NCBI GenBank assembly: GCA_035709005.1
Contig: DASTFB010000070.1
Span: forward strand, 5,223 to 69,222
Direction: 5' to 3'
Source of the DNA: Candidatus Methylomirabilota bacterium
GTDB lineage: Bacteria > Methylomirabilota > Methylomirabilia > Rokubacteriales > CSP1-6
Length of the DNA stretch: 64,000 nt
The notes under the pieces are model-generated. The model was given only the letters and a program-made list of their open reading frames with translations, made no database searches and had not been told where the DNA came from. Position numbers and translations under genes: made by a program. This document shows, piece by piece, positions 1 to 64,000 of this stretch; position 1 is the first letter of the stretch, and each line of letters opens with the position of its first letter.

Positions 1-347
1 ACGCGAAACGCGAACGCCCCGCTCACCACGTGGCCGTCCGCGGACATCACCACCCACTCCACTCGCCAGGAGCCCGGTCCCAGGGCCGGCGCGGACACCT
101 GCAGGCGGTCGGACGGCCCGCCGGGGCTGATCGCCAGCGTCCGGGCCGCTCCCCGCCCGTCGACCAGGCGCACACGACAGAGCCGCTTTTCCACGCGGTT
201 GTTGAACACCAGCTCGATCACCGACGGGGGATTCGCCGTCTGCGCACCGGCCGGCGGCGAGGACTCCAGCAACAGCGAATGGCCGGCGGCAGCGGCGGGC
301 AGGACGAGCCACAGCGCGCCGGCGAGCAGCGCGGCGGCCGGCGTCAC
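1..347 (-). CDS. CopC-domain copper-resistance-like periplasmic protein, 3' partial (runs off window start)
   Basis: Minus frame is open from a GTG at 345-347 to position 1. Translation ...LLAGALWLVLPAAAAGHSLLLESSPPAGAQTANPPSVIELVFNNRVE... has a signal-like N-terminus followed by a CopC-like HxL...SP..G motif. Overlaps the GNAT gene stop by 4 nt. Confidence 0.4.
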   Translation of the reverse strand, partial: MTPAAALLAGALWLVLPAAAAGHSLLLESSPPAGAQTANPPSVIELVFNNRVEKRLCRVRLVDGRGAARTLAISPGGPSDRLQVSAPALGPGSWRVEWVVMSADGHVVSGAFAFR

Positions 348-1375
348 CGCCAGTCGTCGAGCACCAGGTGTGTGGGGTCCTCGTAATCCTCCTGGCGGCC
401 CCGCTGCATGCGCACCATCGTGAAGTCGACCTGGTACCCCGCCCGGAGCAGCGCGCTGTACGCGGTGGTGTAGCGCGTGTAGACGGGCAGGATGACGCGC
501 TGGAGCCCCAGCTCGTGCCCCTGCTCCTCGAGGGCGGAGATGAACTGCTCGAGGAGCTCGACGCGCCTCTGCTGGGGATCGATGGCCAGATACTTGACGT
601 AGAGCGCGCCCATGGGGGCCTCGCTCACGCCCGGGGTGTGGTAGATCGCGAAGCCGAGCACATCCCGCCCGCGCTCGAGCAGCAGGGTGTCGCCCAGGGC
701 CAGGCCGTCGACGATCTCCACTTCCTTGGCCACGTCCAGACCCCGACAGATCGCGGTGGTGATACGGTGCAGCCGGGGCAGCACCGCCTTCTTCTTGGCC
801 TCCTCGAGCGTGGAGAAGCGCCGGACCGACAGCGGGAGCTTCACCGCCCGGAGCAACGGGGGCCGCCCGTTGTGCTGGTCGAGGGCCCGGCTGGTCACCG
901 CGGCCAGAGCCTTGGGCCGGAACCCCAGCTTGTGGTAGAGCGCGAGGTGCTTGGGGCTCGTGGGGTAGGTCACACAGCCCTGCAGCGCCGTCTTGTTCTC
1001 GTCGAAGAAGTCGAGCACCGCCTGGATGAGCTGCTGGCCGATCCTCTGGTTCTGGTAGTTGGTCAGGACGGCGACCGGCCCCAGGATCCCCACGCTGCCC
1101 CAGGTAACCCCGAGCGCGGCGCCGACGAGCTTGGTGCGGTCCTCCTCGGCCACGAAGCAGCCCCACGGCTCCATGAGCCAGCGGTGGTGCACGTACTGGG
1201 CGCCGCTGAAGGGTTGGCGCGGCCGCGTGCCGAGCTGCCGCTCCAGGAAGTCGCCGAACGTCTGGTCGATGACGTCGCGGACCCGGGAGAGATCCCCTTT
1301 GCGGACACGCCGGACGTGGACCTTGGTGAACCGCCCCTGAGAATCCGCGCCCAGCCGATCGACGGTGGCCCTCAC
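344..1375 (-). CDS. GNAT family N-acetyltransferase (two tandem acetyltransferase-like halves)
   Basis: 343-aa ORF with ...VLTNYQNQRIGQQLIQAV... and ...QGHELGLQRVILPV... segments typical of GNAT acetyl-CoA binding; start/stop overlap the neighbours. Confidence 0.65.
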   Translation of the reverse strand: MRATVDRLGADSQGRFTKVHVRRVRKGDLSRVRDVIDQTFGDFLERQLGTRPRQPFSGAQYVHHRWLMEPWGCFVAEEDRTKLVGAALGVTWGSVGILGPVAVLTNYQNQRIGQQLIQAVLDFFDENKTALQGCVTYPTSPKHLALYHKLGFRPKALAAVTSRALDQHNGRPPLLRAVKLPLSVRRFSTLEEAKKKAVLPRLHRITTAICRGLDVAKEVEIVDGLALGDTLLLERGRDVLGFAIYHTPGVSEAPMGALYVKYLAIDPQQRRVELLEQFISALEEQGHELGLQRVILPVYTRYTTAYSALLRAGYQVDFTMVRMQRGRQEDYEDPTHLVLDDWR

Positions 1376-2256
1376 GCGGAGACACCCGCGAGATCTTCGA
1401 GCAGGGTGATCACCGCGGAGTGGTCGAGCTGCCCCCGCCCCTTGACCCGGAGCGCGTTGAAAAGCTCCTGGACCACGGCGGTGGCGGGAAGCGGCACACC
1501 CAGCGCGCGCGCCGATTCCATGATGAGCCCGAGATCCTTGTAGTGCAGGTCCACCTTGAATCCCGGCCGGTAGCTGTTCTGGACGTAGTTCGGCGTCTTC
1601 TGGTCCAGGGCCCGCGAGCCCGCCAGACCACCGGCCAGCGCCTTGAGGGTCAGCTCGCGGTCCAGGCCGGCCTTCTTGGCGAGCGTCAGCGCCTCCCCCA
1701 GGGCCGTCAGGTTCATGGCCACGATGATCTGGTTGGCGAGCTTGGTGAAGCCGCCGAAGCCGAGCGGCCCCAGATACGTGATGGTCTTGCCCATCGTCGA
1801 CAAGACGGGCAGCACCTGGTCGAACACGGCCTTGTCGCCGCCCACCATGACGGACAGCACGCCGTCGATGGCGCCCTTCTCGCCCCCGGAGACCGGCGCA
1901 TCCAGCATGCGCACGCCCTTGCTCTCCAGCGTCTTGCCGACGTGCTGGGACACGATGGGCGAGATCGTCGACATGTCGATGAAGATCAGCCCCCGGCGCG
2001 CGCCCTCGGCGATCCCGTCCTTGCCCAGGGCGACCAGCTCCACGTCCGGCGAGTTCGGCAGCATCGTGATGAGCACGTCGACCTGCCCGGCCACTTCCCG
2101 CGGCGAGCCGGCAGCCTTGGCCCCGGCCTCCACCAGCTCATCCACCGGACCCCGGCTCCGGCTGTGGACAACCAGTGGGTAACCAGCTTTGAGAAGATTT
2201 CGGGCCATGGGGCGCCCCATGATACCGAGGCCAATAAATCCAATAACTTGCGGCAT
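1372..2256 (-). CDS. NAD(P)-dependent 3-hydroxyisobutyrate / 2-hydroxy-3-oxopropionate reductase family dehydrogenase
   Basis: Internal start MPQVIGFIGLGIMGRPMARNL has the Rossmann GxGxxG motif, plus HIBADH-family conserved blocks (DAPVSGG, KLANQ); the ORF-track start at 2301 is probably too long. Confidence 0.85.
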   Translation of the reverse strand: MPQVIGFIGLGIMGRPMARNLLKAGYPLVVHSRSRGPVDELVEAGAKAAGSPREVAGQVDVLITMLPNSPDVELVALGKDGIAEGARRGLIFIDMSTISPIVSQHVGKTLESKGVRMLDAPVSGGEKGAIDGVLSVMVGGDKAVFDQVLPVLSTMGKTITYLGPLGFGGFTKLANQIIVAMNLTALGEALTLAKKAGLDRELTLKALAGGLAGSRALDQKTPNYVQNSYRPGFKVDLHYKDLGLIMESARALGVPLPATAVVQELFNALRVKGRGQLDHSAVITLLEDLAGVSA

Positions 2257-2327
2257 GCGACTCCCCAGAGGCAAGGTGGTGGAACGCGCCGTTAGTACCA
2301 CATGGGGATACGGCGAATCAAGGCCTA

Positions 2328-2358
2328 ATCCGGCGCGTAGCGCCGGGGGGGCCCCCGC
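2328..2358 (-). terminator. putative rho-independent terminator after the AOR operon (GC hairpins ccggcgc-tac-gcgccgg and ggggggg/ccccc)
   Basis: Perfect 7-bp stem with 3-nt loop immediately 3' of the AOR stop at 2359, followed by a second G/C hairpin; no U-tract, as expected in a high-GC genome. Confidence 0.35.
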
Positions 2359-4299
2359 TTACCGGCCCTTCGTCCCCCACAGATCCCGGGCCAGCCAGTC
2401 CAGCCCGAGGTCCTTCAGAGTCTGGGGAAGCGGCCTCCCGGTCTTGCGGTCGTAGCCGACCTTGCCGTACCACGTCTCGAGCATCTTCTCCCACTGCTCC
2501 CCGATCGCCTGGCCCTTGGCCGGGCCGTCGTGGGGAGTGGAGCCGTAGCGCACGGACGGGCACTCCTTGTCGACGCCGATGCCGCAGCGCAGGCGGACCG
2601 CTCGGAAGATCGCGGCCGTGCGACGACCGAAGCGCATCGCCTCGTCGGGCGTGTACGGCCAGCCGGTCGCCGCGCTGAGCGCGCGGGCGAGGTTCTCCAG
2701 CCGCGTACGCCCGGTGAAGATACAGATGCCCAGAGAGTCCTCGAAGTGGCGGCGGCCCCGGATGCCGGCGACCTGGGTGGCCACCTCTTCGCCGTTGAAG
2801 GGATTGATGCGCGTAGGCAGGCCCAGCTCGGCCACGTGCACGGGCACGCCGGACTCCAGCGTGCCGGTGGAGCCCGTGCAGGTGTCGAGCATCTCGTCCC
2901 AGCGCCCACGGTGGTCGTGCCCGCGCGGGGAGGCGCCCTGCGCGGTATAGATGGCGGCGTCCCGGGCCGCGCCGCCCAACCGCTCGGACGCCACCTTCAC
3001 GCCCTCGGCCAGCACGTCGCCAAAGCCCTCACGCTTGACCAGCATTTGTAAGAGTTGGTTCGCCCCCTTGATATCGCCCCACTTCAGCTCGAAGCCCAGC
3101 TGATCCCTGGTGATGAGCCCGCGCTCCTGGCACTCCATCACCCAGCCGCACAGCCAGCCGAACTCGTTCACGTCGACGCAGGCCCGGTCGAGCTGGGTGT
3201 TGAGCCAGGAGATGCCCTGCTGATCGGTGGCCCCGATAGTCCAGCCCGCCCCCGACCAGCCCTCGTACTCCGGCTCGTCCACGATGGCGCCCTTGAAGTC
3301 GCCGCTGCGGATGACCTGCATGTGGCAGTGATGCATGCCGCAGGCGTTGCACTGGTGGCCGCGGTGATCGAAGCCCTCGCGCAGCTTGGGCGCCTCCCAC
3401 CGACTCAGGTCGTCATAGGGCACGTTGGTGGTGTAGTTCTTGATCGGCAGCACGCCGAGCTTCCCCAGGTTCACGACGCCGGGCAGCGTCCCGTACTCGT
3501 ACAGCGACTTGGCCGACGGGTCGGTCTTGAGGTCGTGGGCGATGTCGTCGGCGGCCTGCACCACGCCGCGATAGTCGGCGGCCCGCAGGGCCCGCGTGCC
3601 TTTCACGATGGCCACGGCCCGGAGGCGCTTGACGCCCATGACGGCGCCGCAGCCGTTCTTGGAGGCCACGTGGCCGTAGTCGCCGTGGATGGCGGCGAAG
3701 CGCACGAGTTTCTCGCCGGCCACGCCGGAGGTGTACACGGACAGCTGGTGGCCGGTGAGCCCCAGCATGCGGCCCAGCGCGTCCTGGGTCTCCCAGGTGT
3801 CCAGGCCCAGCAGCGGCTTGGCGTCCCGCAGCTCGATCACCTCGTCGTCGATGTAGAGGTAGACCCAGTCCTTGGACTGGCCCTGGATCACGATGGCGTC
3901 GTAACCGCAGTACTTGAGGTTGGTGCCGAAGAAGCCGTTGGCCTGAGTCGAGGTGGGCCCGTTCGTCATGGCTCCGATGGTCACGACGGTGAGGCCGCCC
4001 GTCCCCCACACCGGCAGCCCGGCCAGCGGGCCCGTGGCCAGGACGAGGCGATTGTCGGGATGGTCCCACGACACGTTGCCCTTGCCGCCTCTGGTGCCGG
4101 TTTCCCGGTAGAGGATCAGCGCGCCCAGGCCGGCGCCGCCCAGCCAGTCGCGCATCTCCTGAGGACTCCAGGGCTCGGCCCAGCACTTCTTCTTGGTCAG
4201 ATCGACCCGGAGGAGCTGGCCGGCGTAGGCGCCGGGCAGGCGGGTCGTGGATGCTGCCGTCTTGCTCCGTGGTGCCGCGCTCGTCGTCATCGGGGTCAC
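2359..4299 (-). CDS. aor: tungsten-containing aldehyde:ferredoxin oxidoreductase (AOR family)
   Basis: 646 aa. N-terminus ...AYAGQLLRVDLTKKK... matches the AOR N-terminal domain and the length fits full-length AOR; start overlaps the upstream FAD-oxidoreductase stop (ATGA). Confidence 0.9.
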   Translation of the reverse strand: MTPMTTSAAPRSKTAASTTRLPGAYAGQLLRVDLTKKKCWAEPWSPQEMRDWLGGAGLGALILYRETGTRGGKGNVSWDHPDNRLVLATGPLAGLPVWGTGGLTVVTIGAMTNGPTSTQANGFFGTNLKYCGYDAIVIQGQSKDWVYLYIDDEVIELRDAKPLLGLDTWETQDALGRMLGLTGHQLSVYTSGVAGEKLVRFAAIHGDYGHVASKNGCGAVMGVKRLRAVAIVKGTRALRAADYRGVVQAADDIAHDLKTDPSAKSLYEYGTLPGVVNLGKLGVLPIKNYTTNVPYDDLSRWEAPKLREGFDHRGHQCNACGMHHCHMQVIRSGDFKGAIVDEPEYEGWSGAGWTIGATDQQGISWLNTQLDRACVDVNEFGWLCGWVMECQERGLITRDQLGFELKWGDIKGANQLLQMLVKREGFGDVLAEGVKVASERLGGAARDAAIYTAQGASPRGHDHRGRWDEMLDTCTGSTGTLESGVPVHVAELGLPTRINPFNGEEVATQVAGIRGRRHFEDSLGICIFTGRTRLENLARALSAATGWPYTPDEAMRFGRRTAAIFRAVRLRCGIGVDKECPSVRYGSTPHDGPAKGQAIGEQWEKMLETWYGKVGYDRKTGRPLPQTLKDLGLDWLARDLWGTKGR

Positions 4300-5621
4300 A
4301 CCGCCACCGGGGTGGTGCCGGGCGCCCTGGACGGGCGTCCAAGCACGGTTTCGTCGAGCAGCCGTCGCGTCGTCCCGGACGCGATGTAGGCCGACTTGAT
4401 GTCGAAGGGGTTACGCCGGAGCGCGTCCTTGAAGTGGCCGAGCGCCGTCTGAGTCTGCACCAGGCCCTTGAGCATGCCCACGTCGTTCGTGGTCCAGATG
4501 TCGCGGGACGGCCCCAGGATGATGGCGCCCACGAGGTGATCGCCACGCCACAGCAGCTTGCGGTAGGCCGGCCGGTCCGGCCTGAGCCCGACCATCGCCT
4601 CGGCGCCCTCGTCGTCCCAGGCACCGAAGGACGCGATGTCGAGGTGGCAGACCTCGACGATGTTCATGAGCAGGCTGCCCGGGTAGCGGACGTCCTTGCC
4701 CGCCATGTTGGCGCCGGCCACGCGCCCGTGCTCCTGCGCCGTCGGCTCGATGGCGTGCAGCGCCGGCGCCCCGGACACGCGATCGGGTCCCTCGGCCACG
4801 TCGCCGGCGGCGTAGACATTGGGCACGCTGGCCCGGAGATGGTCATCGACCAGGATGCCCTGCTCGATCTTGATGCCGGAATCCTTGAGCCAGTCGAGGT
4901 TCGTCCGGATCCCCGTGGCCATGATCACGACGTCGGCCTGGATGTCGGGGCCCCTGGCGAAGCGCAGCCGCTTGCGGCCCTTCGCCTCCTCGATCCGCGT
5001 CAACGTGGCGCCGGCGCGGACGGTGACGCCGTGCCGGCGCAGCCAGCCCTCCACGAGCTCGGCGCCCTTGGCGTCGACCATGCGAGGCAGGATGCGCGGG
5101 GCGATCTCCACGATCGTCAGTGTGGCGCCCAGGGCCAGGATGGAGTTGAGGATGGTGAAGGCGATGAATCCGGCTCCCACCATGACCACGTGGCTGCCCG
5201 GCCGGATGTCGGCGATCAGGGCCCGGCACTGGTCCAGCGTCCAGAACGAGTGGACGCCGGGCAGGTCGGCGCCCGGCACCGGGGCCTTCACCGGCGACGA
5301 GCCCGTGGCGATCAGGCAGTCGTCATACTCCACGCTGGTGCCGTCGTCCAGGGTGCACGCGTTGGCCGCCGTGCCGAGCTTGACGGCGCGCCGGCCCAGG
5401 TGCGTCTTCACGCCCCACTGGGCCAGCACGGCCGCGGCCGCCGTGAAGACATGGGACTCGGCGATGGAGCGGTCCAGATAGTACGGGAGCACCATGCGGG
5501 AGTAGGGCTTCTCGACGCTGACCAGCGTGATCTCCGAGCGCTCGCGTTCTTCCTCGCGGATCGTTCGCATCGCGTTCATGCCGGCCGTGCCGCCGCCGAT
5601 GATCAGATGACGCGCCGGCAT
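4296..5621 (-). CDS. FAD-dependent pyridine nucleotide-disulfide oxidoreductase (AOR electron-transfer subunit, AorC-like)
   Basis: Start MPARHLIIGGGTAGMNA is a dinucleotide-binding motif; a second Rossmann block VVMVGAGFIAF follows and AAGDVAEG lies near the C-terminus. Its ATG overlaps the ferredoxin stop at 5621. Confidence 0.85.
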   Translation of the reverse strand: MPARHLIIGGGTAGMNAMRTIREEERERSEITLVSVEKPYSRMVLPYYLDRSIAESHVFTAAAAVLAQWGVKTHLGRRAVKLGTAANACTLDDGTSVEYDDCLIATGSSPVKAPVPGADLPGVHSFWTLDQCRALIADIRPGSHVVMVGAGFIAFTILNSILALGATLTIVEIAPRILPRMVDAKGAELVEGWLRRHGVTVRAGATLTRIEEAKGRKRLRFARGPDIQADVVIMATGIRTNLDWLKDSGIKIEQGILVDDHLRASVPNVYAAGDVAEGPDRVSGAPALHAIEPTAQEHGRVAGANMAGKDVRYPGSLLMNIVEVCHLDIASFGAWDDEGAEAMVGLRPDRPAYRKLLWRGDHLVGAIILGPSRDIWTTNDVGMLKGLVQTQTALGHFKDALRRNPFDIKSAYIASGTTRRLLDETVLGRPSRAPGTTPVAV

Positions 5622-6091
5622 CAGCGCGCCTCCGCCAGGACGCGGCCCATCCGCTCGGCGGCGAAGTCGCCGAGCCAGTCGGCCGTGGGCACGTCCTCGT
5701 AGAGGATGGCCGCGGTGGGGCAGGCGTGGACGCAGGCGGGGTCGCCGCCGCAGAGGTTGCACTTGAAGGCTTTCCGGGTGCCGGGGTCGTAGAACATGGT
5801 GCCGTAGGGGCAGGCGATCGTGCACAGCTTGCATCCAACGCAGAGGTCGTCCACGACGTCCTTCGCCCCGGCGGCGTTGATCGTGATGGCGCCGACCGGA
5901 CACGCCGTCATGCACCAGCCCTCGGCGCACTGCGTGCAAGTGTACGGCGCGTAGGAGGTGTGGCGTTCGAACGGGGACACGCGGATGACCGACTTGGCCG
6001 GCTGGTACGTCCCGGTTTGCATGTACGAGCACGCCAGTTCGCAGCGGAGGCAGCCGGTGCAGCGCTCCGGGATGATTCGAAGGACGCTCAT
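5621..6091 (-). CDS. polyferredoxin with four [4Fe-4S] cluster motifs (AorA-like)
   Basis: 156 aa with four CxxCxxC...CP cysteine blocks (CTGCLRCELAC, CTQCAEGWCMTACP, CVGCKLCTIACP, CNLCGGDPACVHACP). Confidence 0.85.
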   Translation of the reverse strand: MSVLRIIPERCTGCLRCELACSYMQTGTYQPAKSVIRVSPFERHTSYAPYTCTQCAEGWCMTACPVGAITINAAGAKDVVDDLCVGCKLCTIACPYGTMFYDPGTRKAFKCNLCGGDPACVHACPTAAILYEDVPTADWLGDFAAERMGRVLAEAR

Positions 6092-6405
6092 CGCTTCTTT
6101 CGGGCCTTCCCCTTGCCGCCGCCCTCCAGCCGCTCGATGAACTCGTCGAGGGGGATGGCGGCCATCGTCATGCCGGCGGCCCCGCCCCGCGCGCCCACTT
6201 CGACGGACACACGCGAGATGGTGGCGTTGTCCGCCGCCTCGATGACGGTGACGAAATCGTAGGGGCCGAGGACGGCGTACTGGGCCAGCACCCGCGCGCC
6301 CATACGCTCGACGTCGGCGTTGACCTTGCGAATCCAGCCGGGACGCTCCCGCACGACCTTGCGGCCCGACTCCGAGAGCGTGCTCAGCATGATGTAGAGG
6401 CTCAC
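6088..6405 (-). CDS. GYD domain protein
   Basis: VSLYIMLSTLSESGRKVV... is the GYD-family N-terminus; GTG start at 6405 with AAGGAG 7 nt upstream; stop overlaps the ferredoxin start. Confidence 0.65.
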   Translation of the reverse strand: MSLYIMLSTLSESGRKVVRERPGWIRKVNADVERMGARVLAQYAVLGPYDFVTVIEAADNATISRVSVEVGARGGAAGMTMAAIPLDEFIERLEGGGKGKARKKR

Positions 6406-6455
6406 GGCTGGATCTCCTTTCGCAGCGGCCGGTAGTATAACACCGTCCCCTCCGA

Positions 6456-7358
6456 TCACACGGGCGCGTCTTGGCTCGAGGCGCGCAGGAAGTCGTAGAC
6501 CGACGAAAAGTCCTTGCGCCCGTAGCCGTGGGAGGAGGCCAGCCGCAGCAGCAGCTGGGCGGCCGGCGCCACGGCCACCGGCACCCGCAGCTCGCGGGCG
6601 GCGTTGACGGCCAGGCCCAGGTCCTTGGCCATGAGATCCGTCATGAATCCCGGAGCGTAATCGCGGTTGGCCGCCGCCTGCTCCACCATGCCTGGCACGG
6701 GATGGCCGTGCTCCATCACCCAGGTGTTCCCCGACGACCTGGCGATGACCTGGGTCAGGATGCGCGGATCGACGCCGAACCCTTCCGCGATGCGGAACGC
6801 CTCGCTCACCGCCACCATGGCCACGCCGGCGATGAGATTGTTGCAGAGCTTGGCCACCTCGCCGGAGCCCACCGCGCCGACGTGGATGATCGTGCTGCCC
6901 ATGGCGGCCAGGGCCGGGCGGGCCTCCTCGAGATCCATGGGATCGCCACCGACCATGATGGTCAGCGTGCCGGCCACCGCCCGCGGGACCGCGCCCGAGA
7001 CCGGCGCATCGAGGAACCGCACGCCGGCCGAGCGCAGCCGGACGGCCACCCGGCGGGACACCGCGGGATCGATCGTCGACATGTCCACGCAGAGCCGGCC
7101 GCGCGCCACGCCCTCGAGCACGCCGGCGGGACCCAGGTAGGCCGCCTCCACGTGCGAGGACGACGGCAGCATCGTCACGACGAGCTGTCCCTGCTTGGCC
7201 GCTTCGGCCGCCGAGCCCGCCGCGGTGGCGCCCAGCGCGACGGCGGCTTGCAGCGCCGCGGGCGCCACGTCGTAGGCGGTGACCGAGAAGCCGCGGGCCA
7301 GCAGGTTCTTGACCATCGGCTGCCCCATGGTGCCGGTCCCGATGAAGCCGATCTTCAT
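6456..7358 (-). CDS. NAD(P)-dependent oxidoreductase, HIBADH family (second paralogue)
   Basis: MKIGFIGTGTMGQPMVKNL, DAPVSGAVP, GSGEVAKLCNN; AGGAGG Shine-Dalgarno (SD) site upstream of the ATG. Confidence 0.85.
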   Translation of the reverse strand: MKIGFIGTGTMGQPMVKNLLARGFSVTAYDVAPAALQAAVALGATAAGSAAEAAKQGQLVVTMLPSSSHVEAAYLGPAGVLEGVARGRLCVDMSTIDPAVSRRVAVRLRSAGVRFLDAPVSGAVPRAVAGTLTIMVGGDPMDLEEARPALAAMGSTIIHVGAVGSGEVAKLCNNLIAGVAMVAVSEAFRIAEGFGVDPRILTQVIARSSGNTWVMEHGHPVPGMVEQAAANRDYAPGFMTDLMAKDLGLAVNAARELRVPVAVAPAAQLLLRLASSHGYGRKDFSSVYDFLRASSQDAPV

Positions 7359-7474
7359 GACGGCCTCCTTTTGTAGCGGGGTCCGCGAGCCCGGTTCGAC
7401 GCGTGGGTGGCCTGCCCGAGGTGCGTGTGGCTCCGTCTCGTCGTGTCAGCCGTTCGCGTCACTCTGCCCCCCTG

Positions 7475-7879
7475 TTATGGCTTCAGGACCATCTGGGTCT
7501 GGATCGTGATTGACAGCAAGCGCCCGGCTCCGTCCGTGACGCGCGTCTGCCACACCATCGTGGTGCGGCCCCGGTGCAGCGGCGTGCTCTCCGCCCGCAC
7601 CACGCCGTGTTGCCCGGCGGCGAAGAAGTTGGTCTTGGACTCCAGGGTCGCCGTCGACGCCCCCGGCGGCAGATTGAGCATGGTGGCGGTGGCCCCCGCG
7701 ACATCGGCGAGGGTCATCAGGGTGCCCCCGTGCAGCCGCCCGCCCACCGTGCGCAGCTCGTCGCGGATGGCGAGCTCGGCCACCACCCGGTCGGGCAGCG
7801 CTTCCACGAAGCGGATTCCGAGCAGCTCGCTCAGCGTGCCCCGGTGCCGTTCGTCGAGCGCCGTCGGATCGATCGTCAC
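7475..7879 (-). CDS. PaaI-family (hotdog fold) acyl-CoA thioesterase
   Basis: ...LSELLGIRFVEALPDRVVAELAIRDEL...GGRLHGGTLMTLADVAGA... is the 4HBT/PaaI signature; GTG start at 7879 preceded by GAGGAGGG. Confidence 0.75.
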   Translation of the reverse strand: MTIDPTALDERHRGTLSELLGIRFVEALPDRVVAELAIRDELRTVGGRLHGGTLMTLADVAGATATMLNLPPGASTATLESKTNFFAAGQHGVVRAESTPLHRGRTTMVWQTRVTDGAGRLLSITIQTQMVLKP

Positions 7880-8037
7880 GGTTCCCTCCTCACCGGAACC
7901 CCGGCCTGTAATGCTCCGGTGCTCGCCGGCGTCGTGCCGAGCCACTGCTCATCGGCGTCGCCCGTATGGTCATCGTCGGCGCGCTGCTCCTGCTCGCCGC
8001 CCGCACCTTGAATTGGACGAGTTGGACTCGCCCGTGT

Positions 8038-8140
8038 CACACCTCGCGCGAAATGGGGGGGTCTGGAGGGGGCGCGTCTCGTGCCTCCTCCAGGCTAAGA
8101 ATCAGGTCTGAAGGGGGCCTCTGCCCCCTCTGGCTCGATC
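8038..8140. repeat. family-A GC-rich palindromic repeat element (two GGAGGGGGC-N-GCCCCCTCC-like hairpins plus cacctcgcgcgaaatgg arm)
   Basis: Near-identical element recurs at 17553-17660 and, inverted, at 33650-33720. Here it overlaps and supplies the last ~15 codons and stop of the 8095-9153 gene. Confidence 0.8.
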
Positions 8141-9153
8141 GGTCGCGAGACGGCCCGGCTGAAGCAGCAGTTGGGGACCACGCTGGAGTGCTTGCCCGGC
8201 CCGCCGGCGACCACCACCAGCACGTCCTCCGGCCCGGGGACACGCGGCGGCCGGACATCGTCGTCGCGGAGAGCCATCATCCACGGGGGCCAGTCCTGGG
8301 CCCCCCACATGCCCCCGAGCTTCAGCGTCTTGAGTGGCAGCCGCGCGTGCTCGTACACGAAACGCTGGACGTCGGCTCGTCCCAGGCCCTCGGCGGCGAT
8401 GGTCTGCGCGTGCTCGGGACCCAGGACGACGAGCAGCTGGCTCTGGGCCAGGTACCAGCCCACGTTGGAACCCAGCGTGACGGCGGTGTGGGCGACGGTG
8501 GCCAGGATGCCCGCCGCCGTCGTCGACACGTGGTCGTTGATGTTGTGGGGAGCCTCACCACCATACACCGTGACGACGTCGCCGGCGGCCAACGGTTCCC
8601 ACGGCGAGGCAGCCTCGTTCTCGGCGATGCAGTAACTGAACTTGGCGGGACTGCCCTGGGTCGCCATGTCGTGACGACCCGGCCAGGCGCCACCGACGTT
8701 CATGAGGATCAGGCGGATGGCCCGTCCGATCGTCGCGTTGGCCCGAAAGCCCGGCCCGAAGCAACCGCTGCCGGCGTGCAGGCCGATCTCGCGCGCGTAG
8801 GGTCCGTTGACCACGAGCAGGGGCGCCACCGGATGCGTGGTGGCCTGCACGCCGTAGAGATTGAAGGCCGGATCCAGCATGGCCTCCACGGCGGCCACGA
8901 TGACGGGCAGGTGCTCGGGCCGGCACCCGGCCATCACCGCGTTGACGGCGAGCGCCTGCAGGGTGGCTTCATGCCAGAGCGGCGGCATGGGACCCAATGA
9001 GCGGTCGGCGGGAGCGCCGCCCAGCATGGCCCGCACGCGGTCCTCGGTGGGAGGCACGATAGGCAGCCCATCGCACCAGCCCCGCTCGACGAACGCCTCC
9101 AGCAGCGCCTCGGGCGTGTCGTCGACGTCGAGCGTGGCCGCCGACGGCGCCAT
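8095..9153 (-). CDS. conserved partner protein of the UGSC selenoprotein (uncharacterised; homologous to the C-terminal 450 aa of the fused gene at 53337-55007)
   Basis: 352 aa. Blocks ERGWCDGLPIVPPTEDRVRAMLGG / VNAVMAGCRPEHLPVIVAAV / GSPAKFSYCIAENEAASPWEP align with SRGWSDGFPLVAPTERAVAAMLGG / VNSVMAGCAPEHLPLLIAAV / GSPLKYSLCCAENERESPWEP in the second locus; its ATG overlaps the selenoprotein stop. Confidence 0.7.
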   Translation of the reverse strand: MAPSAATLDVDDTPEALLEAFVERGWCDGLPIVPPTEDRVRAMLGGAPADRSLGPMPPLWHEATLQALAVNAVMAGCRPEHLPVIVAAVEAMLDPAFNLYGVQATTHPVAPLLVVNGPYAREIGLHAGSGCFGPGFRANATIGRAIRLILMNVGGAWPGRHDMATQGSPAKFSYCIAENEAASPWEPLAAGDVVTVYGGEAPHNINDHVSTTAAGILATVAHTAVTLGSNVGWYLAQSQLLVVLGPEHAQTIAAEGLGRADVQRFVYEHARLPLKTLKLGGMWGAQDWPPWMMALRDDDVRPPRVPGPEDVLVVVAGGPGKHSSVVPNCCFSRAVSRPIEPEGAEAPFRPDS

Positions 9154-9683
9154 CAGCGCTCACCGAGCAGGCTGAGCAGCTGCTCCACGGCCTGCTGAGC
9201 GCGGCGGACGATGGCCTCGGGCCGTTCGCCGCCCAGCGGGTGCTCCACGACCAGCAGGGGCAGGCCGGCCACGCCCCGGGCGGCGAGCTGGCGGACGGCG
9301 ACCTCCTGAAACGCGGTGGTGGCGATCAGCGCGGACGCGGTTCCGGCCCTGGCCAGCTCGAGGGCGTCGTGGAGACTCCACGACGTGCAGGACCCTCAGT
9401 CCGCGGAGCCGGCGAAGACGACATCGCAGGCTTTGGCCAGCTCGACCACCAGCTCCGCGGGCGCCGGCGACGAGCAGTTCGCCTTGCGCCGGTGGACGAC
9501 GGCCTTGACGCCGTGCCGCTCGCGCAGGAGGCGACCGAGCTCCGTGACCAGGCGGTCGAAGTTCGGCTTGGTGTTGTCGAGAAAGCCCACGGTGAGGTTG
9601 CCGAAGTCGCCGGGCAGCGGAGGCACGCTCACCCGTTCGCTCGCTTCGACCCCCACTGGACTCAACACCCGGATGCGTGGCAT
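9153..9683 (-). CDS. UGSC-motif selenoprotein (in-frame UGA at 9396-9398 read as selenocysteine; ~176 aa)
   Basis: The ORF-track ORF 9396-9713 stops at a UGA. Reading through gives ...VVFAGSAD-U-GSCTSWSLHDALELARAG...LLGER*, with no further stop for 80 codons until a TGA at 9153-9155 that overlaps the next ATG. AGGAGG SD before the ATG at 9683. Same architecture as the fused paralogue. Confidence 0.7.
9365..9385 (-). promoter_or_regulatory. SECIS-like stem-loop ~10 nt 3' of the UGA (RNA CGUCGUGG-AGUCU-CCACGACG)
   Basis: Perfect 8-bp stem (extendable to 10). Position and size match bacterial SECIS elements; the stem is identical at the second locus while the loop differs. Confidence 0.55.
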
Positions 9684-9717
9684 GGGCACCTCCTGGCGTC
9701 CTGATGAGCGCAACGCG

Positions 9718-9939
9718 TCATTGTACTCCGCGGCGAGGCAGCCCGGTGGAGCGCGCCAGCAGCCGTCCCAGCGTGACGTGCAGCTCCGTGAGGATGGAGC
9801 GCTTGACCCGGACAGTGACGGCTTCCACCGGCTCGGCGCTGCCCACGCGATGGATCACCAGGGTCCCCGTGAACTCGTCGGCCCGCTCGTCCACCGCGGC
9901 CAGGCCCCGCAGCGTGAGGACTTCCCACGTCTCGCTCAT
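9718..9939 (-). CDS. hypothetical small protein (73 aa) immediately upstream of the selenoprotein gene
   Basis: ORF MSETWEVLTLRGLAAVDERADEFTGTLVIHRV... ends 35 nt before the selenoprotein start. Weak SD and no recognisable family; may be non-coding. Confidence 0.2.
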   Translation of the reverse strand: MSETWEVLTLRGLAAVDERADEFTGTLVIHRVGSAEPVEAVTVRVKRSILTELHVTLGRLLARSTGLPRRGVQ

Positions 9940-9978
9940 GAGCGGTATGGTACCCCACGTGACGTCAGGCGGATCGCG

Positions 9979-11427
9979 ATGACGGTCGTCGCTCTCGACG
10001 TCGGCACCTCGTCCGTGCGCGCCAGCGTGTACGACGAGACGGGACAGGTGGTGGGCGGGCGCGTGCATCGGGTCACGCTGGCGCCGACGCTGACGCCCGA
10101 CGGCGGGGTCGAGCACGATCCCCGGCGCCTGCTGAGCGCGGTCATCGCCTGTCTGGACGCGGTGGTGGCGGGGCCGCGGGCGCCCGACGTCGCCGCCGTC
10201 GGGATCGCCACCTTCTGGCACGGCCTCCTCGGCTTCGACGCGACCGGCCGTCCGCTCACTCCCATCTACATGTGGGCCGACACCCGCAGCGCCCCCGACG
10301 CGTCGCTCCTGCGCCAGGCCCTGGACGAGACGGCGCTCCACGCGCGGACGGGGTGCCACCTGCATGCCTCCTACTGGCCGGCCAAGCTGCGCTGGCTGAC
10401 CCGCGAGCGCGCCGCCGAAGTCCTGCGCGTCGTCCGCTGGGGATCGTTCGGCGAGTACCTCGACCTGAGCCTCTTCGGCGCGGCCGCCACCAGCATCTCG
10501 ATGGCCTCGGGCACCGGGCTGTTCGATCTGGAGGGATTGCGCTGGGACGTCGAGGCCCTGGCGGCGGCCGGCCTGGAGCCGGACCGGCTGTTCCCGCTCT
10601 GCGATCGCCGGGACGGCCGCCGGGGGCTGCTCCCCGAGTGGTCACGTCGCTGGCCGGGCCTGCGGGGCGCCGCCTGGTTCCCGGCGGTGGGCGACGGCGC
10701 CGCCAGCAATATCGGCTCAGGCTGCGTCGAGCCCAGCCGCATGACCCTCAACCTCGGCACCTCGGCCGCGCTCCGGGTGACCACGAGGGCGACGGCGACG
10801 GCACCCCCGGGCCTCTGGCGCTATCGCCTGGACCGGCGCCTGGGCATGGTGGGGGGCGCCCTGTCGGAGGGCGGCAACGTGTACGAGTGGTGCCGCGAGG
10901 TGCTCCGGCTGCCGGACGACGCCGAGACCGAGCGCGCCCTCGCCGCCGGCCAGCCCGATCGCCACGGCCTCACCGTGTTGCCGCTGCTCGCCGGCGAGCG
11001 CGCACCAGGGTGGCGCGACGATCGGCGCGCGACCGTGGCCGGGCTCGGGCGCGAAACGACCGCGTTGCAGATCCTGCGCGCGTGGCTGGAGGCCGTGGCG
11101 CTGCGGCTGTCGCTCGTATACGGGCTGCTGCGCCCGCACGCCGCCGAACCGCATGTGATCGTCGCCTCGGGCGGGGCGCTGGCGCGCTCGCCCGCGTGGA
11201 CCCAGATCATCGCCGATGCTCTGGGCCACCCCGTCCTGGTCGCCCGCGATCACGAGATGACGAGCCGGGGCGCCGCCCTCCTCGCGCTGGAGGCCCTGGG
11301 CCGCCTGTCCGATTTGGACGGTCTGGCCGTCCCGCCGGGCGAGACGTTCCACCCGGACGCGGCCCGCCACGCCCGCCTGCGCCGGGCGCTCGAGCGCCAG
11401 CGCCGGCTCGACGCCACGCTGGGCTGA
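9979..11427 (+). CDS. FGGY-family carbohydrate kinase (gluconokinase-like)
   Basis: MTVVALDVGTSSVRASVYD... N-terminal FGGY motif; GTSAALRV and GGAL(S)EGG blocks. The ORF-track ORF from 9316 is a spurious 5' extension. Confidence 0.8.
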   Translation: MTVVALDVGTSSVRASVYDETGQVVGGRVHRVTLAPTLTPDGGVEHDPRRLLSAVIACLDAVVAGPRAPDVAAVGIATFWHGLLGFDATGRPLTPIYMWADTRSAPDASLLRQALDETALHARTGCHLHASYWPAKLRWLTRERAAEVLRVVRWGSFGEYLDLSLFGAAATSISMASGTGLFDLEGLRWDVEALAAAGLEPDRLFPLCDRRDGRRGLLPEWSRRWPGLRGAAWFPAVGDGAASNIGSGCVEPSRMTLNLGTSAALRVTTRATATAPPGLWRYRLDRRLGMVGGALSEGGNVYEWCREVLRLPDDAETERALAAGQPDRHGLTVLPLLAGERAPGWRDDRRATVAGLGRETTALQILRAWLEAVALRLSLVYGLLRPHAAEPHVIVASGGALARSPAWTQIIADALGHPVLVARDHEMTSRGAALLALEALGRLSDLDGLAVPPGETFHPDAARHARLRRALERQRRLDATLG

Positions 11428-11458
11428 TCGCCGGAGAGGCCCGCGGTATCATCGGGGC

Positions 11459-12202
11459 ATGGAAGCCGCCTCCGAGGTCGTGGTGGTCGCCGATGCGGCC
11501 GAGCTCGCCGACCGGGCCGCCCAGAGCATCGTCGACAGCGCCCTCGAGGCCGTGGCCGCCCGCGGCCGCTTCATGCTGGTGCTGGCCGGCGGCGACACCC
11601 CGCGCCGAACCTACGCGCGGCTGGCCGCAGCGCCCCGGCGCGACGCGATGCCCTGGGCCAGCACGTTCGTCTTCTTCGGGGACGAGCGCTGCGTGCCGCT
11701 CGACCACGCCGATTCCAACTACCGGATGGCCCGGGAGACCCTGCTCGATCAGGTGCCGCTGCCCTCGGAGCAGGTCTTCGCCATGCCCGGCGACGCCCCG
11801 GATCCGGACGCCGGGGCCGTGGCGTACGCGCGCACGCTGGCCCGGGTCCTCGGCCTTCGTCGCGGCGAGGTGCCCCGATTCGATCTGGTCCTGCTGGGCA
11901 TGGGGCTGGACGGCCACACCGCCTCGCTGTTTCCCGGGTCGCCCGTGCTCAAAGAGATCTTCCGGCCCGTCGCTGCGGTCCACGCGACGGCCGCCGCCAT
12001 CCCGCAGCGCATCACGCTGACCCTGCCCGTGCTCAACGCGGCTACCAACGTCCTGTTCCTGGTGTCGGGCCCGGAGAAGGCCAAGGCCGTGAGGGCCGTG
12101 CTGGACGAGCGGGCCCTGCTGCCCGCGGGCATGGTCCAGCCCGAGAAGGGCCGCCTGGTGTGGATGCTCGACCACGCCGCCGCCTCCCAGCTCCGGCGCT
12201 AG
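11459..12202 (+). CDS. pgl: 6-phosphogluconolactonase
   Basis: RFMLVLAGGDTPRRTY, FFGDERCVP, LLGMGLDGHTASLFPG are Pgl/DevB signatures. Confidence 0.85.
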   Translation: MEAASEVVVVADAAELADRAAQSIVDSALEAVAARGRFMLVLAGGDTPRRTYARLAAAPRRDAMPWASTFVFFGDERCVPLDHADSNYRMARETLLDQVPLPSEQVFAMPGDAPDPDAGAVAYARTLARVLGLRRGEVPRFDLVLLGMGLDGHTASLFPGSPVLKEIFRPVAAVHATAAAIPQRITLTLPVLNAATNVLFLVSGPEKAKAVRAVLDERALLPAGMVQPEKGRLVWMLDHAAASQLRR

Positions 12203-12206
12203 AGCC

Positions 12207-12698
12207 GTGCGGATCGCCATCGGCGGTGACCATCGCGGGTTCGTCTACAAGAACCAGGTCAAGGCTGCGCTGGCCGCGGACGGCCACGCGGTGATCGATT
12301 GCGGCACCGACTCCACCGCCCCGGCCGACTATCCCGACTTCGCCCGCGCCGTCGGCAGCGCGGTCCGTGACGGGAACGCCGACCTGGGCGTGCTGATCTG
12401 CGGCAGCGGCGCCGGCGTCTCCGTCGCGGCCAACAAGATCCGCGGCGTGCGGGCCGCGCTGTGCCACGACCTCTTCACGGCCAGGCAGTCCCGGGAGGAC
12501 GACGACGCCAACGTCATCTGCATGGGCGCCCGGGTGGTGAGCGAGGAGCAGGCCGTGGAGCTCACGCGCACGTTCGTCAGCGCTCGTTTCTCGGGGGCGG
12601 AGCGTCACGTGCGGCGCCTGGCCAAAGTCCTGGCGCTGGAGGCCGCGATGGCGGGCTCCACGGCGTCCCCCCCGAGACCTGGCCCACGGGCTCCGTGA
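12207..12698 (+). CDS. rpiB: ribose-5-phosphate isomerase B
   Basis: MRIAIGGDHRGFVYK...GVLICGSGAGVSVAANK...ANVICMGARV is the RpiB/LacAB signature. Confidence 0.85.
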   Translation: MRIAIGGDHRGFVYKNQVKAALAADGHAVIDCGTDSTAPADYPDFARAVGSAVRDGNADLGVLICGSGAGVSVAANKIRGVRAALCHDLFTARQSREDDDANVICMGARVVSEEQAVELTRTFVSARFSGAERHVRRLAKVLALEAAMAGSTASPPRPGPRAP

Positions 12699-14005
12699 TG
12701 ACCACCGCCCTGGACGAGCTGGAGCGGCGCGCCGTCGGGCCCCGGATCTGGAAGAAGGAGGCGGCGCTCTGGAGCGACGTGGCCCCCGTGCAGGCAGCGA
12801 TCGCCCAGCGTCTGGGCTGGCTCGACGCTCCGGCAGCCACGCGGGGCCACGTCGGCGAGCTCAGCCGGTTCGCCGCCGGGCTGCGCGCCGAGGGCTACAC
12901 GGACGCCGTCCTGCTCGGCATGGGCGGCTCGAGCCTGGCCGCCGAGGTCCTGGCCGCGACGTTTCCGCCGGCGGGGGCCGGGCTGGCCCTCACCATGCTC
13001 GACACGACGGATCCCGGGGCCATCCGGGCCGCCCGCGACGGCCTGGACCTCGCCCGTACCATCTTCGTGGTGTCCTCCAAATCGGGCACGACGGCCGAGA
13101 TGCTCGCCCTCTATCGGTTCTTCCGCGCCGAGCTCGACGCGCAGGTGCCGAACCCGGGCGCGCACTGCATCGCGATCACCGATCCCGGCACGCCGCTCGA
13201 GCGTCTGGCTGCGGACGATCGCTTCCGTCGCACGTTCCTCAATGCGCCGGACATCGGCGGGCGATTCTCGGCCCTGTCCCTGTTCGGCCTGGTGCCGGCC
13301 GCGCTGATCGGCGTGGAGATCGGGCGCCTGCTGGATCGCGCCGCCACCATGGCCGCCGCCTGCGGCCCCGGGATCGCGGCCGCCGACAATCCCGCCCTGC
13401 GGCTGGGCGCCGCGCTGGGCGGAAATGCCCGCGCGGGACGCGACAAGGTCACCCTCGTGCTGTCGCCACCGATCCGCGCGTTGGGCGCCTGGCTGGAGCA
13501 GCTCCTGACCGAGTCGACCGGCAAGCAGGGCCGCGGGCTCATCGTCGTGAACGAGGAGCCCCTCGGGACCCCGGAGGTCTATGGCGGCGACCGGCTGTTC
13601 GTGGCGCTGAGCCTCGGCCCCGATCCCGACCTGGCGGGCCGACTGGCAGCGTTGCAGGCGGCGGGACACCCCGTCGTTCACCTTCCCCTGACCGACCGCG
13701 TGGACGTGGGGGGCGAATTCTTTCGTTGGGAGCTCGCCACGGCCGTGGCCGGCGTGCTGCTGCGCTCGTGGCTCCTGGAGCTCACCGCCGACGTGCTGGC
13801 CACCGATCCCGAGCTGAGCGCCTGGGTGGAGGACTCCGGGGAGGGGCGCTGGACCGTCCAGGACGCGGTGGAAAAGGCCGTGCCGGCGCCCGCCATCACC
13901 GCCGCCCTCTTCGCGCGCTTCCGCTCGCGCCGTGAGAACTCCTTCGCCGACCGCCTGCTCGCCGCGCTGCGCCGCGCCTTCGGGGGCCATGCCGTCCGCC
14001 GATGA
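12698..14005 (+). CDS. pgi: glucose-6-phosphate isomerase-like SIS-domain protein
   Basis: Internal ATG MTTALDEL...; LLGMGGSSLAAEV and FVVSSKSGTTAE are the PGI/SIS motifs. ~435 aa, shorter than classical PGI. Confidence 0.75.
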   Translation: MTTALDELERRAVGPRIWKKEAALWSDVAPVQAAIAQRLGWLDAPAATRGHVGELSRFAAGLRAEGYTDAVLLGMGGSSLAAEVLAATFPPAGAGLALTMLDTTDPGAIRAARDGLDLARTIFVVSSKSGTTAEMLALYRFFRAELDAQVPNPGAHCIAITDPGTPLERLAADDRFRRTFLNAPDIGGRFSALSLFGLVPAALIGVEIGRLLDRAATMAAACGPGIAAADNPALRLGAALGGNARAGRDKVTLVLSPPIRALGAWLEQLLTESTGKQGRGLIVVNEEPLGTPEVYGGDRLFVALSLGPDPDLAGRLAALQAAGHPVVHLPLTDRVDVGGEFFRWELATAVAGVLLRSWLLELTADVLATDPELSAWVEDSGEGRWTVQDAVEKAVPAPAITAALFARFRSRRENSFADRLLAALRRAFGGHAVRR

Positions 14006-15467
14006 TCCCTTCACCCTGATCATCTTCGGCGCGTCGGGTGACCTGACGCGGCGGAAGCTGATCCCCGCGCTGTTCGCGCTCTACGCCTCGCGCACGCTCC
14101 CCGAGCCCTTCGCCATCGTCGCCATCGCCCGCACGGAGATGGCCGACGACGACTTCCGGCGCCGGATGCGGGAGGCCGTGGCCGAGTTCGGTCGCGTCCA
14201 GCCGCCCTCGGAGGCGGTGTGGGACCGGTTCGCCCGCGCGCTCACCTACCTGACGGGCGATCCCAAGAACCCGGCGCTCTATCCGCGGCTCGGAGCCCTG
14301 CTGGCCGAGATCGAACGCGGACGCGGTCCCGAGAACCGGCTCTTCTACTGCGCCACGCCGCCCAGCCTCTACGATCCGATCGTCGAGCACCTGGGCACGA
14401 GCGGTCTCTCGCGCGACGCCGGCGGATGGACCCGGATCATCGTGGAAAAGCCCTTCGGGCGGGACCTGGCCTCCGCGCGCACCCTCAACCGGCAGCTCGG
14501 CCGTTTCTTCCGCGAGGAGCAGGTGTATCGGATCGACCACTACCTGGGCAAGGAGACCGTCCAGAACCTCCTCGTCTTCCGGTTCGCCAACGAGCTGTTC
14601 GAGCCGGTGTGGACGCGGGACCACGTGGCCCACGTCCAGATCACCGTGGCCGAGACCCTCGGCGTCGAGGATCGCGGCGCCTACTACGAGGAGGCCGGCG
14701 CGCTGAGGGACATGGTGCAGAATCACCTGCTCCAGCTCCTGTGCCTGATCGCCATGGAGCCGCCGGTCACCTTCGACGCCGCGCCCGTCCGCGATGAAAA
14801 GAACAAGGTGCTGCAGGCGATCCGTCCGATCGATCCGGCCAGCGTGGACGCGGTCGCCGTCCGCGGCCAGTACACAGGCGGCTTCGTGCAGGGGCGCGCC
14901 GTGAAAGGCTACCGGGACGAGAAGGGCGTGAGCCCGAACTCCCGGACGGAGACCTTCGCGGCGCTCCGCTTGCTGATCGACAACTGGCGATGGGCCGGGG
15001 TCCCCATGTTTCTGCGCACGGGCAAGCGCCTGCCCAAGCAGGTCAGCGAGATCGCCATCTGGTTCCGCCGGACGCCCCACCTGATCTTTCGCCGCCATCC
15101 CGCCGGCGTGGCGCCCAACGCGCTGGTGATCCGGATTCAGCCCGACGAGGGCATCGCGCTCACCGTGAACGCCAAGATCCCGGGCCAGGATCTCAGGCTA
15201 GGGCCGGTGACGCTGGACTTCCGGTACGGCGAGGTATTCGGCGGCCAGCCCCCCGAAGCGTACGAGCGCCTCCTCCTGGACGCCATCCACGGTGACGCCA
15301 CGCTCTACGCGCGAGGAGACTGGGTCGAGCAGGCGTGGGCGATTCTGGATCCCGTGCTCACAGGCTGGCGCGCCGGGGCCCCGGCCTCCTACCCCGCGGG
15401 CTCGTGGGGCCCGCCGGAGGCAGACAGCCTCATCGGCCGCGACGGCGGCGCCTGGCGCAACCCGTAA
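13989..15467 (+). CDS. zwf: glucose-6-phosphate 1-dehydrogenase
   Basis: FTLIIFGASGDLTRRKL, RIDHYLGKE, ...QNHLLQLL... motifs; overlaps the pgi end by 17 nt. Confidence 0.9.
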   Translation: MPSADDPFTLIIFGASGDLTRRKLIPALFALYASRTLPEPFAIVAIARTEMADDDFRRRMREAVAEFGRVQPPSEAVWDRFARALTYLTGDPKNPALYPRLGALLAEIERGRGPENRLFYCATPPSLYDPIVEHLGTSGLSRDAGGWTRIIVEKPFGRDLASARTLNRQLGRFFREEQVYRIDHYLGKETVQNLLVFRFANELFEPVWTRDHVAHVQITVAETLGVEDRGAYYEEAGALRDMVQNHLLQLLCLIAMEPPVTFDAAPVRDEKNKVLQAIRPIDPASVDAVAVRGQYTGGFVQGRAVKGYRDEKGVSPNSRTETFAALRLLIDNWRWAGVPMFLRTGKRLPKQVSEIAIWFRRTPHLIFRRHPAGVAPNALVIRIQPDEGIALTVNAKIPGQDLRLGPVTLDFRYGEVFGGQPPEAYERLLLDAIHGDATLYARGDWVEQAWAILDPVLTGWRAGAPASYPAGSWGPPEADSLIGRDGGAWRNP

Positions 15468-15475
15468 GCGAACGG

Positions 15476-15877
15476 CTACTTCGCGGTCTGGAGCGCGCGA
15501 CTCGCCGTGAGCTCCACGTAGGTGAACCACCAGCCCTCCCACAGGCGCACCTGCAGGGAGTTGGCATTCTTCTCGAACACCTGCGTGATGCCGTGCGAGC
15601 CGTTCGTGGTGTTGCTGACGCTCCGCCAGCCGTTCGCCTCGAGCGTCGTCCGCATGGCCACGCCCAGGCTATTGAGCTCGATCCGGCCCCGATAGTACAG
15701 GCGCGCCGCTTTCACGGACGGCGACTCGATGACCGTGGCCCGGTCCTCCACGAAGGTGAGGCCCCGGGGGACCGGGATGTCCTCGAACTCGCTCCGCGAA
15801 ACCTTGGACTGGCCGGTGGCGCACGCTGCAGCGAGTGAGCCGACGAGCAGGACTGCGAGAACGTTGGTGGCTTTCAC
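15476..15877 (-). CDS. hypothetical lipoprotein
   Basis: Signal peptide plus lipobox MKATNVLAVLLVGSLAAAC. Confidence 0.5.
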   Translation of the reverse strand: MKATNVLAVLLVGSLAAACATGQSKVSRSEFEDIPVPRGLTFVEDRATVIESPSVKAARLYYRGRIELNSLGVAMRTTLEANGWRSVSNTTNGSHGITQVFEKNANSLQVRLWEGWWFTYVELTASRALQTAK

Positions 15878-15928
15878 GGCGTCAGCCTAACAAGTGGGCC
15901 CGCCGGCCACCAAAGAAATAAGACGCGG

Positions 15929-17512
15929 TCAGCTCAGACGGATAAACCGGGCGAAGTCGGCCTCAATGGCCCGGGCCACCTCGGTCACCTGGCCCGGGGT
16001 CAGGTCCTCGTCGAGGATGAGCACGACGATGGCGCGCCCCCGCTTCGTCTTCCGCCCCACGTGCATGGACGCGATGTTGACCCCCAGGCTGCCCAGCGTC
16101 GTACCGATGCGGCCCACCATGCCGGGGCGGTCCTCGTAGGACAGCACGAGGATGTAGCCCTCCGGCGTGAACTCGATATAGAGGTCGCGGAGGCGGACGA
16201 TGCGGGGCTGGCCGTCGAACACCGTTCCCGCGATGATCTTGCGTCCTTCCGACGTGTGCGTGGTGACGGTCAGCAGGCTGTTGTAGCCGTGGGTCTCCGC
16301 TTCCCGGCTCAGCTTCACCTCGACGCCCCGTTCGCGCGCCACCAGATGGGCGTTGACCAGGTTCACCGGCGTCGCCATCACGGGAGCCAGCAAGCCCGCC
16401 AGCACGGCCCGGGCCACCAGCTCGGTGTCGGCCTGGGCCAACTGCCCGGCCACCGTCACCTCCACCCGGGCCAGGTGCTCGGGATCCAGCTGCACGCAGA
16501 AGCGCCCCAGGCGCTCGGCCAGCCCGATGAACGGGCGCAGCTCGGCCAGGGCCGCGGGTGAACCGACCGGGATGTTGACGGCGTGCTCGACCAGCTCGCC
16601 GTCCCGGAAGGCAACGATCTGGCGGGCGACGTCGACCGCCACGTTGACCTGGGCCTCGGCCGAGTTCGCGCCCAGGTGCGGCGTCACGACGACGCGCGGG
16701 TGCCCGATGAGGCGGCGCAGCTCTTCGGACCGGGGCGGCTCCTCGCTCCAGACGTCGATGGCGGCGCCGGCCACCTGGCCGGACTCCAGGGCGGCCAGCA
16801 GGTCCCCCTCGTGGATCACCCCACCCCGCGCGCAGTTGACGATCCACACCCCCCGCTTCATCCGGGACAGCTCGCCGGCCGCGATCATGTGCTCCGTCTC
16901 TTCGGTCAGGGGCACGTGGACGGTGACGATGTCGGCCGCACGCACCAGGGTGTCGAGGTCCACCAGCCGCGCCCCCACCTCGCGGGCGCGGGCCTCGCCG
17001 ATGTAGGGGTCATAGACCAGCAGGTCCGTTTCGAAGGCGCGCAGGCGCGCGGCCACCCGCGAGCCCACCTTCCCCAGACCCACGATCCCCACGGTCTTGC
17101 GGTACAGCTCGCGGCCGTAGATGGACCGGTCCCAGGTACGCGCCTTGAGGCCCGCGTGGGCCTCGGGGACACGACGCAGACAGGCCAGCACCATGGCGAC
17201 GGTGTGCTCGGCCGCGGAGACCACGTTCCCGTAGGGGGCGTTGACGACCACGATCCCCCGCCGGGAGCAGGCCTCCACGTCGATGTTGTCGACGCCGACG
17301 CCCGCCCGGCCGACGATTCTCAGGCGCGGCGCGTGCGCGAGGAGCGCGGGCGTGACGGCGGTCCCCGACCGGGTGACCAGCGCGTCGGCCTCGGCCAGAC
17401 GGGCGTGTAACGTTTCGACCGGCGGGCGATGGAGCTGCTCGACTGTGCACCCCTGCTCCTTCAGGTACGCCAACCCCTCCGAAGCCACCGCATCGACGAC
17501 CAGCACATGCAT
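15929..17512 (-). CDS. serA: D-3-phosphoglycerate dehydrogenase with C-terminal ACT domain
   Basis: 527 aa 2-hydroxyacid dehydrogenase (GIVGLGKVGSRVA...) with an ACT domain at the C-terminus. Confidence 0.9.
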   Translation of the reverse strand: MHVLVVDAVASEGLAYLKEQGCTVEQLHRPPVETLHARLAEADALVTRSGTAVTPALLAHAPRLRIVGRAGVGVDNIDVEACSRRGIVVVNAPYGNVVSAAEHTVAMVLACLRRVPEAHAGLKARTWDRSIYGRELYRKTVGIVGLGKVGSRVAARLRAFETDLLVYDPYIGEARAREVGARLVDLDTLVRAADIVTVHVPLTEETEHMIAAGELSRMKRGVWIVNCARGGVIHEGDLLAALESGQVAGAAIDVWSEEPPRSEELRRLIGHPRVVVTPHLGANSAEAQVNVAVDVARQIVAFRDGELVEHAVNIPVGSPAALAELRPFIGLAERLGRFCVQLDPEHLARVEVTVAGQLAQADTELVARAVLAGLLAPVMATPVNLVNAHLVARERGVEVKLSREAETHGYNSLLTVTTHTSEGRKIIAGTVFDGQPRIVRLRDLYIEFTPEGYILVLSYEDRPGMVGRIGTTLGSLGVNIASMHVGRKTKRGRAIVVLILDEDLTPGQVTEVARAIEADFARFIRLS

Positions 17513-17552
17513 CCCGCGCCTATTGTACTGGGTTGAGACTCGCCCGTAGTCT

Positions 17553-17660
17553 CACCTCGCGTGAAATGGGGAGGTCTGGAGGGGGCACCCTGCCCCCTCC
17601 AGGCTAAAGAGTGAGGTTTGGAGGGGGGCGCGCCTCGTGCCCCCCTCCAGGCTAACAATC
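17553..17660. repeat. family-A palindromic repeat element (copy 2)
   Basis: tcacctcgcgtgaaatgggg...ctggagggggcaccctgccccctccaggctaa...ttggaggggggcgcgcctcgtgcccccctccaggctaa, near-identical to 8038-8140; lies between the serA start and the SDR stop. Confidence 0.8.
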
Positions 17661-18447
17661 ATCCCTGAATAGAATATCCGCCATCCACCGGGATCGCCGC
17701 CCCCGTGATGAAGTCGGAAGCCGGGCTGGCCAGGAACACGGCCACGCCGGCGAGATCGTCGATGACCCCCCAGCGTCCGGCCGGCGTGCGTCGCAGCACG
17801 TTGTCGTTCAGCCCGGGCACCTCCTGACGCGCCCGGCGCGTGAGGTCGGTATCGATCCAGCCCGGCAGTACCGCGTTGACCTGGATGTTGTCCCGCGCCC
17901 ACGCCGCCGCCAGCGACTTGGTGAGCTGCACCATCCCGCCCTTGCTGGCGCCGTAGGCGGGCGCGAACGAGGCGCCGAAGATCGACATCATGGAACCGAC
18001 GTTGATGATCTTGCCGCCGCCGGTCTTCATCACGGGGTAGACGGCCCGGGCGAGCAGGAAGGCCGACGTGAGGTTGGTATCGAGCACCTGATGCCACTCG
18101 GCCAGGCTCAGCTCGTGCGCCGGCTTGCGGATGTTCGTGCCGGCATTGTTGACCAGGATGTCGATCCGCCCGCACTGCTCGCGGCCGGCGCGCACCAGCG
18201 CCGTCACCGACGCCTCGTCGCTGACGTCCACCGGGATCGCCAGCGCCGCTGGGCCCAGGCGGCTCAGTTCGGCCACTGCGACCCGCGACTTGTCCTGATC
18301 CCGCGCCGCCACGACGACGCGCGCGCCGGCTGCGGCCAGACCGCGCGCCATGCCCAGGCCGATTCCGCCGTTGCCCCCGGTGACCACCGCGACTCTGCCC
18401 TTGAGATCGAACACCTCCCGTCCTCCTCCAGTGAAGCCGAGTGCCAT
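17659..18447 (-). CDS. SDR-family oxidoreductase (2-deoxy-D-gluconate 3-dehydrogenase-like)
   Basis: VAVVTGGNGGIGLGMA, NNAG, YGASKGG motifs; start placed at MALGFTGG... (ORF-track start at 18489 possible). Confidence 0.8.
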   Translation of the reverse strand: MALGFTGGGREVFDLKGRVAVVTGGNGGIGLGMARGLAAAGARVVVAARDQDKSRVAVAELSRLGPAALAIPVDVSDEASVTALVRAGREQCGRIDILVNNAGTNIRKPAHELSLAEWHQVLDTNLTSAFLLARAVYPVMKTGGGKIINVGSMMSIFGASFAPAYGASKGGMVQLTKSLAAAWARDNIQVNAVLPGWIDTDLTRRARQEVPGLNDNVLRRTPAGRWGVIDDLAGVAVFLASPASDFITGAAIPVDGGYSIQG

Positions 18448-18573
18448 GTAACATCTACAGGATTCGCCGTCGATTTGCAGGTTTTCCAATGCCGCGCCGC
18501 CGACACCGAGCGCGGTTTCGTGGGTTTAGCGAGCATGGGCGCGTGGCACGCTCTCTGCAAAACGACGCCCGGC

Positions 18574-19455
18574 ATGAATATGATTCAGCACCGCCCTGTC
18601 GACACTCATGCGGCTCGCCACCTCTGGGGTGTTGTCCTCGGCGGCGGCATGGAAGCGCGACACCGAAGCGATGGCTCGTGGAGCCGTGCGGCCTCGTGTC
18701 CGACCCTGCTGATGCGCACGCTCGAGCGTGCCGCGCGGTTGATTCCCGCCGAGCGACTCGTGACCGTTCTCACTCGCGGACAGACCGTATCCTACAGCAC
18801 CGCGCCCGGCGAGCTGTCCGAGATCAACCGTGTCGTGCAGCCTGCGTGGCGCGGCACAGCCGCCGAGGCCTACTTGCCGGTGCTGAAGATCGCCGCTACG
18901 GATCCAGAGGCGGTGGTCGCGCTGTTTCCGGGCAGTTACACCACGGACGGCGAGGGGCGCCTGATGAGCCACGTGAGTAAGGCCGTGGCCGCGGTGGCGA
19001 TCCGCCCCGACTTGCCGATCGTGCTGGGGGCCTCTCCGCCCGGCCCTGACCCGGCGTCGGCCTGGATCGAGCCTGGCCCCCCCATCGACGACCTGGAGCG
19101 TTATGCCGTCCGCGCCGTGCGGCGCTTCCTGCCCCGGCCCTCCGCGGCGGAGCTCGTGGCCCTCTGGGAGGGCGACGGCCTGGTGAACACCCGCGTCGTG
19201 ATCGCCAAGGCCCGAACCCTGATCAGGCTGGGCCACCGTTACCTGCCCGACGTCCTGGAGACGTTCGAGCCGCTGGAGACGACCTTCAGCACGCCCGAGG
19301 AAGGGCTACTCTGCGAGGCCGTGTACGAGCAGATGCCGTATGCCTCTATCACGCACGCGCTGTTCGCCCGCACGGACGACGTGGCGGTGCTCCCGGCGAC
19401 TCAGGTCAGGATGTGGCTCGACCAGCCGGCGGCCGTTCCTGCACTGGCCTCCTAG
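18574..19455 (+). CDS. sugar-phosphate nucleotidyltransferase-like protein (degenerate mannose-1-phosphate guanylyltransferase N-terminal motif)
   Basis: HLWGVVLGGGMEARHRSDGSWSRAA resembles the LxxVILAGGxGTRLWPLSR NTP-transferase motif but with substitutions at the catalytic positions; the 5' part of the ORF-track ORF is a spurious extension. Confidence 0.45.
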   Translation: MNMIQHRPVDTHAARHLWGVVLGGGMEARHRSDGSWSRAASCPTLLMRTLERAARLIPAERLVTVLTRGQTVSYSTAPGELSEINRVVQPAWRGTAAEAYLPVLKIAATDPEAVVALFPGSYTTDGEGRLMSHVSKAVAAVAIRPDLPIVLGASPPGPDPASAWIEPGPPIDDLERYAVRAVRRFLPRPSAAELVALWEGDGLVNTRVVIAKARTLIRLGHRYLPDVLETFEPLETTFSTPEEGLLCEAVYEQMPYASITHALFARTDDVAVLPATQVRMWLDQPAAVPALAS

Positions 19456-20099
19456 CCAGCCGCGGGCAGTAGAAGCGAAACCTCGGCGCCGCCTTCGGAA
19501 GGGTTGCCGAACACGAGGGCGCCGCCGTGAAGCCGCGCGACCCGCTCCGCCGTGACCAGCCCCAGCGTTGGCCGGCCGCTGCTCGCCGACACGGCGAGCC
19601 GGATCAGGGCGCGCGGGTTGGTCGTCCGTAAGCCGACGCCCCAGTCCCGCACGACGAGCGCCACCCGCCCCTCACCGACGGGCCGGAAGCTCACCTCCGG
19701 TGGCCGCCGGCCGGGGCCGGCCGCCTCCGTGGCAGCCAGGGCATTGCGGATGAGATGACTGACGGCCGAAGCCAGGAGCAACTCGTCGCCGAGGACCGTG
19801 GGCCAGGTTCCTTCGACGACGCTCACCCGCCCGGGGTGCCCCGCGTCCACCACCCGCCGGACCAGCCCGCCCAGGTCCAGGCGCGCCGGTGGCCGGAGCT
19901 CCAGCGCCATGACCGAAAAAGCGGCCGGCAGCAGCGTGGCCAGGCGGCTGGCCTCCTGGTGGATCGCTTCCAGGCTCTGCAGGGCCCCGGCGTCGCCGCG
20001 GCTCAGACGCTTGAGGACCTCCAGGTGCATCGTCAGCGCGTTGAGGGGCCCACGGAGATCGTGCAGCAGGCGATCCAGATCGTCGGGAAGCGAGCCCAT
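19452..20099 (-). CDS. sensor histidine kinase core (HisKA + HATPase_c, no sensor/TM domain)
   Basis: ...LLHDLRGPLNAL... H-box and an N/G-box region ...LIRNALAAT...DWGVGL...; start overlaps the NtrC-family regulator stop. Confidence 0.7.
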   Translation of the reverse strand: MGSLPDDLDRLLHDLRGPLNALTMHLEVLKRLSRGDAGALQSLEAIHQEASRLATLLPAAFSVMALELRPPARLDLGGLVRRVVDAGHPGRVSVVEGTWPTVLGDELLLASAVSHLIRNALAATEAAGPGRRPPEVSFRPVGEGRVALVVRDWGVGLRTTNPRALIRLAVSASSGRPTLGLVTAERVARLHGGALVFGNPSEGGAEVSLLLPAAG

Positions 20100-21511
20100 C
20101 AGGTGATGCGCGCCGACTTCACCGCCTGGATGCCGTATTTGGCCAGCTTGTTGTACAGCGTCTTGAGGCTGATGCCGAGCAGGGCCGCGGCCCGGCGCTT
20201 GTCCTGATTGGTTTCCTGCAGTGCCCGCAGGATGAGCTCCCGCTCCATCTCGCGAATGGGGACGATTGATCCGCTCGAGGGCGGCCGGGGCGGCTCCGTG
20301 CTCCGGAGCACATTGTCGGGCAGATGCTCGGTGCCGATGAGGCCGCTGCCGCCCAGGACCACGGCCCGCTGGATGACGTTGCGGAGCTCACGGACGTTGC
20401 CCGGCCAGCTGTAGCGATCCAGCACCTTCTCGGCCTCGGGGGTCAGCCCCCGCACCTGTCGGTTGTCCTGCCGATTGAACTCGTCGATGAAGGTGCGCAC
20501 CAGCAGCGGGATGTCTTCCTTGCGCTCCCGCAGCGCCGGCAAGCGGATCTGGAAGACGTTGAGGCGATAGAAGAGATCCTCCCGCAGCTGGCCCTGCGCC
20601 ATGGCCTCCGTAGGCACCCGGTTCGTCGCCGCGATCACCCGGACGTCGACCTGGATCTCCGTCTTCCCGCCCACCCGCCGGAAGTTGCCCTCCTGGAGGA
20701 CCCGGAGCAGCTTGGCCTGGGTGGAGTTGTCCATCTCGGCGATCTCGTCGAGGAACAGGCTGCCCGTGTCGGCCAGCTCGAAGCACCCCAGGCGCCGCTC
20801 GCTGGCGCCCGTGAAGGCACCCCGCTCGTGACCGAACAGCTCGCTCTCGATCAACGTCTCCGGGATGGCCGCGCAGTTGATCGCCACGAAGGGCTTGTTG
20901 CGGCGACTGGACAGGTCGTGGATGGTTCGGGCCACCAGCTCCTTGCCGGTACCGCTGTCGCCGAAGACCAGCACCGGCGCCGTGCTGGTGGCGGCCAGCT
21001 CGATCCAGCGGTAGACCTCCTGCATGCCCTTGGACTGCCCGACCAGCTGCCCGAAGCTGCCCTTCTGGCGGAGCTGATGGCGCAGGAAGTTCACCTCCCG
21101 CGACAGCGACTCCTGCTCGATGGACTTCTCGAGCAGCACCTGCAGCCGGGTGGCGTCGACCGGCTTCGTCAGGTAGTCGAACGCCCCGTGGCGCATCGCT
21201 TCCACCGCGCTCTCCACGGTGCCGTGCCCCGTGACCAGCAACACGATCGGCGGCCGCCCGGTCTCCTTGAGCTTCTGGAGCAGGGTGAGCCCATCCATCT
21301 CGGGCAGGACGAGGTCGGTCAGGACGACCGCCGGATGCTGGGTCTCGACCAGGTTCAGCGCCTCTTCCCCGGAGGACGCCGTCTCGACCTCGTACCCCCA
21401 TTGGCCGACGAGGCGGGCCAGACCCTCACGCTCGGCTGGCTCGTCGTCGACGACCAGAACCTTGCCGCTTCTGGTCTGCTCACGTCGCGTCGGGCTCACT
21501 GTCTCCCCCAC
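20099..21511 (-). CDS. sigma-54-dependent response regulator (NtrC family: REC + AAA+ + Fis-type HTH)
   Basis: KVLVVDDEP...DLVLPEMDG (REC), ...VLVFGDSGTGKELVA...GAFTGA... (sigma-54 interaction), C-terminal HTH. Start placed at the GTG at 21511 because the 5' extension to 21727 is Arg-rich low-complexity and overlaps the BON gene. Confidence 0.8.
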   Translation of the reverse strand: MGETVSPTRREQTRSGKVLVVDDEPAEREGLARLVGQWGYEVETASSGEEALNLVETQHPAVVLTDLVLPEMDGLTLLQKLKETGRPPIVLLVTGHGTVESAVEAMRHGAFDYLTKPVDATRLQVLLEKSIEQESLSREVNFLRHQLRQKGSFGQLVGQSKGMQEVYRWIELAATSTAPVLVFGDSGTGKELVARTIHDLSSRRNKPFVAINCAAIPETLIESELFGHERGAFTGASERRLGCFELADTGSLFLDEIAEMDNSTQAKLLRVLQEGNFRRVGGKTEIQVDVRVIAATNRVPTEAMAQGQLREDLFYRLNVFQIRLPALRERKEDIPLLVRTFIDEFNRQDNRQVRGLTPEAEKVLDRYSWPGNVRELRNVIQRAVVLGGSGLIGTEHLPDNVLRSTEPPRPPSSGSIVPIREMERELILRALQETNQDKRRAAALLGISLKTLYNKLAKYGIQAVKSARIT

Positions 21512-21531
21512 GAGCGGCTGCTGAAAGAGCC

Positions 21532-21568
21532 GTCGCGGCGCGGGGCCAACGAGACCCCGCGCCGCGAC
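21532..21568 (-). terminator. strong GC hairpin terminator (14-bp stem gtcgcggcgcgggg / ccccgcgccgcgac)
   Basis: Perfect 14-bp inverted repeat 20 nt 3' of the BON-lipoprotein stop. Confidence 0.5.
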
Positions 21569-21590
21569 CAACGAGAGCTTCCCCCCGGGC

Positions 21591-21902
21591 TTATTTGCGT
21601 TGGACCTGCAGGTTGTTGACGACGGCCTTGACGCCGCCCGCCTGCCACGCGAGCTGTTCGGCCCGGGTCTTCTGCTCCGGCGTCTCGACAGTACCGTTAA
21701 GGTAAACAGTGCCGTTGTTGGTGTCAACGTCGACGCGGGTGAGATTCGCGGCCTTGTCCGCGACCAGCTTGGACTTCACCGACGCCGTGATGCTGGCGTC
21801 GTCTATGGTCTGACCCGTCGTCTTCCCGGTCATGGCGCGGCATCCGCTGAGCAGCGACAGGATGACGGCGACCACTGCGAGAGTCTTGAACGCACGTCCC
21901 AT
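21591..21902 (-). CDS. BON-domain (OsmY-like) lipoprotein
   Basis: Lipobox ...LSLLSGC followed by a BON-like ...VKSKLVAD...LTRVDVDTNNGTVYLNGTVE... segment. Confidence 0.7.
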   Translation of the reverse strand: MGRAFKTLAVVAVILSLLSGCRAMTGKTTGQTIDDASITASVKSKLVADKAANLTRVDVDTNNGTVYLNGTVETPEQKTRAEQLAWQAGGVKAVVNNLQVQRK

Positions 21903-21948
21903 TGCGATCTCCTACTCTGAGTGAATGTTCACACACATAGCGCGACGA

Positions 21949-22299
21949 TCAGGCCGCCCGCCGGGTGCCTTCCCGGTTGGCCTGGCAGCCCACGCAGCGA
22001 ATCGCGAACGGCATCACACGCAGCCGGGCCGGAGCGATGGTCTCGCCACAGTCCCGGCAGATGCCATAGCGGCCGGACTCGATGTCTTCCAGCGCGGAGT
22101 TGACTTCCTGCAGCTCACGGGCACGCCGGTCGACGACCGCCGCCGTGACCTCGCCGTCGTGGGTCAGCCAGGCGCTTCCGTAAGGATCCTTCAGGACCTC
22201 ACGGCTGTTGTCGCTATCGCGCGCCGAGCCCATGCTGGACTGGATCGCGTTATTCAACGCCTGCCGTTTCCGCTCCAGGTCACGTTTCACCGTTCGCAT
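21949..22299 (-). CDS. DksA/TraR-family C4-type zinc-finger protein
   Basis: C-terminal CRDCGETI...CVGC four-cysteine zinc finger with a coiled-coil N-terminus. Confidence 0.75.
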   Translation of the reverse strand: MRTVKRDLERKRQALNNAIQSSMGSARDSDNSREVLKDPYGSAWLTHDGEVTAAVVDRRARELQEVNSALEDIESGRYGICRDCGETIAPARLRVMPFAIRCVGCQANREGTRRAA

Positions 22300-22571
22300 C
22301 GGTCCGTCCTCCTCCGTCTCCGTGCCACTCTACACAGGCAGGTGCCGTGCCAACCGTACGCGCCCCTGCGTTGTTGCGGATTTTTGGAACACAACGCGGC
22401 GCCCCGCCGCTGGCCGCACCCTCGGCCCGTGAAAGTCCTACCATCAAATTAAGGAATAATTTTCAATCGGTCCCCTATCGGCCGCCCATAAGTTCAATCG
22501 GCGATGCGCGCGCTGGCATGCCCGCTGCACCGGCAGATCCCCGAGCGATCACGTATCGAGGGAGATCACGG

Positions 22572-22757
22572 ATGAATCACGCCATGGTCATAGATGCCAG
22601 GACAGGCTTCCCGGTTGCAGCGCGATGGCTGTTCAAGCGCGACCATCCCCGAGCCATCGACCGATACATCGACTACTTCGGGGGCATCGCCGAGGGCAGA
22701 ACCGTCGATCCCGGCGGCGAAGCCCTTCTCGAGAGCCTCGAGGAGGTGGGGTCATGA
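22572..22757 (+). CDS. hypothetical small protein (61 aa)
   Basis: GGGAG SD 6 nt upstream of ATG; stop overlaps the start of the M48 peptidase (ATGA). No family assignment. Confidence 0.3.
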   Translation: MNHAMVIDARTGFPVAARWLFKRDHPRAIDRYIDYFGGIAEGRTVDPGGEALLESLEEVGS

Positions 22758-23428
22758 GGATCCCCCGCCTGAGCGCGGTTGCCCTGGCGGCGTGCCTGAC
22801 CGCGGCATGCGCGGGAGCAACCAGCGCCCCCCAGCCGGCGCCCAGCCCCCGGCCCCAGAGCTCGACCACGAGCCGGCCCCTCGATCAGGCCCAGGCCCAA
22901 CGGCTGCAGCGTGTGATGGTGCCGCTCATCCGCGCCATGGACAACAAGCGGTCCCTCGACCAGGTCCGAGTGGGCATCGTTGACAATGGCCAGATCAACG
23001 CCGCGAACGCGGGCGGGGGTGAGTTCTACGTGACGACCGGTCTGCTGCAGAAGGCCAACGAGGAGCAGCTTCAGGCCATCCTGGCCCACGAGGTGGCCCA
23101 TGACGACCTGGGTCACGTGGCCAAGGCCCAGGTCCTGGGCACCGGCCTCAACATCGGCGTCATGATCCTCGACCAGCTCTTTCCGGGCAGCGCCGCCATC
23201 ACGCCGATCGCCGGCCAGCTCATCGCCCGCGGATACAGCCGGAACGAGGAGTACGCCGCCGATCGCCACGGGGTAGAGCTCCTGCGGCGGATCGGCAAGC
23301 CCAAGGAGCAGATGATCGAGACCCTGACCTGGCTCCAGGAGACTGCAGGCGCCAGCGGCGAGGGCGGGTTCTTCGCGACTCACCCGGCCACGGGCGACCG
23401 GATCGAGGCGTTGCGGCAGATCAACTGA
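22754..23428 (+). CDS. M48-family zinc metallopeptidase lipoprotein
   Basis: MRIPRLSAVALAACLTAAC lipoprotein signal; HEVAHDDLGH matches the HExxH motif. Confidence 0.75.
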   Translation: MRIPRLSAVALAACLTAACAGATSAPQPAPSPRPQSSTTSRPLDQAQAQRLQRVMVPLIRAMDNKRSLDQVRVGIVDNGQINAANAGGGEFYVTTGLLQKANEEQLQAILAHEVAHDDLGHVAKAQVLGTGLNIGVMILDQLFPGSAAITPIAGQLIARGYSRNEEYAADRHGVELLRRIGKPKEQMIETLTWLQETAGASGEGGFFATHPATGDRIEALRQIN

Positions 23429-23440
23429 CGCCGCGGCTGG

Positions 23441-24370
23441 CTAGCCGCGGCGTCGCTCCTGGGCGCGCCGCACCCGGGCGCTTCCCAGCAGGGCACCCAG
23501 CGATTGCCGGGCGGCGAGGAACCCGGCCAGCGGATCCCCCTGGGCGAGCAGGCGCTGGCGAGCGTTGCGCAGATGGAAATCCTCAGGATAGATGCCCTGC
23601 TCGAGCTCCCGCCACTCCAGGGGCGCAGAGATGGCGGCGCCCGCATACTCCCGGACCGAGTACGGGCTCACCAGGGTGGCTCCCCGCCGGTTGCGCAGCA
23701 CGTCGATCAGGATCTTGCCGCGGCGGCGGGCCCGCCGCATGTCGAAGGTGAAGAGCGAGGGCTCCCGCTGGCGGGCCATGCGGGTGATCACCGAGGCCGC
23801 AGTCAGCACCTGATCGTAACTGTACACGGGCTCCAGGGGCACCATGACGTGCAGGCCGCGCCCGCCGGAGGTCTTGACCCAGCTGCGGATCTTGAAGCCG
23901 GCCAGAAGGCTCCGCACCAGCATGGCGGCGTTGCGGACCTCGCGAAAGGCGATCTCCGTGGGATCGATGTCGAACAGCATCACGTCGGGACGATCGATGG
24001 CCTGCACCGCCGACGCCCAGGGATGAAAGGAGATGTAGCCCAGGTTGACGAGGTAGGCCAGGGCGGCCCGCTCCCGGCCGATGAGATAGTCGGCGTAGCC
24101 CTGGGCGGTCTGGTCGCTGCGGATCCGCCGGGTAGTGATCCACGATGGCAGGCCGGGAGGCGCCGCCCGCTGGTAGACGTACTCACCGCTGTCCAGAGCC
24201 CGGAGCAGGCTGAATGGCCGGTCGACCAGGAATGGCATGAGGTGGTCGGCCATGTCCAGGTAGTAGCCGAGCAGATCCTCCTTGGTGACTCTGTCTTCCG
24301 GCCACAGGAGCGCCTCGGGGTTTGTGAACAGGATCCGACGGCCGTCGATCTCTTCGACACGCGTGCTCAT
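23441..24370 (-). CDS. non-homologous end-joining DNA polymerase domain protein (LigD PolDom / primase-polymerase)
   Basis: ...ILFTNPEALLWPEDRVTKEDLLGYY... and ...FDIDP... are LigD polymerase-domain signatures; stand-alone ~310 aa. Confidence 0.8.
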   Translation of the reverse strand: MSTRVEEIDGRRILFTNPEALLWPEDRVTKEDLLGYYLDMADHLMPFLVDRPFSLLRALDSGEYVYQRAAPPGLPSWITTRRIRSDQTAQGYADYLIGRERAALAYLVNLGYISFHPWASAVQAIDRPDVMLFDIDPTEIAFREVRNAAMLVRSLLAGFKIRSWVKTSGGRGLHVMVPLEPVYSYDQVLTAASVITRMARQREPSLFTFDMRRARRRGKILIDVLRNRRGATLVSPYSVREYAGAAISAPLEWRELEQGIYPEDFHLRNARQRLLAQGDPLAGFLAARQSLGALLGSARVRRAQERRRG

Positions 24371-24544
24371 CGCCCCCCCTGCCGCCACCCCTCGCCTGCT
24401 CCGGGGACGCCCGAGGAGGGTTCGGCGAGGAATAGGAGCCGACGTGCCTGCATCTGTTGCGTGAAGCAAGCAATTCAATTGCCACGTCTGGCGGGGGGGT
24501 GGGAAAACGAGTTCTCAGTGTTACCGGTCGGATCGAGCGCCGGG

Positions 24545-27500
24545 TCAGCCGAAGTCGTGCGACGGCACGGCGCCGCCGGGTCCCTGCAGGGGCCGGACCC
24601 GCCGCGCGCGGACGGAAACGACGCCGTCCTGGGTCTGGAGGATCCCGTCCACGAGAAGGTAGGGCGCGGCGACGAGCACGAGGCGGTGTCGCTCGAACAG
24701 TTGCGGGGTCACGATCACGTTGGCGATGCCCGTCTCGTCCTCCAGGGAAAGAAAGACGAATCCCTTGGCGGTGCCCGGGCGTTGCCGCACGATCACGCTG
24801 CCGGCCACCCGCACAACACGTCCATGGGCGACCCGGGCCAGGTCGCCGGCCCGGACGATTCCCTGGCGCGCCAGCGTCGAGCGCAGCAGGGCCAGGGGAT
24901 GGGGCCCGAGGGTCACGCCGGTGCCCGCGTAATCAGCGTCCAGACGCTCGGCCACGCTCATCTCCGGGAGCGGGCTCGGCTCGGTGGACGGCTCGGCGGC
25001 TTGCAGCAGCCCCGGAAGCACCGGGCGGGCGGCCTGCCAGAGCGCCGCCCGCCGCGTGCCGTTCAGGGCGTCGAGCGCCCCCGTGGCGGCCAGCGCGGTC
25101 AGCTCGTCGCGCTCGAGACCGGCCCGCCGGGCGAGGTCGGCGAGTGAAGCGAATGGGCGCTCGCCGCGCGCCCGGGCGATGGCCCGCCCGGCGCTCTCGC
25201 GCAATCCCTTCACGTAGCGGAGGCCTAGTCTGATTTTGAACAGGGCACGGGCACCCGGCCGGGGGAGTCCCGAGGGGGGCGTAGCCCCCTTCGGTTGAAA
25301 GTCGCCACGCCCGTGCCCCGCCGCAATCTCACCCGGCGCTGGTTTTCCTGCCCGATCAGAGTCCCGATCATCGGTCTCGGTCTCGATCGCACACAACCAG
25401 TCGGAGCGGGTGATGTCGATCGGGTGGATCGTCAGGCCGTGACGCTGGGCGTCTTTGATGATCGTGGCGGCGTGATAGAAGCCCATCGGCTGGTTGTTGA
25501 GCAGCGCGGCGTAGAATGCGGCCGGATGGTGAGCCTTGAGATAGGCGCTAGCGTAGGCCAGCAGGGCGAAGCTGGACGCGTGCGAGTTGTGGACCACGAG
25601 GTCGTTGGCGAGAAAGTTGTGGTCGCCCTCGATCTCGAGATCATAGGTGGCTCGGACGCCGACCGGCGCGATGGCGACGATCCGATCCCAGCCGAGCGAC
25701 CCGATCCGCTGATGGCGCGGCCGGCCTGTACCTCCGACCGACGGTAATGTCCGCGCGGCGGCGATATGCTCGCCGATGCCGAGGGTGGCCAGCGGGCGCC
25801 ATCCGGTCGCGGTGAGCAAAGGATGCTCGGCCGTGGCCATGATCTCTCGGCCCTGCGCGGTACGGAGCCGGTAGACCATCCGGGGCCCGCTCGACCTGGC
25901 CTCGAGCACGCGCCGACGGCTCAGACGCAGGCCCGGGGCACAGGCGAGCGTGCTGGCCAGCCGGACTTTGCCGTTCGCGACATCCTCGATCGTGATCCAC
26001 CGCCCGGTGTCGGCGTCCATCACGCGTGTCCCGCCCGCGACACATTCGGGGAAGCCGTACAGCGCGAACGCCGTGATGGCGTGCGCGATCTGGTCGGCAG
26101 CGACGCCGGTGATGCCCCGGGTGGCCATTCCCGCCCGGAGCTTCTGCTCCACCTCGGCCATCCGCCGCTCGCTGCGCTTGAAGCCGAAGGCCCGGCGGAG
26201 CTCCTCGGCTTCGGTGCCGGTGAAGCCGGCGGCCACCATGGCCATCCGGAGCAATTGCTCCTGGAAGAGGGGCACGCCCAGCGTGCGCTCGAGGATGGGC
26301 TCCAGGCTCGGGTGCGGATAACTGACGGGCTCGCGTCCGCGCCGCCGGCGGATGTAGGGATGCACCATGTCGCCCACGATGGGGCCGGGACGGATGATGG
26401 CGACCTGGACGACGAGGTCGTAGAACCGCTCGGGGCTGATGCGGGGAAGCGTGGCCATCTGGGCCCGGCTCTCCACCTGAAAGACGCCGATCGTGTCGGC
26501 CCGCTGCAGCATCGCGTAAACGGTGCGATCGTCCGGCGGCAGGTGCCCCAGATCGATGTCGGCGCCGGTTTCCCGCACGATCGCGATCGCCTCCTGGAGC
26601 ACGGACATCATCCGCAGGCCGAGCAGATCGATCTTGATGATGCCCAGCGCCGCGCAGTCATCCTTGTCCCACTGGATCACGACGCGCCCCGGCATGGTGG
26701 CCGGCTCGAGGGGCACCACGTCGTCGAGCCGGCCGGCGGCGATGACCATCCCGCCCGAATGCTGGCCGAGGTGACGGGGCAGATCTTGCAGCCGTGTCCA
26801 CAGCGCGGCGAAGGCGCGGATCCGCGGATGGCGCGGGTCGCACCCCGCTTCGGCCAGGTGCCGGGTGAGCAGATCGTTGGGGTCCTGATAGCCCCAGTTG
26901 GGGGCCAGCCGGGCCAGGCGATCCTGGAACTCGGCCGGCAGCCCCAGGGCCTTGGCCACCTCCCGGGCCGCGCTGCGGCCCCGATAGGTGATCACGTTGG
27001 CGGTCATGCCGGCGCCCAGCCGGCCGTAGCGGCGGTACACGTACTGGATCACCGCCTCCCGGCGCTCGACACTGGGCAGATCCATGTCGATGTCGGGCCA
27101 CTCGCCGCGCGCCTCCGAGAGGAAGCGCTCGAACAGGAGGTCCATGCCGACGGGATCGACGGCGGTGATGCCGAGCGCGTAGCACACGGCGCTGTTGGCC
27201 GCCGAGCCCCGCCCCTGCACCAGGATGTCGTGGGTGCGGCAGTACTCGATGATGTCCCAGACGATCAGGAAGTAGCCGGCGAGGTCGAGCCGGCCGATGA
27301 TGTCGAGCTCGTGATCGACCTGCCGGCGGGCCCGCGCGGCCAGCCGACCGCGGCCGTAGCGCTGCCGGACGCCGGCGTCCACGAGCCGGCGCAAGTGCGC
27401 CGGGGCGGTCTCACCGGGCGGCAGCGGAAAGTCGGGGAACCGGTAGCCGAGGTCCTTCAGCGTGAAGCCCAGGCGCAGGGCCAGCTCGCCGCTCTGGTGG

Positions 27501-28240
27501 ACCGCGTCGGGCAGATCCCTGAACACCCGGGTCATCGTGGGCCCATCACGCAGCTCCCGCTCGGCATTGGGGCCCAGGCGCGTGCCGGCGCGGTCGAGAT
27601 CGACCTTCTCGCGAATACAGGTGAACACGTCAGCGACCGCCCGACCGCCCGGCCGCGCGTAGAGCGGCTGGTTGGCGGCGACGAGGGCCACCCGCGCGCG
27701 CCGGGCCAGCGTGACCAGCGCCTCCAGCACGCGCTCCTGGTCCCGATCGAAGTGACGCTGCACCTCCACGAAGCAGTTGGAGCGTCCGAAGATCCCCACG
27801 AGCCGGTCGAGCCAGGCCCGCGCCTCCTCCGGGCCACCCGCGGCCAGACGGCGCGCCAGTGGGCCCCGTGCGCCACCGGTGAGACAGACCAGCCCGTCGA
27901 CGTGGCCGGTCAGGTCGTCCAGCGTGGCCACGGCCTTGCCCTTGGGAGCGCCGAGCTTCGTCCGGGTGATGAGTCGGCAAAGGTTGCGGTAGCCCTCCCG
28001 ATCCTCCACGAGCAGGGGCAGCCGCGAGCCGTCGTCGAGGGTGAGCTCGCTTCCCACCAGCGGCTTCACGCCCGCTCGCACCGCGGCCTGGTGGAACCGC
28101 GCGGCGCCGTAGAGCCCGTCGCGATCCACCAGCGCCAGCGCCGGCATCCCCCGGCGCGCCGCCTCGGCCACGAAGACATCCGGCTGCTCGGCACCCTCGA
28201 GAAACGTGAACGCGGACTGCGCGTGCAGTTCGATGAACAT
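24545..28240 (-). CDS. dnaE2: error-prone DNA polymerase DnaE2 (ImuC), interrupted by a mini-intein and a repeat-encoded insertion
   Basis: MFIELHAQSAFTFLEGA... PHP N-terminus; polymerase III alpha core; last gene of the imuA-imuB-dnaE2 cassette. Confidence 0.9.
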   Translation of the reverse strand: MFIELHAQSAFTFLEGAEQPDVFVAEAARRGMPALALVDRDGLYGAARFHQAAVRAGVKPLVGSELTLDDGSRLPLLVEDREGYRNLCRLITRTKLGAPKGKAVATLDDLTGHVDGLVCLTGGARGPLARRLAAGGPEEARAWLDRLVGIFGRSNCFVEVQRHFDRDQERVLEALVTLARRARVALVAANQPLYARPGGRAVADVFTCIREKVDLDRAGTRLGPNAERELRDGPTMTRVFRDLPDAVHQSGELALRLGFTLKDLGYRFPDFPLPPGETAPAHLRRLVDAGVRQRYGRGRLAARARRQVDHELDIIGRLDLAGYFLIVWDIIEYCRTHDILVQGRGSAANSAVCYALGITAVDPVGMDLLFERFLSEARGEWPDIDMDLPSVERREAVIQYVYRRYGRLGAGMTANVITYRGRSAAREVAKALGLPAEFQDRLARLAPNWGYQDPNDLLTRHLAEAGCDPRHPRIRAFAALWTRLQDLPRHLGQHSGGMVIAAGRLDDVVPLEPATMPGRVVIQWDKDDCAALGIIKIDLLGLRMMSVLQEAIAIVRETGADIDLGHLPPDDRTVYAMLQRADTIGVFQVESRAQMATLPRISPERFYDLVVQVAIIRPGPIVGDMVHPYIRRRRGREPVSYPHPSLEPILERTLGVPLFQEQLLRMAMVAAGFTGTEAEELRRAFGFKRSERRMAEVEQKLRAGMATRGITGVAADQIAHAITAFALYGFPECVAGGTRVMDADTGRWITIEDVANGKVRLASTLACAPGLRLSRRRVLEARSSGPRMVYRLRTAQGREIMATAEHPLLTATGWRPLATLGIGEHIAAARTLPSVGGTGRPRHQRIGSLGWDRIVAIAPVGVRATYDLEIEGDHNFLANDLVVHNSHASSFALLAYASAYLKAHHPAAFYAALLNNQPMGFYHAATIIKDAQRHGLTIHPIDITRSDWLCAIETETDDRDSDRAGKPAPGEIAAGHGRGDFQPKGATPPSGLPRPGARALFKIRLGLRYVKGLRESAGRAIARARGERPFASLADLARRAGLERDELTALAATGALDALNGTRRAALWQAARPVLPGLLQAAEPSTEPSPLPEMSVAERLDADYAGTGVTLGPHPLALLRSTLARQGIVRAGDLARVAHGRVVRVAGSVIVRQRPGTAKGFVFLSLEDETGIANVIVTPQLFERHRLVLVAAPYLLVDGILQTQDGVVSVRARRVRPLQGPGGAVPSHDFG
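25237..25345. repeat. family-B repeat element (GGGCACGGGCACCCGG...CGCCACGCCCGTGCCCCGCCGC) with nested family-A hairpin, in-frame inside dnaE2
   Basis: Same core as the tandem copies at 28244-28408 and the inverted copy at 37140-37185; encodes the ~45-aa insertion ...TETDDRDSDRAGKPAPGEIAAGHGRGDFQPKGATPPSGLPRPGARA... between conserved DnaE2 blocks. Confidence 0.5.
25586..26044 (-). other. mini-intein (153 aa, no homing-endonuclease domain) inside dnaE2
   Basis: Host junction ...ALYGFPE|CVAGGTRVMDADTG...DLVVHN|SHASSFAL... First residue Cys, terminal HN, +1 Ser; flanks reconstitute the conserved YGFPESHA(A/S)SFA motif. Confidence 0.8.
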
Positions 28241-28243
28241 TTA

Positions 28244-28408
28244 TAGGGTGCGGGCACCCGGGCTTCGCCACGCCCGTGCCCCGCCGCGATCACCCGCGGT
28301 GGTGATTCGGTTGCGCTGCGTGCGTCGCGACATCACAGGGTGCGGGCACCCGGGCTTCGCCACGCCCGCACCCCGCCGCGATCACCCGCCACGGTTGCTC
28401 GGTTGCGG
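28244..28408. repeat. family-B repeat, two tandem ~72-bp copies in the imuB-dnaE2 intergenic region
   Basis: agggtgcgggcacccgggcttcgccacgcccgtgccccgccgcgatcacccgc... occurs twice (28244-28315, 28337-28408) with a 21-nt spacer. Confidence 0.7.
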
Positions 28409-28450
28409 GGCGTGCGGCCCGACTTCGGGCGCCACGCCCGTGGCGCGCCG

Positions 28451-29953
28451 TCAGTCGTAGATGCCATCCAGGACCCAGTGGTTGGCCATGCGATCGAGGG
28501 CGAGCCGGCACAGCGTGCCGTCGTCGAGGAGGAGGTCCCACTCGTCGCGAGCCCAGGCGCGGCCGTCCCACCACTCTCCCGAGACTCGCCAGGGCCCGGC
28601 GCACGCGACGACACGCCGGCCCACGCCGGCCCACTGCACGGACGCCGGGTGGTCGGCCGCCGCCACCACCTGCACCCTCACTGGTGGACGGATCCGCCGG
28701 AGGACCACGCTCGATACCGGCGCGGCGCCGGCGCGATCGCCCTCCTCGGTGGGAACGAAAGGCACCAGCGTGACCGGGTCCGGGTGATGGGAATCGACGA
28801 GCCGCGGCGACCCGAAGTTGTCGGGCCCCACCAGCTCGGTCAGATGAGCAACCAGGGCAGCCAGATCGCGCTGGCGCGGCGCCGGGGGCTGTCCTAGCTG
28901 TCCTTGCCCGGGCGCGACCGGCACGACGCGGGCGCTCACCGCCACCGCGGTCACCGCCGCCGCGGGTGGCCGCGCGGCGAGCTCGCAGCGGATGAGCGGG
29001 ACGAGGACCGCGCGCTCACACGCCGGCTGGGCCAGGGCGATCGCGCGCTCGTGCCGCTCGCCTGTGGTGAGCCGGAGGCGGAGATCCAGCCGGTCGGCCC
29101 ACACGTGGGCGGCGCCCAGGCGAGCGGTGAGCCGTTCGAGCACACGATCCAGCACGACGGCCAGCATCTGGAGATCCTCGATTTCCCAGTCGAGGTCCTG
29201 AGCCTCCTCCCAGAACGGTGGGGGGACGTACGGCCGGAACGGATCACGATCGTGCCCGCAAGCGAGATCGTGGAGGCGCAAGCCTTCCTGGCCCAGCCGC
29301 TCCGCCAGCCCCGCGCGCGGCAGCGCCGCCAGCTCTCCCAGCGTCCGCACCCCCCAACGCCCCAGGGTCGCCGCGGTGGTCGCCGGCAGGTCGAGGACCG
29401 CGAGCGGCGCGGTCGCGAGCACCGCCCGTTCACCGCCGGGCGGCACCACGGCGACCCGGCGGCTCGTGGCCCGCACGGCGACTCCGGCGACCGTTCGGCT
29501 GCTCGCGACACCAGCGCGGGCGGCGAGGCCCACCATTCGGGCCTGGCGCACCAGGCGCTCTGCCACGGCGCCGTCGTCACCGAACAGCCGTTGTAGGCCG
29601 GCGACATCGGCATGGACGAGCCCGGGAGCGGTGTCTTCCACACGGGGGGACACGGCGAGCGCGGCTTCGACGAGCGCATGCTGCGCCGACACCAGGGTCT
29701 CCTCGCCGAGCGCTCGGCAGACGAGGTCGGGGCAGCGTGCACGGGCCTCGCTCTCGGTCATCCTCGGCCGCACGCCGGCCTCGCGGGCGATGGCGTTGGC
29801 CTCGACCACCCGCGTCACCGGCGGCGCTCCCCGGACGATCGCCAGGGCGCGCTCGGCCAGCACCGGCTCGCCGCGCTCGGCGGCCGCCGCTGCGAAGAAC
29901 GGCACCCACACGCAGGCGACGCGGCCGCCCGGCGAGCTCACGCCGTCCACCAC
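28451..29953 (-). CDS. imuB: ImuB (Y-family polymerase-like protein of the mutagenesis cassette)
   Basis: 500 aa, ...VACVWVPFFAAAAAER... N-terminus typical of ImuB/DinB-like proteins; sits between imuA and dnaE2. Confidence 0.7.
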   Translation of the reverse strand: MVDGVSSPGGRVACVWVPFFAAAAAERGEPVLAERALAIVRGAPPVTRVVEANAIAREAGVRPRMTESEARARCPDLVCRALGEETLVSAQHALVEAALAVSPRVEDTAPGLVHADVAGLQRLFGDDGAVAERLVRQARMVGLAARAGVASSRTVAGVAVRATSRRVAVVPPGGERAVLATAPLAVLDLPATTAATLGRWGVRTLGELAALPRAGLAERLGQEGLRLHDLACGHDRDPFRPYVPPPFWEEAQDLDWEIEDLQMLAVVLDRVLERLTARLGAAHVWADRLDLRLRLTTGERHERAIALAQPACERAVLVPLIRCELAARPPAAAVTAVAVSARVVPVAPGQGQLGQPPAPRQRDLAALVAHLTELVGPDNFGSPRLVDSHHPDPVTLVPFVPTEEGDRAGAAPVSSVVLRRIRPPVRVQVVAAADHPASVQWAGVGRRVVACAGPWRVSGEWWDGRAWARDEWDLLLDDGTLCRLALDRMANHWVLDGIYD

Positions 29954-30498
29954 CGGGTGACGTCAGAGGGGACGACGCCGCCCAGGGAGCCGCGCCCGCG
30001 GAGCAGGCGCACGGCCGTGCCCACGCGGGCCAGGCGCGTCGGCGCGCCGCGCGGACCGCTCCACTCCAGCGACCGCCGGACGGCCTGGACGGCCAGCGCC
30101 GCGCCGGGACCGGCGATGCGCCGACTCGCCAGGATGAGCAAGGCCGCGCCCGACCGGCGAACGGCCAGCCGCAGTCGGAATGCGAGCGTGAGAGGCAGGC
30201 GCGGCGGACGCTCGCCGACGTCGAGCGCGACGACCGTGAACCCGGGGCACCGCACGAGACGATCAGCCACGCGCAGCGCGACATCGTGACGTCCGCCGCA
30301 ACGCACCCACAGCAGGCGCCGGAGATTCACCCCGGCGCGCGCGGCGGTCGAGGGATCGAAGGCGTGGTCGGTGTCTACCAGCGCGGCCACCGCCCCGCGC
30401 TGCGTGACTTCGCGCAAGCAATCGACGAGCAGGCTCGTGCGTCCGGACGACGGCGCACCGACGATCTCCGTGATCTCGCCCGGCACGATCATGCCCAT
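29938..30498 (-). CDS. imuA: ImuA (RecA-fold SOS cell-division-inhibitor-like protein)
   Basis: ...EITEIVGAPSSGRTSLLV... Walker-A-like ImuA motif; overlaps imuB by 16 nt. Confidence 0.65.
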   Translation of the reverse strand: MGMIVPGEITEIVGAPSSGRTSLLVDCLREVTQRGAVAALVDTDHAFDPSTAARAGVNLRRLLWVRCGGRHDVALRVADRLVRCPGFTVVALDVGERPPRLPLTLAFRLRLAVRRSGAALLILASRRIAGPGAALAVQAVRRSLEWSGPRGAPTRLARVGTAVRLLRGRGSLGGVVPSDVTRWWTA

Positions 30499-30690
30499 TA
30501 CTTATCACGTGTTGAGCCTATGACAAGGAGCCAGATATTGGTGCTCTGGCGGCGGTCACCACCAGATAAAGTGGGATCGCGGCGCACGATCCGGTTGCGA
30601 TCGAAACTGGCACAGAATCCACCGATGTGGCCCCGCGCTTGCACCTTGCCTGGCACAGAAAGCGACAGCGAGGAAACTCGAGAAGCGAAA

Positions 30691-31770
30691 ATGGCCAGGC
30701 AAATCGGGTATGCGGTGGTCGGGCTCGGCAACACCGCGCGTACAGCGATCTTGCCTGCATTCGCGCGCAGCACCGAGCATTCTCGCCTCGCCGCGGTGAT
30801 CTCCGGCGATCGCGCCAAGGCCCAGCTGGTGGCCCAGCAGTATCATGCTGCCGCCTACCATTACGAGGAGCTGCGCCAGTGCCTGCAGCGCGAGGATGTG
30901 AACGTCCTGTACATAGCCCTGCCGAACTCGATGCACTCCGACTACGCGGTGGAGGCGGCCCGCGCCGGCGTCCACGTCCTCTGCGAGCCCCCCATGGCGG
31001 TGACCGCCGACGAGTGCCGCCGCATGATCCGCACCTGCCAGACGAACCGCGTCAAACTGATGATCGCCTACCGGTTGCGGTTCCGGCCTTCCGTCCTCGA
31101 GGCCCTGGCCCTGGTGCGGGGCGGGCACATCGGGTTACCCAAGACCTTGAGCTCGGACCTGACCACGCGCGTGGAGGCCCCGGATAGCATCCGCCTGCAG
31201 CGGCGGCTGGGCGGTGGCACCGTCTACCACCTGGGAGTAGAGTGCATCCACGCCGCGCGCAGCGTGTTCGGCGCCGATCCCGCGCAGGTCATGGCCATGA
31301 CGGCCAGGACGAGCCGTCGTTACGGCGGCGACGTCGACGAGAGCGCGGTGGCGCTGATCCGGTTCCCCGACGAGCGCCTGACCCACTTCCACGCGAGCTT
31401 CGGAGAGGAGCCGTCGTCCGGCTTCACCATCTTCGGAGAAGACGGCTGGATCCACGTGGCCAACGCCTACGAGCCGCAGGCCTCCGGCCACCTCATCTTG
31501 CTGCAGCGGGAGCAGCGGCAGGAGACCTCCTTCGAGCCGACGGACGAGTACGCGGCAGTGCTCAGCCACTTCTCCACGGCCGTGCGGGAAGAGCGCGTGC
31601 CCGAGCCCACCGGTGTCGAGGGGCTTCAAGACGTCCGCGTCATCGAGGCGATCTACCGCTCGGCGCGGGACGGCCGGCCGGTGACCCTGCCGCGGCTGGC
31701 CCGCATGGCGGCGCCGGGAGCGGAGCAGGAGGCCGTCCGGTCCCCCGGCCAGCGCCAACAGGCGAGCTGA
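30691..31770 (+). CDS. Gfo/Idh/MocA-family NAD(P)-dependent oxidoreductase
   Basis: MARQIGYAVVGLGNTARTAILPAFA...; the ORF-track ORF from 29218 is a spurious extension. Confidence 0.85.
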   Translation: MARQIGYAVVGLGNTARTAILPAFARSTEHSRLAAVISGDRAKAQLVAQQYHAAAYHYEELRQCLQREDVNVLYIALPNSMHSDYAVEAARAGVHVLCEPPMAVTADECRRMIRTCQTNRVKLMIAYRLRFRPSVLEALALVRGGHIGLPKTLSSDLTTRVEAPDSIRLQRRLGGGTVYHLGVECIHAARSVFGADPAQVMAMTARTSRRYGGDVDESAVALIRFPDERLTHFHASFGEEPSSGFTIFGEDGWIHVANAYEPQASGHLILLQREQRQETSFEPTDEYAAVLSHFSTAVREERVPEPTGVEGLQDVRVIEAIYRSARDGRPVTLPRLARMAAPGAEQEAVRSPGQRQQAS

Positions 31771-31852
31771 ACTGCCTGGCACGTCCGTTGCGTTCTCTAC
31801 ATACCGGAAGTCCGCGAAGGACATGACAGGCACGAGAAGAAGGAGGTCACAC

Positions 31853-32284
31853 ATGGACAGGTGGAGTGTACTGGCGCTCGCCCTAGCGGTCGCCATGCTC
31901 ACTGGTCCCGCGCTCGCGCAGACCACGGGCGGCGGGACGTCCCAGACGCCGATGGCACCCAGCACGTCGGGTGGCGAGGCCGCCAAGCCGGACGCCATGA
32001 AGTCGGATCCCTCCAAGGCCGGCCGGGCCGCACGCACCGGCAACCGCGAGCAGGTGAAGGCTGCACAGGAGGCGCTCAAGCAGAAGGGCTTCGACCCCGG
32101 CGCGGCCGACGGGATGATGGGCCCCAAGACCCAGGCGGCCCTGAAAGAGTTCCAAAAGTCCGAACAGCTGAACGAAACGGGCCGTCTCGACGCCGAGACG
32201 ATGGCCAAGCTGGGCGTGCAGGCCAAGGCCGACGGCGCGAGCCCGTCCGCGTCGCCGACCACCAGCCCGACCAAGGGCCGGTAG
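31853..32284 (+). CDS. secreted peptidoglycan-binding-domain protein
   Basis: AGGAGG SD; signal peptide MDRWSVLALALAVAMLTGPALAQ; C-terminal ...VKAAQEALKQKGFDPGAADGMMGPKTQAALKEFQ... PG_binding_1 motif. Confidence 0.65.
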   Translation: MDRWSVLALALAVAMLTGPALAQTTGGGTSQTPMAPSTSGGEAAKPDAMKSDPSKAGRAARTGNREQVKAAQEALKQKGFDPGAADGMMGPKTQAALKEFQKSEQLNETGRLDAETMAKLGVQAKADGASPSASPTTSPTKGR

Positions 32285-32360
32285 TTCTCGCCGCTTCAGG
32301 GCGCCGGGCGGCGGCCCGGCCGGGCTGTCCGGTCAACCGCCGCCCCGCGCTCCTGGCACA

Positions 32361-33623
32361 ATGATCATCGTGCGCAGCCTCCGATTGCTCTACCTCCTGC
32401 CCCTGCTCATCCTCCTGGCGGCGGGATGCGCGACGCGCGTCCATCCCCACGTGGTGCTGCCGCCGCTGCAGCTTGGTGAGCCGTCGTTCTTCCCGACGCT
32501 CGAGGCCTACTCCGCCGCGCCCATCGTGAGCGGCAACGCCGTCGACGTGCTCCTGAACGGGGACGACATCTTCTCGGCGATGTTCGAGGCGATCGGCTCG
32601 GCCCGGCAAACGATCACGTACGCCCAGTACTACTACGAGGACGGCGAGATCGCGCGAGCCCTGGCCGAAGTCCTGGCCGAGCGGGCCCGGGCCGGCGTGG
32701 GCGTCAATGTCCTGCTCGATGCGTTCGGCGCGGCGGGCATGCCCGGCGAATACGTCGACCTGATGAAGCGATCCGGATGCCACGTCGCCTACTTTCGGCT
32801 GCCCAAGCCCTGGCAGATCTGGCGCGCCAACAACCGGAACCACCGGCGGGTGCTGGTCGTCGACGGCAAGGTCGGCTTCACCGGCGGCTCGGGTGTCAGC
32901 GACAAGTGGCTCGGCGACGGAAAGCTGGCCAGCTTCTGGCGGGAGACCGACGTCCGCGTGCGGGGTCCCGTCGTCGAGTTCCTGCAGGGGGCATTCGCCG
33001 AGAACTGGCTGGAGGCCACCGGCATCGTGCTAGGAGGGGAAGCTTACTTCCCCCGCCCGGTGCAGCCGGTGGGCAACGTGTACGCTCAGATCGTGCGCAG
33101 CTCGCCGGCCGCCGGCACCTACGCCATCTATACGACGCTCCTGCTGGCCATCTCGGCGGCCCGCCGCTCGATCTTCATCACCAACCCATACTTCGTCCCC
33201 GACGACGCCATGGAGGAGGCCCTGGCGGCCGCGGTGAAGCGCGGCGTCCGTGTGGTGGTGCTCGTGCCGGGGCGCATCGATCACAACCTGGTCCGCCAGG
33301 CCAGTCGGAGCGGATACGGTCGGATGCTCAAGGCCGGCGTGGAGATTTACGAGTACCGGGCGGCGCTCCTGCACGCAAAGACCATGGTCGTGGACGGCGT
33401 GTTCGCCACGATCGGCAGCACGAACCTGGACAACCGCTCGTTCGCGCTCAACGACGAGCTGAACGTCGTCACCTACAGCCGTGCGGTGGGCCGCCGGATG
33501 GAGGAGATCTTCGAAGAAGACCTCACCCACGCCAGGAAGGTCGAGTACAGCACCTGGAGTCGCCGGGGGTTCATGGACCGTGTGCTGGAGAAGCTGACGA
33601 TCCCGATTCGCCACCAGCTGTAG
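32361..33623 (+). CDS. cls: cardiolipin synthase / phospholipase D-family lipoprotein
   Basis: Lipobox LLAAGC; two HKD motifs (NHRRVLVVDG and LHAKTMVVDG). Confidence 0.85.
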   Translation: MIIVRSLRLLYLLPLLILLAAGCATRVHPHVVLPPLQLGEPSFFPTLEAYSAAPIVSGNAVDVLLNGDDIFSAMFEAIGSARQTITYAQYYYEDGEIARALAEVLAERARAGVGVNVLLDAFGAAGMPGEYVDLMKRSGCHVAYFRLPKPWQIWRANNRNHRRVLVVDGKVGFTGGSGVSDKWLGDGKLASFWRETDVRVRGPVVEFLQGAFAENWLEATGIVLGGEAYFPRPVQPVGNVYAQIVRSSPAAGTYAIYTTLLLAISAARRSIFITNPYFVPDDAMEEALAAAVKRGVRVVVLVPGRIDHNLVRQASRSGYGRMLKAGVEIYEYRAALLHAKTMVVDGVFATIGSTNLDNRSFALNDELNVVTYSRAVGRRMEEIFEEDLTHARKVEYSTWSRRGFMDRVLEKLTIPIRHQL

Positions 33624-33649
33624 CTGGGTCACCCGGCGGTCGCCGCGAC

Positions 33650-33720
33650 ATCTCTTCTTTAGCCTGGAGGGGGCAGCGACTGCCCCCTCCAGCCCCCCCA
33701 TTCGCGCGAGGCGTCACCCC
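33650..33720. repeat. family-A palindromic repeat element (copy 3, inverted orientation)
   Basis: ttagcctggagggggcagcgactgccccctccag...ccattcgcgcgaggcg is the reverse complement of the 8038/17553 elements. Confidence 0.75.
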
Positions 33721-33752
33721 CGGGCGCTGTGACCGAACGGTGTCGTCCGCGC

Positions 33753-34007
33753 TTATGCGCGGCGGCTGGAGAACGCGAGGCGGTAGAGCGCCAGCACGAT
33801 GACGGCGCCGATCACGGCCATGATGAACCCGGCCGTCTCGCCCTCCCGGTACAGCCCCATCACCCGACCCACCCACCCGCCGAGCAGGGCGCCGACGATC
33901 CCGAGGACGATCGTGATGATGATCCCGCCGGGATCGCGCCCCGGCATGATGAACTTGGCGACGATGCCGACGACGAGGCCGAACAGAATCCACAGGATGA
34001 TGTCCAT
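33753..34007 (-). CDS. GlsB/YeaQ/YmgE-family stress-response membrane protein
   Basis: 84 aa MDIILWILFGLVVGIVAKFIMPGRDPGGIIITIVLGIVGALLGGW... is the transglycosylase-associated protein signature. Confidence 0.8.
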   Translation of the reverse strand: MDIILWILFGLVVGIVAKFIMPGRDPGGIIITIVLGIVGALLGGWVGRVMGLYREGETAGFIMAVIGAVIVLALYRLAFSSRRA

Positions 34008-34087
34008 CGCGAACTCCTTCCCGGGTGGAAATTACACCGACGGACATCGGCGTGCACAGCGGATGCCACCGTGCATTGTTGTAAAAC

Positions 34088-34276
34088 TTACTCGTCTCGT
34101 CGTTGCCAGGCGGCTACGATCCCCCGTGCGCTGAAGGCGGTCAGGCCGATCAGAGGGATGGAGAGGACGGCCGGCAAGACGGCGTCCTCGAAGGGCAGCG
34201 TCATGGCGGCCCGGAAGACTTCCACCCCGAGAACATTGCAGACGAGAAAGAACGCAGCCCACAGTCCGATACGCAT
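34088..34276 (-). CDS. hypothetical small two-TM membrane protein
   Basis: MRIGLWAAFFLVCNVLGV...LPAVLSIPLIGLTAF; no homology evidence. Confidence 0.25.
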   Translation of the reverse strand: MRIGLWAAFFLVCNVLGVEVFRAAMTLPFEDAVLPAVLSIPLIGLTAFSARGIVAAWQRRDE

Positions 34277-34403
34277 CAGGGCGTGACCTCCACCGTTGAC
34301 GACGTCGGGTTCGAGACCGCCCCGCATCCTACGCCGCATAACGGGAGACGTGTAGGAAAATTCTTGGGTGACGGTTGGCACGGCCTTCGCTAGAGCCAGG
34401 GGC

Positions 34404-34601
34404 ATGAGCTACTGCGCCGCGTGTGGGCTGCAACTGACCGGAGAGACGTCGCTCTGTCCGCATCATCACTGCGTCTACGGCGATGACTGGGCCGCGGCCA
34501 ACCGGATCATGTGCGATTTCTTCCACCGAGGGAAGATCCCGCCGCGCCTGACCCGGCCCCAGCGCGAGGACGACTTCTGGCACGCCGCCGAAGCGGCCTG
34601 A
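34404..34601 (+). CDS. hypothetical zinc-ribbon small protein
   Basis: MSYCAACGLQLTGETSLCPHHHCVYGDDW... has a CxxC...CPHHHC metal-binding arrangement. Confidence 0.35.
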   Translation: MSYCAACGLQLTGETSLCPHHHCVYGDDWAAANRIMCDFFHRGKIPPRLTRPQREDDFWHAAEAA

Positions 34602-34605
34602 GGCG

Positions 34606-36198
34606 CTAGCCGGCGACCGCCATTCGGCCCGGCGGCGACACCGGGGCGTAGAACGAAGGCTCACGGGCGCCGTCCAGGCATTGCCGGGTGAAGGCGATCA
34701 GGTGGTGGCTGACGACGGCGGTCTGGATGACCTGCTCGATGTCGCCACGACGGAGCAGCGGCGCGGCGAAGCGCCAGAATGTTCTTCGGTAGTCGCCGCG
34801 GACGCCGACCCGCCAGATCACCCGCCCCAGCACTCCGAGGCCCATGACCAGGTTGCGCCAGGAGCCACGGTGCGGGCTGGGCGGAAAGGCGATCCGGTTC
34901 GGGAAGGTATGGGCGACGTTGTGGGCGAACCGCGCATACACGGCGTCGGGCTCGTACACCGTCTGGATGCAGCGTAGCCAGGTGCCGAGCACGGTATCGT
35001 AGGGCAGCTTGAAGACGACGTTCGACTCCCGATCGCCGTCGGCGAGCAGCCGCCCCTCGGCCTGTAGCCGCCCCCACAGCGGGGTCTTGGGCAGGGCGTA
35101 TAGCAAATTGATGGTGAGCACGGGGATGTGGGAGGCGCGCACGAACTCGATGAGGTGATCGGCCGTCTGGGGGGTGTCCGTGTCCAGGCCGATGATGATC
35201 CCCGACACGACCTCCAGGCCGTACCCGTTGAGCTTGGCCACCGCCTCCAGGATGGGCATGCGAAGGTTCTGATCCTTGGACATGAAGCGCAGCGCCGCCA
35301 CCTCCGGCGTCTCGATGCCGCAAAAGACCGTGATGAACCCCGCCTCCCGCATGAGCGCCAGCACCCGATCGTTCTTGGCGATGTTCAGCGTCGCCTCGCA
35401 CGCGAAGCGCACCGGGTAACGGTTGCGCTGCTGCCAGGCCACCAGGTGCGGCAAGAGCTCCTGGGTGGCCCGCTGGTTGGCGATGAAGTTGTCGTCGACG
35501 AAATAGACGGCGGTGGCGCCGCCGGCCACGAGCTGGTCCAGTTCGGCCAGGACCTGCTCGGGCTTCTTCAGTCGGGGGTTCCGTCCGTACAGGGCGGGGA
35601 TATCACAGAACTCGCACGTGTAGGGACAGCCGCTGGAGAACTGGATGCTGGCGATGAAGTACCGCTGCACGGCGATACGGTCGTAGGCCGGGATCGGGAA
35701 GTCGGCGAGGGGCAGCCGCTCGCCGGTCTCGAAGCGCAGCTGGTGCTCGGGGCGGCCCCGGCTGCGGTCGATCCACTCGATCACCCGGTCGGTGGCGTCC
35801 CCGAGCTCTCCCAGATGCACGAGGTCGGCGTCGGGGTAGAACTCGGGACAGCTCGAGACCGACGGGCCACCCAGCACCACCGGCCGTCCCATCGCGTGGG
35901 CGCGAACGATGATGTCCTCGATGGCCCTGCGCTGGACGTGCATGCCGGACACCAGCACGGCGTCGGCCCAGCGGAAATCACGCGCGGCCGCCGGGGCCGC
36001 GTTCTCGTCGATGAAGCGGACCTCCCACGTGGCCGGCAGGTAGCTGGCCACCACCAGCAAGCCCTGGGGCGGCATGAACGCCCGGACCCGACGCCCGAAA
36101 AAGGGATAGGAGTGATGAAACGTTCCGAAGGACGGAGCGTAGCGCGGGGAAACACAGAGGAGGCGCCGGCGCGTGAGCGGGACGTAGCGCGTCCGCAT
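34606..36198 (-). CDS. B12-binding radical SAM protein (class B, DUF4070-type C-terminus)
   Basis: N-terminal cobalamin-binding region followed by CPYTCEFC (CxxxCxxC) radical SAM cluster motif. Confidence 0.85.
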
Positions 36199-36299
36199 AT
36201 GGGCCTGGCAAGCATAACCCATTCACCGCCCCGACGCTCAGCACCGCGCGCGTGGGAAAATGGCTGGACGATCGGCTAGAATTCGGCGCGGAGGACGGC

Positions 36300-37067
36300 A
36301 TGGATCTGCGCTCGGTGAAGGCGGTGGTGACCGGAGGCGCCTCCGGGCTCGGACGGGCGACCGCGGCCCGCCTGACCGCCGCCGGCGGCGGCGTGGGCCT
36401 GCTGGATCTGCCGACGTCGTCCGGAGCCGCCGTGGCCGGCGCGCTGGGAGCGCGAACGCTGTTCGCGCCGGCCGACGTCACCCGGGCCGAGCAGGTCGAG
36501 GCGGCTCTGGAGACGGCGCGGGCGCGCTTCGGCGGCCTCAACGCCCTCGTCAACTGCGCAGGCATCGGGACGGCCATGAAGACGCTGGGCAAGTCGGGAC
36601 CGGCCAACCTCGAGGCCTTCACGCGCGTCATCCAGGTCAACCTGATCGGCACCTTCAACTGCATCCGGCTCGCCGCCGCGGTCATGGCGCGCAACGAGCC
36701 GTCGCCGGACGGTGAGCGCGGTGTGATCGTGAACACCGCGTCGGTCGCCGCCTTCGACGGGCAGATCGGGCAGGCGGCCTATTCGGCCTCCAAGGGCGGC
36801 ATCGTCGGCATGACGCTGCCCATCGCGCGCGACCTGGCCGAGGCGGGGATCCGGGTCGTCACCATCGCGCCCGGCATCTTCGACACCCCCCTGCTGGGCA
36901 CGCTGCCCGAGCCGGTGAGAGCCTCACTGGCCCGTCAGGTTCCCTTTCCGCAGCGCCTGGGCCAGCCGGATGAGTACGCCGCTCTCGTCGGGCACATCAT
37001 CGAGAACGTGATGCTCAACGGCGAGACGATCCGGCTCGACGGCGCCATCCGCATGGCTCCCCGGTAG
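36300..37067 (+). CDS. SDR-family oxidoreductase (3-hydroxyacyl-CoA dehydrogenase type 2-like)
   Basis: [25 protein letters not shown] motifs. Confidence 0.85.
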
Positions 37068-37139
37068 TAGAGCACGAGACTCCGCGCGCGAATGATCGCG
37101 ACGCAGATCGCGTGACCGAGCGACCGCGCGCGCGGTTCC

Positions 37140-37185
37140 GGCGGGGCACGGGCGTGGCGACAGCCCGGGTGCCCGTGCCCTGTTG
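37140..37185. repeat. family-B repeat core, inverted copy
   Basis: ggggcacgggcgtggcgacagcccgggtgcccgtgccc is the reverse complement of the 28244/25237 core. Confidence 0.6.
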
Positions 37186-37857
37186 ATGAAACATTCCCGG
37201 ACGGTCGCCGAGGTCCGTTCGCCGCTCTCGGGGCGGATCCGCGTCGTCGAGGACCGGGCCGAGCGGCGGCTGATCGTGGCCGGGGACACGCTGTCCGTCT
37301 ACCCGCTGAACGGCGACTGGTCCCGCCTGGACCGCGAGTACTGGGCGCGAGCGGTGGCGGGCGTCCCGCGACGCCGGCAGTCCACCGCGCTGCTGGTCGG
37401 CCTGGGGGGAGGCACGCAGGTGCATCTGCTGGCCGAACGTATCCGGCCGCGGCTCATCAGCGTGATCGAGCGAGACCCCACGATCATCCGGCTGGCCACC
37501 CGCTGGTTCGGGCTCGATGCGCGAGAGGGTCTGGAGTTCCTGTGCGGCGAAGCCGAACGCGTCGTCCCCTGGCTGGCCTCCACGCGGCGGCGCTTCCACT
37601 TCATCATGGAGGATGCCGCCTACGCCGGCGACGTCGCCGAGGCCCTGCCGCTGGCCCTCGGCCTGGCCGGTCTGGTCGCTCCCGATGGGCTGCTGGTGAT
37701 CAACCGGCACCGGCGCCGCGGGGTGGACCGGCTGGCCGCGGCCCTGCGGCCGCTGTTCGCCGCGGTCACTCTCCGGCGCGTGCGTAGCGAGGGCGAGAAC
37801 GTCCTCGTGTCTTGCGCGCGCCCGCGACGGCGTCAGCCGGCGGGCAGGCGCTTGTGA
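37186..37857 (+). CDS. class I SAM-dependent methyltransferase / spermidine-synthase-like protein
   Basis: [11 protein letters not shown] glycine-rich SAM motif and a downstream acidic FHFIMEDA block. Confidence 0.55.
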
Positions 37858-39512
37858 CGCAGCCGATGCGGCCGCTCTGCTTCTGCGCCGAGCCGGCGGC
37901 GTCGGTCGGCTTCGTAGTCCGAGTAGTTGCCCTCCACCCACACGACCCGGCCTTCGTCTTCGAACGCCAGGATGTGGGTGGCGATGCGATCGAGGAACCA
38001 GCGGTCATGGCTGATCATGACGGCGCAGCCGGCGAACTCCAGGAGCGCCTCTTCCAGCGCGCGCAACGTGTCGACGTCGAGGTCGTTGGTGGGCTCGTCG
38101 AGGAGCAGGACGTTGGCACCGCTCTTGAGCACCGTGGCCAGGTGCAAGCGGTTGCGCTCGCCGCCCGAGAGATCCCCGACCCGTTTCTGCTGGTCGGGGC
38201 CCTTGAAGTTGAAGGAGGCGACGTAGGCGCGGGACGCCACACGGCGCCCGCCGAACGCGAGTTGCTCCTCGCCGCCCGAGATCTGCTCCCACACGGTCTT
38301 GGCGGGATCCAGCGCCTCCCGGCTCTGGTCGACGTAGGCCAGCTGCACCGACTCCCCCACCCGCAGCGTGCCGGCGTCCGGTTTCTCCTGGCCGACGATG
38401 AGGCGGAACAGCGTGGTCTTGCCCGCGCCATTGGGACCGATCACGCCGACGATGCCGCCCCGCGGCAGGCTGAACGACAGGTCGTCGATGAGCACGCGCT
38501 CGCCGTAGGCCTTGCTGACGTGCTGGGCCTCGATCACCAGGTCGCCCAGCCGGGGGCCTGACGGGATGGCGATCTGCAGCGCTTCGGTCCGGCGCTCCAG
38601 AGGCTCGTTCAGCATCGCCTCGTAGGCCTGCAGCCGCGCCCGGGACTTGGCCTGGCGCGCGCGCGGCGCCATCCGCACCCATTCCAGCTCCCGCTCGAGG
38701 GTGCGCTGCCGGGCGAGGTCCGCCTTCTCTTCTTGCTCGAGGCGCTGGCGCTTCTGCTCCAGCCACGACGAGTAGTTGCCCTCCCAGGGGATGCCGGCCC
38801 CTCGGTCCAGCTCCAGGATCCAGCCGGCCACATTGTCGAGGAAGTACCGGTCGTGGGTGACCGCCACGATGGTGCCGGCGTAGTCCTTGAGATAGCGCTC
38901 CAGCCAGGCCACCGATTCGGCGTCCAGATGGTTGGTGGGCTCGTCCAGCAGGAGCATGTCCGGGCGGGAGAGGAGCAGCCGGCACAGCGCGACGCGGCGG
39001 CGCTCGCCTCCCGAGATCGTGCTGACGTCCAAGTCTGGCGCTGGCGCGCGGAGCGCGTCCATGGCGAGCTCCACCGTGTGGTCCAGGTCCCAGGCATTGG
39101 CCGCGTCGATCCGATCCTGGAGCCGGGCCTGCTCCTCCAGGAGCTTCTCCATCGCCTCGCCGTCCAGCGGCTCGGCCAGGCGGGCGCTGACGTCCTCGAA
39201 GCGGTCGAGCAGCGCGCGAATCTCGGCCACCCCTTCCTCGACGTTGCCGCGGACGTCCTTGCTGGCGTCGAGCTGGGGCTCCTGGGGAAGATAGCCGATA
39301 CGCAGACCTTTGGCCGGGAAGGCCTCGCCCAGGAAATCGCGGTCGACGCCGGCCATGATGCGGAGCAACGTCGACTTGCCGCTGCCGTTGGCGCCGATCA
39401 CGCCGATCTTGGCGCCGTGGAAGAAGCTGAGCCAGATGCCGCGCAGGATCTCGCGCTTGGGCGGGACGACCTTGCGCAGATCCTTCATGACGAACGCGTA
39501 CTCGCCGGCCAC
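37833..39512 (-). CDS. ettA: energy-dependent translational throttle protein EttA (ABC-F ATPase)
   Basis: [55 protein letters not shown]; two ABC domains, 559 aa. Confidence 0.9.
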
Positions 39513-39960
39513 CTAGCCTCCCGCCACGAGGCGCCGATGCTCGGGCATCATACAGCGGTCCTGCACGACGCGAATGCCCGCGCGGGCCAGAAGCTCGGCG
39601 GCGCGGTCGTTGCGGATCCCGAGCTGGAACCACACCACCCGGGGCCGCCAGGGCAAGGCCAGGATCTCGCGGGCGTGCGCGGGCAAATGCTCGGACCGCC
39701 GGAAGACCTCGATGAGATCCACCGGTTGCTCGAGATCGCCCAGCGTCGGCACGACGGGACGGCCGAACAGCGCCCGTCCGGCGAGGGTCGGATTCACGGG
39801 GACGATGCGATAGCCCCGAGCGGCAAGGTACGCCGGCACATAGTGAGCGGGCTCGTCCGCCTGGGCCTTGGCGCCCAGCACAGCGACGGTCTTCACCTCG
39901 CCCAAGATGGCGCGCAACCCCTCATCCGTCGTCACCACGTTCCCCGTCCAGTCCGCCACG
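39513..39960 (-). CDS. CoA-binding domain protein (YccU-like)
   Basis: ...VAVLGAK.....AHYVPAYLAARGYRIVPVNP... CoA-binding fold; start uncertain (GTG). Confidence 0.55.
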
Positions 39961-40067
39961 CCACCGATTCTAGCCCCACGCCGGGCCGAGCGCGCGTTCA
40001 GCCTCTGCTCGCGCCGTGCGACGACCCAACAATTCATGAACACCCACGCAGGCCCGGGCGGGCGGCG

Positions 40068-41199
40068 CTACACGATCGCGCGGAGGATCTGCGCGCCGAG
40101 CGCCTCGACGCGCCAGCGACGGACGCCCGGAACGCGCGCCAGGGCGTCGCCGCTGCGCGGTCCGGCCTCGGCGATGGGACGGATCAGACGATTGGGCAGC
40201 AGAACGCCCGGGTCGAGACCGAGCTGAGGGGCCGCCGTCACGCGCCAGGCCCGAAGCGCTTCGATCCGGCGCCGTACGCCGGCGGGAACCCCCGGCAGCC
40301 GAGGCGGGGGGGTCGTCGAGGGCAGCGCGCTCTCGGGCAGGGCCAGGGCAGCGGCGACCGCATCGACGATCGCCTGCCCCCAGCGATTCACCACGCGCTC
40401 CGTGCAGCCGGGCACGCTCGCCAGCGCCGACAGGGTCATGGGGGAGGCCTGGGCGATGGCGACCAGACTCGCCTCGGGCAGGATCTTAAACGGCGGCCGA
40501 TCGGCGGCCAGGGACAGGCGCTCACGCAGCTCGTACAGCGCCCGGAGGACGGCCTGGCCCCGCGGGCTGAGGTCGCGGGCCCCCTTGAGGCGCAGGAAGG
40601 CCTGGGGATCGGGCACCCGCTCGGGGGCGGGCTCGGCAGCCAGCGCCGCGCATTCTTCTTCCACCCAGGCCAGCCGTCCCACTCGCCGCAGCTCCTCGGT
40701 CAGGCGGTCTTTGAGCGCCAGGAGATGCTCGACGTCGGCGACGGCGTAGCGCTCCTGCGCCTCGCTGAGCGGCCGGACCGACCAGTCGTCCTTCTGTCGC
40801 GATGGCGGCAGCTCGACGCCCAGATACTGCCCTAACAGGACGTCGAGCCCGAGCGCTCGGACCCCCAGGAACCTGGCGGCCAGCGAGGTGTCGAAGACGG
40901 CGGCGAAAGAAAATCCGAAGCGGCTCTTGAGGTGAACCAGGTCGTTGTCCCCGGCATGGAGCACGACCAGCGGGCGCGGAGCGGCGAACACGGGGGCCAG
41001 CGGCGCGAGATCGGTGAGGGCCAGGGGATCGACCAGCCAGGCTGCCCCGGTGCGGTCGGCGACCTGGATCAGCGCCAGGCGCTCGGGATAGTGGTAGAGG
41101 CTGTCGGCTTCGGTGTCGACGGAGATCTCCCCGACCTCACCCAGGCGGTCAGCCAGCTGGATGAGGTCGGGCTCGGTACGGACCCAGCGGAGAACGGCT
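40068..41199 (-). CDS. rnd: ribonuclease D
   Basis: ...ISVDTEADSLYHYPERLALIQVA... DEDDy exonuclease motif plus C-terminal HRDC region. Frame open upstream of the ORF-track start to an ATA at 41197-41199 preceded by GGGGAGG (no ATG/GTG/TTG available). Confidence 0.7.
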
Positions 41200-41266
41200 A
41201 TGCGCGACCTCCCCGGTGATTGTGCCCGCCCCGTGGGACGCGGTCAACGCCGGGCCTGTGGCGAGA

Positions 41267-41656
41267 TCAGCTCAGCGGCGGCGGCCGGTCCAGGAGCGGT
41301 CGGACCACCGAGACCAGGTGAGCCTCTTCCACGGGCTTGCGCAGGAATGCCATGACGCCCGCCGCCTCGGCGACAAGCAGAGCCTCGGGCCCGTCGACGC
41401 CGGGGACGAGCGCGACGATGGGCACCGTGGCGCCGGCGGCGAGCGTGCGCAGACGCCGGGTGAATCCGAGCGCCCCGCTGCCCCGGAGCGCCAGGTCGAC
41501 GAGCACCACGCTGGGCCACGTACGGCGGGCCAGCTCGATCCCGGTCTCGGCGGACTCGGTCATGAGAACCCGCGCCTCGGGAAAGAGATCGGCGAGCTGA
41601 TCGCCCAGCGTCCGCCGCACCTCGGGATCGGCCTCCACCAGCAGGATCGACCGCAT
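41267..41656 (-). CDS. single-domain response regulator (REC)
   Basis: MRSILLVEADPEVRRTLGDQL...VVLVDLAL...LRKP receiver-domain pattern. Confidence 0.7.
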   Translation of the reverse strand: MRSILLVEADPEVRRTLGDQLADLFPEARVLMTESAETGIELARRTWPSVVLVDLALRGSGALGFTRRLRTLAAGATVPIVALVPGVDGPEALLVAEAAGVMAFLRKPVEEAHLVSVVRPLLDRPPPLS

Positions 41657-41695
41657 GCCCGGAGTGTACCTCCGGCCGGAAGGCCGGCCGGGGCC

Positions 41696-42654
41696 TCAGG
41701 CGCCCGGTGCCAGCTCCGTCTCGGCGAGCCAGTCGGGAAGGCGGCCGGTGCGGCGCAAGCAGTCCAGCACTCTGGCCGGGCTTCCCAGCTCGCCCCACCC
41801 GGTGCCGGCGACCGGCAAGGTCAGGAGCCGGCCCGGAAGGCGAGCCAGGACCTGCTCGGAGAAGCCCAGGGCGGGAGCGTTCGCGTAGACGGCCTCGCTC
41901 ACCAGGGACTCTCGTGGTCCGCCCAGGGCACGGGCGAGGGTGGTGAAGCGTCGGGTCAGCCCCGGGATCGCCGACCCCAACAGCGCCAGGAACCCCGGCA
42001 CCGAGCCGACCATGACGAAGCTGTTCCACAGGCATCCACGTCGAAACAGCCTCCGGGCCAGTCCGGCGCCCGGCTTCTCCCAGAAGCGATGGATACGATG
42101 GACAGCCGTCCCGTTGACGGGAAGCGGCTTCGGCGCCGGCTGGATCCAGCCGTACTCGGGCTCGGCCCGGGACGGCTGGATGCCCAACACGACGACGTGT
42201 TCCGGAAACAACCGGGCCGCCTCGATCGCGTGCTGAACGTGGCGCATGAACGCTCGATCGTCGCTGACCTCGTGATCGGTAGGGAACACGGCCACGGGCA
42301 CGTCGCCCGCAAGATTGCGCACGGTGAGCACGGCGTAGAGAATCGCGGCGGCGGTCCCGCGGTTGGCCGGCTGCACGACCAGGCGGCCGGGAAGCACGGT
42401 AGGACGAGATCGCCGAAGTAATCGGCGTGGTGCCGGGTGACGACCACGACCTGCCGATCGGGCCGGACCGCCAGGGTGACCCGGCGGCGCGTGCGTTCCA
42501 GCAGCGTGTCGCCTCCCAGGATGGCGCAAAACTGCTTGGGCCGGCCGTCCCCCGCGATGCGCTCGGTCAGCGGACGCAGCCGCTGTCCGTCGCCGCCGGC
42601 GAGCAAGATGGCCCAGGGATCGTGACCATGAGCGAGCACCGCGTCGCAGAGCAC
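41696..42654 (-). pseudogene. mannose-1-phosphate guanylyltransferase-like gene disrupted by a 1-nt frameshift in a poly-C tract (pseudogene or sequencing error)
   Basis: N-terminal half (...AILLAGGDGQRLRPLT...VVVTRHHADYFGDLVLPCF) and C-terminal half (GRLVVQPANRGTAAAILYAV...) lie in different frames, joined at ttccc|ggccgcc near 42390. Confidence 0.55.
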
Positions 42655-42796
42655 GCAACTCCGATGCCGCGCGAATCGCGTGGGTCAGCCGATGCTCCGA
42701 CCGCCCGTGGGAAACGAACTGCCCAGGCTGGGGAGAAACATCGTCGCGTCGGGCCCCCACGCGCGTGGTAGGATGCAGCCCGCCGCGGAGGCGATC

Positions 42797-43279
42797 ATGA
42801 CGAGGCGTCTGGAAATCGTGCACCACGCCGATCGGCGGACCGACGTGGCGATGCCGTATGCGCCCGGGCTGGTGGTTCGCCGCGGGCGGCTCCTCTTCCT
42901 GTCCGGCGTGACCGCGGCGCCGGTCTATCACAGCCACCCGCACCGCGACGAGGAGTTCGACCTGCCCGCCACGATGCACGAGCAGGCCGTCCTCACCATG
43001 GAGAACGTCCGCAAGACGCTGGAGGCCGCGGGGGCAGGCCTGAGCGACATCGTCTCGGCGACGCGGTACCTCATCGACGTGAGCGAGCAGGACGACCTCA
43101 ACCGGGTCTGGGCCAAATACCTGGGCGACCATCTGCCCGCGACCACCACCGTCGAGGTGTCCCGGCTGGCCACTCACGCCCGCTGCAAGGTCGAGATCAG
43201 CGTGATCGCCGTCGTCGACGATCGCCCGGCCCGTCGGCGGCGCGGCGGCCGGCGGCGCGCCCCCTCCGGCCGGCGCTGA
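42797..43279 (+). CDS. ridA: RidA/YjgF-family reactive-intermediate deaminase
   Basis: ...PAPVYHSHPH...TRY... with C-terminal ...KVEIS... YjgF pattern; GGAGG SD. Confidence 0.75.
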   Translation: MTRRLEIVHHADRRTDVAMPYAPGLVVRRGRLLFLSGVTAAPVYHSHPHRDEEFDLPATMHEQAVLTMENVRKTLEAAGAGLSDIVSATRYLIDVSEQDDLNRVWAKYLGDHLPATTTVEVSRLATHARCKVEISVIAVVDDRPARRRRGGRRRAPSGRR

Positions 43280-43280
43280 C

Positions 43281-44189
43281 ATGGCCGTCCTGGGCTTCGT
43301 CGGGCTGGGCGCGATGGGCAGCCGCATGGCCCAGCGCCTGCTGGCCGCCAAGCACGAGGTGGTGGGCTACAACCGCACCCCGGACAAGGCCCGCAGCCTC
43401 GTCGCGGCGGGGCTCCAGCTCGTGCCCACCCCGCGTGCCGCCGCCGAGGCGGCCGAGGTCGTGTTCAGCATGGTCACCGACAACACCGCCCTGCGGGCCG
43501 TGGCGCTGGGCGAGCGCGGCATCGTGGCCGGGCTCAAGCCCGATGCCGTGTACGTCGAGATGAGCACGGTGAGTCCGGCCGTCACCCGCGAGATCGGGGA
43601 GGCGGTCGCCGCCCGCGGCGCGGTGATGCTGGACGCCCCGGTCTCCGGCAGCACCATCACGCTGGAACGGGGCCAGGCCTCGTTCATGGTCGGCGGCGAC
43701 CCCAAGGCGCTGGACCGCGTGCGGCCGTACCTGCTCGACATCGGTACCGCTGTCACCCACGTCGGCCCCCTCGGGCTGGCCAAGACCATGAAGGTGGCGA
43801 CCAATCTCGGGCTCGCCGTCCAGATGCTGGCCTTCAGCGAGGCGGTGTTGCTGGCCGAGAAGTCGGGAATCCCTCGGGACGTCGCGGTGGAGGTGCTGTT
43901 CAAGTCGGTGGTCGCCTCGCCGATGGTGAAGTACCGGGGCCCGTTCGTGGTGGGTCAGATGCCGCGGGAGGCGTGGTTTCCTGTCCCCATGATCCAGAAG
44001 GACGTGCAACTGGCGCTCGATCAGGGCCGCGCCGTCGGCGTGCCCCTGCCCACGACGGCCCTGACCCAGGAATGGCTCACCATGGCGCGTGGCCTGGGGC
44101 TCGGCGACTACGACTTCGGCGTCCTGTTCGACGTGCTGGCCGACCTCAGCGGCCTTCCCCGCAGCGCCAAGCCCTCCGAGCTACCCTAG
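43281..44189 (+). CDS. NAD(P)-dependent oxidoreductase, HIBADH family (third paralogue)
   Basis: MAVLGFVGLGAMGSRMAQRLL, DAPVSGS, GLAKTMKVATN. Confidence 0.85.
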   Translation: MAVLGFVGLGAMGSRMAQRLLAAKHEVVGYNRTPDKARSLVAAGLQLVPTPRAAAEAAEVVFSMVTDNTALRAVALGERGIVAGLKPDAVYVEMSTVSPAVTREIGEAVAARGAVMLDAPVSGSTITLERGQASFMVGGDPKALDRVRPYLLDIGTAVTHVGPLGLAKTMKVATNLGLAVQMLAFSEAVLLAEKSGIPRDVAVEVLFKSVVASPMVKYRGPFVVGQMPREAWFPVPMIQKDVQLALDQGRAVGVPLPTTALTQEWLTMARGLGLGDYDFGVLFDVLADLSGLPRSAKPSELP

Positions 44190-45236
44190 CTTCTCCCGCA
44201 GCCAGTCCGCCACGAGCGGACGGTACTTGTACGGGATGTTGTTGCAGACGTGGTTGCCGTCCGGGTACATGACGAGCTCCGCCTTCGGGGCCTCGGCGGC
44301 CAGGCGCTCGGCGTGCTGATAGGGAATCAGCCGGTCCAGCTTGCCGAAGACCACCAGCAGGGGCTGCCTCACCCGGCCGGCGACACCCTCGAGATCCAGG
44401 CGCGCGGCCCGGGCCCGCGCGTCGGTCTGGTCGCGGGCGCCCGAGTGATAGGTGAAGGTCTCCCGCGTGATGGGCGGCAGATCGTCCCACAGCGGCGCGA
44501 AGCCGTACGGGCCGCCCAGGGCGGCGACCGCCCGCAAGCGGTCCTCGAACGCCGCTGCCCGCGGGGCATAGTACCCGCCCAGGCTCACGCCGGCGGCGCC
44601 GATACGCTCGAGGTCCAGGTCGCGACGGCCCTTGACCGCGTCCAGCATGGCGCTGACCGCGACCTCGTAGTCGTGACGGATGTGCGTGCGGTAGCCCGTC
44701 TCACCCTGGCCCGGGCCCTCCATCGTGAGCGTGGCCATGCCGCGGGCGAGGAACACGTTCTCCCAGTTGAAGAACTCCTCCTTGGCCGAGTCCAGCCCGG
44801 GGATCAGCAGCACGAGAGGGGGCCGCGCGGCAGCGGGCGGGCGGCGAAGGTTGCCGACCATGACGGCGCCGTCGAAGCCGACCTCCAGGCGCTCGGCGCC
44901 GGGGTCCAGGTGGCGGTGGGCCGCGTAGAGGCTCGAGACGGCGCGGTCGGCAGCCGCGCGGTGTCGCGCAGGATCGACCATCCACACGAACTTGGCGAAG
45001 TGATAGCAGAGCGCAGCCCGGACCCAGGCCTCGCCGGCCGTCCGCGTCCGCCCTCTGACCTCGGCCTCCCGCGCCAGGCCGGCGTGCATGTCCCCGATCT
45101 GGCACCACGCCGGCAGCCACTGGTCCCAGCGCTCGAGCCCGGCGGTCGTCGCGACGAAGTCGTTGTAGTCGACGCCCTGGGTGACGAAGCGCGGGGCCCA
45201 GTGCTGCAGCGCCGCCTGGATGCGCGCGTCAGGCAT
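44181..45236 (-). CDS. alpha/beta-hydrolase (FrsA-like esterase family)
   Basis: GVSLGGY nucleophile elbow, GNHVCNN near the C-terminus; 60-70% identical by eye to 46526-47581. Confidence 0.75.
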   Translation of the reverse strand: MPDARIQAALQHWAPRFVTQGVDYNDFVATTAGLERWDQWLPAWCQIGDMHAGLAREAEVRGRTRTAGEAWVRAALCYHFAKFVWMVDPARHRAAADRAVSSLYAAHRHLDPGAERLEVGFDGAVMVGNLRRPPAAARPPLVLLIPGLDSAKEEFFNWENVFLARGMATLTMEGPGQGETGYRTHIRHDYEVAVSAMLDAVKGRRDLDLERIGAAGVSLGGYYAPRAAAFEDRLRAVAALGGPYGFAPLWDDLPPITRETFTYHSGARDQTDARARAARLDLEGVAGRVRQPLLVVFGKLDRLIPYQHAERLAAEAPKAELVMYPDGNHVCNNIPYKYRPLVADWLREKLG

Positions 45237-46533
45237 CGGCCTCTCCCTGGGCCGCCCGCCAGGGACGGCCGAAGCGGTCTTGATAGACGAAGTCGTCCAG
45301 CGGCCGGGGATTCCGGGGCGGGCGTTCCGCGGGCACGCCGAAGGGCATGACGCCGATCAGATCCCACGCTCGGGGACAATCGATGAGCGTCTTCACCTGT
45401 TCCTCGACCCAGTGTGTGACCAGAGTCGTCCCCAGGCCCAGTCCGTGGGCCATCACCGCCATGTTCTGAGCGGCCAGGCCGCCGGCGTGCATGTGAGTGG
45501 CCTCGCCGTGGATGTGGGGTCCGCCTCTGGTAGGGTCGCTGATGAGCGCGATCGCCAGCGGGACTGCTCGCCAGTCGGGATGCTCGCCGGCGCTGCCGCG
45601 GTAGGCCGGCACCCAGTGCGCCGAGATCTCCACGGACTCGCGGGCCAGGTCGCCCAGGCGGGCCAGCCGGGCGCGGTCGCGCAGCAGGACGTAGCGCACC
45701 GGCTGGAAGTTGCCCGCCGAGGGCGCCCACTGGCCCGCCCGCAAGATCTCGACGACGCTGGACATCGGCACCGGCTCGTCGCGGAACCGGGTGACCCACC
45801 GAACGCCGGTGACCGTCTCCAGCAACTCGGGCACCCGGCCGTCGCTCCCACCGTCGGCGGCCAGCGCGGCCGGGGCGGGGGCGCGGTACCGCTCCTCGGC
45901 CACGAGCTCGGCGAGCGGCAGCCGCGTGAGCGAGGCGGCCAGCACTTTGGGGTTGGTGCGGCGCAGATCGGGCCAGCCCACGCCCATCACGCCGATGGTG
46001 TCCCAGGAAAAGGGCACGTCGAGCAGCCGCTTGAGCTTCTCCTGAGAGAAGTGGCTGTACATCACCAGCGCCATTCCGTAGGCGCGGGCGGCCAGCGCCA
46101 GGTTCTCCGCCGCCGCCGCGGCGGCGAGATGATGATTCCAGTTGTTGTGGATGTGGGTGGGCCCCGCGCCAGGATCCGCGCAGACGGCGATGCAGAAGGG
46201 CGTCGCCGTCCAGTGCTGAACGTAGCCGCGCAGACCGGCCGGGCGGAAGAGACCTTCCCAGTGATTGGAGATGGCCTTCGACTCCCGGGTGAGGGCGAAC
46301 AGCCGGCGCTTGAGGTCGGGATCGTCCAGGACGATGAGGCGCACCGGATCGCTGTCCGCGGCCGTCCAGCCCCAGCGGGCGGCGTCCAGCACGCCGGCCC
46401 GCGTGGGGCCGGCGACGGGGCGCCGCAGGAACGTCCGGAAGGTGCGCCGGGTGAGCAGCCCGGCCCGCACGTCGGGCCGGGGGTCCAGCCCGACGTGGGG
46501 CGAGGCCAGCAGGAGCGAGGGATCCTCAGGCAA
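45229..46533 (-). CDS. tandem-nitroreductase-domain protein
   Basis: Two nitroreductase-like halves (...LLASPHVGL... / ...SAGNFQPVRYVLL...), 434 aa. Confidence 0.7.
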   Translation of the reverse strand: MPEDPSLLLASPHVGLDPRPDVRAGLLTRRTFRTFLRRPVAGPTRAGVLDAARWGWTAADSDPVRLIVLDDPDLKRRLFALTRESKAISNHWEGLFRPAGLRGYVQHWTATPFCIAVCADPGAGPTHIHNNWNHHLAAAAAAENLALAARAYGMALVMYSHFSQEKLKRLLDVPFSWDTIGVMGVGWPDLRRTNPKVLAASLTRLPLAELVAEERYRAPAPAALAADGGSDGRVPELLETVTGVRWVTRFRDEPVPMSSVVEILRAGQWAPSAGNFQPVRYVLLRDRARLARLGDLARESVEISAHWVPAYRGSAGEHPDWRAVPLAIALISDPTRGGPHIHGEATHMHAGGLAAQNMAVMAHGLGLGTTLVTHWVEEQVKTLIDCPRAWDLIGVMPFGVPAERPPRNPRPLDDFVYQDRFGRPWRAAQGEADA

Positions 46534-47581
46534 GGTGCTCGGCCATGAAATCCGCGACCAGCGGCCGGTACTTGTAAATGATGTTGTTGCAGACGTGGTT
46601 GCCCTCGGGGTAGCACACCCACTGCTTGGGACCCTGGGCGGCCTCGTACGTGCGATACGCCTCGGCGGGCGGGATCAGATTGTCCAGCTCGCCGTGGACG
46701 ACCAGCAGCGGCGCCGTGATGTTCTTGGCGACGTCGCGGAGCGTGGCCCCCTTCGACTTGAGCCGCACGTCGGCCTCGTCCTTGGCCCCCCAGATGTGAC
46801 ACCACCGCTGCAGATGGAACTCGCTGGCCAGCCGGCGATCCTCCAGGCTGTGCAGGCCGCCGCACGAGGCCGCCGCGCGCAGGCGATGCTCGAAGGCGGC
46901 GCAGCGCGGGGCCAGGTAACCGCCCAGGCTCACCCCGCAGATGCCGACGCGGGTGCCGTCGACGTCGGCGCGGGTGAGCAGCCAGTCGATGGCCGCGGTG
47001 GCCGTCACCTCGAAGTCCACCCGCATCTTCATGGCAAACCACGTCTCGCCCTGCCCGGGACCGTCGAGCGTCAGGGTCGCCAGGCCTCGGCTCAGGAAGA
47101 AGCGCTCGAACGTGGCGTGCTCCTCCTTCGCCGAGTCCAGGCCGGAGAGGAACAGCACGACCGGGGGCCGGGCCACGCCGCGCGGCCGGCGCAGGTAGGC
47201 GGGCATGGTGATCCCCTCGAGCGGAACCTGCACGCGCTCGCCGGGGGGATCGAGGGCCGCCAGCGCCCGCCCGTAGCACTCCACGCGCTTGCGGTGGCCG
47301 GCCGTGTATTCGTCCAGGTCGTGCACCCAGCAGAAGACGGCGAAGTGATAGGCGATGGCCGCCCGATAGTAGGCCTCGCCCGCGGTGACGGTCCGGCCTC
47401 GGCCCGCCGCCTCCAGGGCCAGTTCTTCGTGCTTGCGGCCCAGGCCCATCCACGCGTCGTACCACTGCGCCCACCGCTCCAGCCCCTCGACCGTCCACTG
47501 GTAGTCGTTCATGTCGACGCCGTTGTTGACGATGCGGGGCTTCCAGCTCGTGATCACCTGCGTGACGACTGCGTCGGGCAT
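46526..47581 (-). CDS. alpha/beta-hydrolase (FrsA-like), paralogue of 44181-45236
   Basis: GVSLGGY, GNHVCNNIIYKYRPLVADFMAEHL (cf. GNHVCNNIPYKYRPLVADWLREKL). Confidence 0.75.
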   Translation of the reverse strand: MPDAVVTQVITSWKPRIVNNGVDMNDYQWTVEGLERWAQWYDAWMGLGRKHEELALEAAGRGRTVTAGEAYYRAAIAYHFAVFCWVHDLDEYTAGHRKRVECYGRALAALDPPGERVQVPLEGITMPAYLRRPRGVARPPVVLFLSGLDSAKEEHATFERFFLSRGLATLTLDGPGQGETWFAMKMRVDFEVTATAAIDWLLTRADVDGTRVGICGVSLGGYLAPRCAAFEHRLRAAASCGGLHSLEDRRLASEFHLQRWCHIWGAKDEADVRLKSKGATLRDVAKNITAPLLVVHGELDNLIPPAEAYRTYEAAQGPKQWVCYPEGNHVCNNIIYKYRPLVADFMAEHLA

Positions 47582-47620
47582 CGCTAGGCTCCTTCGGTCA
47601 GAAGTTCGGGACGTCCTGCG

Positions 47621-48550
47621 TCATTGGCTCCGGCGCAGGCGGGGATCGTAGGCGTCGCGCACGCCGTCGCCGAGCAGGTTCACCCCCAGCACCGTGATGA
47701 AGATGGCCAGCCCGGGGAAGACCGACGTCCACCACGACGGCGTCATGTACGGCCGCGCCTCGTTGAGCATCAGCCCCCAGGTCGGGACACTGGGCGGCAC
47801 CCCGAGGCCGAGGAACGAGAGGGAGGCCTCGATGAGGATGATGGTGGCCAGCGAGAACGTGCTCACCACGCTGAGCGAGGCCACCGTGTTGGGCAGGATG
47901 TGTCGCACCAGGATGCGTCCGTGGGAGACGCCCAGGGCCCGGGCCCCCGTCACGAAGTCCCGCTCGCGCAGGGAGAGCACCTCGTTGCGGATCACCCGGC
48001 AGTAGTGGATCCACCGGTTCAGGCAGATGACCAGGATCAGGATGATGAGGTTCTGACCGAACAGGGCCATGACGACCAGGGCCAGCAACACGAACGGGAT
48101 GGTGAGGAAGACCTCCACCATCTTCATGATGACCAGGTCGACTCGCGCCCCGTAGAAGCCGGACAGCAGGCCCAGCGCCGTCCCCACCAGCCCGGAGATG
48201 ATGAGCGCGATGACACCCACCAGCACCGAGATCCGGGCGCCGTACAACACCCGGCTCAGGATGTCGCGCCCGAGGTGGTCGGTGCCCAGCAGATTGGCCG
48301 CGCTGCCCCCGGTCAGCCACGCCGGCGGCGTGAGCCGCCGGGCCAGGTCCTGGGCGGCCGGTGGCGTCGGCGCCACCAGCGGCGCCAGCACGGCGGCGAT
48401 CAGGACCGCGCCGATCAGGACGCCGCCCACCGCGCAGCGCAGGAGGCCCGGGCGCAGATACCAGGCGGGACGATGACGGACGACGACGTCCTCGGCCCGC
48501 CAGGTGGCGACGCCGGCCGTGGTGGTGACGGCGGCGTCGGCGTCAGTCAT
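47621..48550 (-). CDS. ABC transporter permease (DppC/OppC-like)
   Basis: C-terminal ...LGVNLLGDGVRDAYDPRL...; internal ATG at 48550 chosen (MTDAD...) because the 5' part of the ORF-track ORF overlaps the upstream permease. Confidence 0.8.
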   Translation of the reverse strand: MTDADAAVTTTAGVATWRAEDVVVRHRPAWYLRPGLLRCAVGGVLIGAVLIAAVLAPLVAPTPPAAQDLARRLTPPAWLTGGSAANLLGTDHLGRDILSRVLYGARISVLVGVIALIISGLVGTALGLLSGFYGARVDLVIMKMVEVFLTIPFVLLALVVMALFGQNLIILILVICLNRWIHYCRVIRNEVLSLRERDFVTGARALGVSHGRILVRHILPNTVASLSVVSTFSLATIILIEASLSFLGLGVPPSVPTWGLMLNEARPYMTPSWWTSVFPGLAIFITVLGVNLLGDGVRDAYDPRLRRSQ

Positions 48551-49547
48551 AGCGCACCCGCGGGTCGATCCAGGCCGCCAGGATGTCCACGGCCGTGTTG
48601 ACCACGACGACGAGCACGATGAACACCAGGACGATGCCCTGCACGAGCGGGTAGTCGCGGTTGGCCACGGCCTGCACGGCCAGCCGCCCGATCCCCGGCC
48701 AGGCGAAGATCGTCTCGATGATGACGGAGCCCGAGAGCAGGAACACGAACAGCAGGCTCCAGGCCCCCAGCATCGGCATGAGGGCGTTCCACACGGCATG
48801 CCGGGTGATCACCGCCACCTCGCGCAGACCCTTGGCCCGCGCCGTGCGCACGTAGTCCTCCTGCATGACCTCCAGGAGGTTGGAGCGCATGAGGCGGCTC
48901 TGAAAGGCGATGCCCGGCCCCGACAGGGCCGCCGCGGGCAGGATCAGATGTCGGACCGCGTCCCAGAAGGCGGCGCCGTTCAGCGTAAGGGCGCTGTCGA
49001 GCAGGTGCAAGCCGGTGATCGGCGTGAGCGACACCGTCTCCGACAGGCGGCCGGCCACGGGCAGCAGCTGCAAGCCACCGCCGATCAGGAGGATCAGGAG
49101 CAGCGCGAACCAGAACGCCGGCATGGCGACACCGCAGACCGCCACCGCCATCAGCGCCTGGTCGAGCAGGCTGTGGGCGCGGGCCCCCGCCACGATACCG
49201 AGCAGCAACGAGATCACGATGACGAAGAGCAAGGCCAGCCCACCCAGCTCCAGGGTGGCCGGGGCCCGGGCCGCGATGAGGCCAGCCACTGGCTCGTCGA
49301 AGTAGAGGGAGCGCCCCAGGTCCCCCCGGACCAGGTTGCCGACGTAAGCCAGGAACTGCACGGTCACCGGCCGGTCCAGCCCCCACTGCCGGCGCGCCTC
49401 GGCGCGCTCCGCGTCGGTGGCATCGGGCGGTACCAGCTGGTCCGACGGGTCTCCCGGGGCCAGATGCAACAGGGCGAAGATGAGCACCGTGATGAGGACC
49501 ACGTTGACCAGGCTGGCCCAGAGCCGGGTGGCGAGGAAGCTCGACAT
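48543..49547 (-). CDS. ABC transporter permease (DppB/OppB-like)
   Basis: ...QFLAYVGNLVRGDLGRSLYF...IIETIFAWPGIG... binding-protein-dependent transport signature. Confidence 0.85.
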   Translation of the reverse strand: MSSFLATRLWASLVNVVLITVLIFALLHLAPGDPSDQLVPPDATDAERAEARRQWGLDRPVTVQFLAYVGNLVRGDLGRSLYFDEPVAGLIAARAPATLELGGLALLFVIVISLLLGIVAGARAHSLLDQALMAVAVCGVAMPAFWFALLLILLIGGGLQLLPVAGRLSETVSLTPITGLHLLDSALTLNGAAFWDAVRHLILPAAALSGPGIAFQSRLMRSNLLEVMQEDYVRTARAKGLREVAVITRHAVWNALMPMLGAWSLLFVFLLSGSVIIETIFAWPGIGRLAVQAVANRDYPLVQGIVLVFIVLVVVVNTAVDILAAWIDPRVRYD

Positions 49548-49550
49548 TAT

Positions 49551-49707
49551 TCATCGGAGGGGGCGAGACGCCCCCTCCGATACCTCCCCGATTCGCGCCA
49601 GGCGCGACAGCGCGCGTGTCTCACCCGCACCTGTTCTCATCGGAGGGGGCGAGACGCCCCCTCCAATGCCTCCCCGGTTCGCGCGAGCTGCGACCGCGCG
49701 CGTGTCT
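49551..49707. repeat. family-A repeat variant, two tandem ~78-bp units in the SBP-permease intergenic region
   Basis: tcatcggagggggcgagacgccccctccgatacctccccgattcgcgccaggcgcgacagcgcgcgtgtctcacc repeated twice; contains the GGAGGGGGC-gagac-GCCCCCTCC hairpin. Confidence 0.8.
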
Positions 49708-49728
49708 CACCGGCGGATCCGGACCCGC

Positions 49729-51270
49729 TTACGCGAGGTCCATCTTGCCGAACCAGACGTACTCACCGGCGTTCGGGATCCCGGCCGGGATCACCACGTG
49801 CTTGCGCGCCGCTACCGTGTACTGCGGGTTGTAGAGCGGTACCGCCGGGCTTTCCTCCTGGAGCAGCCGCATGAGCTGCCGATTCAGGGTCTGGCGCTTC
49901 TTGGCGTCGCCCTCCACTTCCTGCTGGTCGAACAGCGCGTCCGCGGCCGGGATGCTGTGCTTGGAGCGCCGGTCGCGACCCGTCCGGAAGTAGGTCTGGA
50001 TGAACGCCGAGGCGTCCTCGGCCACGTTGCCGTAGGAGATGAAGTACATCGGCATCTCGCTGGCGAACCACATGCGCCGGAACACGCCGGCCTCCACCGA
50101 CTTGATGTTCAGGCGCACGCCGATCTTCGCCAGCTGCTCGCCCATGGCCTGGGCCATGGGCCGGTATTCGTTGTAGGAGCCGAAGTCGTAGAAGTCGATG
50201 TCGACGCCGTTGGGATAGCCGCCAGCCGCCAGCAGTTTCCTGGCCCGCGCCGGGTCGTAGGGCACCGGCTTGAGGTCCGGGTCGTACGTCATCACCTGGG
50301 TCGGCCCCACCATCTGGCTGAGCCGGTAACCGCGTCCCTCAAGCACGGTCTTGAGGATCGTGTCCATGTCGACGCCGGCGTGGATGGCCTGGCGCACTTC
50401 TTTCTTCTGGAGCGGCGGCACGATGGGGTTCATGAACAGCATGTGGATGCGGGCGGCCCGCACGGCGTGGAGCCGGATGTCCGGGCTGTTTTCCAGCTTG
50501 CCCACGTCGAAGGCGGGCACCTGGGCCACGGCGTCCACCTGGCCGGCCCGCAGGGCGGTGATGCGCGCAGTGGAGTCCTGGATCGGGCGGTAGATGATGC
50601 GGTCGATCTTGGCCTTGGGCCCCCAGTAGTCGGGGTTCTTCTCCATCACCAGGCGCTCGTCGCGCGCATACTCCGCGAACCTGTAAGGGCCGGTACCCAG
50701 CATCTTCTTGTGCGCCTCGTCGAAGCCGACCTTCTCGCCCAGCGCCCGGCTCATGATGGGTGGCCGGGACTGGAGGTAGGAGAGCAGCCCGGGCACCGGA
50801 TCGCCGCAATCGCAGACCACCGTGAGCTTGTCGCGAACGGTGATCTTGTCGATCATCACCACGTTGGCTTTCTGGCGGAAGGCGCTCTTCTCCTTGGCCA
50901 CCGCCTCGAGGGAGTACTTCACGTCCTCGGCGGTCAGCGGCGAGCCGTCGTGGAAGCGCACGCCGTCGCGGACCGTGAAGATCCAGCGGCGGGCCTTGTC
51001 CTCCACGGTCCAGGACTCGGCCAGGACCGGCTCGAACACGCGCTTGGCGTAGTCGAAGCGGATGAGCGGCTCCTGGATGTGGTTGTCGAGCGTCTCGAAG
51101 ACGGCGTGGTTCACGAAGTAAGGATTGAGCTGGCCGATGTCCTCGTTCTTGCCGTACACGAGCTGCTTGCGGCCGGTCTGCGCATGGACCGGGTGCCGCA
51201 CGGCGAGCACGAGGGCGGCGGCGCCGGCGCCGCGCTCGAGGAACTGGCGCCTGGAGATCCTGGTCGTCAT
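49729..51270 (-). CDS. ABC transporter substrate-binding protein, family 5 (peptide/nickel), Tat signal
   Basis: MTTRISRRQFLERGAGAAALVLAV twin-arginine signal; 513 aa. Confidence 0.85.
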   Translation of the reverse strand: MTTRISRRQFLERGAGAAALVLAVRHPVHAQTGRKQLVYGKNEDIGQLNPYFVNHAVFETLDNHIQEPLIRFDYAKRVFEPVLAESWTVEDKARRWIFTVRDGVRFHDGSPLTAEDVKYSLEAVAKEKSAFRQKANVVMIDKITVRDKLTVVCDCGDPVPGLLSYLQSRPPIMSRALGEKVGFDEAHKKMLGTGPYRFAEYARDERLVMEKNPDYWGPKAKIDRIIYRPIQDSTARITALRAGQVDAVAQVPAFDVGKLENSPDIRLHAVRAARIHMLFMNPIVPPLQKKEVRQAIHAGVDMDTILKTVLEGRGYRLSQMVGPTQVMTYDPDLKPVPYDPARARKLLAAGGYPNGVDIDFYDFGSYNEYRPMAQAMGEQLAKIGVRLNIKSVEAGVFRRMWFASEMPMYFISYGNVAEDASAFIQTYFRTGRDRRSKHSIPAADALFDQQEVEGDAKKRQTLNRQLMRLLQEESPAVPLYNPQYTVAARKHVVIPAGIPNAGEYVWFGKMDLA

Positions 51271-51359
51271 GGCGGTCTCCTCACGCGGTCGACCTTGGTG
51301 GGCGACCTGCGAATGGCCCCACTATCACCCGGCGGCGATCTTCGTCAAGTGCGCCCGCT

Positions 51360-51977
51360 TCAGCGAGGCACCAGCGTGGCCTGCCCGCGGGCGGCATCGA
51401 CGGTCAGGGTGAACCGGTCGAGGACGTCGCGGCCCAGCAACCCGTCCACTCCGTCGACACCTACGTCGAGCACGATCACGGGGAGCGGTCCCACCCGCGT
51501 TCCCGCCAGCTCCAGGCGCTCGACCACTGCCTCGCCGGCAGTCGCGCTGCCGGCCACGCCGAGCACGCGGACGGCCCGCCCCTGCACCGCGGTCAGCCCG
51601 GCCCGGGCCAGCGCGTCGGGCGAGATCACCGTGCGGTCGGCGCCGGTGTCGACCATCAGCACCAGCGTGGCCCCGTTGAGCGAGACGGCGACGTTGATGG
51701 GGCCGCCCGCCGTGAAGGGAACCGGGGCGCTCTCGACGGGGGGCCCGGACGCGGCCGCCGGTCGCGGCGCCGGGCTGCCGATGTCGGTGGCGGCGTGCCG
51801 GTCGGCCGGCGGGATCGTCGCCGGATCGTTCGTGTAGCGCACGACGCCCTGGGCGTCCGTCCACCGATAGAGCTGGGCCGCTGCCGGCCCGGCCCTGGCG
51901 GCCAGCAGGATCAGCAGAACTCCGACCAGCAACCGCACGACGCGGGGGCCAGACAGGAACTCAAAGGCCGCACGCAC
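51360..51977 (-). CDS. retropepsin-like (clan AA) aspartic protease with DUF4124-like N-terminus
   Basis: LYRWTDAQGVVRYTNDP N-terminal motif; LMVDTGADRTVIS active-site D-T-G-A. Confidence 0.6.
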   Translation of the reverse strand: MRAAFEFLSGPRVVRLLVGVLLILLAARAGPAAAQLYRWTDAQGVVRYTNDPATIPPADRHAATDIGSPAPRPAAASGPPVESAPVPFTAGGPINVAVSLNGATLVLMVDTGADRTVISPDALARAGLTAVQGRAVRVLGVAGSATAGEAVVERLELAGTRVGPLPVIVLDVGVDGVDGLLGRDVLDRFTLTVDAARGQATLVPR

Positions 51978-52040
51978 GCTCAGATTGTAATCCCGAACCA
52001 GGCGGGTAGCTTCGCGGCTCGCGTCAGCGGACCACGGCGG

Positions 52041-52472
52041 TCAAGAGGCGGATGGCAGCCCGCTACCGCCCAGCGCCTTCCGAATCGCGCCGATCAGGGA
52101 CTCCTCATCGAACGGCTTTCGGAGGTACCCGACGGCTCCCGCCCGGCGGGCCCGCTCGCGCGTGGGCGCATCATCGTGGGCGGTGATGAAGACGACAGGG
52201 ATCTGTGCTCCCGCGGCGACGAGCTGATCGTTCAACTCGAACCCGCTGAGCCCTCCGAGGTGGACATCGAGCACGAGGCAATCGGCGGCGCCGGGGTGCT
52301 CGGATTCCAGGAAGTCTTCCGCCGAGGAGAACACCCCCACGGTGAACCCGCTGGCCAGGAGCAGGCGTTGCAGCGCGCGCAGGAGTGAGGCGTCGTCGTC
52401 GATCACGTACACCAGGGCTGATCGCCCGGGATCGGACGACGACGCGCGACCGGAGCGGATGTTGGTGGCCAC
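52041..52472 (-). CDS. response-regulator receiver domain protein (possibly the C-terminal remnant of a hybrid kinase)
   Basis: ...LVYVIDDDASLLRAL...LVLDVHLGGLSGFEL...LRKPF... Confidence 0.55.
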   Translation of the reverse strand: MATNIRSGRASSSDPGRSALVYVIDDDASLLRALQRLLLASGFTVGVFSSAEDFLESEHPGAADCLVLDVHLGGLSGFELNDQLVAAGAQIPVVFITAHDDAPTRERARRAGAVGYLRKPFDEESLIGAIRKALGGSGLPSAS

Positions 52473-53316
52473 CGGCGGTCTTTCCTTACTCTCGGGTATC
52501 CCGAGCCTCGGTACAACCCAACTGTAGGCCTCGCGGTGATCGCCTGGCTATGGGGCTTTCGTCCCATGCGCCCGGGGCAACTCCAGGCGCTGGGCAGCAG
52601 GCGGGCCGCCTGAGCGTTGGCGAGGACGGCCGCCAGCGGCTGGTTGATCTCGTGCGTCAGTGACGCCGCCAGCTCGCCGAGCGTGGTGACGCGTAGGGCG
52701 TGGCTCAGCGCCTCGCGCTGCCGCCCGGCTTCCTCCTCGCTCTCCAGCACAGCCGTCTCGGCGCGCCGGCGGGGGCCAGGGCGTTCCCGAAGACCTCGGC
52801 CTGGAGCTGGAGCCGGTGAACGAGCTCGTCGGGCCACTGGCGCTCGGCGCGGACCGTGCTGAATGCGAGGACGCCCACGGCGGCCGCGCCGACGCGCAAG
52901 GGCATCGCCGCGAGGGATCGGGTACCGAGCTCGGCGAACCTGCGGCGGTCACTGTGCGCCTCGACGGGGAGGTCCTCCCGACGCGAGAAGCGGATCACGT
53001 CCCCCTGGAGCAGCCTCGACAGCATCCAGGGAAATTCGCTCAACTTGACCGACGTCGGGATCGGCGCGATGTCGGGGGCGGTCGCCGAGTGCATGACCAG
53101 GGCGACGTCTCGCTGGACGCCCAGCTCGGCCAGGGCCGCCCGATCGAGTCCGAGATGCGCCACGATACGGGCCAACCCCGCTTCTTCCAGGATGCCTTCA
53201 ACGAGTTCGGCGTGCGGATCACGGCTCCCGCCTTCGAATCGCAGCCGGATCAGGCGGTCGTCGTCCCCACGTTCAGATGGTTCGCGGCCCCGGCCACGCC
53301 CCCCCGGGACGGCCAC
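52403..53316 (-). pseudogene. GAF-HisKA sensor histidine kinase gene fragments in two frames, no HATPase_c domain (frameshifted / degraded)
   Basis: GAF-like segment (GTG 53316, SD GGAGGAAG; ...IRFSRREDLPVEA...AAMPLRVGAAAVGVLAF...) ends in a poly-C tract (ggcccccgcc near 52775); HisKA ...LAASLTHEINQPLAAVLANAQAA... continues in the +1 frame and stops without an ATP-binding domain. Confidence 0.5.
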
Positions 53317-53336
53317 GAGAGTTCTTCCTCCGGCCC

Positions 53337-55007
53337 TTACTCGTCCACGGACATCGTCACCGGCTCGCCGCCGCCGTAGAAATACGCGCCGCGTCCAGCG
53401 GCGCCGCCGACCACGGCGATGTCGTAACAGGCCGGATCCTCCACGACCGGCAGCGGCAGGGCCGGATGCTCGCGCAGCCAGCCGAGCTCGGGATGGGACA
53501 CCGCCATCGCCTTGGGCTCCTTGGTGAGCATCAGCGTCCGGAACGGCAGCCGCGCCGCCCGGTAGAGGGCCTCCTGGATCTGGCGACGGCCCCAGCCGGC
53601 TTTGGCGAAGACGTGGGCGTGCTCGGGACAGATGAAGAGCGTGTTGTGCTCTTTCTCCTCGGTCTTGTAGCGCGGATCGGCGCGCCGGCCGATGAGCCAG
53701 AGGCCGGTGCCGACCTGAGCCACGTTCGCGGCGGCGGTGGCGAAGACCTCGATGAGGGCCTCGGGCGTCGTGGATTGAAAGTCGTGGAGCTCGCACATCC
53801 CGTAGACGAAATGCACCGTCACCGTGCTCGCCTCGGTCGGGAAGCCGCGCGCCACGTGGTACGGCTCCCACGGGCTCTCACGCTCGTTCTCGGCGCAGCA
53901 GAGGCTGTACTTGAGGGGTGAGCCGATGGTGTCCATGTCGCTCACGCCGACATAGGTGTGGCCCACGTTCATCATGACGAGCCGCACGGCGCGGCCCAGC
54001 ACGGTGTTGGCGGCCGAGGGCGCGCCGGGGCCCAGGGCGCACATGCCCGCGTTGAGGCCGGCCCGCCGCCCCTGGGGACCGTTGACGAGCACGAGCGGGG
54101 CGTGGGGCCCCGTCGACATCGCCTTGTTGCGGATGTACATCTTCGGCTCGGCCAGGCACCGCACGGCCGCGATCAACAACGGCAGGTGCTCGGGCGCGCA
54201 GCCGGCCATGACTGAATTGACGGCCAGCTTCTCGACGGTGGCGATCCCGAACCCCGGCTCGAGGACGGCGACCTGGTCGCCGGGGGCGCGCCGGGTGCCC
54301 CCGAGCATGGCCGCCACCGCGCGCTCGGTGGGAGCGACCAGCGGGAACCCGTCGGACCAGCCTCGGGACAAGAAATCCCGGTTCATGGCCTCCCACGCGG
54401 CCAGGGCGTCCTCGCCTTCGTAGGCTAACCGGGTTTCGGCGGGCTTCCGCTCGACCGCGGCGGGCTCGGCGACGGGCGTGGTGAGGCCGCGCAGCACCTG
54501 CTCGAAGGCCGCGTCCACCATCCGGTGGACGGCTTCAGGCGTCTGGTTGGTGAAGGGCAGCGGCACCACGGCCAGCGGCAGCCCGGGCAGCCCCAGCGTC
54601 GCCGCCGTGCCGTGGGCGTCGTGGACGAAGTGCTGGGCCGTGAAGATGACGGTCGGGATCCCCCGCCGCTCCAGCTCGATCATGTCGTGGACACCCCACG
54701 ACGTGCAGGACCCTCAGTCGTTGGTGGTGCCCACCACGGCGTTGACCTCGGCGGCGATGCGGTCGGCGTCCTCGGCGGTGCAGTGGCGCATGAGCCAGCC
54801 CACCGAGCCCGTGTAGCGCTTGAACTTCACCCCGGGGAACTTCTCGCCCAGCAGCTGCTCGGTCCGGTCCAGGGCGAAGTCGCCGCCGGCCTTCATGTTC
54901 CAGTAGAGCCCGACGGTCACCCCCGTGAAGTCGCGCAACCGCGGCGCCGGCTTCACGGAGAACTCCACCGCCTTCGCCAGGGGACTGAGTATTTCGAGTC
55001 GTGCCAT
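53337..55007 (-). CDS. fused UGSC-motif selenoprotein (N-terminal ~97-aa domain + Sec + ~458-aa partner domain; UGA at 54714-54716 read as Sec; 556 aa)
   Basis: ORF 54714-55007 ends ...AVVGTTND at a UGA. The next codons GSCTSWGVHD run in-frame into the M of ORF 53337-54683 (MIELERRGIPTV...). Co-linear with the two separate genes at 8095-9713. AAGGAGGG SD before the ATG at 55007. Confidence 0.75.
54683..54703 (-). promoter_or_regulatory. SECIS-like stem-loop 3' of the UGA (RNA CGUCGUGG-GGUGU-CCACGACG)
   Basis: Same 8-bp stem as at 9365-9385, different loop, same spacing from the UGA. Confidence 0.55.
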
Positions 55008-55043
55008 GGAGTGCCTCCCTCCTTGGAGCCGACCGGCGCTAAA

Positions 55044-56243
55044 TTAGATAATTACCTTCTTGGCGCGCAGCGCGGCGATCTCGTCCTTCGAGTAGCCGTG
55101 CTCGCCCAGCACCTGGTCGGTGTGCTCGCCCTGCAGCGGGGCCGGGCTGCGCACGCCGACGCGCATGCCGGAGAACGTGAGCGGCGTGCTGACTACCGGG
55201 ATGTCGCCCAGCTTGGGGTGGGCGACGCGGGCGATCAGGCCCGCTGCCGCCGTCTGGGGATCGTCCATGACCTGGTCCACCGTGTTGACCGGCGTGGCCG
55301 GCACGCCGGCCGTCTCCAGGAGCTTGAGCAGCGGCTCCCGGTCTTGCCGGGCGATCGCCTCCTCCAGGGCGGACTCCAGCTCGCGCCGATGCTTGACCCG
55401 TTCGATGTTGGTCGCGAAGCGGGGGTCCGTCGCCATCGATTCGAGCCCCAGGGCCAGGGCCAGTCGCTGCCAGAAGCGGTCGTTGGCCCCGGCGATGAAG
55501 ATCCACTGCCCGTCGCGGCACCGGAAGTTGCGATAGGGCGACAGTGAGGGATGCGAGGAGCCCAGCGGTCTGGGCACTGCGCCCGTGAGCAGATAGCCTT
55601 CCGCGTGGTAGTTGAGCAGATTCACGGCCGTGGCCAGCAGCGAGCCGTCGACGCGCTGGCCGAGCCCCGTGCGCTCGCGGTGCAGGAGCGCGTTCACGAT
55701 GCCGTAGGCGCAGAAGATGCCGGTGGTCAGGTCCAGGAAGGACACGCCGCAGCGCACGGGCGAGCCGTCCGGCTCCCCCGTGATCGACATGATGCCGCTG
55801 AAGGCTTGCATGAGGGCCTCGTAGCCCGCCCCCTCGGCTCGCGGCCCCGTGCGGCCAAAGGCGGAGATCGAGCAATACACCAGCCGTGGGTTGAGCGCGG
55901 CCAGGGTGTCGTAGCCGACGCCGAACGACTCCATGGCGCCGGTCCGGAAATTCTCGATCAGCACGTCGGCCCGTCCAACCAGGCGCTTGAGCACCTCGAC
56001 ACCCTCGGGCGTCTTCAAGTCGAGCGTCATGTCGCGCTTGTTGCGGTTGATGACGAGATAGGCCGCCGACTCCCCCTCCTTGTGCGGTGGCCACGTGCGC
56101 GACTCGTCCCCGCTCGCGGTGTCCTCGACCTTGACGACGTCGGCGCCGAGGTCGGCGAGCAGCATGGCGCAGAAGGGACCGGCCAGCACGCGCGAGAGAT
56201 CGAGCACCCGGACGCCGGTGAGGGACAGGGGGGGAGCGGTCAT
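55044..56243 (-). CDS. family III CoA-transferase (CaiB/BaiF-like)
   Basis: MTAPPLSLTGVRVLDLSRVLAGPFCAMLLADLGADVVKVE is the CaiB/BaiF N-terminal signature; ends 36 nt before the selenoprotein start. Confidence 0.85.
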   Translation of the reverse strand: MTAPPLSLTGVRVLDLSRVLAGPFCAMLLADLGADVVKVEDTASGDESRTWPPHKEGESAAYLVINRNKRDMTLDLKTPEGVEVLKRLVGRADVLIENFRTGAMESFGVGYDTLAALNPRLVYCSISAFGRTGPRAEGAGYEALMQAFSGIMSITGEPDGSPVRCGVSFLDLTTGIFCAYGIVNALLHRERTGLGQRVDGSLLATAVNLLNYHAEGYLLTGAVPRPLGSSHPSLSPYRNFRCRDGQWIFIAGANDRFWQRLALALGLESMATDPRFATNIERVKHRRELESALEEAIARQDREPLLKLLETAGVPATPVNTVDQVMDDPQTAAAGLIARVAHPKLGDIPVVSTPLTFSGMRVGVRSPAPLQGEHTDQVLGEHGYSKDEIAALRAKKVII

Positions 56244-56261
56244 GTGCGCTACTATAACTCC

Positions 56262-59200
56262 ATGGCCGACCTTCGCGCGGCGCTCGAGCAGCGCATTCTC
56301 GTCCTCGACGGGGCCATGGGCACGATGCTCCAGGGCCGCGGGTTGGGGGCGGCCGACTTCGGCGGCGAAGGCTACGAAGGCTGCAACGAATATCTGAATC
56401 TCACCCGCCCGGACGTCATTCGCGCGATCCACGCCGCCTACCTCGAAGCCGGCGCCGACGTCGTCTCCACCAACACCTTCGGCTGCGCGCCCTGGGTGCT
56501 GGGCGAGTACGGGCTGGCCGAGCGCGTCTGGGACATCACCCGGGCCGGGGCGGTGCTGGCCCGCGAGGCGGCCGGCCGTGGCTTCGTCGTGGGGGCCATG
56601 GGGCCGTCGACCCGGTCCATCTCGGTCACCCGCAACGTCACGCTCGACGAGGTGCGTGAGGCCTACGCCCTGCAGGCCCGCGCCCTCATCGACGGCGGCG
56701 TTGATGCGCTCCTGCTCGAGACCCAGCAGGACACGCTCAACGTCAAGGCCGCCGCCCTCGGGCTGGGCGAGGCCATGCGCGAGGCCGGCGTGGAGCTACC
56801 CGTGCTGGTGAGCGCGACCATCGAGCCGACCGGCACCATGCTGGCGGGCCAGGGCGTGGAGGCGCTCTACGTGGCCCTGCAGCACCTGGGCCTGTTCTGC
56901 ATCGGGCTGAACTGCGCCACGGGGCCCGAGTTCATGACCGACCACCTGCGCACGCTCTCCCAGATGGCCACCTGCTTCGTGAGCGTGTACCCGAACGCCG
57001 GCCTGCCCGACGAGCGCGGACAGTACGGCGAGACGCCGGAGAGCCTGGCCTTCAAGATGCGGCGCTTCGTCGACGAGGGCTGGGTCAACCTGGTGGGCGG
57101 CTGCTGCGGCACGACCCCCGCCCACATCCGGGCGCTGGCCGGGCTCGTCCGCGACCGGCCGCCCCGCGTGCCGGCCGCCCGCGAGGTCCGCGCGGTGAGC
57201 GGCATCGAGGTGCTCTATCCCACCGAGGACAACCGGCCGATCTTCGTGGGGGAGCGGACCAACGTCATCGGCTCCCGGCGCTTCAAGGAGCTCATCGTCG
57301 CCGACCGTGTCGACGAGGCGGCCGAGATCGGCCGGGCCCAGGTGCGCGGTGGCGCCCAGGTGCTCGACGTCTGCCTGGCCAACCCCGACCGCGACGAGGC
57401 GGCCGACATGGACCGCTTCATGGCGGCCCTCACCCGCATGGTGAAGGTCCCGCTGATGATCGACTCCACCGACGCCGCCGTGCTCGAGCTGGCCCTCAAG
57501 CGCTGCCAGGGCAAGGCCATCGTCAACTCCATCAACCTGGAGGACGGCGAGGAGCGCTTCGCGCGGGTCTGTCCCCTGCTGCGGCGCTACGGCGCCGCCG
57601 TCGTGGTGGGCTGCATCGACGAGGACAAGCAGCAGGGTATGGCCGTCACCGCGGCTCGCAAGCTGGCCATCGCGGAGCGCTCCCACGCGTTGCTCTGCCA
57701 GAAGTACGGCCTGGCCGCCCGGGACCTGATCTTCGACCCTCTCGTCTTCCCCGTGGGCACGGGCGACCAGAACTACGTGGGCTCGGCCCAGCAGACCATC
57801 GAGGGCGTGCGTCTCATCCGGGAGCGGTTCCCCGAGTGCGCCACCATTCTGGGGATCTCCAACGTCTCGTTCGGTTTGCCCCCGGCCGGGCGCGAGGTCC
57901 TCAACGCCGTCTTCCTCTACCACTGCACCAAGGCCGGGCTCGACTACGCCATCGTCAACACCGAGCGGCTCGAGCGCTACGCCTCCATCCCCGAGGAGGA
58001 GCGGCGGCTCGCCGAGGACCTGCTGTTCAACCGGGGCGCCGATCCGGTGGCAGCGTTCGCCGCGCACTTCCGGGGACGCCAGAAGGCCGCGCCGGTGAAG
58101 TCCGCGCTGAGCCTGGACGAGCGTCTGGCCCGCTACATCGTCGAGGGCAGCCGGGACGGGCTCATCGAGGACCTCGAGGCCAAGCGCGCGGAGGCCGCGC
58201 CCCTGGACATCATCAACGGCCCCCTGATGCGGGGCATGGACGAGGTCGGCCGCCTCTTCAACGACAACCAGCTCATCGTGGCCGAAGTGCTCCAGTCGGC
58301 CGAGGCCATGAAGGCCGCCGTGGCCTACCTCGAGCGGTTCATGGACAAGGCGGAGACGGCCACCCGGGGCGTGTTCCTGTTGGCCACCGTGAAGGGCGAC
58401 GTGCACGACATCGGCAAGAACCTGGTCGAGATCATCCTGGCCAACAACGGCTATCGGGTGATCAACCTGGGCATCAAGGTGCCGCCCGAGACCTTGATCG
58501 CGGCCTGCCACGAGCACAAGCCCGACGCCATCGGGCTCTCCGGGCTGCTGGTGAAATCAGCGCAGCAGATGGTGGTGACCGCCCAGGATTTCCGGGCCGC
58601 CGGCATCGACATCCCCTTGTTCGTGGGCGGCGCCGCCCTCACCCGGAAGTTCACGGCCACCCGCATCGCGCCCGAGCACTCGGGCCTGACCCTCTACGCG
58701 AAGGACGCGATGGAGGGGCTCGATCTGGCCAACCAGCTCTTCGCCGCCCCGACGCGGGAGGCTCTGATCGCGCGTGTCCGCCGCGAGCAGGCAGCGCTGG
58801 GAGGCGACGGGTCCTCCGATACGACGACCGCGGCCCCGGCCACGGCCGCGCCGGCGCGCTCGGCGGTGGAGCCGGTGGAGCCGCCGGTGCCGCCCGACCT
58901 GGAGCTCCACGTCCTGCGCGACGTGCCGCTCGCTCACATCTTCCCGTACCTGAACCTCCAGATGCTCTACGGCAAGCACCTGGGGCTGCGGGGCCTGGTG
59001 TCGCGGCTGCTGCAGGCCGGGGACGCCAAGGCCCGCGAGATCCACCAGGTGGTGGAGGCGCTCCAGCAGGAAGCCATCCGCGACCGGCTCCTGGTGGCCC
59101 ACGGCCTCTACCGCTGGTTCCGGGCCCGCGCGGCCGGCGACGCGGTCCTGATCTTCGACGAGGCCGGGCGCGAGCTGGCGCGCTTCGACTTTCCCCGCCA

Positions 59201-59663
59201 GCCCGACGGCGAGCGGCTGTGCCTGGCCGACTACGTGCGAGACGACCGCGACGACTACCTGGCCGCCTTCGCCGTCACCTGCGGCAGCGGCGTGCGCGAG
59301 CGGGCCGAGACGCTCAAGAGCCGCGGCGAATACCTCAAGTCGCACGCCCTGCAGGCCCTGGCCATCGAGAGCGCGGAGGCCTTGGCCGAGATGCTCCACG
59401 CCCGCCTGCGCACGTTGTGGGGGTTCCCCGATCCCGCCGACGTGACCGTCGCCGACAAGCTCAAGGGCCAGTACCGCGGCATCCGCGTGTCGTTCGGCTA
59501 CCCCGCGTGTCCCAACCTGGCCGACCAGGCCACGCTGTGGAGCCTGCTCGAGCCCGAGCAGATCGGGATCAGCCTCACCGAGGGCTTCATGATGGACCCC
59601 GAGGCGTCGGTCTCGGCCCTCGTCTTCCACCACCCTCGGGCCCGGTACTTCAAGGCCGGCTGA
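56262..59663 (+). CDS. metH: cobalamin-dependent methionine synthase
   Basis: Homocysteine-binding N-terminus (LVLDGAMGTML), pterin-binding, B12-binding DVHDIGKNLV, AdoMet reactivation domain; 1133 aa. The ORF-track 5' extension from 55551 is spurious. Confidence 0.9.
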   Translation: MADLRAALEQRILVLDGAMGTMLQGRGLGAADFGGEGYEGCNEYLNLTRPDVIRAIHAAYLEAGADVVSTNTFGCAPWVLGEYGLAERVWDITRAGAVLAREAAGRGFVVGAMGPSTRSISVTRNVTLDEVREAYALQARALIDGGVDALLLETQQDTLNVKAAALGLGEAMREAGVELPVLVSATIEPTGTMLAGQGVEALYVALQHLGLFCIGLNCATGPEFMTDHLRTLSQMATCFVSVYPNAGLPDERGQYGETPESLAFKMRRFVDEGWVNLVGGCCGTTPAHIRALAGLVRDRPPRVPAAREVRAVSGIEVLYPTEDNRPIFVGERTNVIGSRRFKELIVADRVDEAAEIGRAQVRGGAQVLDVCLANPDRDEAADMDRFMAALTRMVKVPLMIDSTDAAVLELALKRCQGKAIVNSINLEDGEERFARVCPLLRRYGAAVVVGCIDEDKQQGMAVTAARKLAIAERSHALLCQKYGLAARDLIFDPLVFPVGTGDQNYVGSAQQTIEGVRLIRERFPECATILGISNVSFGLPPAGREVLNAVFLYHCTKAGLDYAIVNTERLERYASIPEEERRLAEDLLFNRGADPVAAFAAHFRGRQKAAPVKSALSLDERLARYIVEGSRDGLIEDLEAKRAEAAPLDIINGPLMRGMDEVGRLFNDNQLIVAEVLQSAEAMKAAVAYLERFMDKAETATRGVFLLATVKGDVHDIGKNLVEIILANNGYRVINLGIKVPPETLIAACHEHKPDAIGLSGLLVKSAQQMVVTAQDFRAAGIDIPLFVGGAALTRKFTATRIAPEHSGLTLYAKDAMEGLDLANQLFAAPTREALIARVRREQAALGGDGSSDTTTAAPATAAPARSAVEPVEPPVPPDLELHVLRDVPLAHIFPYLNLQMLYGKHLGLRGLVSRLLQAGDAKAREIHQVVEALQQEAIRDRLLVAHGLYRWFRARAAGDAVLIFDEAGRELARFDFPRQPDGERLCLADYVRDDRDDYLAAFAVTCGSGVRERAETLKSRGEYLKSHALQALAIESAEALAEMLHARLRTLWGFPDPADVTVADKLKGQYRGIRVSFGYPACPNLADQATLWSLLEPEQIGISLTEGFMMDPEASVSALVFHHPRARYFKAG

Positions 59664-59678
59664 GCCAGCCGCGCCGCC

Positions 59679-61025
59679 TCACGCCGCCCGGCGCCGCGCC
59701 AGGCGCAGGGGCACGCCGCCGGAGGGGCGCAGCGTGATCGTGGGAAACGGCGTGGGAGCGCATTCCGGCGCCAGCTCCAGCCGGAACCGCCGGGCGACCG
59801 TGGCCAGGATCAGCACGGCCTCCATCATGGCGAACCGGTTGCCGATGCAGATCCGCGGGCCGCCGCCGAACGGCAGGTAGGCGAAGCGGGGCAGGCGGTC
59901 GGCGAGGCCGTCCAGCCACCGCTCGGGGGCGAAGCGCTCGGGCTCGTCGTAGAAGCGGGGATCGCGGTGCATGACCCAGGGGCTCATGAAGAGCGTCGTT
60001 CCCGCCGGGACCGGGTAGCCGCCCAGCTCGCAGTCGGCGACGGCCTCGCGCCCGAACGCGTAGGCGGGCGGAAACAGACGCATCGATTCCAGCACCACCG
60101 CTTCGGTGTAGCGCAGCGCCGCCAGGTCGCCGAGCGAGGGCGGGCGGCCGGCCAGCGTCCGCTCGAGCTCGGCCGCCAGCGTGCGGTCGACATCGGGGTG
60201 CCGGGCCAGGAGGTACCACGTCCACGACAGGGCGAGCGCCGTCGTCTCGTGCCCGGCCAGCAGGAGCGTGATCGACTCGTCGCGCAGCTGCCGCTCGCTC
60301 ATCCCGCGGCCGGCCTCGTCGCGGACGCGCATGAGGCCAGCGAGCAGGTCCCCACCGCCGTCGCCGCGAGCGCGATGCTCGGCGATGATCCGGTACACCA
60401 CGGCTTCGAGACGGGCCACGGCGCGCCGGTAACGCCGGTTGCCCGGGGTGGGAATCCAGTCGGGGATGCCGAACGGGCGGCGGAACCGCGCGGCCACCTC
60501 CTGCAGTCCCGTGTCCAGGGCCTCGCCGACCTCGTCCACGTCCGCCGTCACCTCGGCATCGAAGAGCGCCTTGGCCACGATCTCCAGCGTGAGGCGCATC
60601 ATGTCGGGATGCAGGTCGCGGATCTCTCCCTCGCGCCAGCCCCCCAGCATCCGCTCGGCGCGGTCGACCATGACCTGGCCGTAGGCCTGAATGCGCTCGT
60701 GGTGAAAGGCCGGGGCCATCAGCCGGCGCTGGCGGAGCCAGAAGTCGCCTTCGCTCGTCAGCAACCCGCGACCGAAGATGGCCTCCACGTGGCGCCAGAA
60801 GAAGGAGTGCTTGACGAAGTTGCGGTGGTCGGTCACCAGGACCGCCTCGACCAGGGCGGGGCTGCTGATGAGATAGGCCAGGCGCCGGCCGAGCCGCATC
60901 GAGACCACGTCGCCGTACTGCCGGGCGCAGGCGGTGAAGAAGCCCAGCAGGTCGCGGGCGAACTCGGGCAGGCTGCCGACGAGCAGCCGGCCAGGCGGGC
61001 CTGGCGGACGCCGCGTCACCGGCAT
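59679..61025 (-). CDS. cytochrome P450
   Basis: FGGGPRICIGNRFA heme-thiolate loop; ...AGHETT... I-helix; 448 aa. Confidence 0.9.
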   Translation of the reverse strand: MPVTRRPPGPPGRLLVGSLPEFARDLLGFFTACARQYGDVVSMRLGRRLAYLISSPALVEAVLVTDHRNFVKHSFFWRHVEAIFGRGLLTSEGDFWLRQRRLMAPAFHHERIQAYGQVMVDRAERMLGGWREGEIRDLHPDMMRLTLEIVAKALFDAEVTADVDEVGEALDTGLQEVAARFRRPFGIPDWIPTPGNRRYRRAVARLEAVVYRIIAEHRARGDGGGDLLAGLMRVRDEAGRGMSERQLRDESITLLLAGHETTALALSWTWYLLARHPDVDRTLAAELERTLAGRPPSLGDLAALRYTEAVVLESMRLFPPAYAFGREAVADCELGGYPVPAGTTLFMSPWVMHRDPRFYDEPERFAPERWLDGLADRLPRFAYLPFGGGPRICIGNRFAMMEAVLILATVARRFRLELAPECAPTPFPTITLRPSGGVPLRLARRRAA

Positions 61026-61035
61026 GGTGACGCGA

Positions 61036-61950
61036 TCAATGGTGACAGGTGATGCAGTCGAGCGGCGCCCGGGTCCCCCGCGTGGCGTTCTGCTCGCGAT
61101 GGCACTCCACGCACCAGCCCATGCTCAGGGGAGGCGGGGCGAGCTGCAGCCCGACCAGGTTCATGAGGTCGTTGACCAGCGTGGGGCCCGTCCGCGCCCC
61201 CACCTCTCGCATCCGCTCGATCGGCCCGTGACACGTCTGACAGGCCACGCCCGCCGCGACGTGGGGCTTGTGGGAGAAGTACGTGAACTCGGGCAGCGCG
61301 AACACGCGCACCCAGGGGATCGGCTCGCGCCGGTTCCAATAGTCGTGAATCTTCGCGATCTCGGGGTTGTCCTGGGCCCCGATGATCTTGTGGCACCCGA
61401 TACAGCGCTCCACCGACGGCAGCCCGGCCGACTGCGAGCGTCGCGCGTCGGCGTGGCAGTGCTGACAGGCGATCTGAAACGACCCGGCGTGGATGAGGTG
61501 GCTGAAGAAGATCGGCTGGCGCGGGGCCTCGGGCACAGTGACGAGGGGCTGGGCCTGCTCCGGCGAGAACGGCGGCTGGGCCAGCGAGCGCAGGTACGCC
61601 ACGACCTGCCGGACCTGGGCTTCGCTGAGGTGGCCCCGGAAGGGGGGCATCGTCGGCGCCAGCCCTTCCGCGGGGCCACCGTTCAAGATGATGTTCATCA
61701 GGAACTCGTCGGGGAGCGGGTTCATCAGGCGCCCGTCGGTGAGATCAGACGGCTTGGTGGCGAAGCCGGCGGCCGAGGCGCCGTCGCCCCGGCCCCCTTC
61801 CCCGTGGCAGAGCGCGCAGGAGCGCGCATAGATGTCCCGGCCCGCCTCGACGTCCTCGACGGACGGGGCGGCGGCCCCGCCCCGCGCGAGGGCGGCGGCG
61901 GCGACGATGAGGACCAGACCGAGCGCGCCCGGGAACCAGCGACGCACCAC
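61036..61950 (-). CDS. multihaem c-type cytochrome (six CxxCH motifs), signal peptide
   Basis: CALCH, CQHCH, CIGCH, CQTCH, CVECH, CITCH; N-terminal signal MVRRWFPGALGLVLIVAAAALA. Confidence 0.8.
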   Translation of the reverse strand: MVRRWFPGALGLVLIVAAAALARGGAAAPSVEDVEAGRDIYARSCALCHGEGGRGDGASAAGFATKPSDLTDGRLMNPLPDEFLMNIILNGGPAEGLAPTMPPFRGHLSEAQVRQVVAYLRSLAQPPFSPEQAQPLVTVPEAPRQPIFFSHLIHAGSFQIACQHCHADARRSQSAGLPSVERCIGCHKIIGAQDNPEIAKIHDYWNRREPIPWVRVFALPEFTYFSHKPHVAAGVACQTCHGPIERMREVGARTGPTLVNDLMNLVGLQLAPPPLSMGWCVECHREQNATRGTRAPLDCITCHH

Positions 61951-62907
61951 CTACTCCTTGATCAACCGCTCCCGCCGTAGCAGGTAAAAGTGTCGCACGG
62001 AGCTGTAGAGGTCCAGGGTGGTCTCCTCCACGCCCTGGAAAAGGTCATAGTACAGCGCCCGCTCGTTGACCATCTCGCCCACCCGCATCCCGGCCCGCTC
62101 CCAGAAGAAGGGCAGCACGTAGCTGAGCGGGTCCAGAAAGATGTCGACACCGCGGCCGATGCCGTCGCGGACGGTCATGGGCTCGAAGAACGGCAGCACC
62201 AGATAGGGGCCGGGGGTCGCGCCCCAGACCCCCAGCGTCTGGCCGAAATCCTCGCGGCTCGGCTGGATCCCCCAGTAGTCCTTGGCCGGGTCGAAGAGGC
62301 CTCCGATGCCGGCCGTGCTGTTGATGAGGAACCGCGCGAGCTCGCGACCGGCGCCGGCGGCCTTGCCCTGCAGCAGACTGTTCACGAGGCGGGGGACGAC
62401 GCGAATGTTGTCGAAGCCGTTGGCGATGAGAACCTGAAACGGCTCCGGCATCACGTGGCGGTACACGTTGGCCACCGGCTTGAACACGTAGCGGTCGACA
62501 CGCAGGTTGAAGGTGAACACCTTGTCGTTGAACGTCTCCCAGGGATCGTACGGCTCGAACTCGTATTCGTCCTGGGTGCCGGGTCCCTGGGAGATTATGA
62601 ACATTGGGGGGGGCGAGACGCCCCCCCCAATTCCCCCCCGATCCGCGTGGGGCCCGACACCGGGCCCCCCAATTCCCCCCCGGTCCGCGTAAGCCCCGAC
62701 GCCGGGCCCCCCGGTTCCTCTCCGATCTACGTGAGGCCCGACACCGCCTTCCCAGATTCGCCCCGGACCTGCGTCCAGGGAGCTCCGTCCGCCGAGGGGG
62801 GCACCGGTGTCGATGCTGGCGCAGCCGACGAGAGAGAGGACGACGGCGAGGGCAGCGACCACACCACTGCATGCGCGACCGACGTCGCCCAGCGCGCGAC
62901 GCACCAA
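61951..62907 (-). CDS. mlaA: MlaA/VacJ-family lipoprotein with repeat-encoded Gly/Pro-rich linker
   Basis: Lipobox ...LSLVGCAS; MlaA core ...YEFEPYDPWETFNDKVFTFN...; residues ~45-100 are encoded by the 62596-62760 repeat. Confidence 0.8.
   Translation of the reverse strand: MVRRALGDVGRACSGVVAALAVVLSLVGCASIDTGAPLGGRSSLDAGPGRIWEGGVGPHVDRRGTGGPGVGAYADRGGIGGPGVGPHADRGGIGGGVSPPPMFIISQGPGTQDEYEFEPYDPWETFNDKVFTFNLRVDRYVFKPVANVYRHVMPEPFQVLIANGFDNIRVVPRLVNSLLQGKAAGAGRELARFLINSTAGIGGLFDPAKDYWGIQPSREDFGQTLGVWGATPGPYLVLPFFEPMTVRDGIGRGVDIFLDPLSYVLPFFWERAGMRVGEMVNERALYYDLFQGVEETTLDLYSSVRHFYLLRRERLIKE
62596..62760. repeat. family-A-related repeat: GGGGGGGG-cgagac-CCCCCCCC hairpin followed by three ~42-bp direct repeats
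   Basis: (tcccccccgNtccgcgtNNggccccgacNccgggcccccc) x3; translated in-frame within mlaA as GPHVDRRGTGGPGVGAYADRGGIGGPGVGPHADRGGIGGG. Confidence 0.7.
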
Positions 62908-62987
62908 CGATCCTCCCCGACGAGCATAGGCTCGCCCTCCGCCGACGCGGAGAGTATAGCGCGAGGCCCGCGAATCCCCGGATCGGG

Positions 62988-64000
62988 TCAGCGCGCGGCG
63001 GGCGGGCGCAGGATGACGAGCGTGAGCGGATCGAGGTAGGCGCGGGCCACGCGCTGGACGTCGGCCGCGGTCACCGCCTCCACCGCGCGCCGGTAGCGCT
63101 CGGGAAACTCCTGTCCCACGGCCTGCACCTCGTAGAAGCCCATGTACCAGGCCTGCCGGGCGTTGGTGCGCCGGTCCATGGCGTAGTTGCCCAGCAGGTA
63201 ACCCTTGGCCCGCGCCAGCTCGTCGGCGCTCAGGGCCTGCGTCCGCACACGCTCGACCTCGCGCAGCAGCTCGGTCTCGGCCCGCGCGGCGCTCTCGGGC
63301 GCCGTGCCGAGATAGAGGATGAGCAGCCCCGGCTCGCGCACGGCCTCGTAGTAGGCGCTGGCCGCATAGGCCAGGGCCTGGCGGTCCCGGAGCTCGGCGA
63401 AGAGCCGTCCGGCCATACCGCCGCCGAGCGCCGTGGCCAGGACCTTCACGGCGGCATGATCGGGATGATCGAGCGGCGGGGCCAGGCCACCGGCCAGGAT
63501 CTGCGCCTGCTGGGCCGCCTGCTCGACGACGATGCGGCGCGCCGTCGGCACCGGCCGGGGATGCTTCGGCTCGGCGACGGCCCCGCCTCGCGGCAACGAT
63601 CCGAACAGACGGCGCGCCGCGGCCAGCACCTCCTCGGCCGCCACCTGCCCGCTCACGGCCAGCACCATCCGCTCCGGCCGGTAGAAGGCCCGGTAGTGGG
63701 CCACGATCGCCGCGTGGTCGATCCGGGCCAGCGACGCGGCTGTTCCCAGCACGGGAAGCCCGTAGGGGTGGCGGCCGTACACCGTCGCGTAGAATACGTC
63801 GAAGGCGCGCGACGCCGGGCTGTCACGCTGGCGCTGGACCCGTGAGAGCAGCCAGTCGCGCTCCAGCTTCACCTCGGTCGGCTCGAGCCGCGGCTCCAGC
63901 GCCAGCTCCGCGGTGAGCGCCAGCAGCTCGCGCCAGAACCGGGCCAGGGCCGTGGCGCTGATCCCCGAGTAGTCCACGTTGCCGGCGGCGCTGATCTTCC
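62988..64000 (-). CDS. M16-family (pitrilysin/insulinase-like) peptidase domain protein, probably 5'-truncated by the window end
   Basis: C-terminal non-catalytic M16 domain pattern (...FYATVYGRHPYG...YRAFYRPERMVLAVSG...); ORF-track start at 63977 is only 23 nt from the window edge. Confidence 0.65.
   Translation of the reverse strand, partial: KISAAGNVDYSGISATALARFWRELLALTAELALEPRLEPTEVKLERDWLLSRVQRQRDSPASRAFDVFYATVYGRHPYGLPVLGTAASLARIDHAAIVAHYRAFYRPERMVLAVSGQVAAEEVLAAARRLFGSLPRGGAVAEPKHPRPVPTARRIVVEQAAQQAQILAGGLAPPLDHPDHAAVKVLATALGGGMAGRLFAELRDRQALAYAASAYYEAVREPGLLILYLGTAPESAARAETELLREVERVRTQALSADELARAKGYLLGNYAMDRRTNARQAWYMGFYEVQAVGQEFPERYRRAVEAVTAADVQRVARAYLDPLTLVILRPPAAR

Follow-up and report, generated by a model that had tools for sequence, protein, structure and literature searches.

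The window, by which we mean the whole 64,000-nucleotide stretch of DNA that was analysed and to which all positions refer, carries on its minus strand a mutasome cassette whose error-prone polymerase gene, dnaE2, contains within its reading frame a copy of a short dispersed repeat, here called family B. The features concerned are the following:

24545..28240, minus strand: dnaE2 (imuC), an error-prone Pol III alpha-like polymerase and host of the repeat; intact open reading frame of 1231 amino acids, identified by its Pfam domains and best matches
25235..25381, minus strand: the whole variable protein loop (TET plus element), amino acids 954-1002, between strand ...WLCAIE and strand IRLGL in the HHH_6/beta-binding domain
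25235..25372, minus strand: family-B repeat in frame in dnaE2; 138 nt, 46 codons, amino acids 957-1002, DDRDSDR...PGARALFK
25301..25372, minus strand: 5' part of the element, comprising the GATGATCGGGACTCTGATCGGGC tail, a variable region and the 5' stem arm (profile E 1.3e-11)
25259..25300, minus strand: nested 42-nt hairpin piece TTTCAACCGAAGGGGGCTACGCCCCCCTCGGGACTCCCCCGG in the main hairpin loop, encoding FQPKGATPPSGLPR; it falls in the gap between the profile matches
25235..25258, minus strand: 3' part of the element, comprising CCGGGT, the 3' stem arm GCCCGTGCCC and the TGTTCAAA tail
28241..28334, minus strand: family-B copy 1 in the imuB-dnaE2 spacer, its TAA end directly preceding the dnaE2 ATG
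28335..28427, minus strand: family-B copy 2 in the same spacer, forming a tandem with copy 1 (period 92 nt) and having the compensated TG/CA stem variant
28429..28453, minus strand: weak (E 0.85) partial third copy that abuts or overlaps the imuB stop codon
28451..29953, minus strand: imuB (Y-family IMS domain), the upstream mutasome partner
29938..30498, minus strand: imuA (RecA-like)
37093..37185, plus strand: family-B copy between genes, reaching to the start codon of the plus-strand gene that follows (E 1.9e-19; hairpin z = -3.4)

The dnaE2 frame runs through all 1231 codons without interruption and its product matches the Pfam families PHP, DNA_pol3_alpha, finger, HHH_6, Intein_splicing and OB, of which the PHP, Pol III alpha, finger, HhH and OB domains, all five above the Pfam cut-offs, make up the DnaE2/ImuC architecture. 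The position of the gene agrees with this assignment, imuA and imuB lying directly upstream in an order that is kept at the loci of relatives, and the top matches are proteins of Rokubacteria/Methylomirabilota named 'error-prone DNA polymerase' by their sources. The protein also holds a 153-aa mini-intein at amino acids 733-885. An intein-like removal of the repeat loop was considered and rejected, the Pfam intein match being confined to amino acids 776-885 and the loop having no splicing residues.

Extent and structure of the element in dnaE2

The insert is a full-length copy of a repeat of about 96 nt, enlarged to 138 nt and covering profile positions 3-97, in the 'sense' orientation that is usual for family B relative to flanking genes. 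The search profile, made from 69 intergenic copies in other genomes, matched the window at 37093-37185 (E 2e-19), which is a typical family-B location, at 28241-28334 (E 1e-18) and at 28335-28423 (E 4e-16), and matched dnaE2 in two pieces, 25301-25370 (model 3-72, E 1e-11) and 25237-25258 (model 76-97). The 5' stem arm reads GGGCACGGGC on the coding strand (plus-strand 25309-25318), and the 3' arm, at plus-strand 25243-25252, reads there as GGGCACGGGC. The core CGCCACGCCCGTGCCCCGCCG occurs five times in the window at up to three mismatches (25303, 28266, 28358 and 28430 on the plus strand, 37139 on the minus strand), against 0.08 occurrences expected and with none of 100 shuffles reaching five, and the other arm, GGGCACGGGCACCCGG, is found exactly at 25243 and 37165 and with two mismatches at 28246 and 28338. 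The nested 42-nt piece resembles the family-A hairpin repeats of the window at 49551, 49637 and 62601, a likeness equalled by 11-34 of 2000 shuffles.

Because the insert is 138 nt long and free of stops in the dnaE2 frame, the gene stays open across it and encodes there 46 residues rich in Gly, Pro, Arg and Asp. The HHH_6 match correspondingly takes up 131 residues for 89 profile positions, which places about 42 surplus residues inside this domain. An earlier note on this DNA had located the repeat core within an unbroken dnaE2 frame, and this is borne out by the intact frame, which encodes the peptide quoted there (...CAIETETDDRDSDRAGKPAPGEIAAGHGRGDFQPKGATPPSGLPRPGARALFKIRLGL...). The same note had ended the element at 25345, some 27 nt short of its actual end near 25372, and had described an insertion of about 45 amino acids; the in-frame repeat stands, but it is a composite of 138 nt and 46 codons with 42 extra nucleotides (25259-25300). 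Its suggestion that the repeats insert as multiples of three describes the expected remnant of selection rather than a demonstrated property of the element. Scanning 24400-28600 for promoters and terminators gave no match, so that the insert brings no obvious internal terminator or promoter into dnaE2.

An AlphaFold2 model of moderate overall quality (mean pLDDT 67, pTM 0.48, from a shallow alignment), which was used for the local picture, places the segment between short strands at 798-801 and 848-851 (spliced-protein numbering), with residues 804-845 below a pLDDT of 50 and lacking predicted secondary structure, and with flanks at about 87-92. By sequence, the segment maps between residues 878 and 887 of Taq Pol III alpha, a hairpin loop in both the Taq and the E. 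coli alpha subunit, and the insert lies at the tip of this beta-hairpin just before the HhH motif. The low confidence within the loop is suggestive of disorder, and the prediction for the repeat loop is of a disordered excursion by which the fold is left undisturbed; the surface loop that had been proposed for it would suit this local picture, in which confident flanks enclose a stretch of low pLDDT. We infer that the insert is tolerated as a surface loop and that polymerase function is retained.

Family B as a repeat of Rokubacteria

Family B is an abundant, Rokubacteria-specific repeat. In its unit of about 96 nt, a GACTCTGATCGG tail on the 5' side is followed by a variable stretch, then by a G+C stem of 10 bp enclosing a loop of 17 nt, and last by a TGTTCAAT end. 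The core 21-mer of the family was found at more than 120 loci, overwhelmingly in metagenome-assembled genomes of Rokuibacteriota/Methylomirabilota, either singly or in tandem arrays of up to four or more units with a period of 74-92 nt. The family seems not to have been described before, as nothing relevant came up in a text search of the literature for Rokubacteria repeats. Identity with a known riboswitch or sRNA was rejected, as no Rfam family reached its gathering score in the whole window or in a sensitive scan of 25100-28600, and the sole match at E up to 1 (AS-traI, E 0.64) is unrelated. Terminal inverted repeats are absent from the 69-copy alignment; the termini GGTGATCGCGACTC... and ...CCCTGTTCAATGA are not inverted copies of each other, and the palindrome is internal, near one end.

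The usual place of the repeat is inside operons, in the direction of transcription, with the hairpin a few bases 5' of the next start codon, and arrays of tandem copies are frequent. Among the 69 complete intergenic copies, 53 have an ATG or GTG start of a frame of at least 100 codons at -3 to +25 nt from the hairpin end (mode +6), compared with 10 of 69 at the antisense end and 26% of random positions. The stem is maintained by paired changes: at its variable dinucleotide pair 36 copies have CA/TG, 15 have CG/CG, 13 have TG/CA and one has TA/TA, while four are broken, giving 42 doubly changed cells against 15 +/- 3.3 after shuffling (0 of 500 shuffles reach 42), and one-sided intermediates were not seen among the 69 copies.

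Stop-free frames are common in the family (52-62% of copies per sense frame, 76-86% per antisense frame), which makes the open frame in dnaE2 unsurprising. The composite of family B with a nested hairpin also occurs outside dnaE2, at L119, where 58 nt are identical to the window copy, and at L091, L133, L134 and L135; in metagenome contigs the exact composite 42-mer gave no matches and a degenerate pattern gave five loci. Family B is likewise found in frame at the pxpB-pxpC junction, antisense in L031 and L038 and sense in L135. This is the one further coding insertion that is convincing, by its protein sequence, since detection by long open frames is unreliable in G+C-rich DNA, which yields long spurious ones.

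The loop in related polymerases and the origin of the insert

In the nearest relatives of this DnaE2 (P0001, P0008 and P0009, 87-90% identity) just 'AAS' lies between ...CTME and IRLGL, and the empty site reads ...ATG GAA GCG GCC AGC ATC CGG in L046/P0001 and L123/P0008. In the window and in P0006, P0093, P0120, P0086 and P0112 the element lies between GA(A/G) and (A/G)TC CG(N), and P0004 and P0030 carry its reverse complement at the same site. The same nucleotides yield IAAGHGRG in the window, P0086 and P0112 but FRRGAGV in P0006, P0007, P0093 and P0120, with the opposite strand being read (QGTGTRA...) in P0003, P0004, P0021, P0030, P0063 and P0098. Altogether, loops longer than 9 amino acids are present in 40 of 111 sequences (39 relatives and the window), 28 of them (27 relatives and the window) clearly repeat-derived; P0112 and P0114 have two units in tandem, and the loop of L127/P0079 contains 8.9 units of a different, 63-nt repeat. 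Filled and empty dnaE2 sites, when compared, showed no duplicated flanking bases, and in antisense copies the ATT GAA before the hairpin is the same as the ATTGAA in which the element itself ends.

As relatives are either empty at this site, or carry the element in sense in another frame, or in antisense, these alignments indicate that the insert is conserved as nucleotides (stem and tail) and not as protein, the peptide being incidental. Orthologues conserving the segment as protein, which would have spoken against the earlier note, were not seen among those that carry a related segment; different frames and strands are used for the same bases. The lineage-specific insertion for which the note had suggested looking is borne out in that the segment is no conserved part of DnaE2, the nearest relatives having 'AAS' only, but the same loop is occupied repeatedly across Rokubacteria and, judging by the sequences compared, has been recurrently colonised there, in sense and in antisense, by more than one subfamily and in some cases in tandem.

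That the insert is a family-B element, lies in frame, is absent from the nearest relatives and is conserved as DNA and not as protein, and that such elements recur at this site, is directly observed. We consider it very probable that a mainly intergenic repeat of Rokubacteria was inserted in frame into dnaE2, where it is translated as 46 residues, and that this loop was hit repeatedly. A family-B copy with the nested 42-nt hairpin would have entered the coding sequence and, being stop-free and 138 nt long, would have kept the frame and added a 46-residue peptide to the polymerase; at the tip of the beta-hairpin before HhH this peptide, predicted to be disordered, would have spared the fold. 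The insertion may have come about through a transposase, through slippage of replication or a switch of template at hairpins, or through gene conversion. As neither a transposase nor terminal inverted repeats nor a target-site duplication came to light, it is from the distribution of its copies that we infer family B to be mobile.

A different history, possible though on balance doubtful, would begin with a single ancient sense insertion that was inherited vertically, short loops being deletions, antisense copies separate events, and differences in stem type and frame the outcome of indels or of gene conversion by other genomic copies. All sense copies in dnaE2 share the same junctions, GA(A/G)|ACGG.. 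on the 5' side and ..TTCAA(T/A)CA|ATCCGG on the 3' side, so that a single early insertion, with several later deletions and gene conversions, could account for some of the pattern; P0002 retains the tail alone (TADRDSDRVEEHPSAK), which indicates that partial deletions occur, and GTTGAACAGGG... in P0010 is a possible footprint. On the tree, however, this history needs at least about six independent in-frame losses, and the window's own clade mixes sense, antisense and empty states. The stem is CA/TG in the window copy and TG/CA in P0006, whose spliced protein is 88% identical, a difference of two compensated pairs, and the nested 42-nt piece is found with both stem types (in the window and in P0120). 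Antisense copies of two subtypes at one site would still require repeated hits. In a comparison that makes a weak test, the dnaE2 copies resemble one another no more closely than they resemble intergenic copies; the identities of the variable element halves, compared in pairs, fail to separate one insertion from many, free end gaps having inflated some values.

That the loop is instead a co-opted and selected segment, whose length or copy number tunes DnaE2 as a contingency locus for mutagenesis, possibly by altering contacts with DNA, ImuB or the clamp near HhH, seems improbable to us. The open frame is kept in many lineages, tandem copies of both family B and the 63-nt repeat are present in the loop, and the site adjoins the DNA-binding HhH motif, yet the peptide is unconserved and drawn from different frames and strands, the nearest relatives do without it, and disorder is predicted for it. 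An artefact, namely a misassembly in a repeat-rich metagenome, or a dnaE2 pseudogene in the making, is highly improbable. Abundant near-identical repeats are a known cause of chimeric contigs, and the source is an uncultured organism, probably represented by a metagenome assembly; against this, the frame is exactly kept, the DnaE2 alignment continues on both flanks, no domain is damaged and conserved motifs, GEWPDIDMDL among them, are preserved, and independent assemblies from other samples have inserts of this kind at the same codon (L121, L124, L125, L128, L129, L131 and L132).

Recurrent in-frame insertion, the reading we prefer, can be extended to a more speculative proposal to which we give very little credence: that the loop before HhH is a preferred landing or amplification site where insertion, inversion and tandem change (one to two family-B units, up to about nine 63-nt units) reversibly alter the mutasome, or that DnaE2 synthesis at hairpins itself spreads the repeats. 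If true, the inducible mutagenesis machinery of Rokubacteria would be subject to a 'contingency switch' driven by repeats.

The insert in dnaE2 shows that the presence of selfish DNA within coding sequences, best known in Rickettsia, extends to a free-living, uncultured soil phylum with large genomes. One codon position that is filled in sense (in two frames), in antisense, in tandem or by a composite, or is left empty, constitutes a natural experiment in which one can study the way proteins accommodate random inserted peptides and the way repeats find their targets. For annotation, repeat-derived length polymorphism and low-complexity loops should be expected in Rokubacterial DnaE2 and in fused PxpB-PxpC, and binning and assembly tools should expect family-B repeats within genes.

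Comparison with known systems

Several classes of element share single traits with family B. Unlike MITEs, it has no terminal inverted repeats (69 copies) and no target-site duplication at dnaE2. Like inteins, the repeat is a selfish in-frame insertion in a conserved polymerase, but its loop has neither splicing motifs nor a Hint fold and is expected to stay in the mature protein. With REP/BIME elements it shares the character of a short, abundant, G+C-rich imperfect palindrome found within operons and showing compensatory stem changes, but its unit is longer and asymmetric (tail, hairpin and A/T-rich end) and also occurs inside genes.

The closest analogues, as judged by habit, are the Rickettsia palindromic elements (RPEs) for the in-frame insertion and the mycobacterial MIRUs for the intergenic habit. 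RPEs (Ogata et al. 2000) are described as dispersed palindromes of about 100-150 bp, found between genes and in frame in unrelated genes, with a peptide of about 30-50 amino acids that the original reports predicted to be compatible with the host fold (PMC10969869). Like them, the family-B insert is a dispersed repeat also present outside genes that keeps the frame and has orthologues with empty sites, and its peptide in dnaE2 would be a by-product of a DNA element. Family B is distinguished by being G+C-rich and belonging to Rokubacteria, an unrelated phylum, for which reasons homology is not expected, and by being mainly intergenic, with a strict rule of position and orientation upstream of start codons. 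Family B has also hit one protein loop repeatedly, in both orientations and with tandem copies, for which we know of no report in RPEs.

MIRUs (Supply et al. 1997) are described as elements of 40-100 bp between operon genes, co-transcribed with them and forming variable tandem arrays, with G+C-rich internal inverted repeats and with ends that touch or overlap neighbouring stop and start codons (PMC3184786). They have no sequence relationship to family B. To our knowledge, MIRUs are not known for in-frame insertion inside conserved enzymes. Like MIRUs, family-B units separate genes that run in one direction, keep to one orientation and abut the downstream start codon, and their tandem arrays vary in copy number, with two units in the imuB-dnaE2 spacer and two in dnaE2 of P0112. 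A further resemblance is offered by copy 1 of the window (28241..28334), a single case, spurious G+C-rich frames confounding a wider count, in which the repeat carries an open reading frame of 30 codons bounded by TGATG and TAAATG.

The family-B copy within dnaE2

The open reading frame 24545..28240 is unbroken and encodes 1231 amino acids with PHP, DNA_pol3_alpha, finger, HHH_6, OB and intein splicing domains (Pfam), and its top database relatives are 'error-prone DNA polymerase' proteins of Candidatus Rokubacteria/Methylomirabilota (66–92% identity). These domains and matches, together with imuB and imuA upstream, identify the gene as the dnaE2 member of a Rokubacterium's imuA-imuB-dnaE2 cassette.

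Window features at the dnaE2 locus and related hairpins
23441-24478, minus strand: LigD primase-polymerase gene, downstream of dnaE2
24545..28240, minus strand: dnaE2
25237-25258: family-B profile match, 3' part (model positions 76-97)
25259-25300: 42-nt piece within the hairpin loop
25301-25370: family-B profile match, 5' part (model positions 3-72, E 1e-11)
28451..29953: imuB (IMS domain), upstream of dnaE2
29938..30498: imuA (RecA-like), upstream of dnaE2
17579-17599, 33667-33689, 49557-49577, 49643-49663: second hairpin family, GAGGGGGC-N5-7-GCCCCCTC

A LigD primase-polymerase gene regularly lies 3' of imuA-imuB-dnaE2, in the window and in loci L121, L124, L125 and L127 of other genomes, accompanied in L127 by Ku, thus linking translesion mutagenesis and end-joining genes in one neighbourhood.

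As the earlier note had claimed, a repeat core lies inside the dnaE2 frame without interrupting it and recurs in the imuB-dnaE2 spacer and near 37140: the core CGCCACGCCCGTGCCCCGCCG has five window sites at ≤3 mismatches against 0.08 expected (one within dnaE2, three in the spacer, one at 37139 on the opposite strand), with the complementary arm GGGCACGGGCACCCGG alongside. In a repeat search the dnaE2 copy was 84% and 74% identical to the spacer copies and 86% complementary to the copy at 37127; the hairpin of the 37090-37190 copy folds as predicted (z-score -3.4).

A profile built from 69 intergenic copies matches dnaE2 in two pieces, which together make up a complete copy in the family's usual sense orientation, its hairpin loop split by 42 nt at 25259-25300. 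The composite element occupies 25235-25372 and measures 138 nt, equal to 46 codons (aa 957-1002), with the three loop residues TET in front of it; its presence was correctly noted earlier, but the end then placed at 25345 falls about 27 nt short. Since the HHH_6 match, aa 935-1065, covers only 89 profile positions, about 42 surplus residues lie inside that domain.

The 42 nt in the loop form a hairpin of their own, G5-6C...GC5-6. Its resemblance to the window's second hairpin family (family A) is plausible but only modestly supported, as 11–34 of 2000 shuffles align equally well with the copies at 49551, 49637 and 62601. The exact pattern GAGGGGGC-N-GCCCCCTC has four window matches against 0 expected, and this family is arrayed in tandem, with 86-nt units at ~49.55 kb (49551-49714) and 42-nt units at ~62.6 kb (62601-62774). 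An 87-nt tandem repeat in L127 (17424-17676, 2.9 units, 94% matches) carries hairpins GGGGGCCCC...GGCCCCCC reminiscent of those at 62.6 kb. The composite form also occurs in L119 (intergenic, identical over 58 nt to the window copy), in L091, L133, L134 and L135, and in dnaE2 of relatives P0119 and P0120 (L129, L131, L132), and is therefore a subfamily not peculiar to this gene.

The gene also contains a 153-aa mini-intein (25586-26044, minus strand, aa 733-885; GFPE/CVAGG...LVVHN/SHASSF), so that dnaE2 hosts two unrelated in-frame selfish insertions. At the same site some relatives have a full-size intein that includes a LAGLIDADG domain (for instance P0001/L046, 1455 aa), some a mini-intein, and others, P0004 and P0006, no intein.

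By sequence alignment the insertion falls between residues 878 and 887 in Pol III alpha of Thermus aquaticus, and between ~818 and ~833 in E. coli alpha, directly N-terminal of the HhH motif in the beta-binding domain. Modelled with AlphaFold2 after removal of the intein (55-sequence alignment), the spliced protein is of moderate overall quality (mean pLDDT 67, pTM 0.48) but clear in this region: strands are placed at 798-801 and 848-851, the flanking blocks score pLDDT ~87–92, and residues 804-845 are below 50 and lack secondary structure. The segment, proposed earlier to be a surface loop, fits a disordered excursion at a hairpin tip, though such a model does not by itself prove solvent exposure.

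The loop among DnaE2 orthologues

The loop was measured between ...D[IV]TRSxWLCx[IV]E and [IV]RLGLRYVKG in 111 sequences (110 relatives and the window): 71 have 3–9 residues and 40 (39 relatives and the window) are longer, up to 196 aa.

Loop states in DnaE2 of relatives
P0001, P0008, P0009 (87-90% identity): AAS only
P0010 (89%): 7 residues
P0006, P0007 (89-91%): sense repeat, hairpin in a different frame (FRRGAGG...CPHPVQT)
P0004 (92%): reverse complement of the repeat (QGASHS...PHPAG...PDQSRG)

These states were corroborated base by base in the DNA of nine relatives' loci. The empty site reads GAA GCG GCC AGC ATC; sense copies are bounded by GA(A/G) and (A/G)TC CGN with identical junctions, and antisense copies (P0004, P0030) start directly after ATT GAA. 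Sense copies have CA/TG stems in the window, P0086 and P0112, the last with two units in tandem, and TG/CA stems in P0006, P0093 and P0120; the antisense copy of P0004 has an additional internal hairpin, also found in intergenic copies L013 and L077.

Because orthologues that have the segment read the same bases in different frames or strands, it is shared as nucleotides and not as peptide; the protein-level conservation that the earlier note named as contrary evidence was not found among them. In a neighbour-joining tree of DnaE2 minus the loop, sense, antisense and empty states all fall inside the small clade of the window protein, and likewise in other clades. The comparison as a whole shows the loop to be a recurrent target. 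Lineage specificity, which the earlier note proposed to check, would be too simple a description, since insertions recur in this loop across Rokubacteria.

Other changes were seen in the same loop. In P0079 (L127, 8778-9337) a different 63-nt repeat, 8.9 in-frame units at 93% identity (SHNHLSQATHASSQSQPPMQQ...), makes the loop 196 aa long; 1–3 units occur across a sister clade (P0016, P0017, P0020, P0022, P0031, P0032, P0056) and the repeat was not found elsewhere in the loci examined. The short P0010 loop (L126; GTT GAA CAG GGA GGG GAA GGC CCC ACA) opens with GTTGAACAGGG, a perfect match to the element's antisense end, and could be what remains of a copy since deleted; in P0002 (TADRDSDRVEEHPSAK) a sense copy is reduced to its tail.

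A survey of length variation on the aligned core, leaving out the excised loop, the intein and a ~29-aa stretch between intein and NNQPMGF, gave the HhH-OB linker as the other widely variable internal site. At aa ~1080-1100 of the window protein (...ARPVLPGLLQAAEPSTEPSPLPEM...), relatives have up to ~65 additional, partly repetitive residues (e.g., P0076 ...RRSDEPIQRDASRRSGEPIQRDA...), with no family-B copy among the sequences examined.

Family B beyond dnaE2

With one genome scanned per species, the 21-mer core occurs in at least 120 stretches, nearly all in Rokuibacteriota/Methylomirabilota MAGs; a few isolated matches elsewhere among G+C-rich bacteria, for instance in Streptomyces and Luteimonas, seem fortuitous. 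Many loci hold tandem arrays of 2–4 units with a period of 74–92 nt. Aligned in the orientation of their flanking genes, 69 complete copies define a unit of ~96 nt, 5' to 3': a GGTGATCGCGACTCTGATCGGGCG-like tail, ~30 variable bases, GATCGCGGCGG, the stem GGGCACGGGC, a 17-nt loop, GCCCGTGCCC and the end TGTTCAAT(A/G). The variable stem dinucleotides pair as CA/TG (36 copies), CG/CG (15), TG/CA (13) or TA/TA (1), only four being broken and none being a one-sided intermediate; doubly changed cells number 42, against 15 ± 3.3 in shuffles. The stem is maintained by compensatory change, a signal that could partly reflect few subfamilies instead of many events.

Placement relative to start codons departs strongly from random: 53 of the 69 copies have, -3 to +25 nt from the hairpin end and most commonly at +6 (TGTTCA/ATG), an ATG or GTG that begins an ORF of 100 codons or more, against 10/69 for the antisense reading of the other end and 26% for random positions. 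Copies are stop-free in 52–62% of cases per sense frame and 76–86% per antisense frame. The window spacer (28241-28453, minus strand) holds 2.3 units in tandem, and spacer lengths in relatives are 3 nt (L121, L124), ~111 nt (L122) and 195 nt (L127). Neither promoter-like nor terminator-like sites were found in a scan of 24400-28600, and a literature text search on Rokubacteria repeats, too narrow to prove family B undescribed, returned nothing relevant.

In three other genomes the element reads through in-frame between the domains PxpB and PxpC, subunits of 5-oxoprolinase, and appears to join the two in a single ORF:
L031 ~2560-2760: antisense
L038 ~1620-1800: antisense
L135 ~1690-1890: sense, composite form
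This is the second site, after dnaE2, with both orientations, and at both the element is preceded by AT(T/C)GA(A/G).

Origin of the insertion and known systems

On the best-supported reading, a very probable one, a mobile or recombinogenic intergenic repeat has inserted in dnaE2, where it persists as a disordered loop with little or no effect on fitness. The same claim is shared by a rather less likely history, in which one old sense insertion was followed by losses and conversions. Co-option of the loop for a tuning function is improbable, and an assembly artefact or pseudogene extremely so, given that independent assemblies show identical junctions. The earlier observation is confirmed, with boundaries corrected and composite structure added, and its interpretation supported.

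Candidate routes of movement would be a trans-acting enzyme, gene conversion templated by other family-B copies, or, at the hairpins, replication slippage or template switching. Insertion in multiples of three, suggested earlier, need not be a property of the element: because any given frame of the element is often stop-free, an insertion of such a length is quite likely to be tolerated, and selection among insertions is the simplest account of the length seen.

Among known classes, a MITE is ruled out by the criteria tested (no terminal inverted repeats found in the element and no target-site duplication at filled dnaE2 sites), as are a known RNA family (no Rfam match) and an intein. Closest in behaviour are the Rickettsia palindromic elements, which PMC10969869, after Ogata et al. 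(2000, 2002), describes as in-frame insertions in many genes, predicted in the original reports to be compatible with host protein fold and function. Closest in intergenic habits are the mycobacterial MIRUs, according to PMC3184786 (citing Supply et al. 1997) units of 40–100 bp that are arrayed in tandem inside operons and overlap the neighbouring genes at their ends. Spacer copy 1 is, as a single case, MIRU-like in its 30-codon ORF MSRRTQRNRITTAGDRGGARAWRSPGARTL, whose ATG overlaps a TGA just before it (TGATG) and whose TAA runs straight into the ATG of dnaE2 (TAAATG). The insertion is a clean, well-replicated case from a phylum new to the phenomenon and points to an intriguing hot spot; its unusual aspect is the repeated use, in two orientations, of one loop of an error-prone polymerase.

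Follow-up and report, generated by a model that had tools for sequence, protein, structure and literature searches.

The window, i.e., the whole 64-kb stretch of DNA analyzed, contains two loci that encode a UGSC domain and a partner domain (Table 1). At locus 2, translation starts at the ATG at 55007, which is preceded by a strong Shine–Dalgarno sequence. This ATG opens the ORF 54714–55007, which ends in ...AVVGTTND and a TGA (54716–54714). The TGA is followed in frame by GSCTSWGVHD and by the ATG at 54683, the start of the 448-aa ORF 53337–54683. The frame closes at a TAA (53339–53337) and, with the TGA decoded, comprises 556 sense codons. The read-through translation around the UGA is AVVGTTND-U-GSCTSWGVHDMIELER.

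Table 1. Positions of the genes, domains and RNA features in the window
Feature	Position	Strand	Remarks
Locus 1, separate partner gene	8095..9153	(-)	352 aa
Locus 1, stand-alone UGSC selenoprotein gene	9153..9683	(-)	176 codons; UGA 9396–9398, hairpin 9366–9384
Locus 2, complete UGSC–partner fusion gene	53337..55007	(-)	556 codons including one UGA (Sec), plus TAA stop
Locus 2, partner domain	53340..54407	(-)	residues ~201–556; motifs GWSDGxP, NAVMAGC, LGPG..N..GRA.RL.MN.G, C.AENE..SPW
Locus 2, inter-domain linker	54408..54473	(-)	residues ~179–200; low pLDDT at residues 179–197 of homologue P0244
Locus 2, UGSC module	54474..55007	(-)	residues 1 to ~178; PF24696, 122 bits; NF041046, 107.6 bits; model of P0244
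Locus 2, SECIS-like hairpin	54684..54702	(-)	GUCGUGG-GGUGU-CCACGAC; stem begins 11 nt past the UGA
Locus 2, in-frame UGA	54714..54716	(-)	residue 98, motif D-U-G-S-C-T-S-W; Sec reading
Locus 2, Shine–Dalgarno sequence	55014..55024	(-)	AAGGAGGGAGG, ahead of ATG 55007; read directly from the sequence
CoA-transferase family III gene	55044..56240	(-)	PF02515, 451 bits; ends 36 nt upstream of the fusion gene

With Cys put for U, residues 5–176 of the locus-2 translation matched the Pfam model PF24696 ("UGSC family") at 122.3 bits (cut-off 25). Residues 29–175 matched the NCBIfam model NF041046 ("UGSC family (seleno)protein") under its equivalog cut-off of 125 bits, which the locus-1 UGSC protein barely exceeded (125.7 bits). 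Since the UGSC domain spans the TGA, neither of the locus-2 ORFs encodes the whole domain by itself. The family motif, U/C-G-S-C, is present as TND-U-GSC-TSW, and the homologues carry DCGSCTSW and the like. Judged by HMM match and motif, the locus-2 protein is a member of the UGSC family.

At locus 1, the UGA lies in the context AD-U-GSCTSW, and the TGA stop of the UGSC gene overlaps the ATG of the partner gene by 1 nt (TGATG). The first-pass annotation had claimed that the two loci align with each other, and this was borne out: the UGSC parts align with 34% identity (E = 3e-23), and the partner parts with 41% identity (E = 1e-61). An AlphaFold model of the Cys homologue P0244 (pLDDT 88), which is ~50% identical to the window protein in an end-to-end alignment, was made as a stand-in for the latter. 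The domain boundary predicted by this model coincides with the gene boundary at locus 1, and the linker of locus 2 lies at the point where locus 1 divides into two genes. The locus-1-type motif also occurs in the fused state, as FAGSAD-U-GSCTSWSLHD at another Methylomirabilota locus (L076), which suggests that fusion and fission recur. Because locus 1 contains the same modules as adjacent, translationally coupled genes, the fused and split forms would seem to be exchangeable arrangements of a single two-module unit.

Conservation of the in-frame UGA

A homologue search over 50%-identity cluster representatives yielded 4,581 relatives. Where the window has D-TGA-GSCTSW, the full-length relatives (537–584 aa) have DCGSCTSW, DCGGCTLW, DCGACTSW, DCGNCTSW and similar motifs; a minority carry a degenerate motif without Cys. 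The 97-aa ORF of the window aligns to the N-terminal part of the Cys relatives and ends one residue short of their Cys. Cys forms of the fusion were found in cultured Paraburkholderia (e.g., protein P0401 of Paraburkholderia caffeinilytica) and actinomycetes. RefSeq gives the name "UGSC family (seleno)protein" to Cys proteins of 560–570 aa from Paraburkholderia, Phytohabitans, Roseixanthobacter, Nonomuraea and Streptosporangium; those of Paraburkholderia, Phytohabitans and Nonomuraea are full-length relatives of P0244.

We surveyed 80 loci from GTDB species representatives at this position. A TGA followed by 426–476 more in-frame codons was found in ~60 of them and a TGC in four. At a few loci the TGA was followed by ~80–107 codons, which corresponds to the split form seen at locus 1. 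The Sec forms came from Dehalococcoidia/SAR202, Betaproteobacteria, Acidobacteriota, Desulfobacterota, Entotheonella and Methylomirabilota, and one came from a cultured Robertmurraya. The in-frame UGA aligns with the Cys of the homologues and the frame is kept beyond it, as expected of a bacterial Sec-decoded gene.

According to the public annotation, the UGA is a true stop, and a 97-aa peptide and a separate 448-aa protein starting at ATG 54683 are made. Gene callers yield exactly these two products, and they behave in the same way on related contigs, where a 97-aa UGSC fragment stands beside a protein of 448–451 aa. The 120 closest database proteins are without exception "hypothetical proteins" of 446–449 aa that begin at the post-UGA Met, and 75 of the 129 nearest 50%-identity clusters have the look of a truncated Sec protein. 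TGA is also the commonest stop codon in the window, and the Sec machinery was not seen there: selA, selB and selD are absent from the 64 kb, and a tRNA scan of the same stretch found none, including no tRNA-Sec. TGA serves as the ordinary stop for 19 of the 35 window genes; therefore, the code is not reassigned, and UGA decoding would be local and site-specific. Several observations speak against termination. Both products would be half-domains of a single fold. Inspection of the sequence revealed no Shine–Dalgarno comparable to that of ATG 55007 ahead of ATG 54683, and the latter Met is internal and conserved in the Cys forms too. The Cys homologues are continuous over the position, the frame beyond the UGA is kept in ~60 species, and the hairpin described below is specific to UGA-containing genes. 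We consider a true stop very improbable.

The first-pass annotation had joined the two ORFs into one 556-aa read-through selenoprotein. This is backed by the continuity of PF24696 over the TGA, by the Cys that full-length homologues have in place of the UGA, and by the retention of the TGA and of a long downstream frame across phyla. On this comparative evidence, 53337–55007 is very probably one gene with its UGA decoded as Sec.

The SECIS-like hairpin

Counted from the U of the UGA, the 7-bp stem (GUCGUGG/CCACGAC) occupies columns 15–21 and 27–33, and it closes a five-nucleotide loop that contains G/U. The stem had been described earlier as identical at the two loci, with divergent loops (GGUGU versus AGUCU). 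Both points hold for the seven pairs, but the eighth pair included there (C...G) is confined to locus 1, as the C of locus 2 faces an A. Within the window, the 33-nt motif TGAGGnnnnTGYnCGTCGTGGnnnnnCCACGAC occurs once at each of the two loci and nowhere else, and 100 shuffles yielded none. An Rfam scan of the window matched no family. Folded as a single sequence, the locus-2 hairpin gave z = +0.65, which is unexceptional in DNA of 70% G+C. Hence, the case for the hairpin comes from sequence comparison and not from folding energy.

In an alignment of 56 distinct Sec genes, 97.4% of the cells were paired. Sliding the 3' half of the stem by one to three columns reduced this value to 19–55%, and none of 500 shuffles reached the observed pairing score. 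The hairpin could nevertheless be a mere by-product of the T-S-W-x-x-H-D codons, with no function as RNA. Given S-W...H-D, the codons UC(N)-UGG...CA(Y)-GA(Y) make four of the seven pairs unavoidable, and some Cys genes still keep six of the seven. As a control, we compared genes that encode the same peptide: 51 distinct Cys genes, obtained from a metagenome scan for D-C-G-S-C-T-S-W-x-x-H-D, and 25 Sec genes. At the synonymous sites, pair 15–33 was formed in 47% of the Cys genes and in 88% of the Sec genes, pair 18–30 in 55% and 100%, and pair 21–27 in 59% and 100%, respectively. With the peptide fixed, these three pairs were thus kept in the Sec genes and were near random in the Cys genes. All seven pairs were intact in 21 of 25 Sec genes versus 7 of 51 Cys genes (Fisher p = 3e-9; kinship among the sequences inflates the significance, and the effect is large). 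A C fills column 27, where a variable codon has its third position, in 55 of the 56 Sec genes, and compensatory GC-to-AU double changes occur at pairs 15–33 and 18–30 (e.g., at loci L039, L047 and L061). A codon by-product is accordingly very improbable.

Since Sec genes, unlike Cys genes, retain the pairs at synonymous sites, the hairpin is maintained at the RNA level specifically where the UGA is present. The first-pass annotation had also concluded that the hairpin is under selection. The synonymous-site control upholds this conclusion, but not the argument originally given for it, since S-W...H-D by itself dictates four of the seven pairs. We infer that the hairpin is a SECIS element. The minimal fdhF SECIS of E. 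coli requires an 11-nt spacing between the UGA and the stem. The CTKF/CTKY subgroup of the same family has a different, longer-range stem.

An error of assembly or sequencing at the TGA, or a pseudogene, is hardly credible. The source is a metagenome-assembled genome, but NCBI has an identical 448-aa product from a MAG, and the homologues at 76–99% identity, in more than 100 clusters, share one and the same post-UGA Met as their start. The TGA itself persists across phyla, and GC3 is 0.93–0.95 on both sides of the UGA.

The UGSC module and its partner domain

In the AlphaFold model of P0244, the UGSC module is predicted to be a flavodoxin-like alpha/beta domain with flavodoxin-like and CheY-like fold neighbors. 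The U-x-x-C is predicted to sit at a strand-to-helix junction, with U-G-S-C at the N-terminus of the helix. A thioredoxin-like fold, assumed for UGSC in the available text of an earlier report (PMC2398784), does not agree with this predicted fold. A PDB sequence search with the UGSC profile gave no match.

The partner domain (~360 aa) matched no Pfam or NCBIfam model, and a Pfam search of 33 members at E ≤ 1 revealed no consistent weak family. The PDB sequence search with the partner profile was likewise without a match. The locus-1 partner was modeled separately (pLDDT 72). A word-indexed search showed how large the family is, with E < 1e-5 for 7,943 of 8,000 candidates. Conservation was assessed over 129 diverse representatives of 50%-identity clusters (P0244 numbering), comprising 75 post-UGA fragments, 24 full fusions and 30 partner-only proteins. 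Asp224, Arg343, Glu377 and Trp384 are almost invariant, while Arg346, Asp361, Lys370 and Glu379 are conserved at 87–92%. The values for other residues are 87% for Cys275 of the NAVMAGC motif, 80% for Asn378, 77% for His467 and 73% for Cys374, and Cys327 is not conserved. This pattern is more suggestive of an enzyme pocket with an anionic substrate than of an Fe–S site. A correlated loss of the partner Cys275 with the UGSC Cys was not seen among the 129 representatives. Some fusions have lost both UGSC cysteines while the conserved residues of the partner stay. As the partner Cys is not universal and some fusions lack the UGSC Cys, redox chemistry is not obligatory for every member.

The coupling of the two modules was examined with module HMMs over the 80 loci and the window. 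A UGSC domain was found directly upstream and on the same strand for 98 of 102 partner domains, and 83 of these 98 share one read-through frame with it. These figures are biased to fusions, as the 80 loci were picked by partner-specific patterns but ranked against a fusion protein. Two of the four partner domains without an upstream UGSC domain lie at contig ends, and one locus has a reversed gene order. In this sample, the partner is almost always adjacent or fused to the UGSC module.

Proposed mechanism and relation to known systems

By analogy with the established bacterial mechanism, the hairpin would recruit SelB with Sec-tRNA(Sec) and GTP. The ribosome would then insert Sec at the UGA and continue through the partner domain. 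The U...C pair would form a redox-active selenol/thiol center, as does the UxxC of the GrdB/PrdB reductase selenoproteins. The partner, with its near-invariant D, two R, K, E-N-E, W and H, would be the substrate-binding or catalytic half and would probably act on a carboxylate or CoA-linked small molecule, to which the Sec module would deliver the nucleophile or reducing equivalents. This GrdB/PrdB-like function, with U-x-x-C as the nucleophile or reductant, is based on the motif, weak homology and context, and we propose it tentatively, as possible rather than probable.

The homology concerns the Sec region. Weak HMM matches of 14 UGSC domains recurred for TIGR01917 (GrdB, 8 domains), GrdF (5), TIGR01918 (4) and GrdH (3), with one match to PrdB; all other weak matches were singletons. 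The hhalign comparison of UGSC with SAR202 GrdB gave E = 1.9e-4 over the stretch ..VAT-U-GTC......EIERLGIP. The common stretch, ..T-U/C-G-x-C...E-[IL]-E-[RK]-x-G-[IV]-P, is only ~35 residues long. The scores of the UGSC domains against the GrdB-type models were 16–17 bits, with cut-offs of 600–800, which places them outside these families. Pfam found no PF07355 match in the window protein, i.e., no GrdB N-terminal domain. In hhalign, the partner profile matched GrdE with a probability of 0.4%, which gives no pairing with a pyruvoyl subunit, and showed no similarity to the GrdB N-terminal domain. The 64-kb window contains no PF09338 gene. The HMM and hhalign matches to GrdB-type proteins thus amount to a local, weak but recurrent resemblance.

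On SAR202 contigs, the fusion gene was found among three GrdB/GrdE pairs, GrdA and GrdC/D. The neighbors elsewhere are heterogeneous and include SDRs, TctC-type receptors, MmgE/PrpD, acyl-CoA dehydrogenases, family III CoA-transferases and enoyl-CoA hydratases. In the window, the CoA-transferase family III gene is probably co-transcribed with the fusion gene, and the orthologous locus L081 has the same neighbor.

The main alternative to a GrdB-like catalytic nucleophile accepts the Sec fusion as real but assigns a regulatory or redox-relay role to the UGSC module, i.e., a redox-sensing switch or a dedicated thiol–disulfide reductant for the partner. The flavodoxin-like and CheY-like fold neighbors would suit such a role, as would the fused members that lack the U/C and the second Cys yet retain the conserved residues of the partner. 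The family also occurs in aerobes (e.g., Paraburkholderia and Nonomuraea), and a thiol-oxidoreductase function was assumed in 2008 in the available text of PMC2398784. Against it, Sec is strongly preferred to Cys in the sampled fused forms, which is typical of catalytic Sec, and the weak similarity to the Sec region of GrdB, GrdF and PrdB is recurrent. We regard the regulatory role as somewhat unlikely.

Returning to the catalytic proposal, a wider reading is conceivable, and we hold it to be doubtful in its entirety. UGSC and its partner would constitute an unrecognized and very widespread two-module selenoenzyme, with a Sec module derived from, or sister to, that of GrdB/PrdB. This module would be wired to a catalytic domain of a fold without a solved relative, and soil and marine heterotrophs would use the enzyme to cleave reductively or convert small organic acids, osmolytes or CoA esters. 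If true, few selenoenzymes in nature would be more abundant, and its division by gene callers would explain why it has largely escaped notice. The heterotrophs named in this connection are Methylomirabilota, SAR202/Dehalococcoidia, Betaproteobacteria and Acidobacteriota.

In the available text of PMC2398784, PMC1976440 and PMC13188914, the UGSC-containing selenoprotein family (Zhang and Gladyshev) has been in the literature since 2007–2008, is abundant in aquatic metagenomes, and is functionally uncharacterized. A "UGSC/Unknown_1" fusion from Global Ocean Sampling data was published in 2008 (PMC2398784, Fig. S1A, within the part of the report that was available). Unknown_1 of that report is probably the partner domain described here. 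The family, the Sec/Cys dichotomy and the fusion to an unknown domain are thus already published, and the Cys-form fusions are named in RefSeq. The first-pass annotation had recognized neither the catalogued family nor the published fusion. The present analysis adds incremental leads: the synonymous-site SECIS test, the near-obligate coupling to a large domain without a Pfam model, the prediction of a flavodoxin-like rather than a thioredoxin-like fold, and the GrdB link. None of these results overturns current understanding. In public records, this gene and hundreds of its homologues appear as a 97-aa fragment and a 446–451-aa "hypothetical protein", not as one selenoprotein, and such split annotation skews both the tally of selenoproteins and the contents of domain databases. 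For nearly 20 years, UGSC has ranked with the most abundant selenoprotein families of the environment without an assigned function. The coupling to one large domain, the GrdB-like Sec module and the Cys forms in cultured Paraburkholderia and actinomycetes offer handles for biochemistry.

Compared with known systems, the window protein shares with the UGSC family (NF041046, PF24696) the domain, the U-G-S-C motif and the existence of Cys homologues. The family models describe a domain of ~147–172 aa, whereas in the window protein the UGSC domain makes up the first third of 556 residues. The predicted flavodoxin-like fold also departs from the thioredoxin-like guess in the available literature. 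The order of a UGSC domain followed by a conserved domain of unknown function is common to the RefSeq fusions and, within the available part of its report, to UGSC/Unknown_1; unlike the RefSeq Cys fusions, the window gene is a Sec form, cut into 97 aa and 448 aa by the public MAG annotation. As in fdhF of E. coli, the SECIS-like hairpin lies within the gene directly 3' of the UGA, with the stem 11 nt on and a small G/U loop, but its sequence is family-specific. GrdB, GrdF, GrdH and PrdB (PF07355) resemble the UGSC module in a UxxC after a beta-strand, followed by E-[IL]-E-[RK]-x-G-[IV]-P. In contrast to GrdB and PrdB, the UGSC partner is unrelated to GrdE/PrdA, and neither GrdA nor GrdC/D lies near the window loci.

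Variant architectures and stems of the UGSC family

The UGSC module and its partner domain were found in several arrangements in other genomes. The Chloroflexi MAG contig L038 carries a tandem array of three Sec-containing UGSC–partner fusion paralogues (at 4205, 6274, and 7968), and the UGA and the hairpin are present separately in each of them. At one locus (L063, 10676–12276), the order is reversed, with the partner gene lying upstream of UGSC. Four proteins of 713–741 aa (P0290, P0302, P0320, and P0354) contain two partner domains in tandem without a UGSC module and are exceptions to the UGSC–partner coupling.

The motif U-G-[SA]-C-T-K-[FY]-L-[VA]-Y-[ND] defines a subgroup consisting of L032, L042, L053, L055, L058, L067, and L068. 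The GUCGUGG/CCACGAC hairpin was absent in these seven loci, which instead displayed a distinct, longer-range pairing, ACAAAGUxCCUCG...CGAGGACUUU. This pairing is probably an alternative SECIS.

Genes around the two loci and elsewhere in the window

The same-strand gene run 3′ of the UGSC and partner genes of locus 1, the split form, encodes a 4HBT thioesterase, a 3-hydroxyisobutyrate-dehydrogenase-like protein, a GYD-domain protein, a 578-aa pyridine-nucleotide-disulfide oxidoreductase, and an aldehyde:ferredoxin oxidoreductase (AOR). It possibly forms one operon with the locus-1 genes, and its gene content hints at an acid or aldehyde substrate.

At the fusion gene (locus 2), the downstream GAF and HisKA segments lie in differing frames, and the HATPase domain is absent from this stretch, which looks like a decayed sensor kinase. 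The window also carries a mutagenesis cassette of the imuA-imuB-dnaE2 type, whose 1231-aa DNA polymerase III alpha contains an intein splicing domain at residues 776–885.

Features of the window
Feature	Position	Strand	Context
Gene run	2362-7945	minus	3′ of locus-1 UGSC and partner genes
imuA-imuB-dnaE2-type cassette	24548-30498	minus	
DNA polymerase III alpha gene	24548-28240	minus	of the cassette
IMS/ImuB-like gene	28454-29953	minus	of the cassette
RecA-like gene	29941-30498	minus	of the cassette
Two FrsA-like alpha/beta hydrolase paralogues (351 aa each) with double-domain nitroreductase	44184-47581	minus	hydrolases on either side of the nitroreductase
ABC peptide-type transporter	47624-51270		adjoins hydrolase/nitroreductase genes
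Response-regulator gene	52044-52472		after GAF/HisKA segments
GAF domain and HisKA fragment	52406-53222	minus	directly downstream of fusion gene

Selenoprotein island in SAR202

The SAR202 contigs L082–L085 (1–12224) hold a selenoprotein island around a UGSC fusion. Every Sec gene of the island (GrdA, GrdB, and UGSC) was cut at its UGA by the gene callers. The fusion is surrounded by three GrdB/GrdE pairs together with GrdA and GrdC/D.
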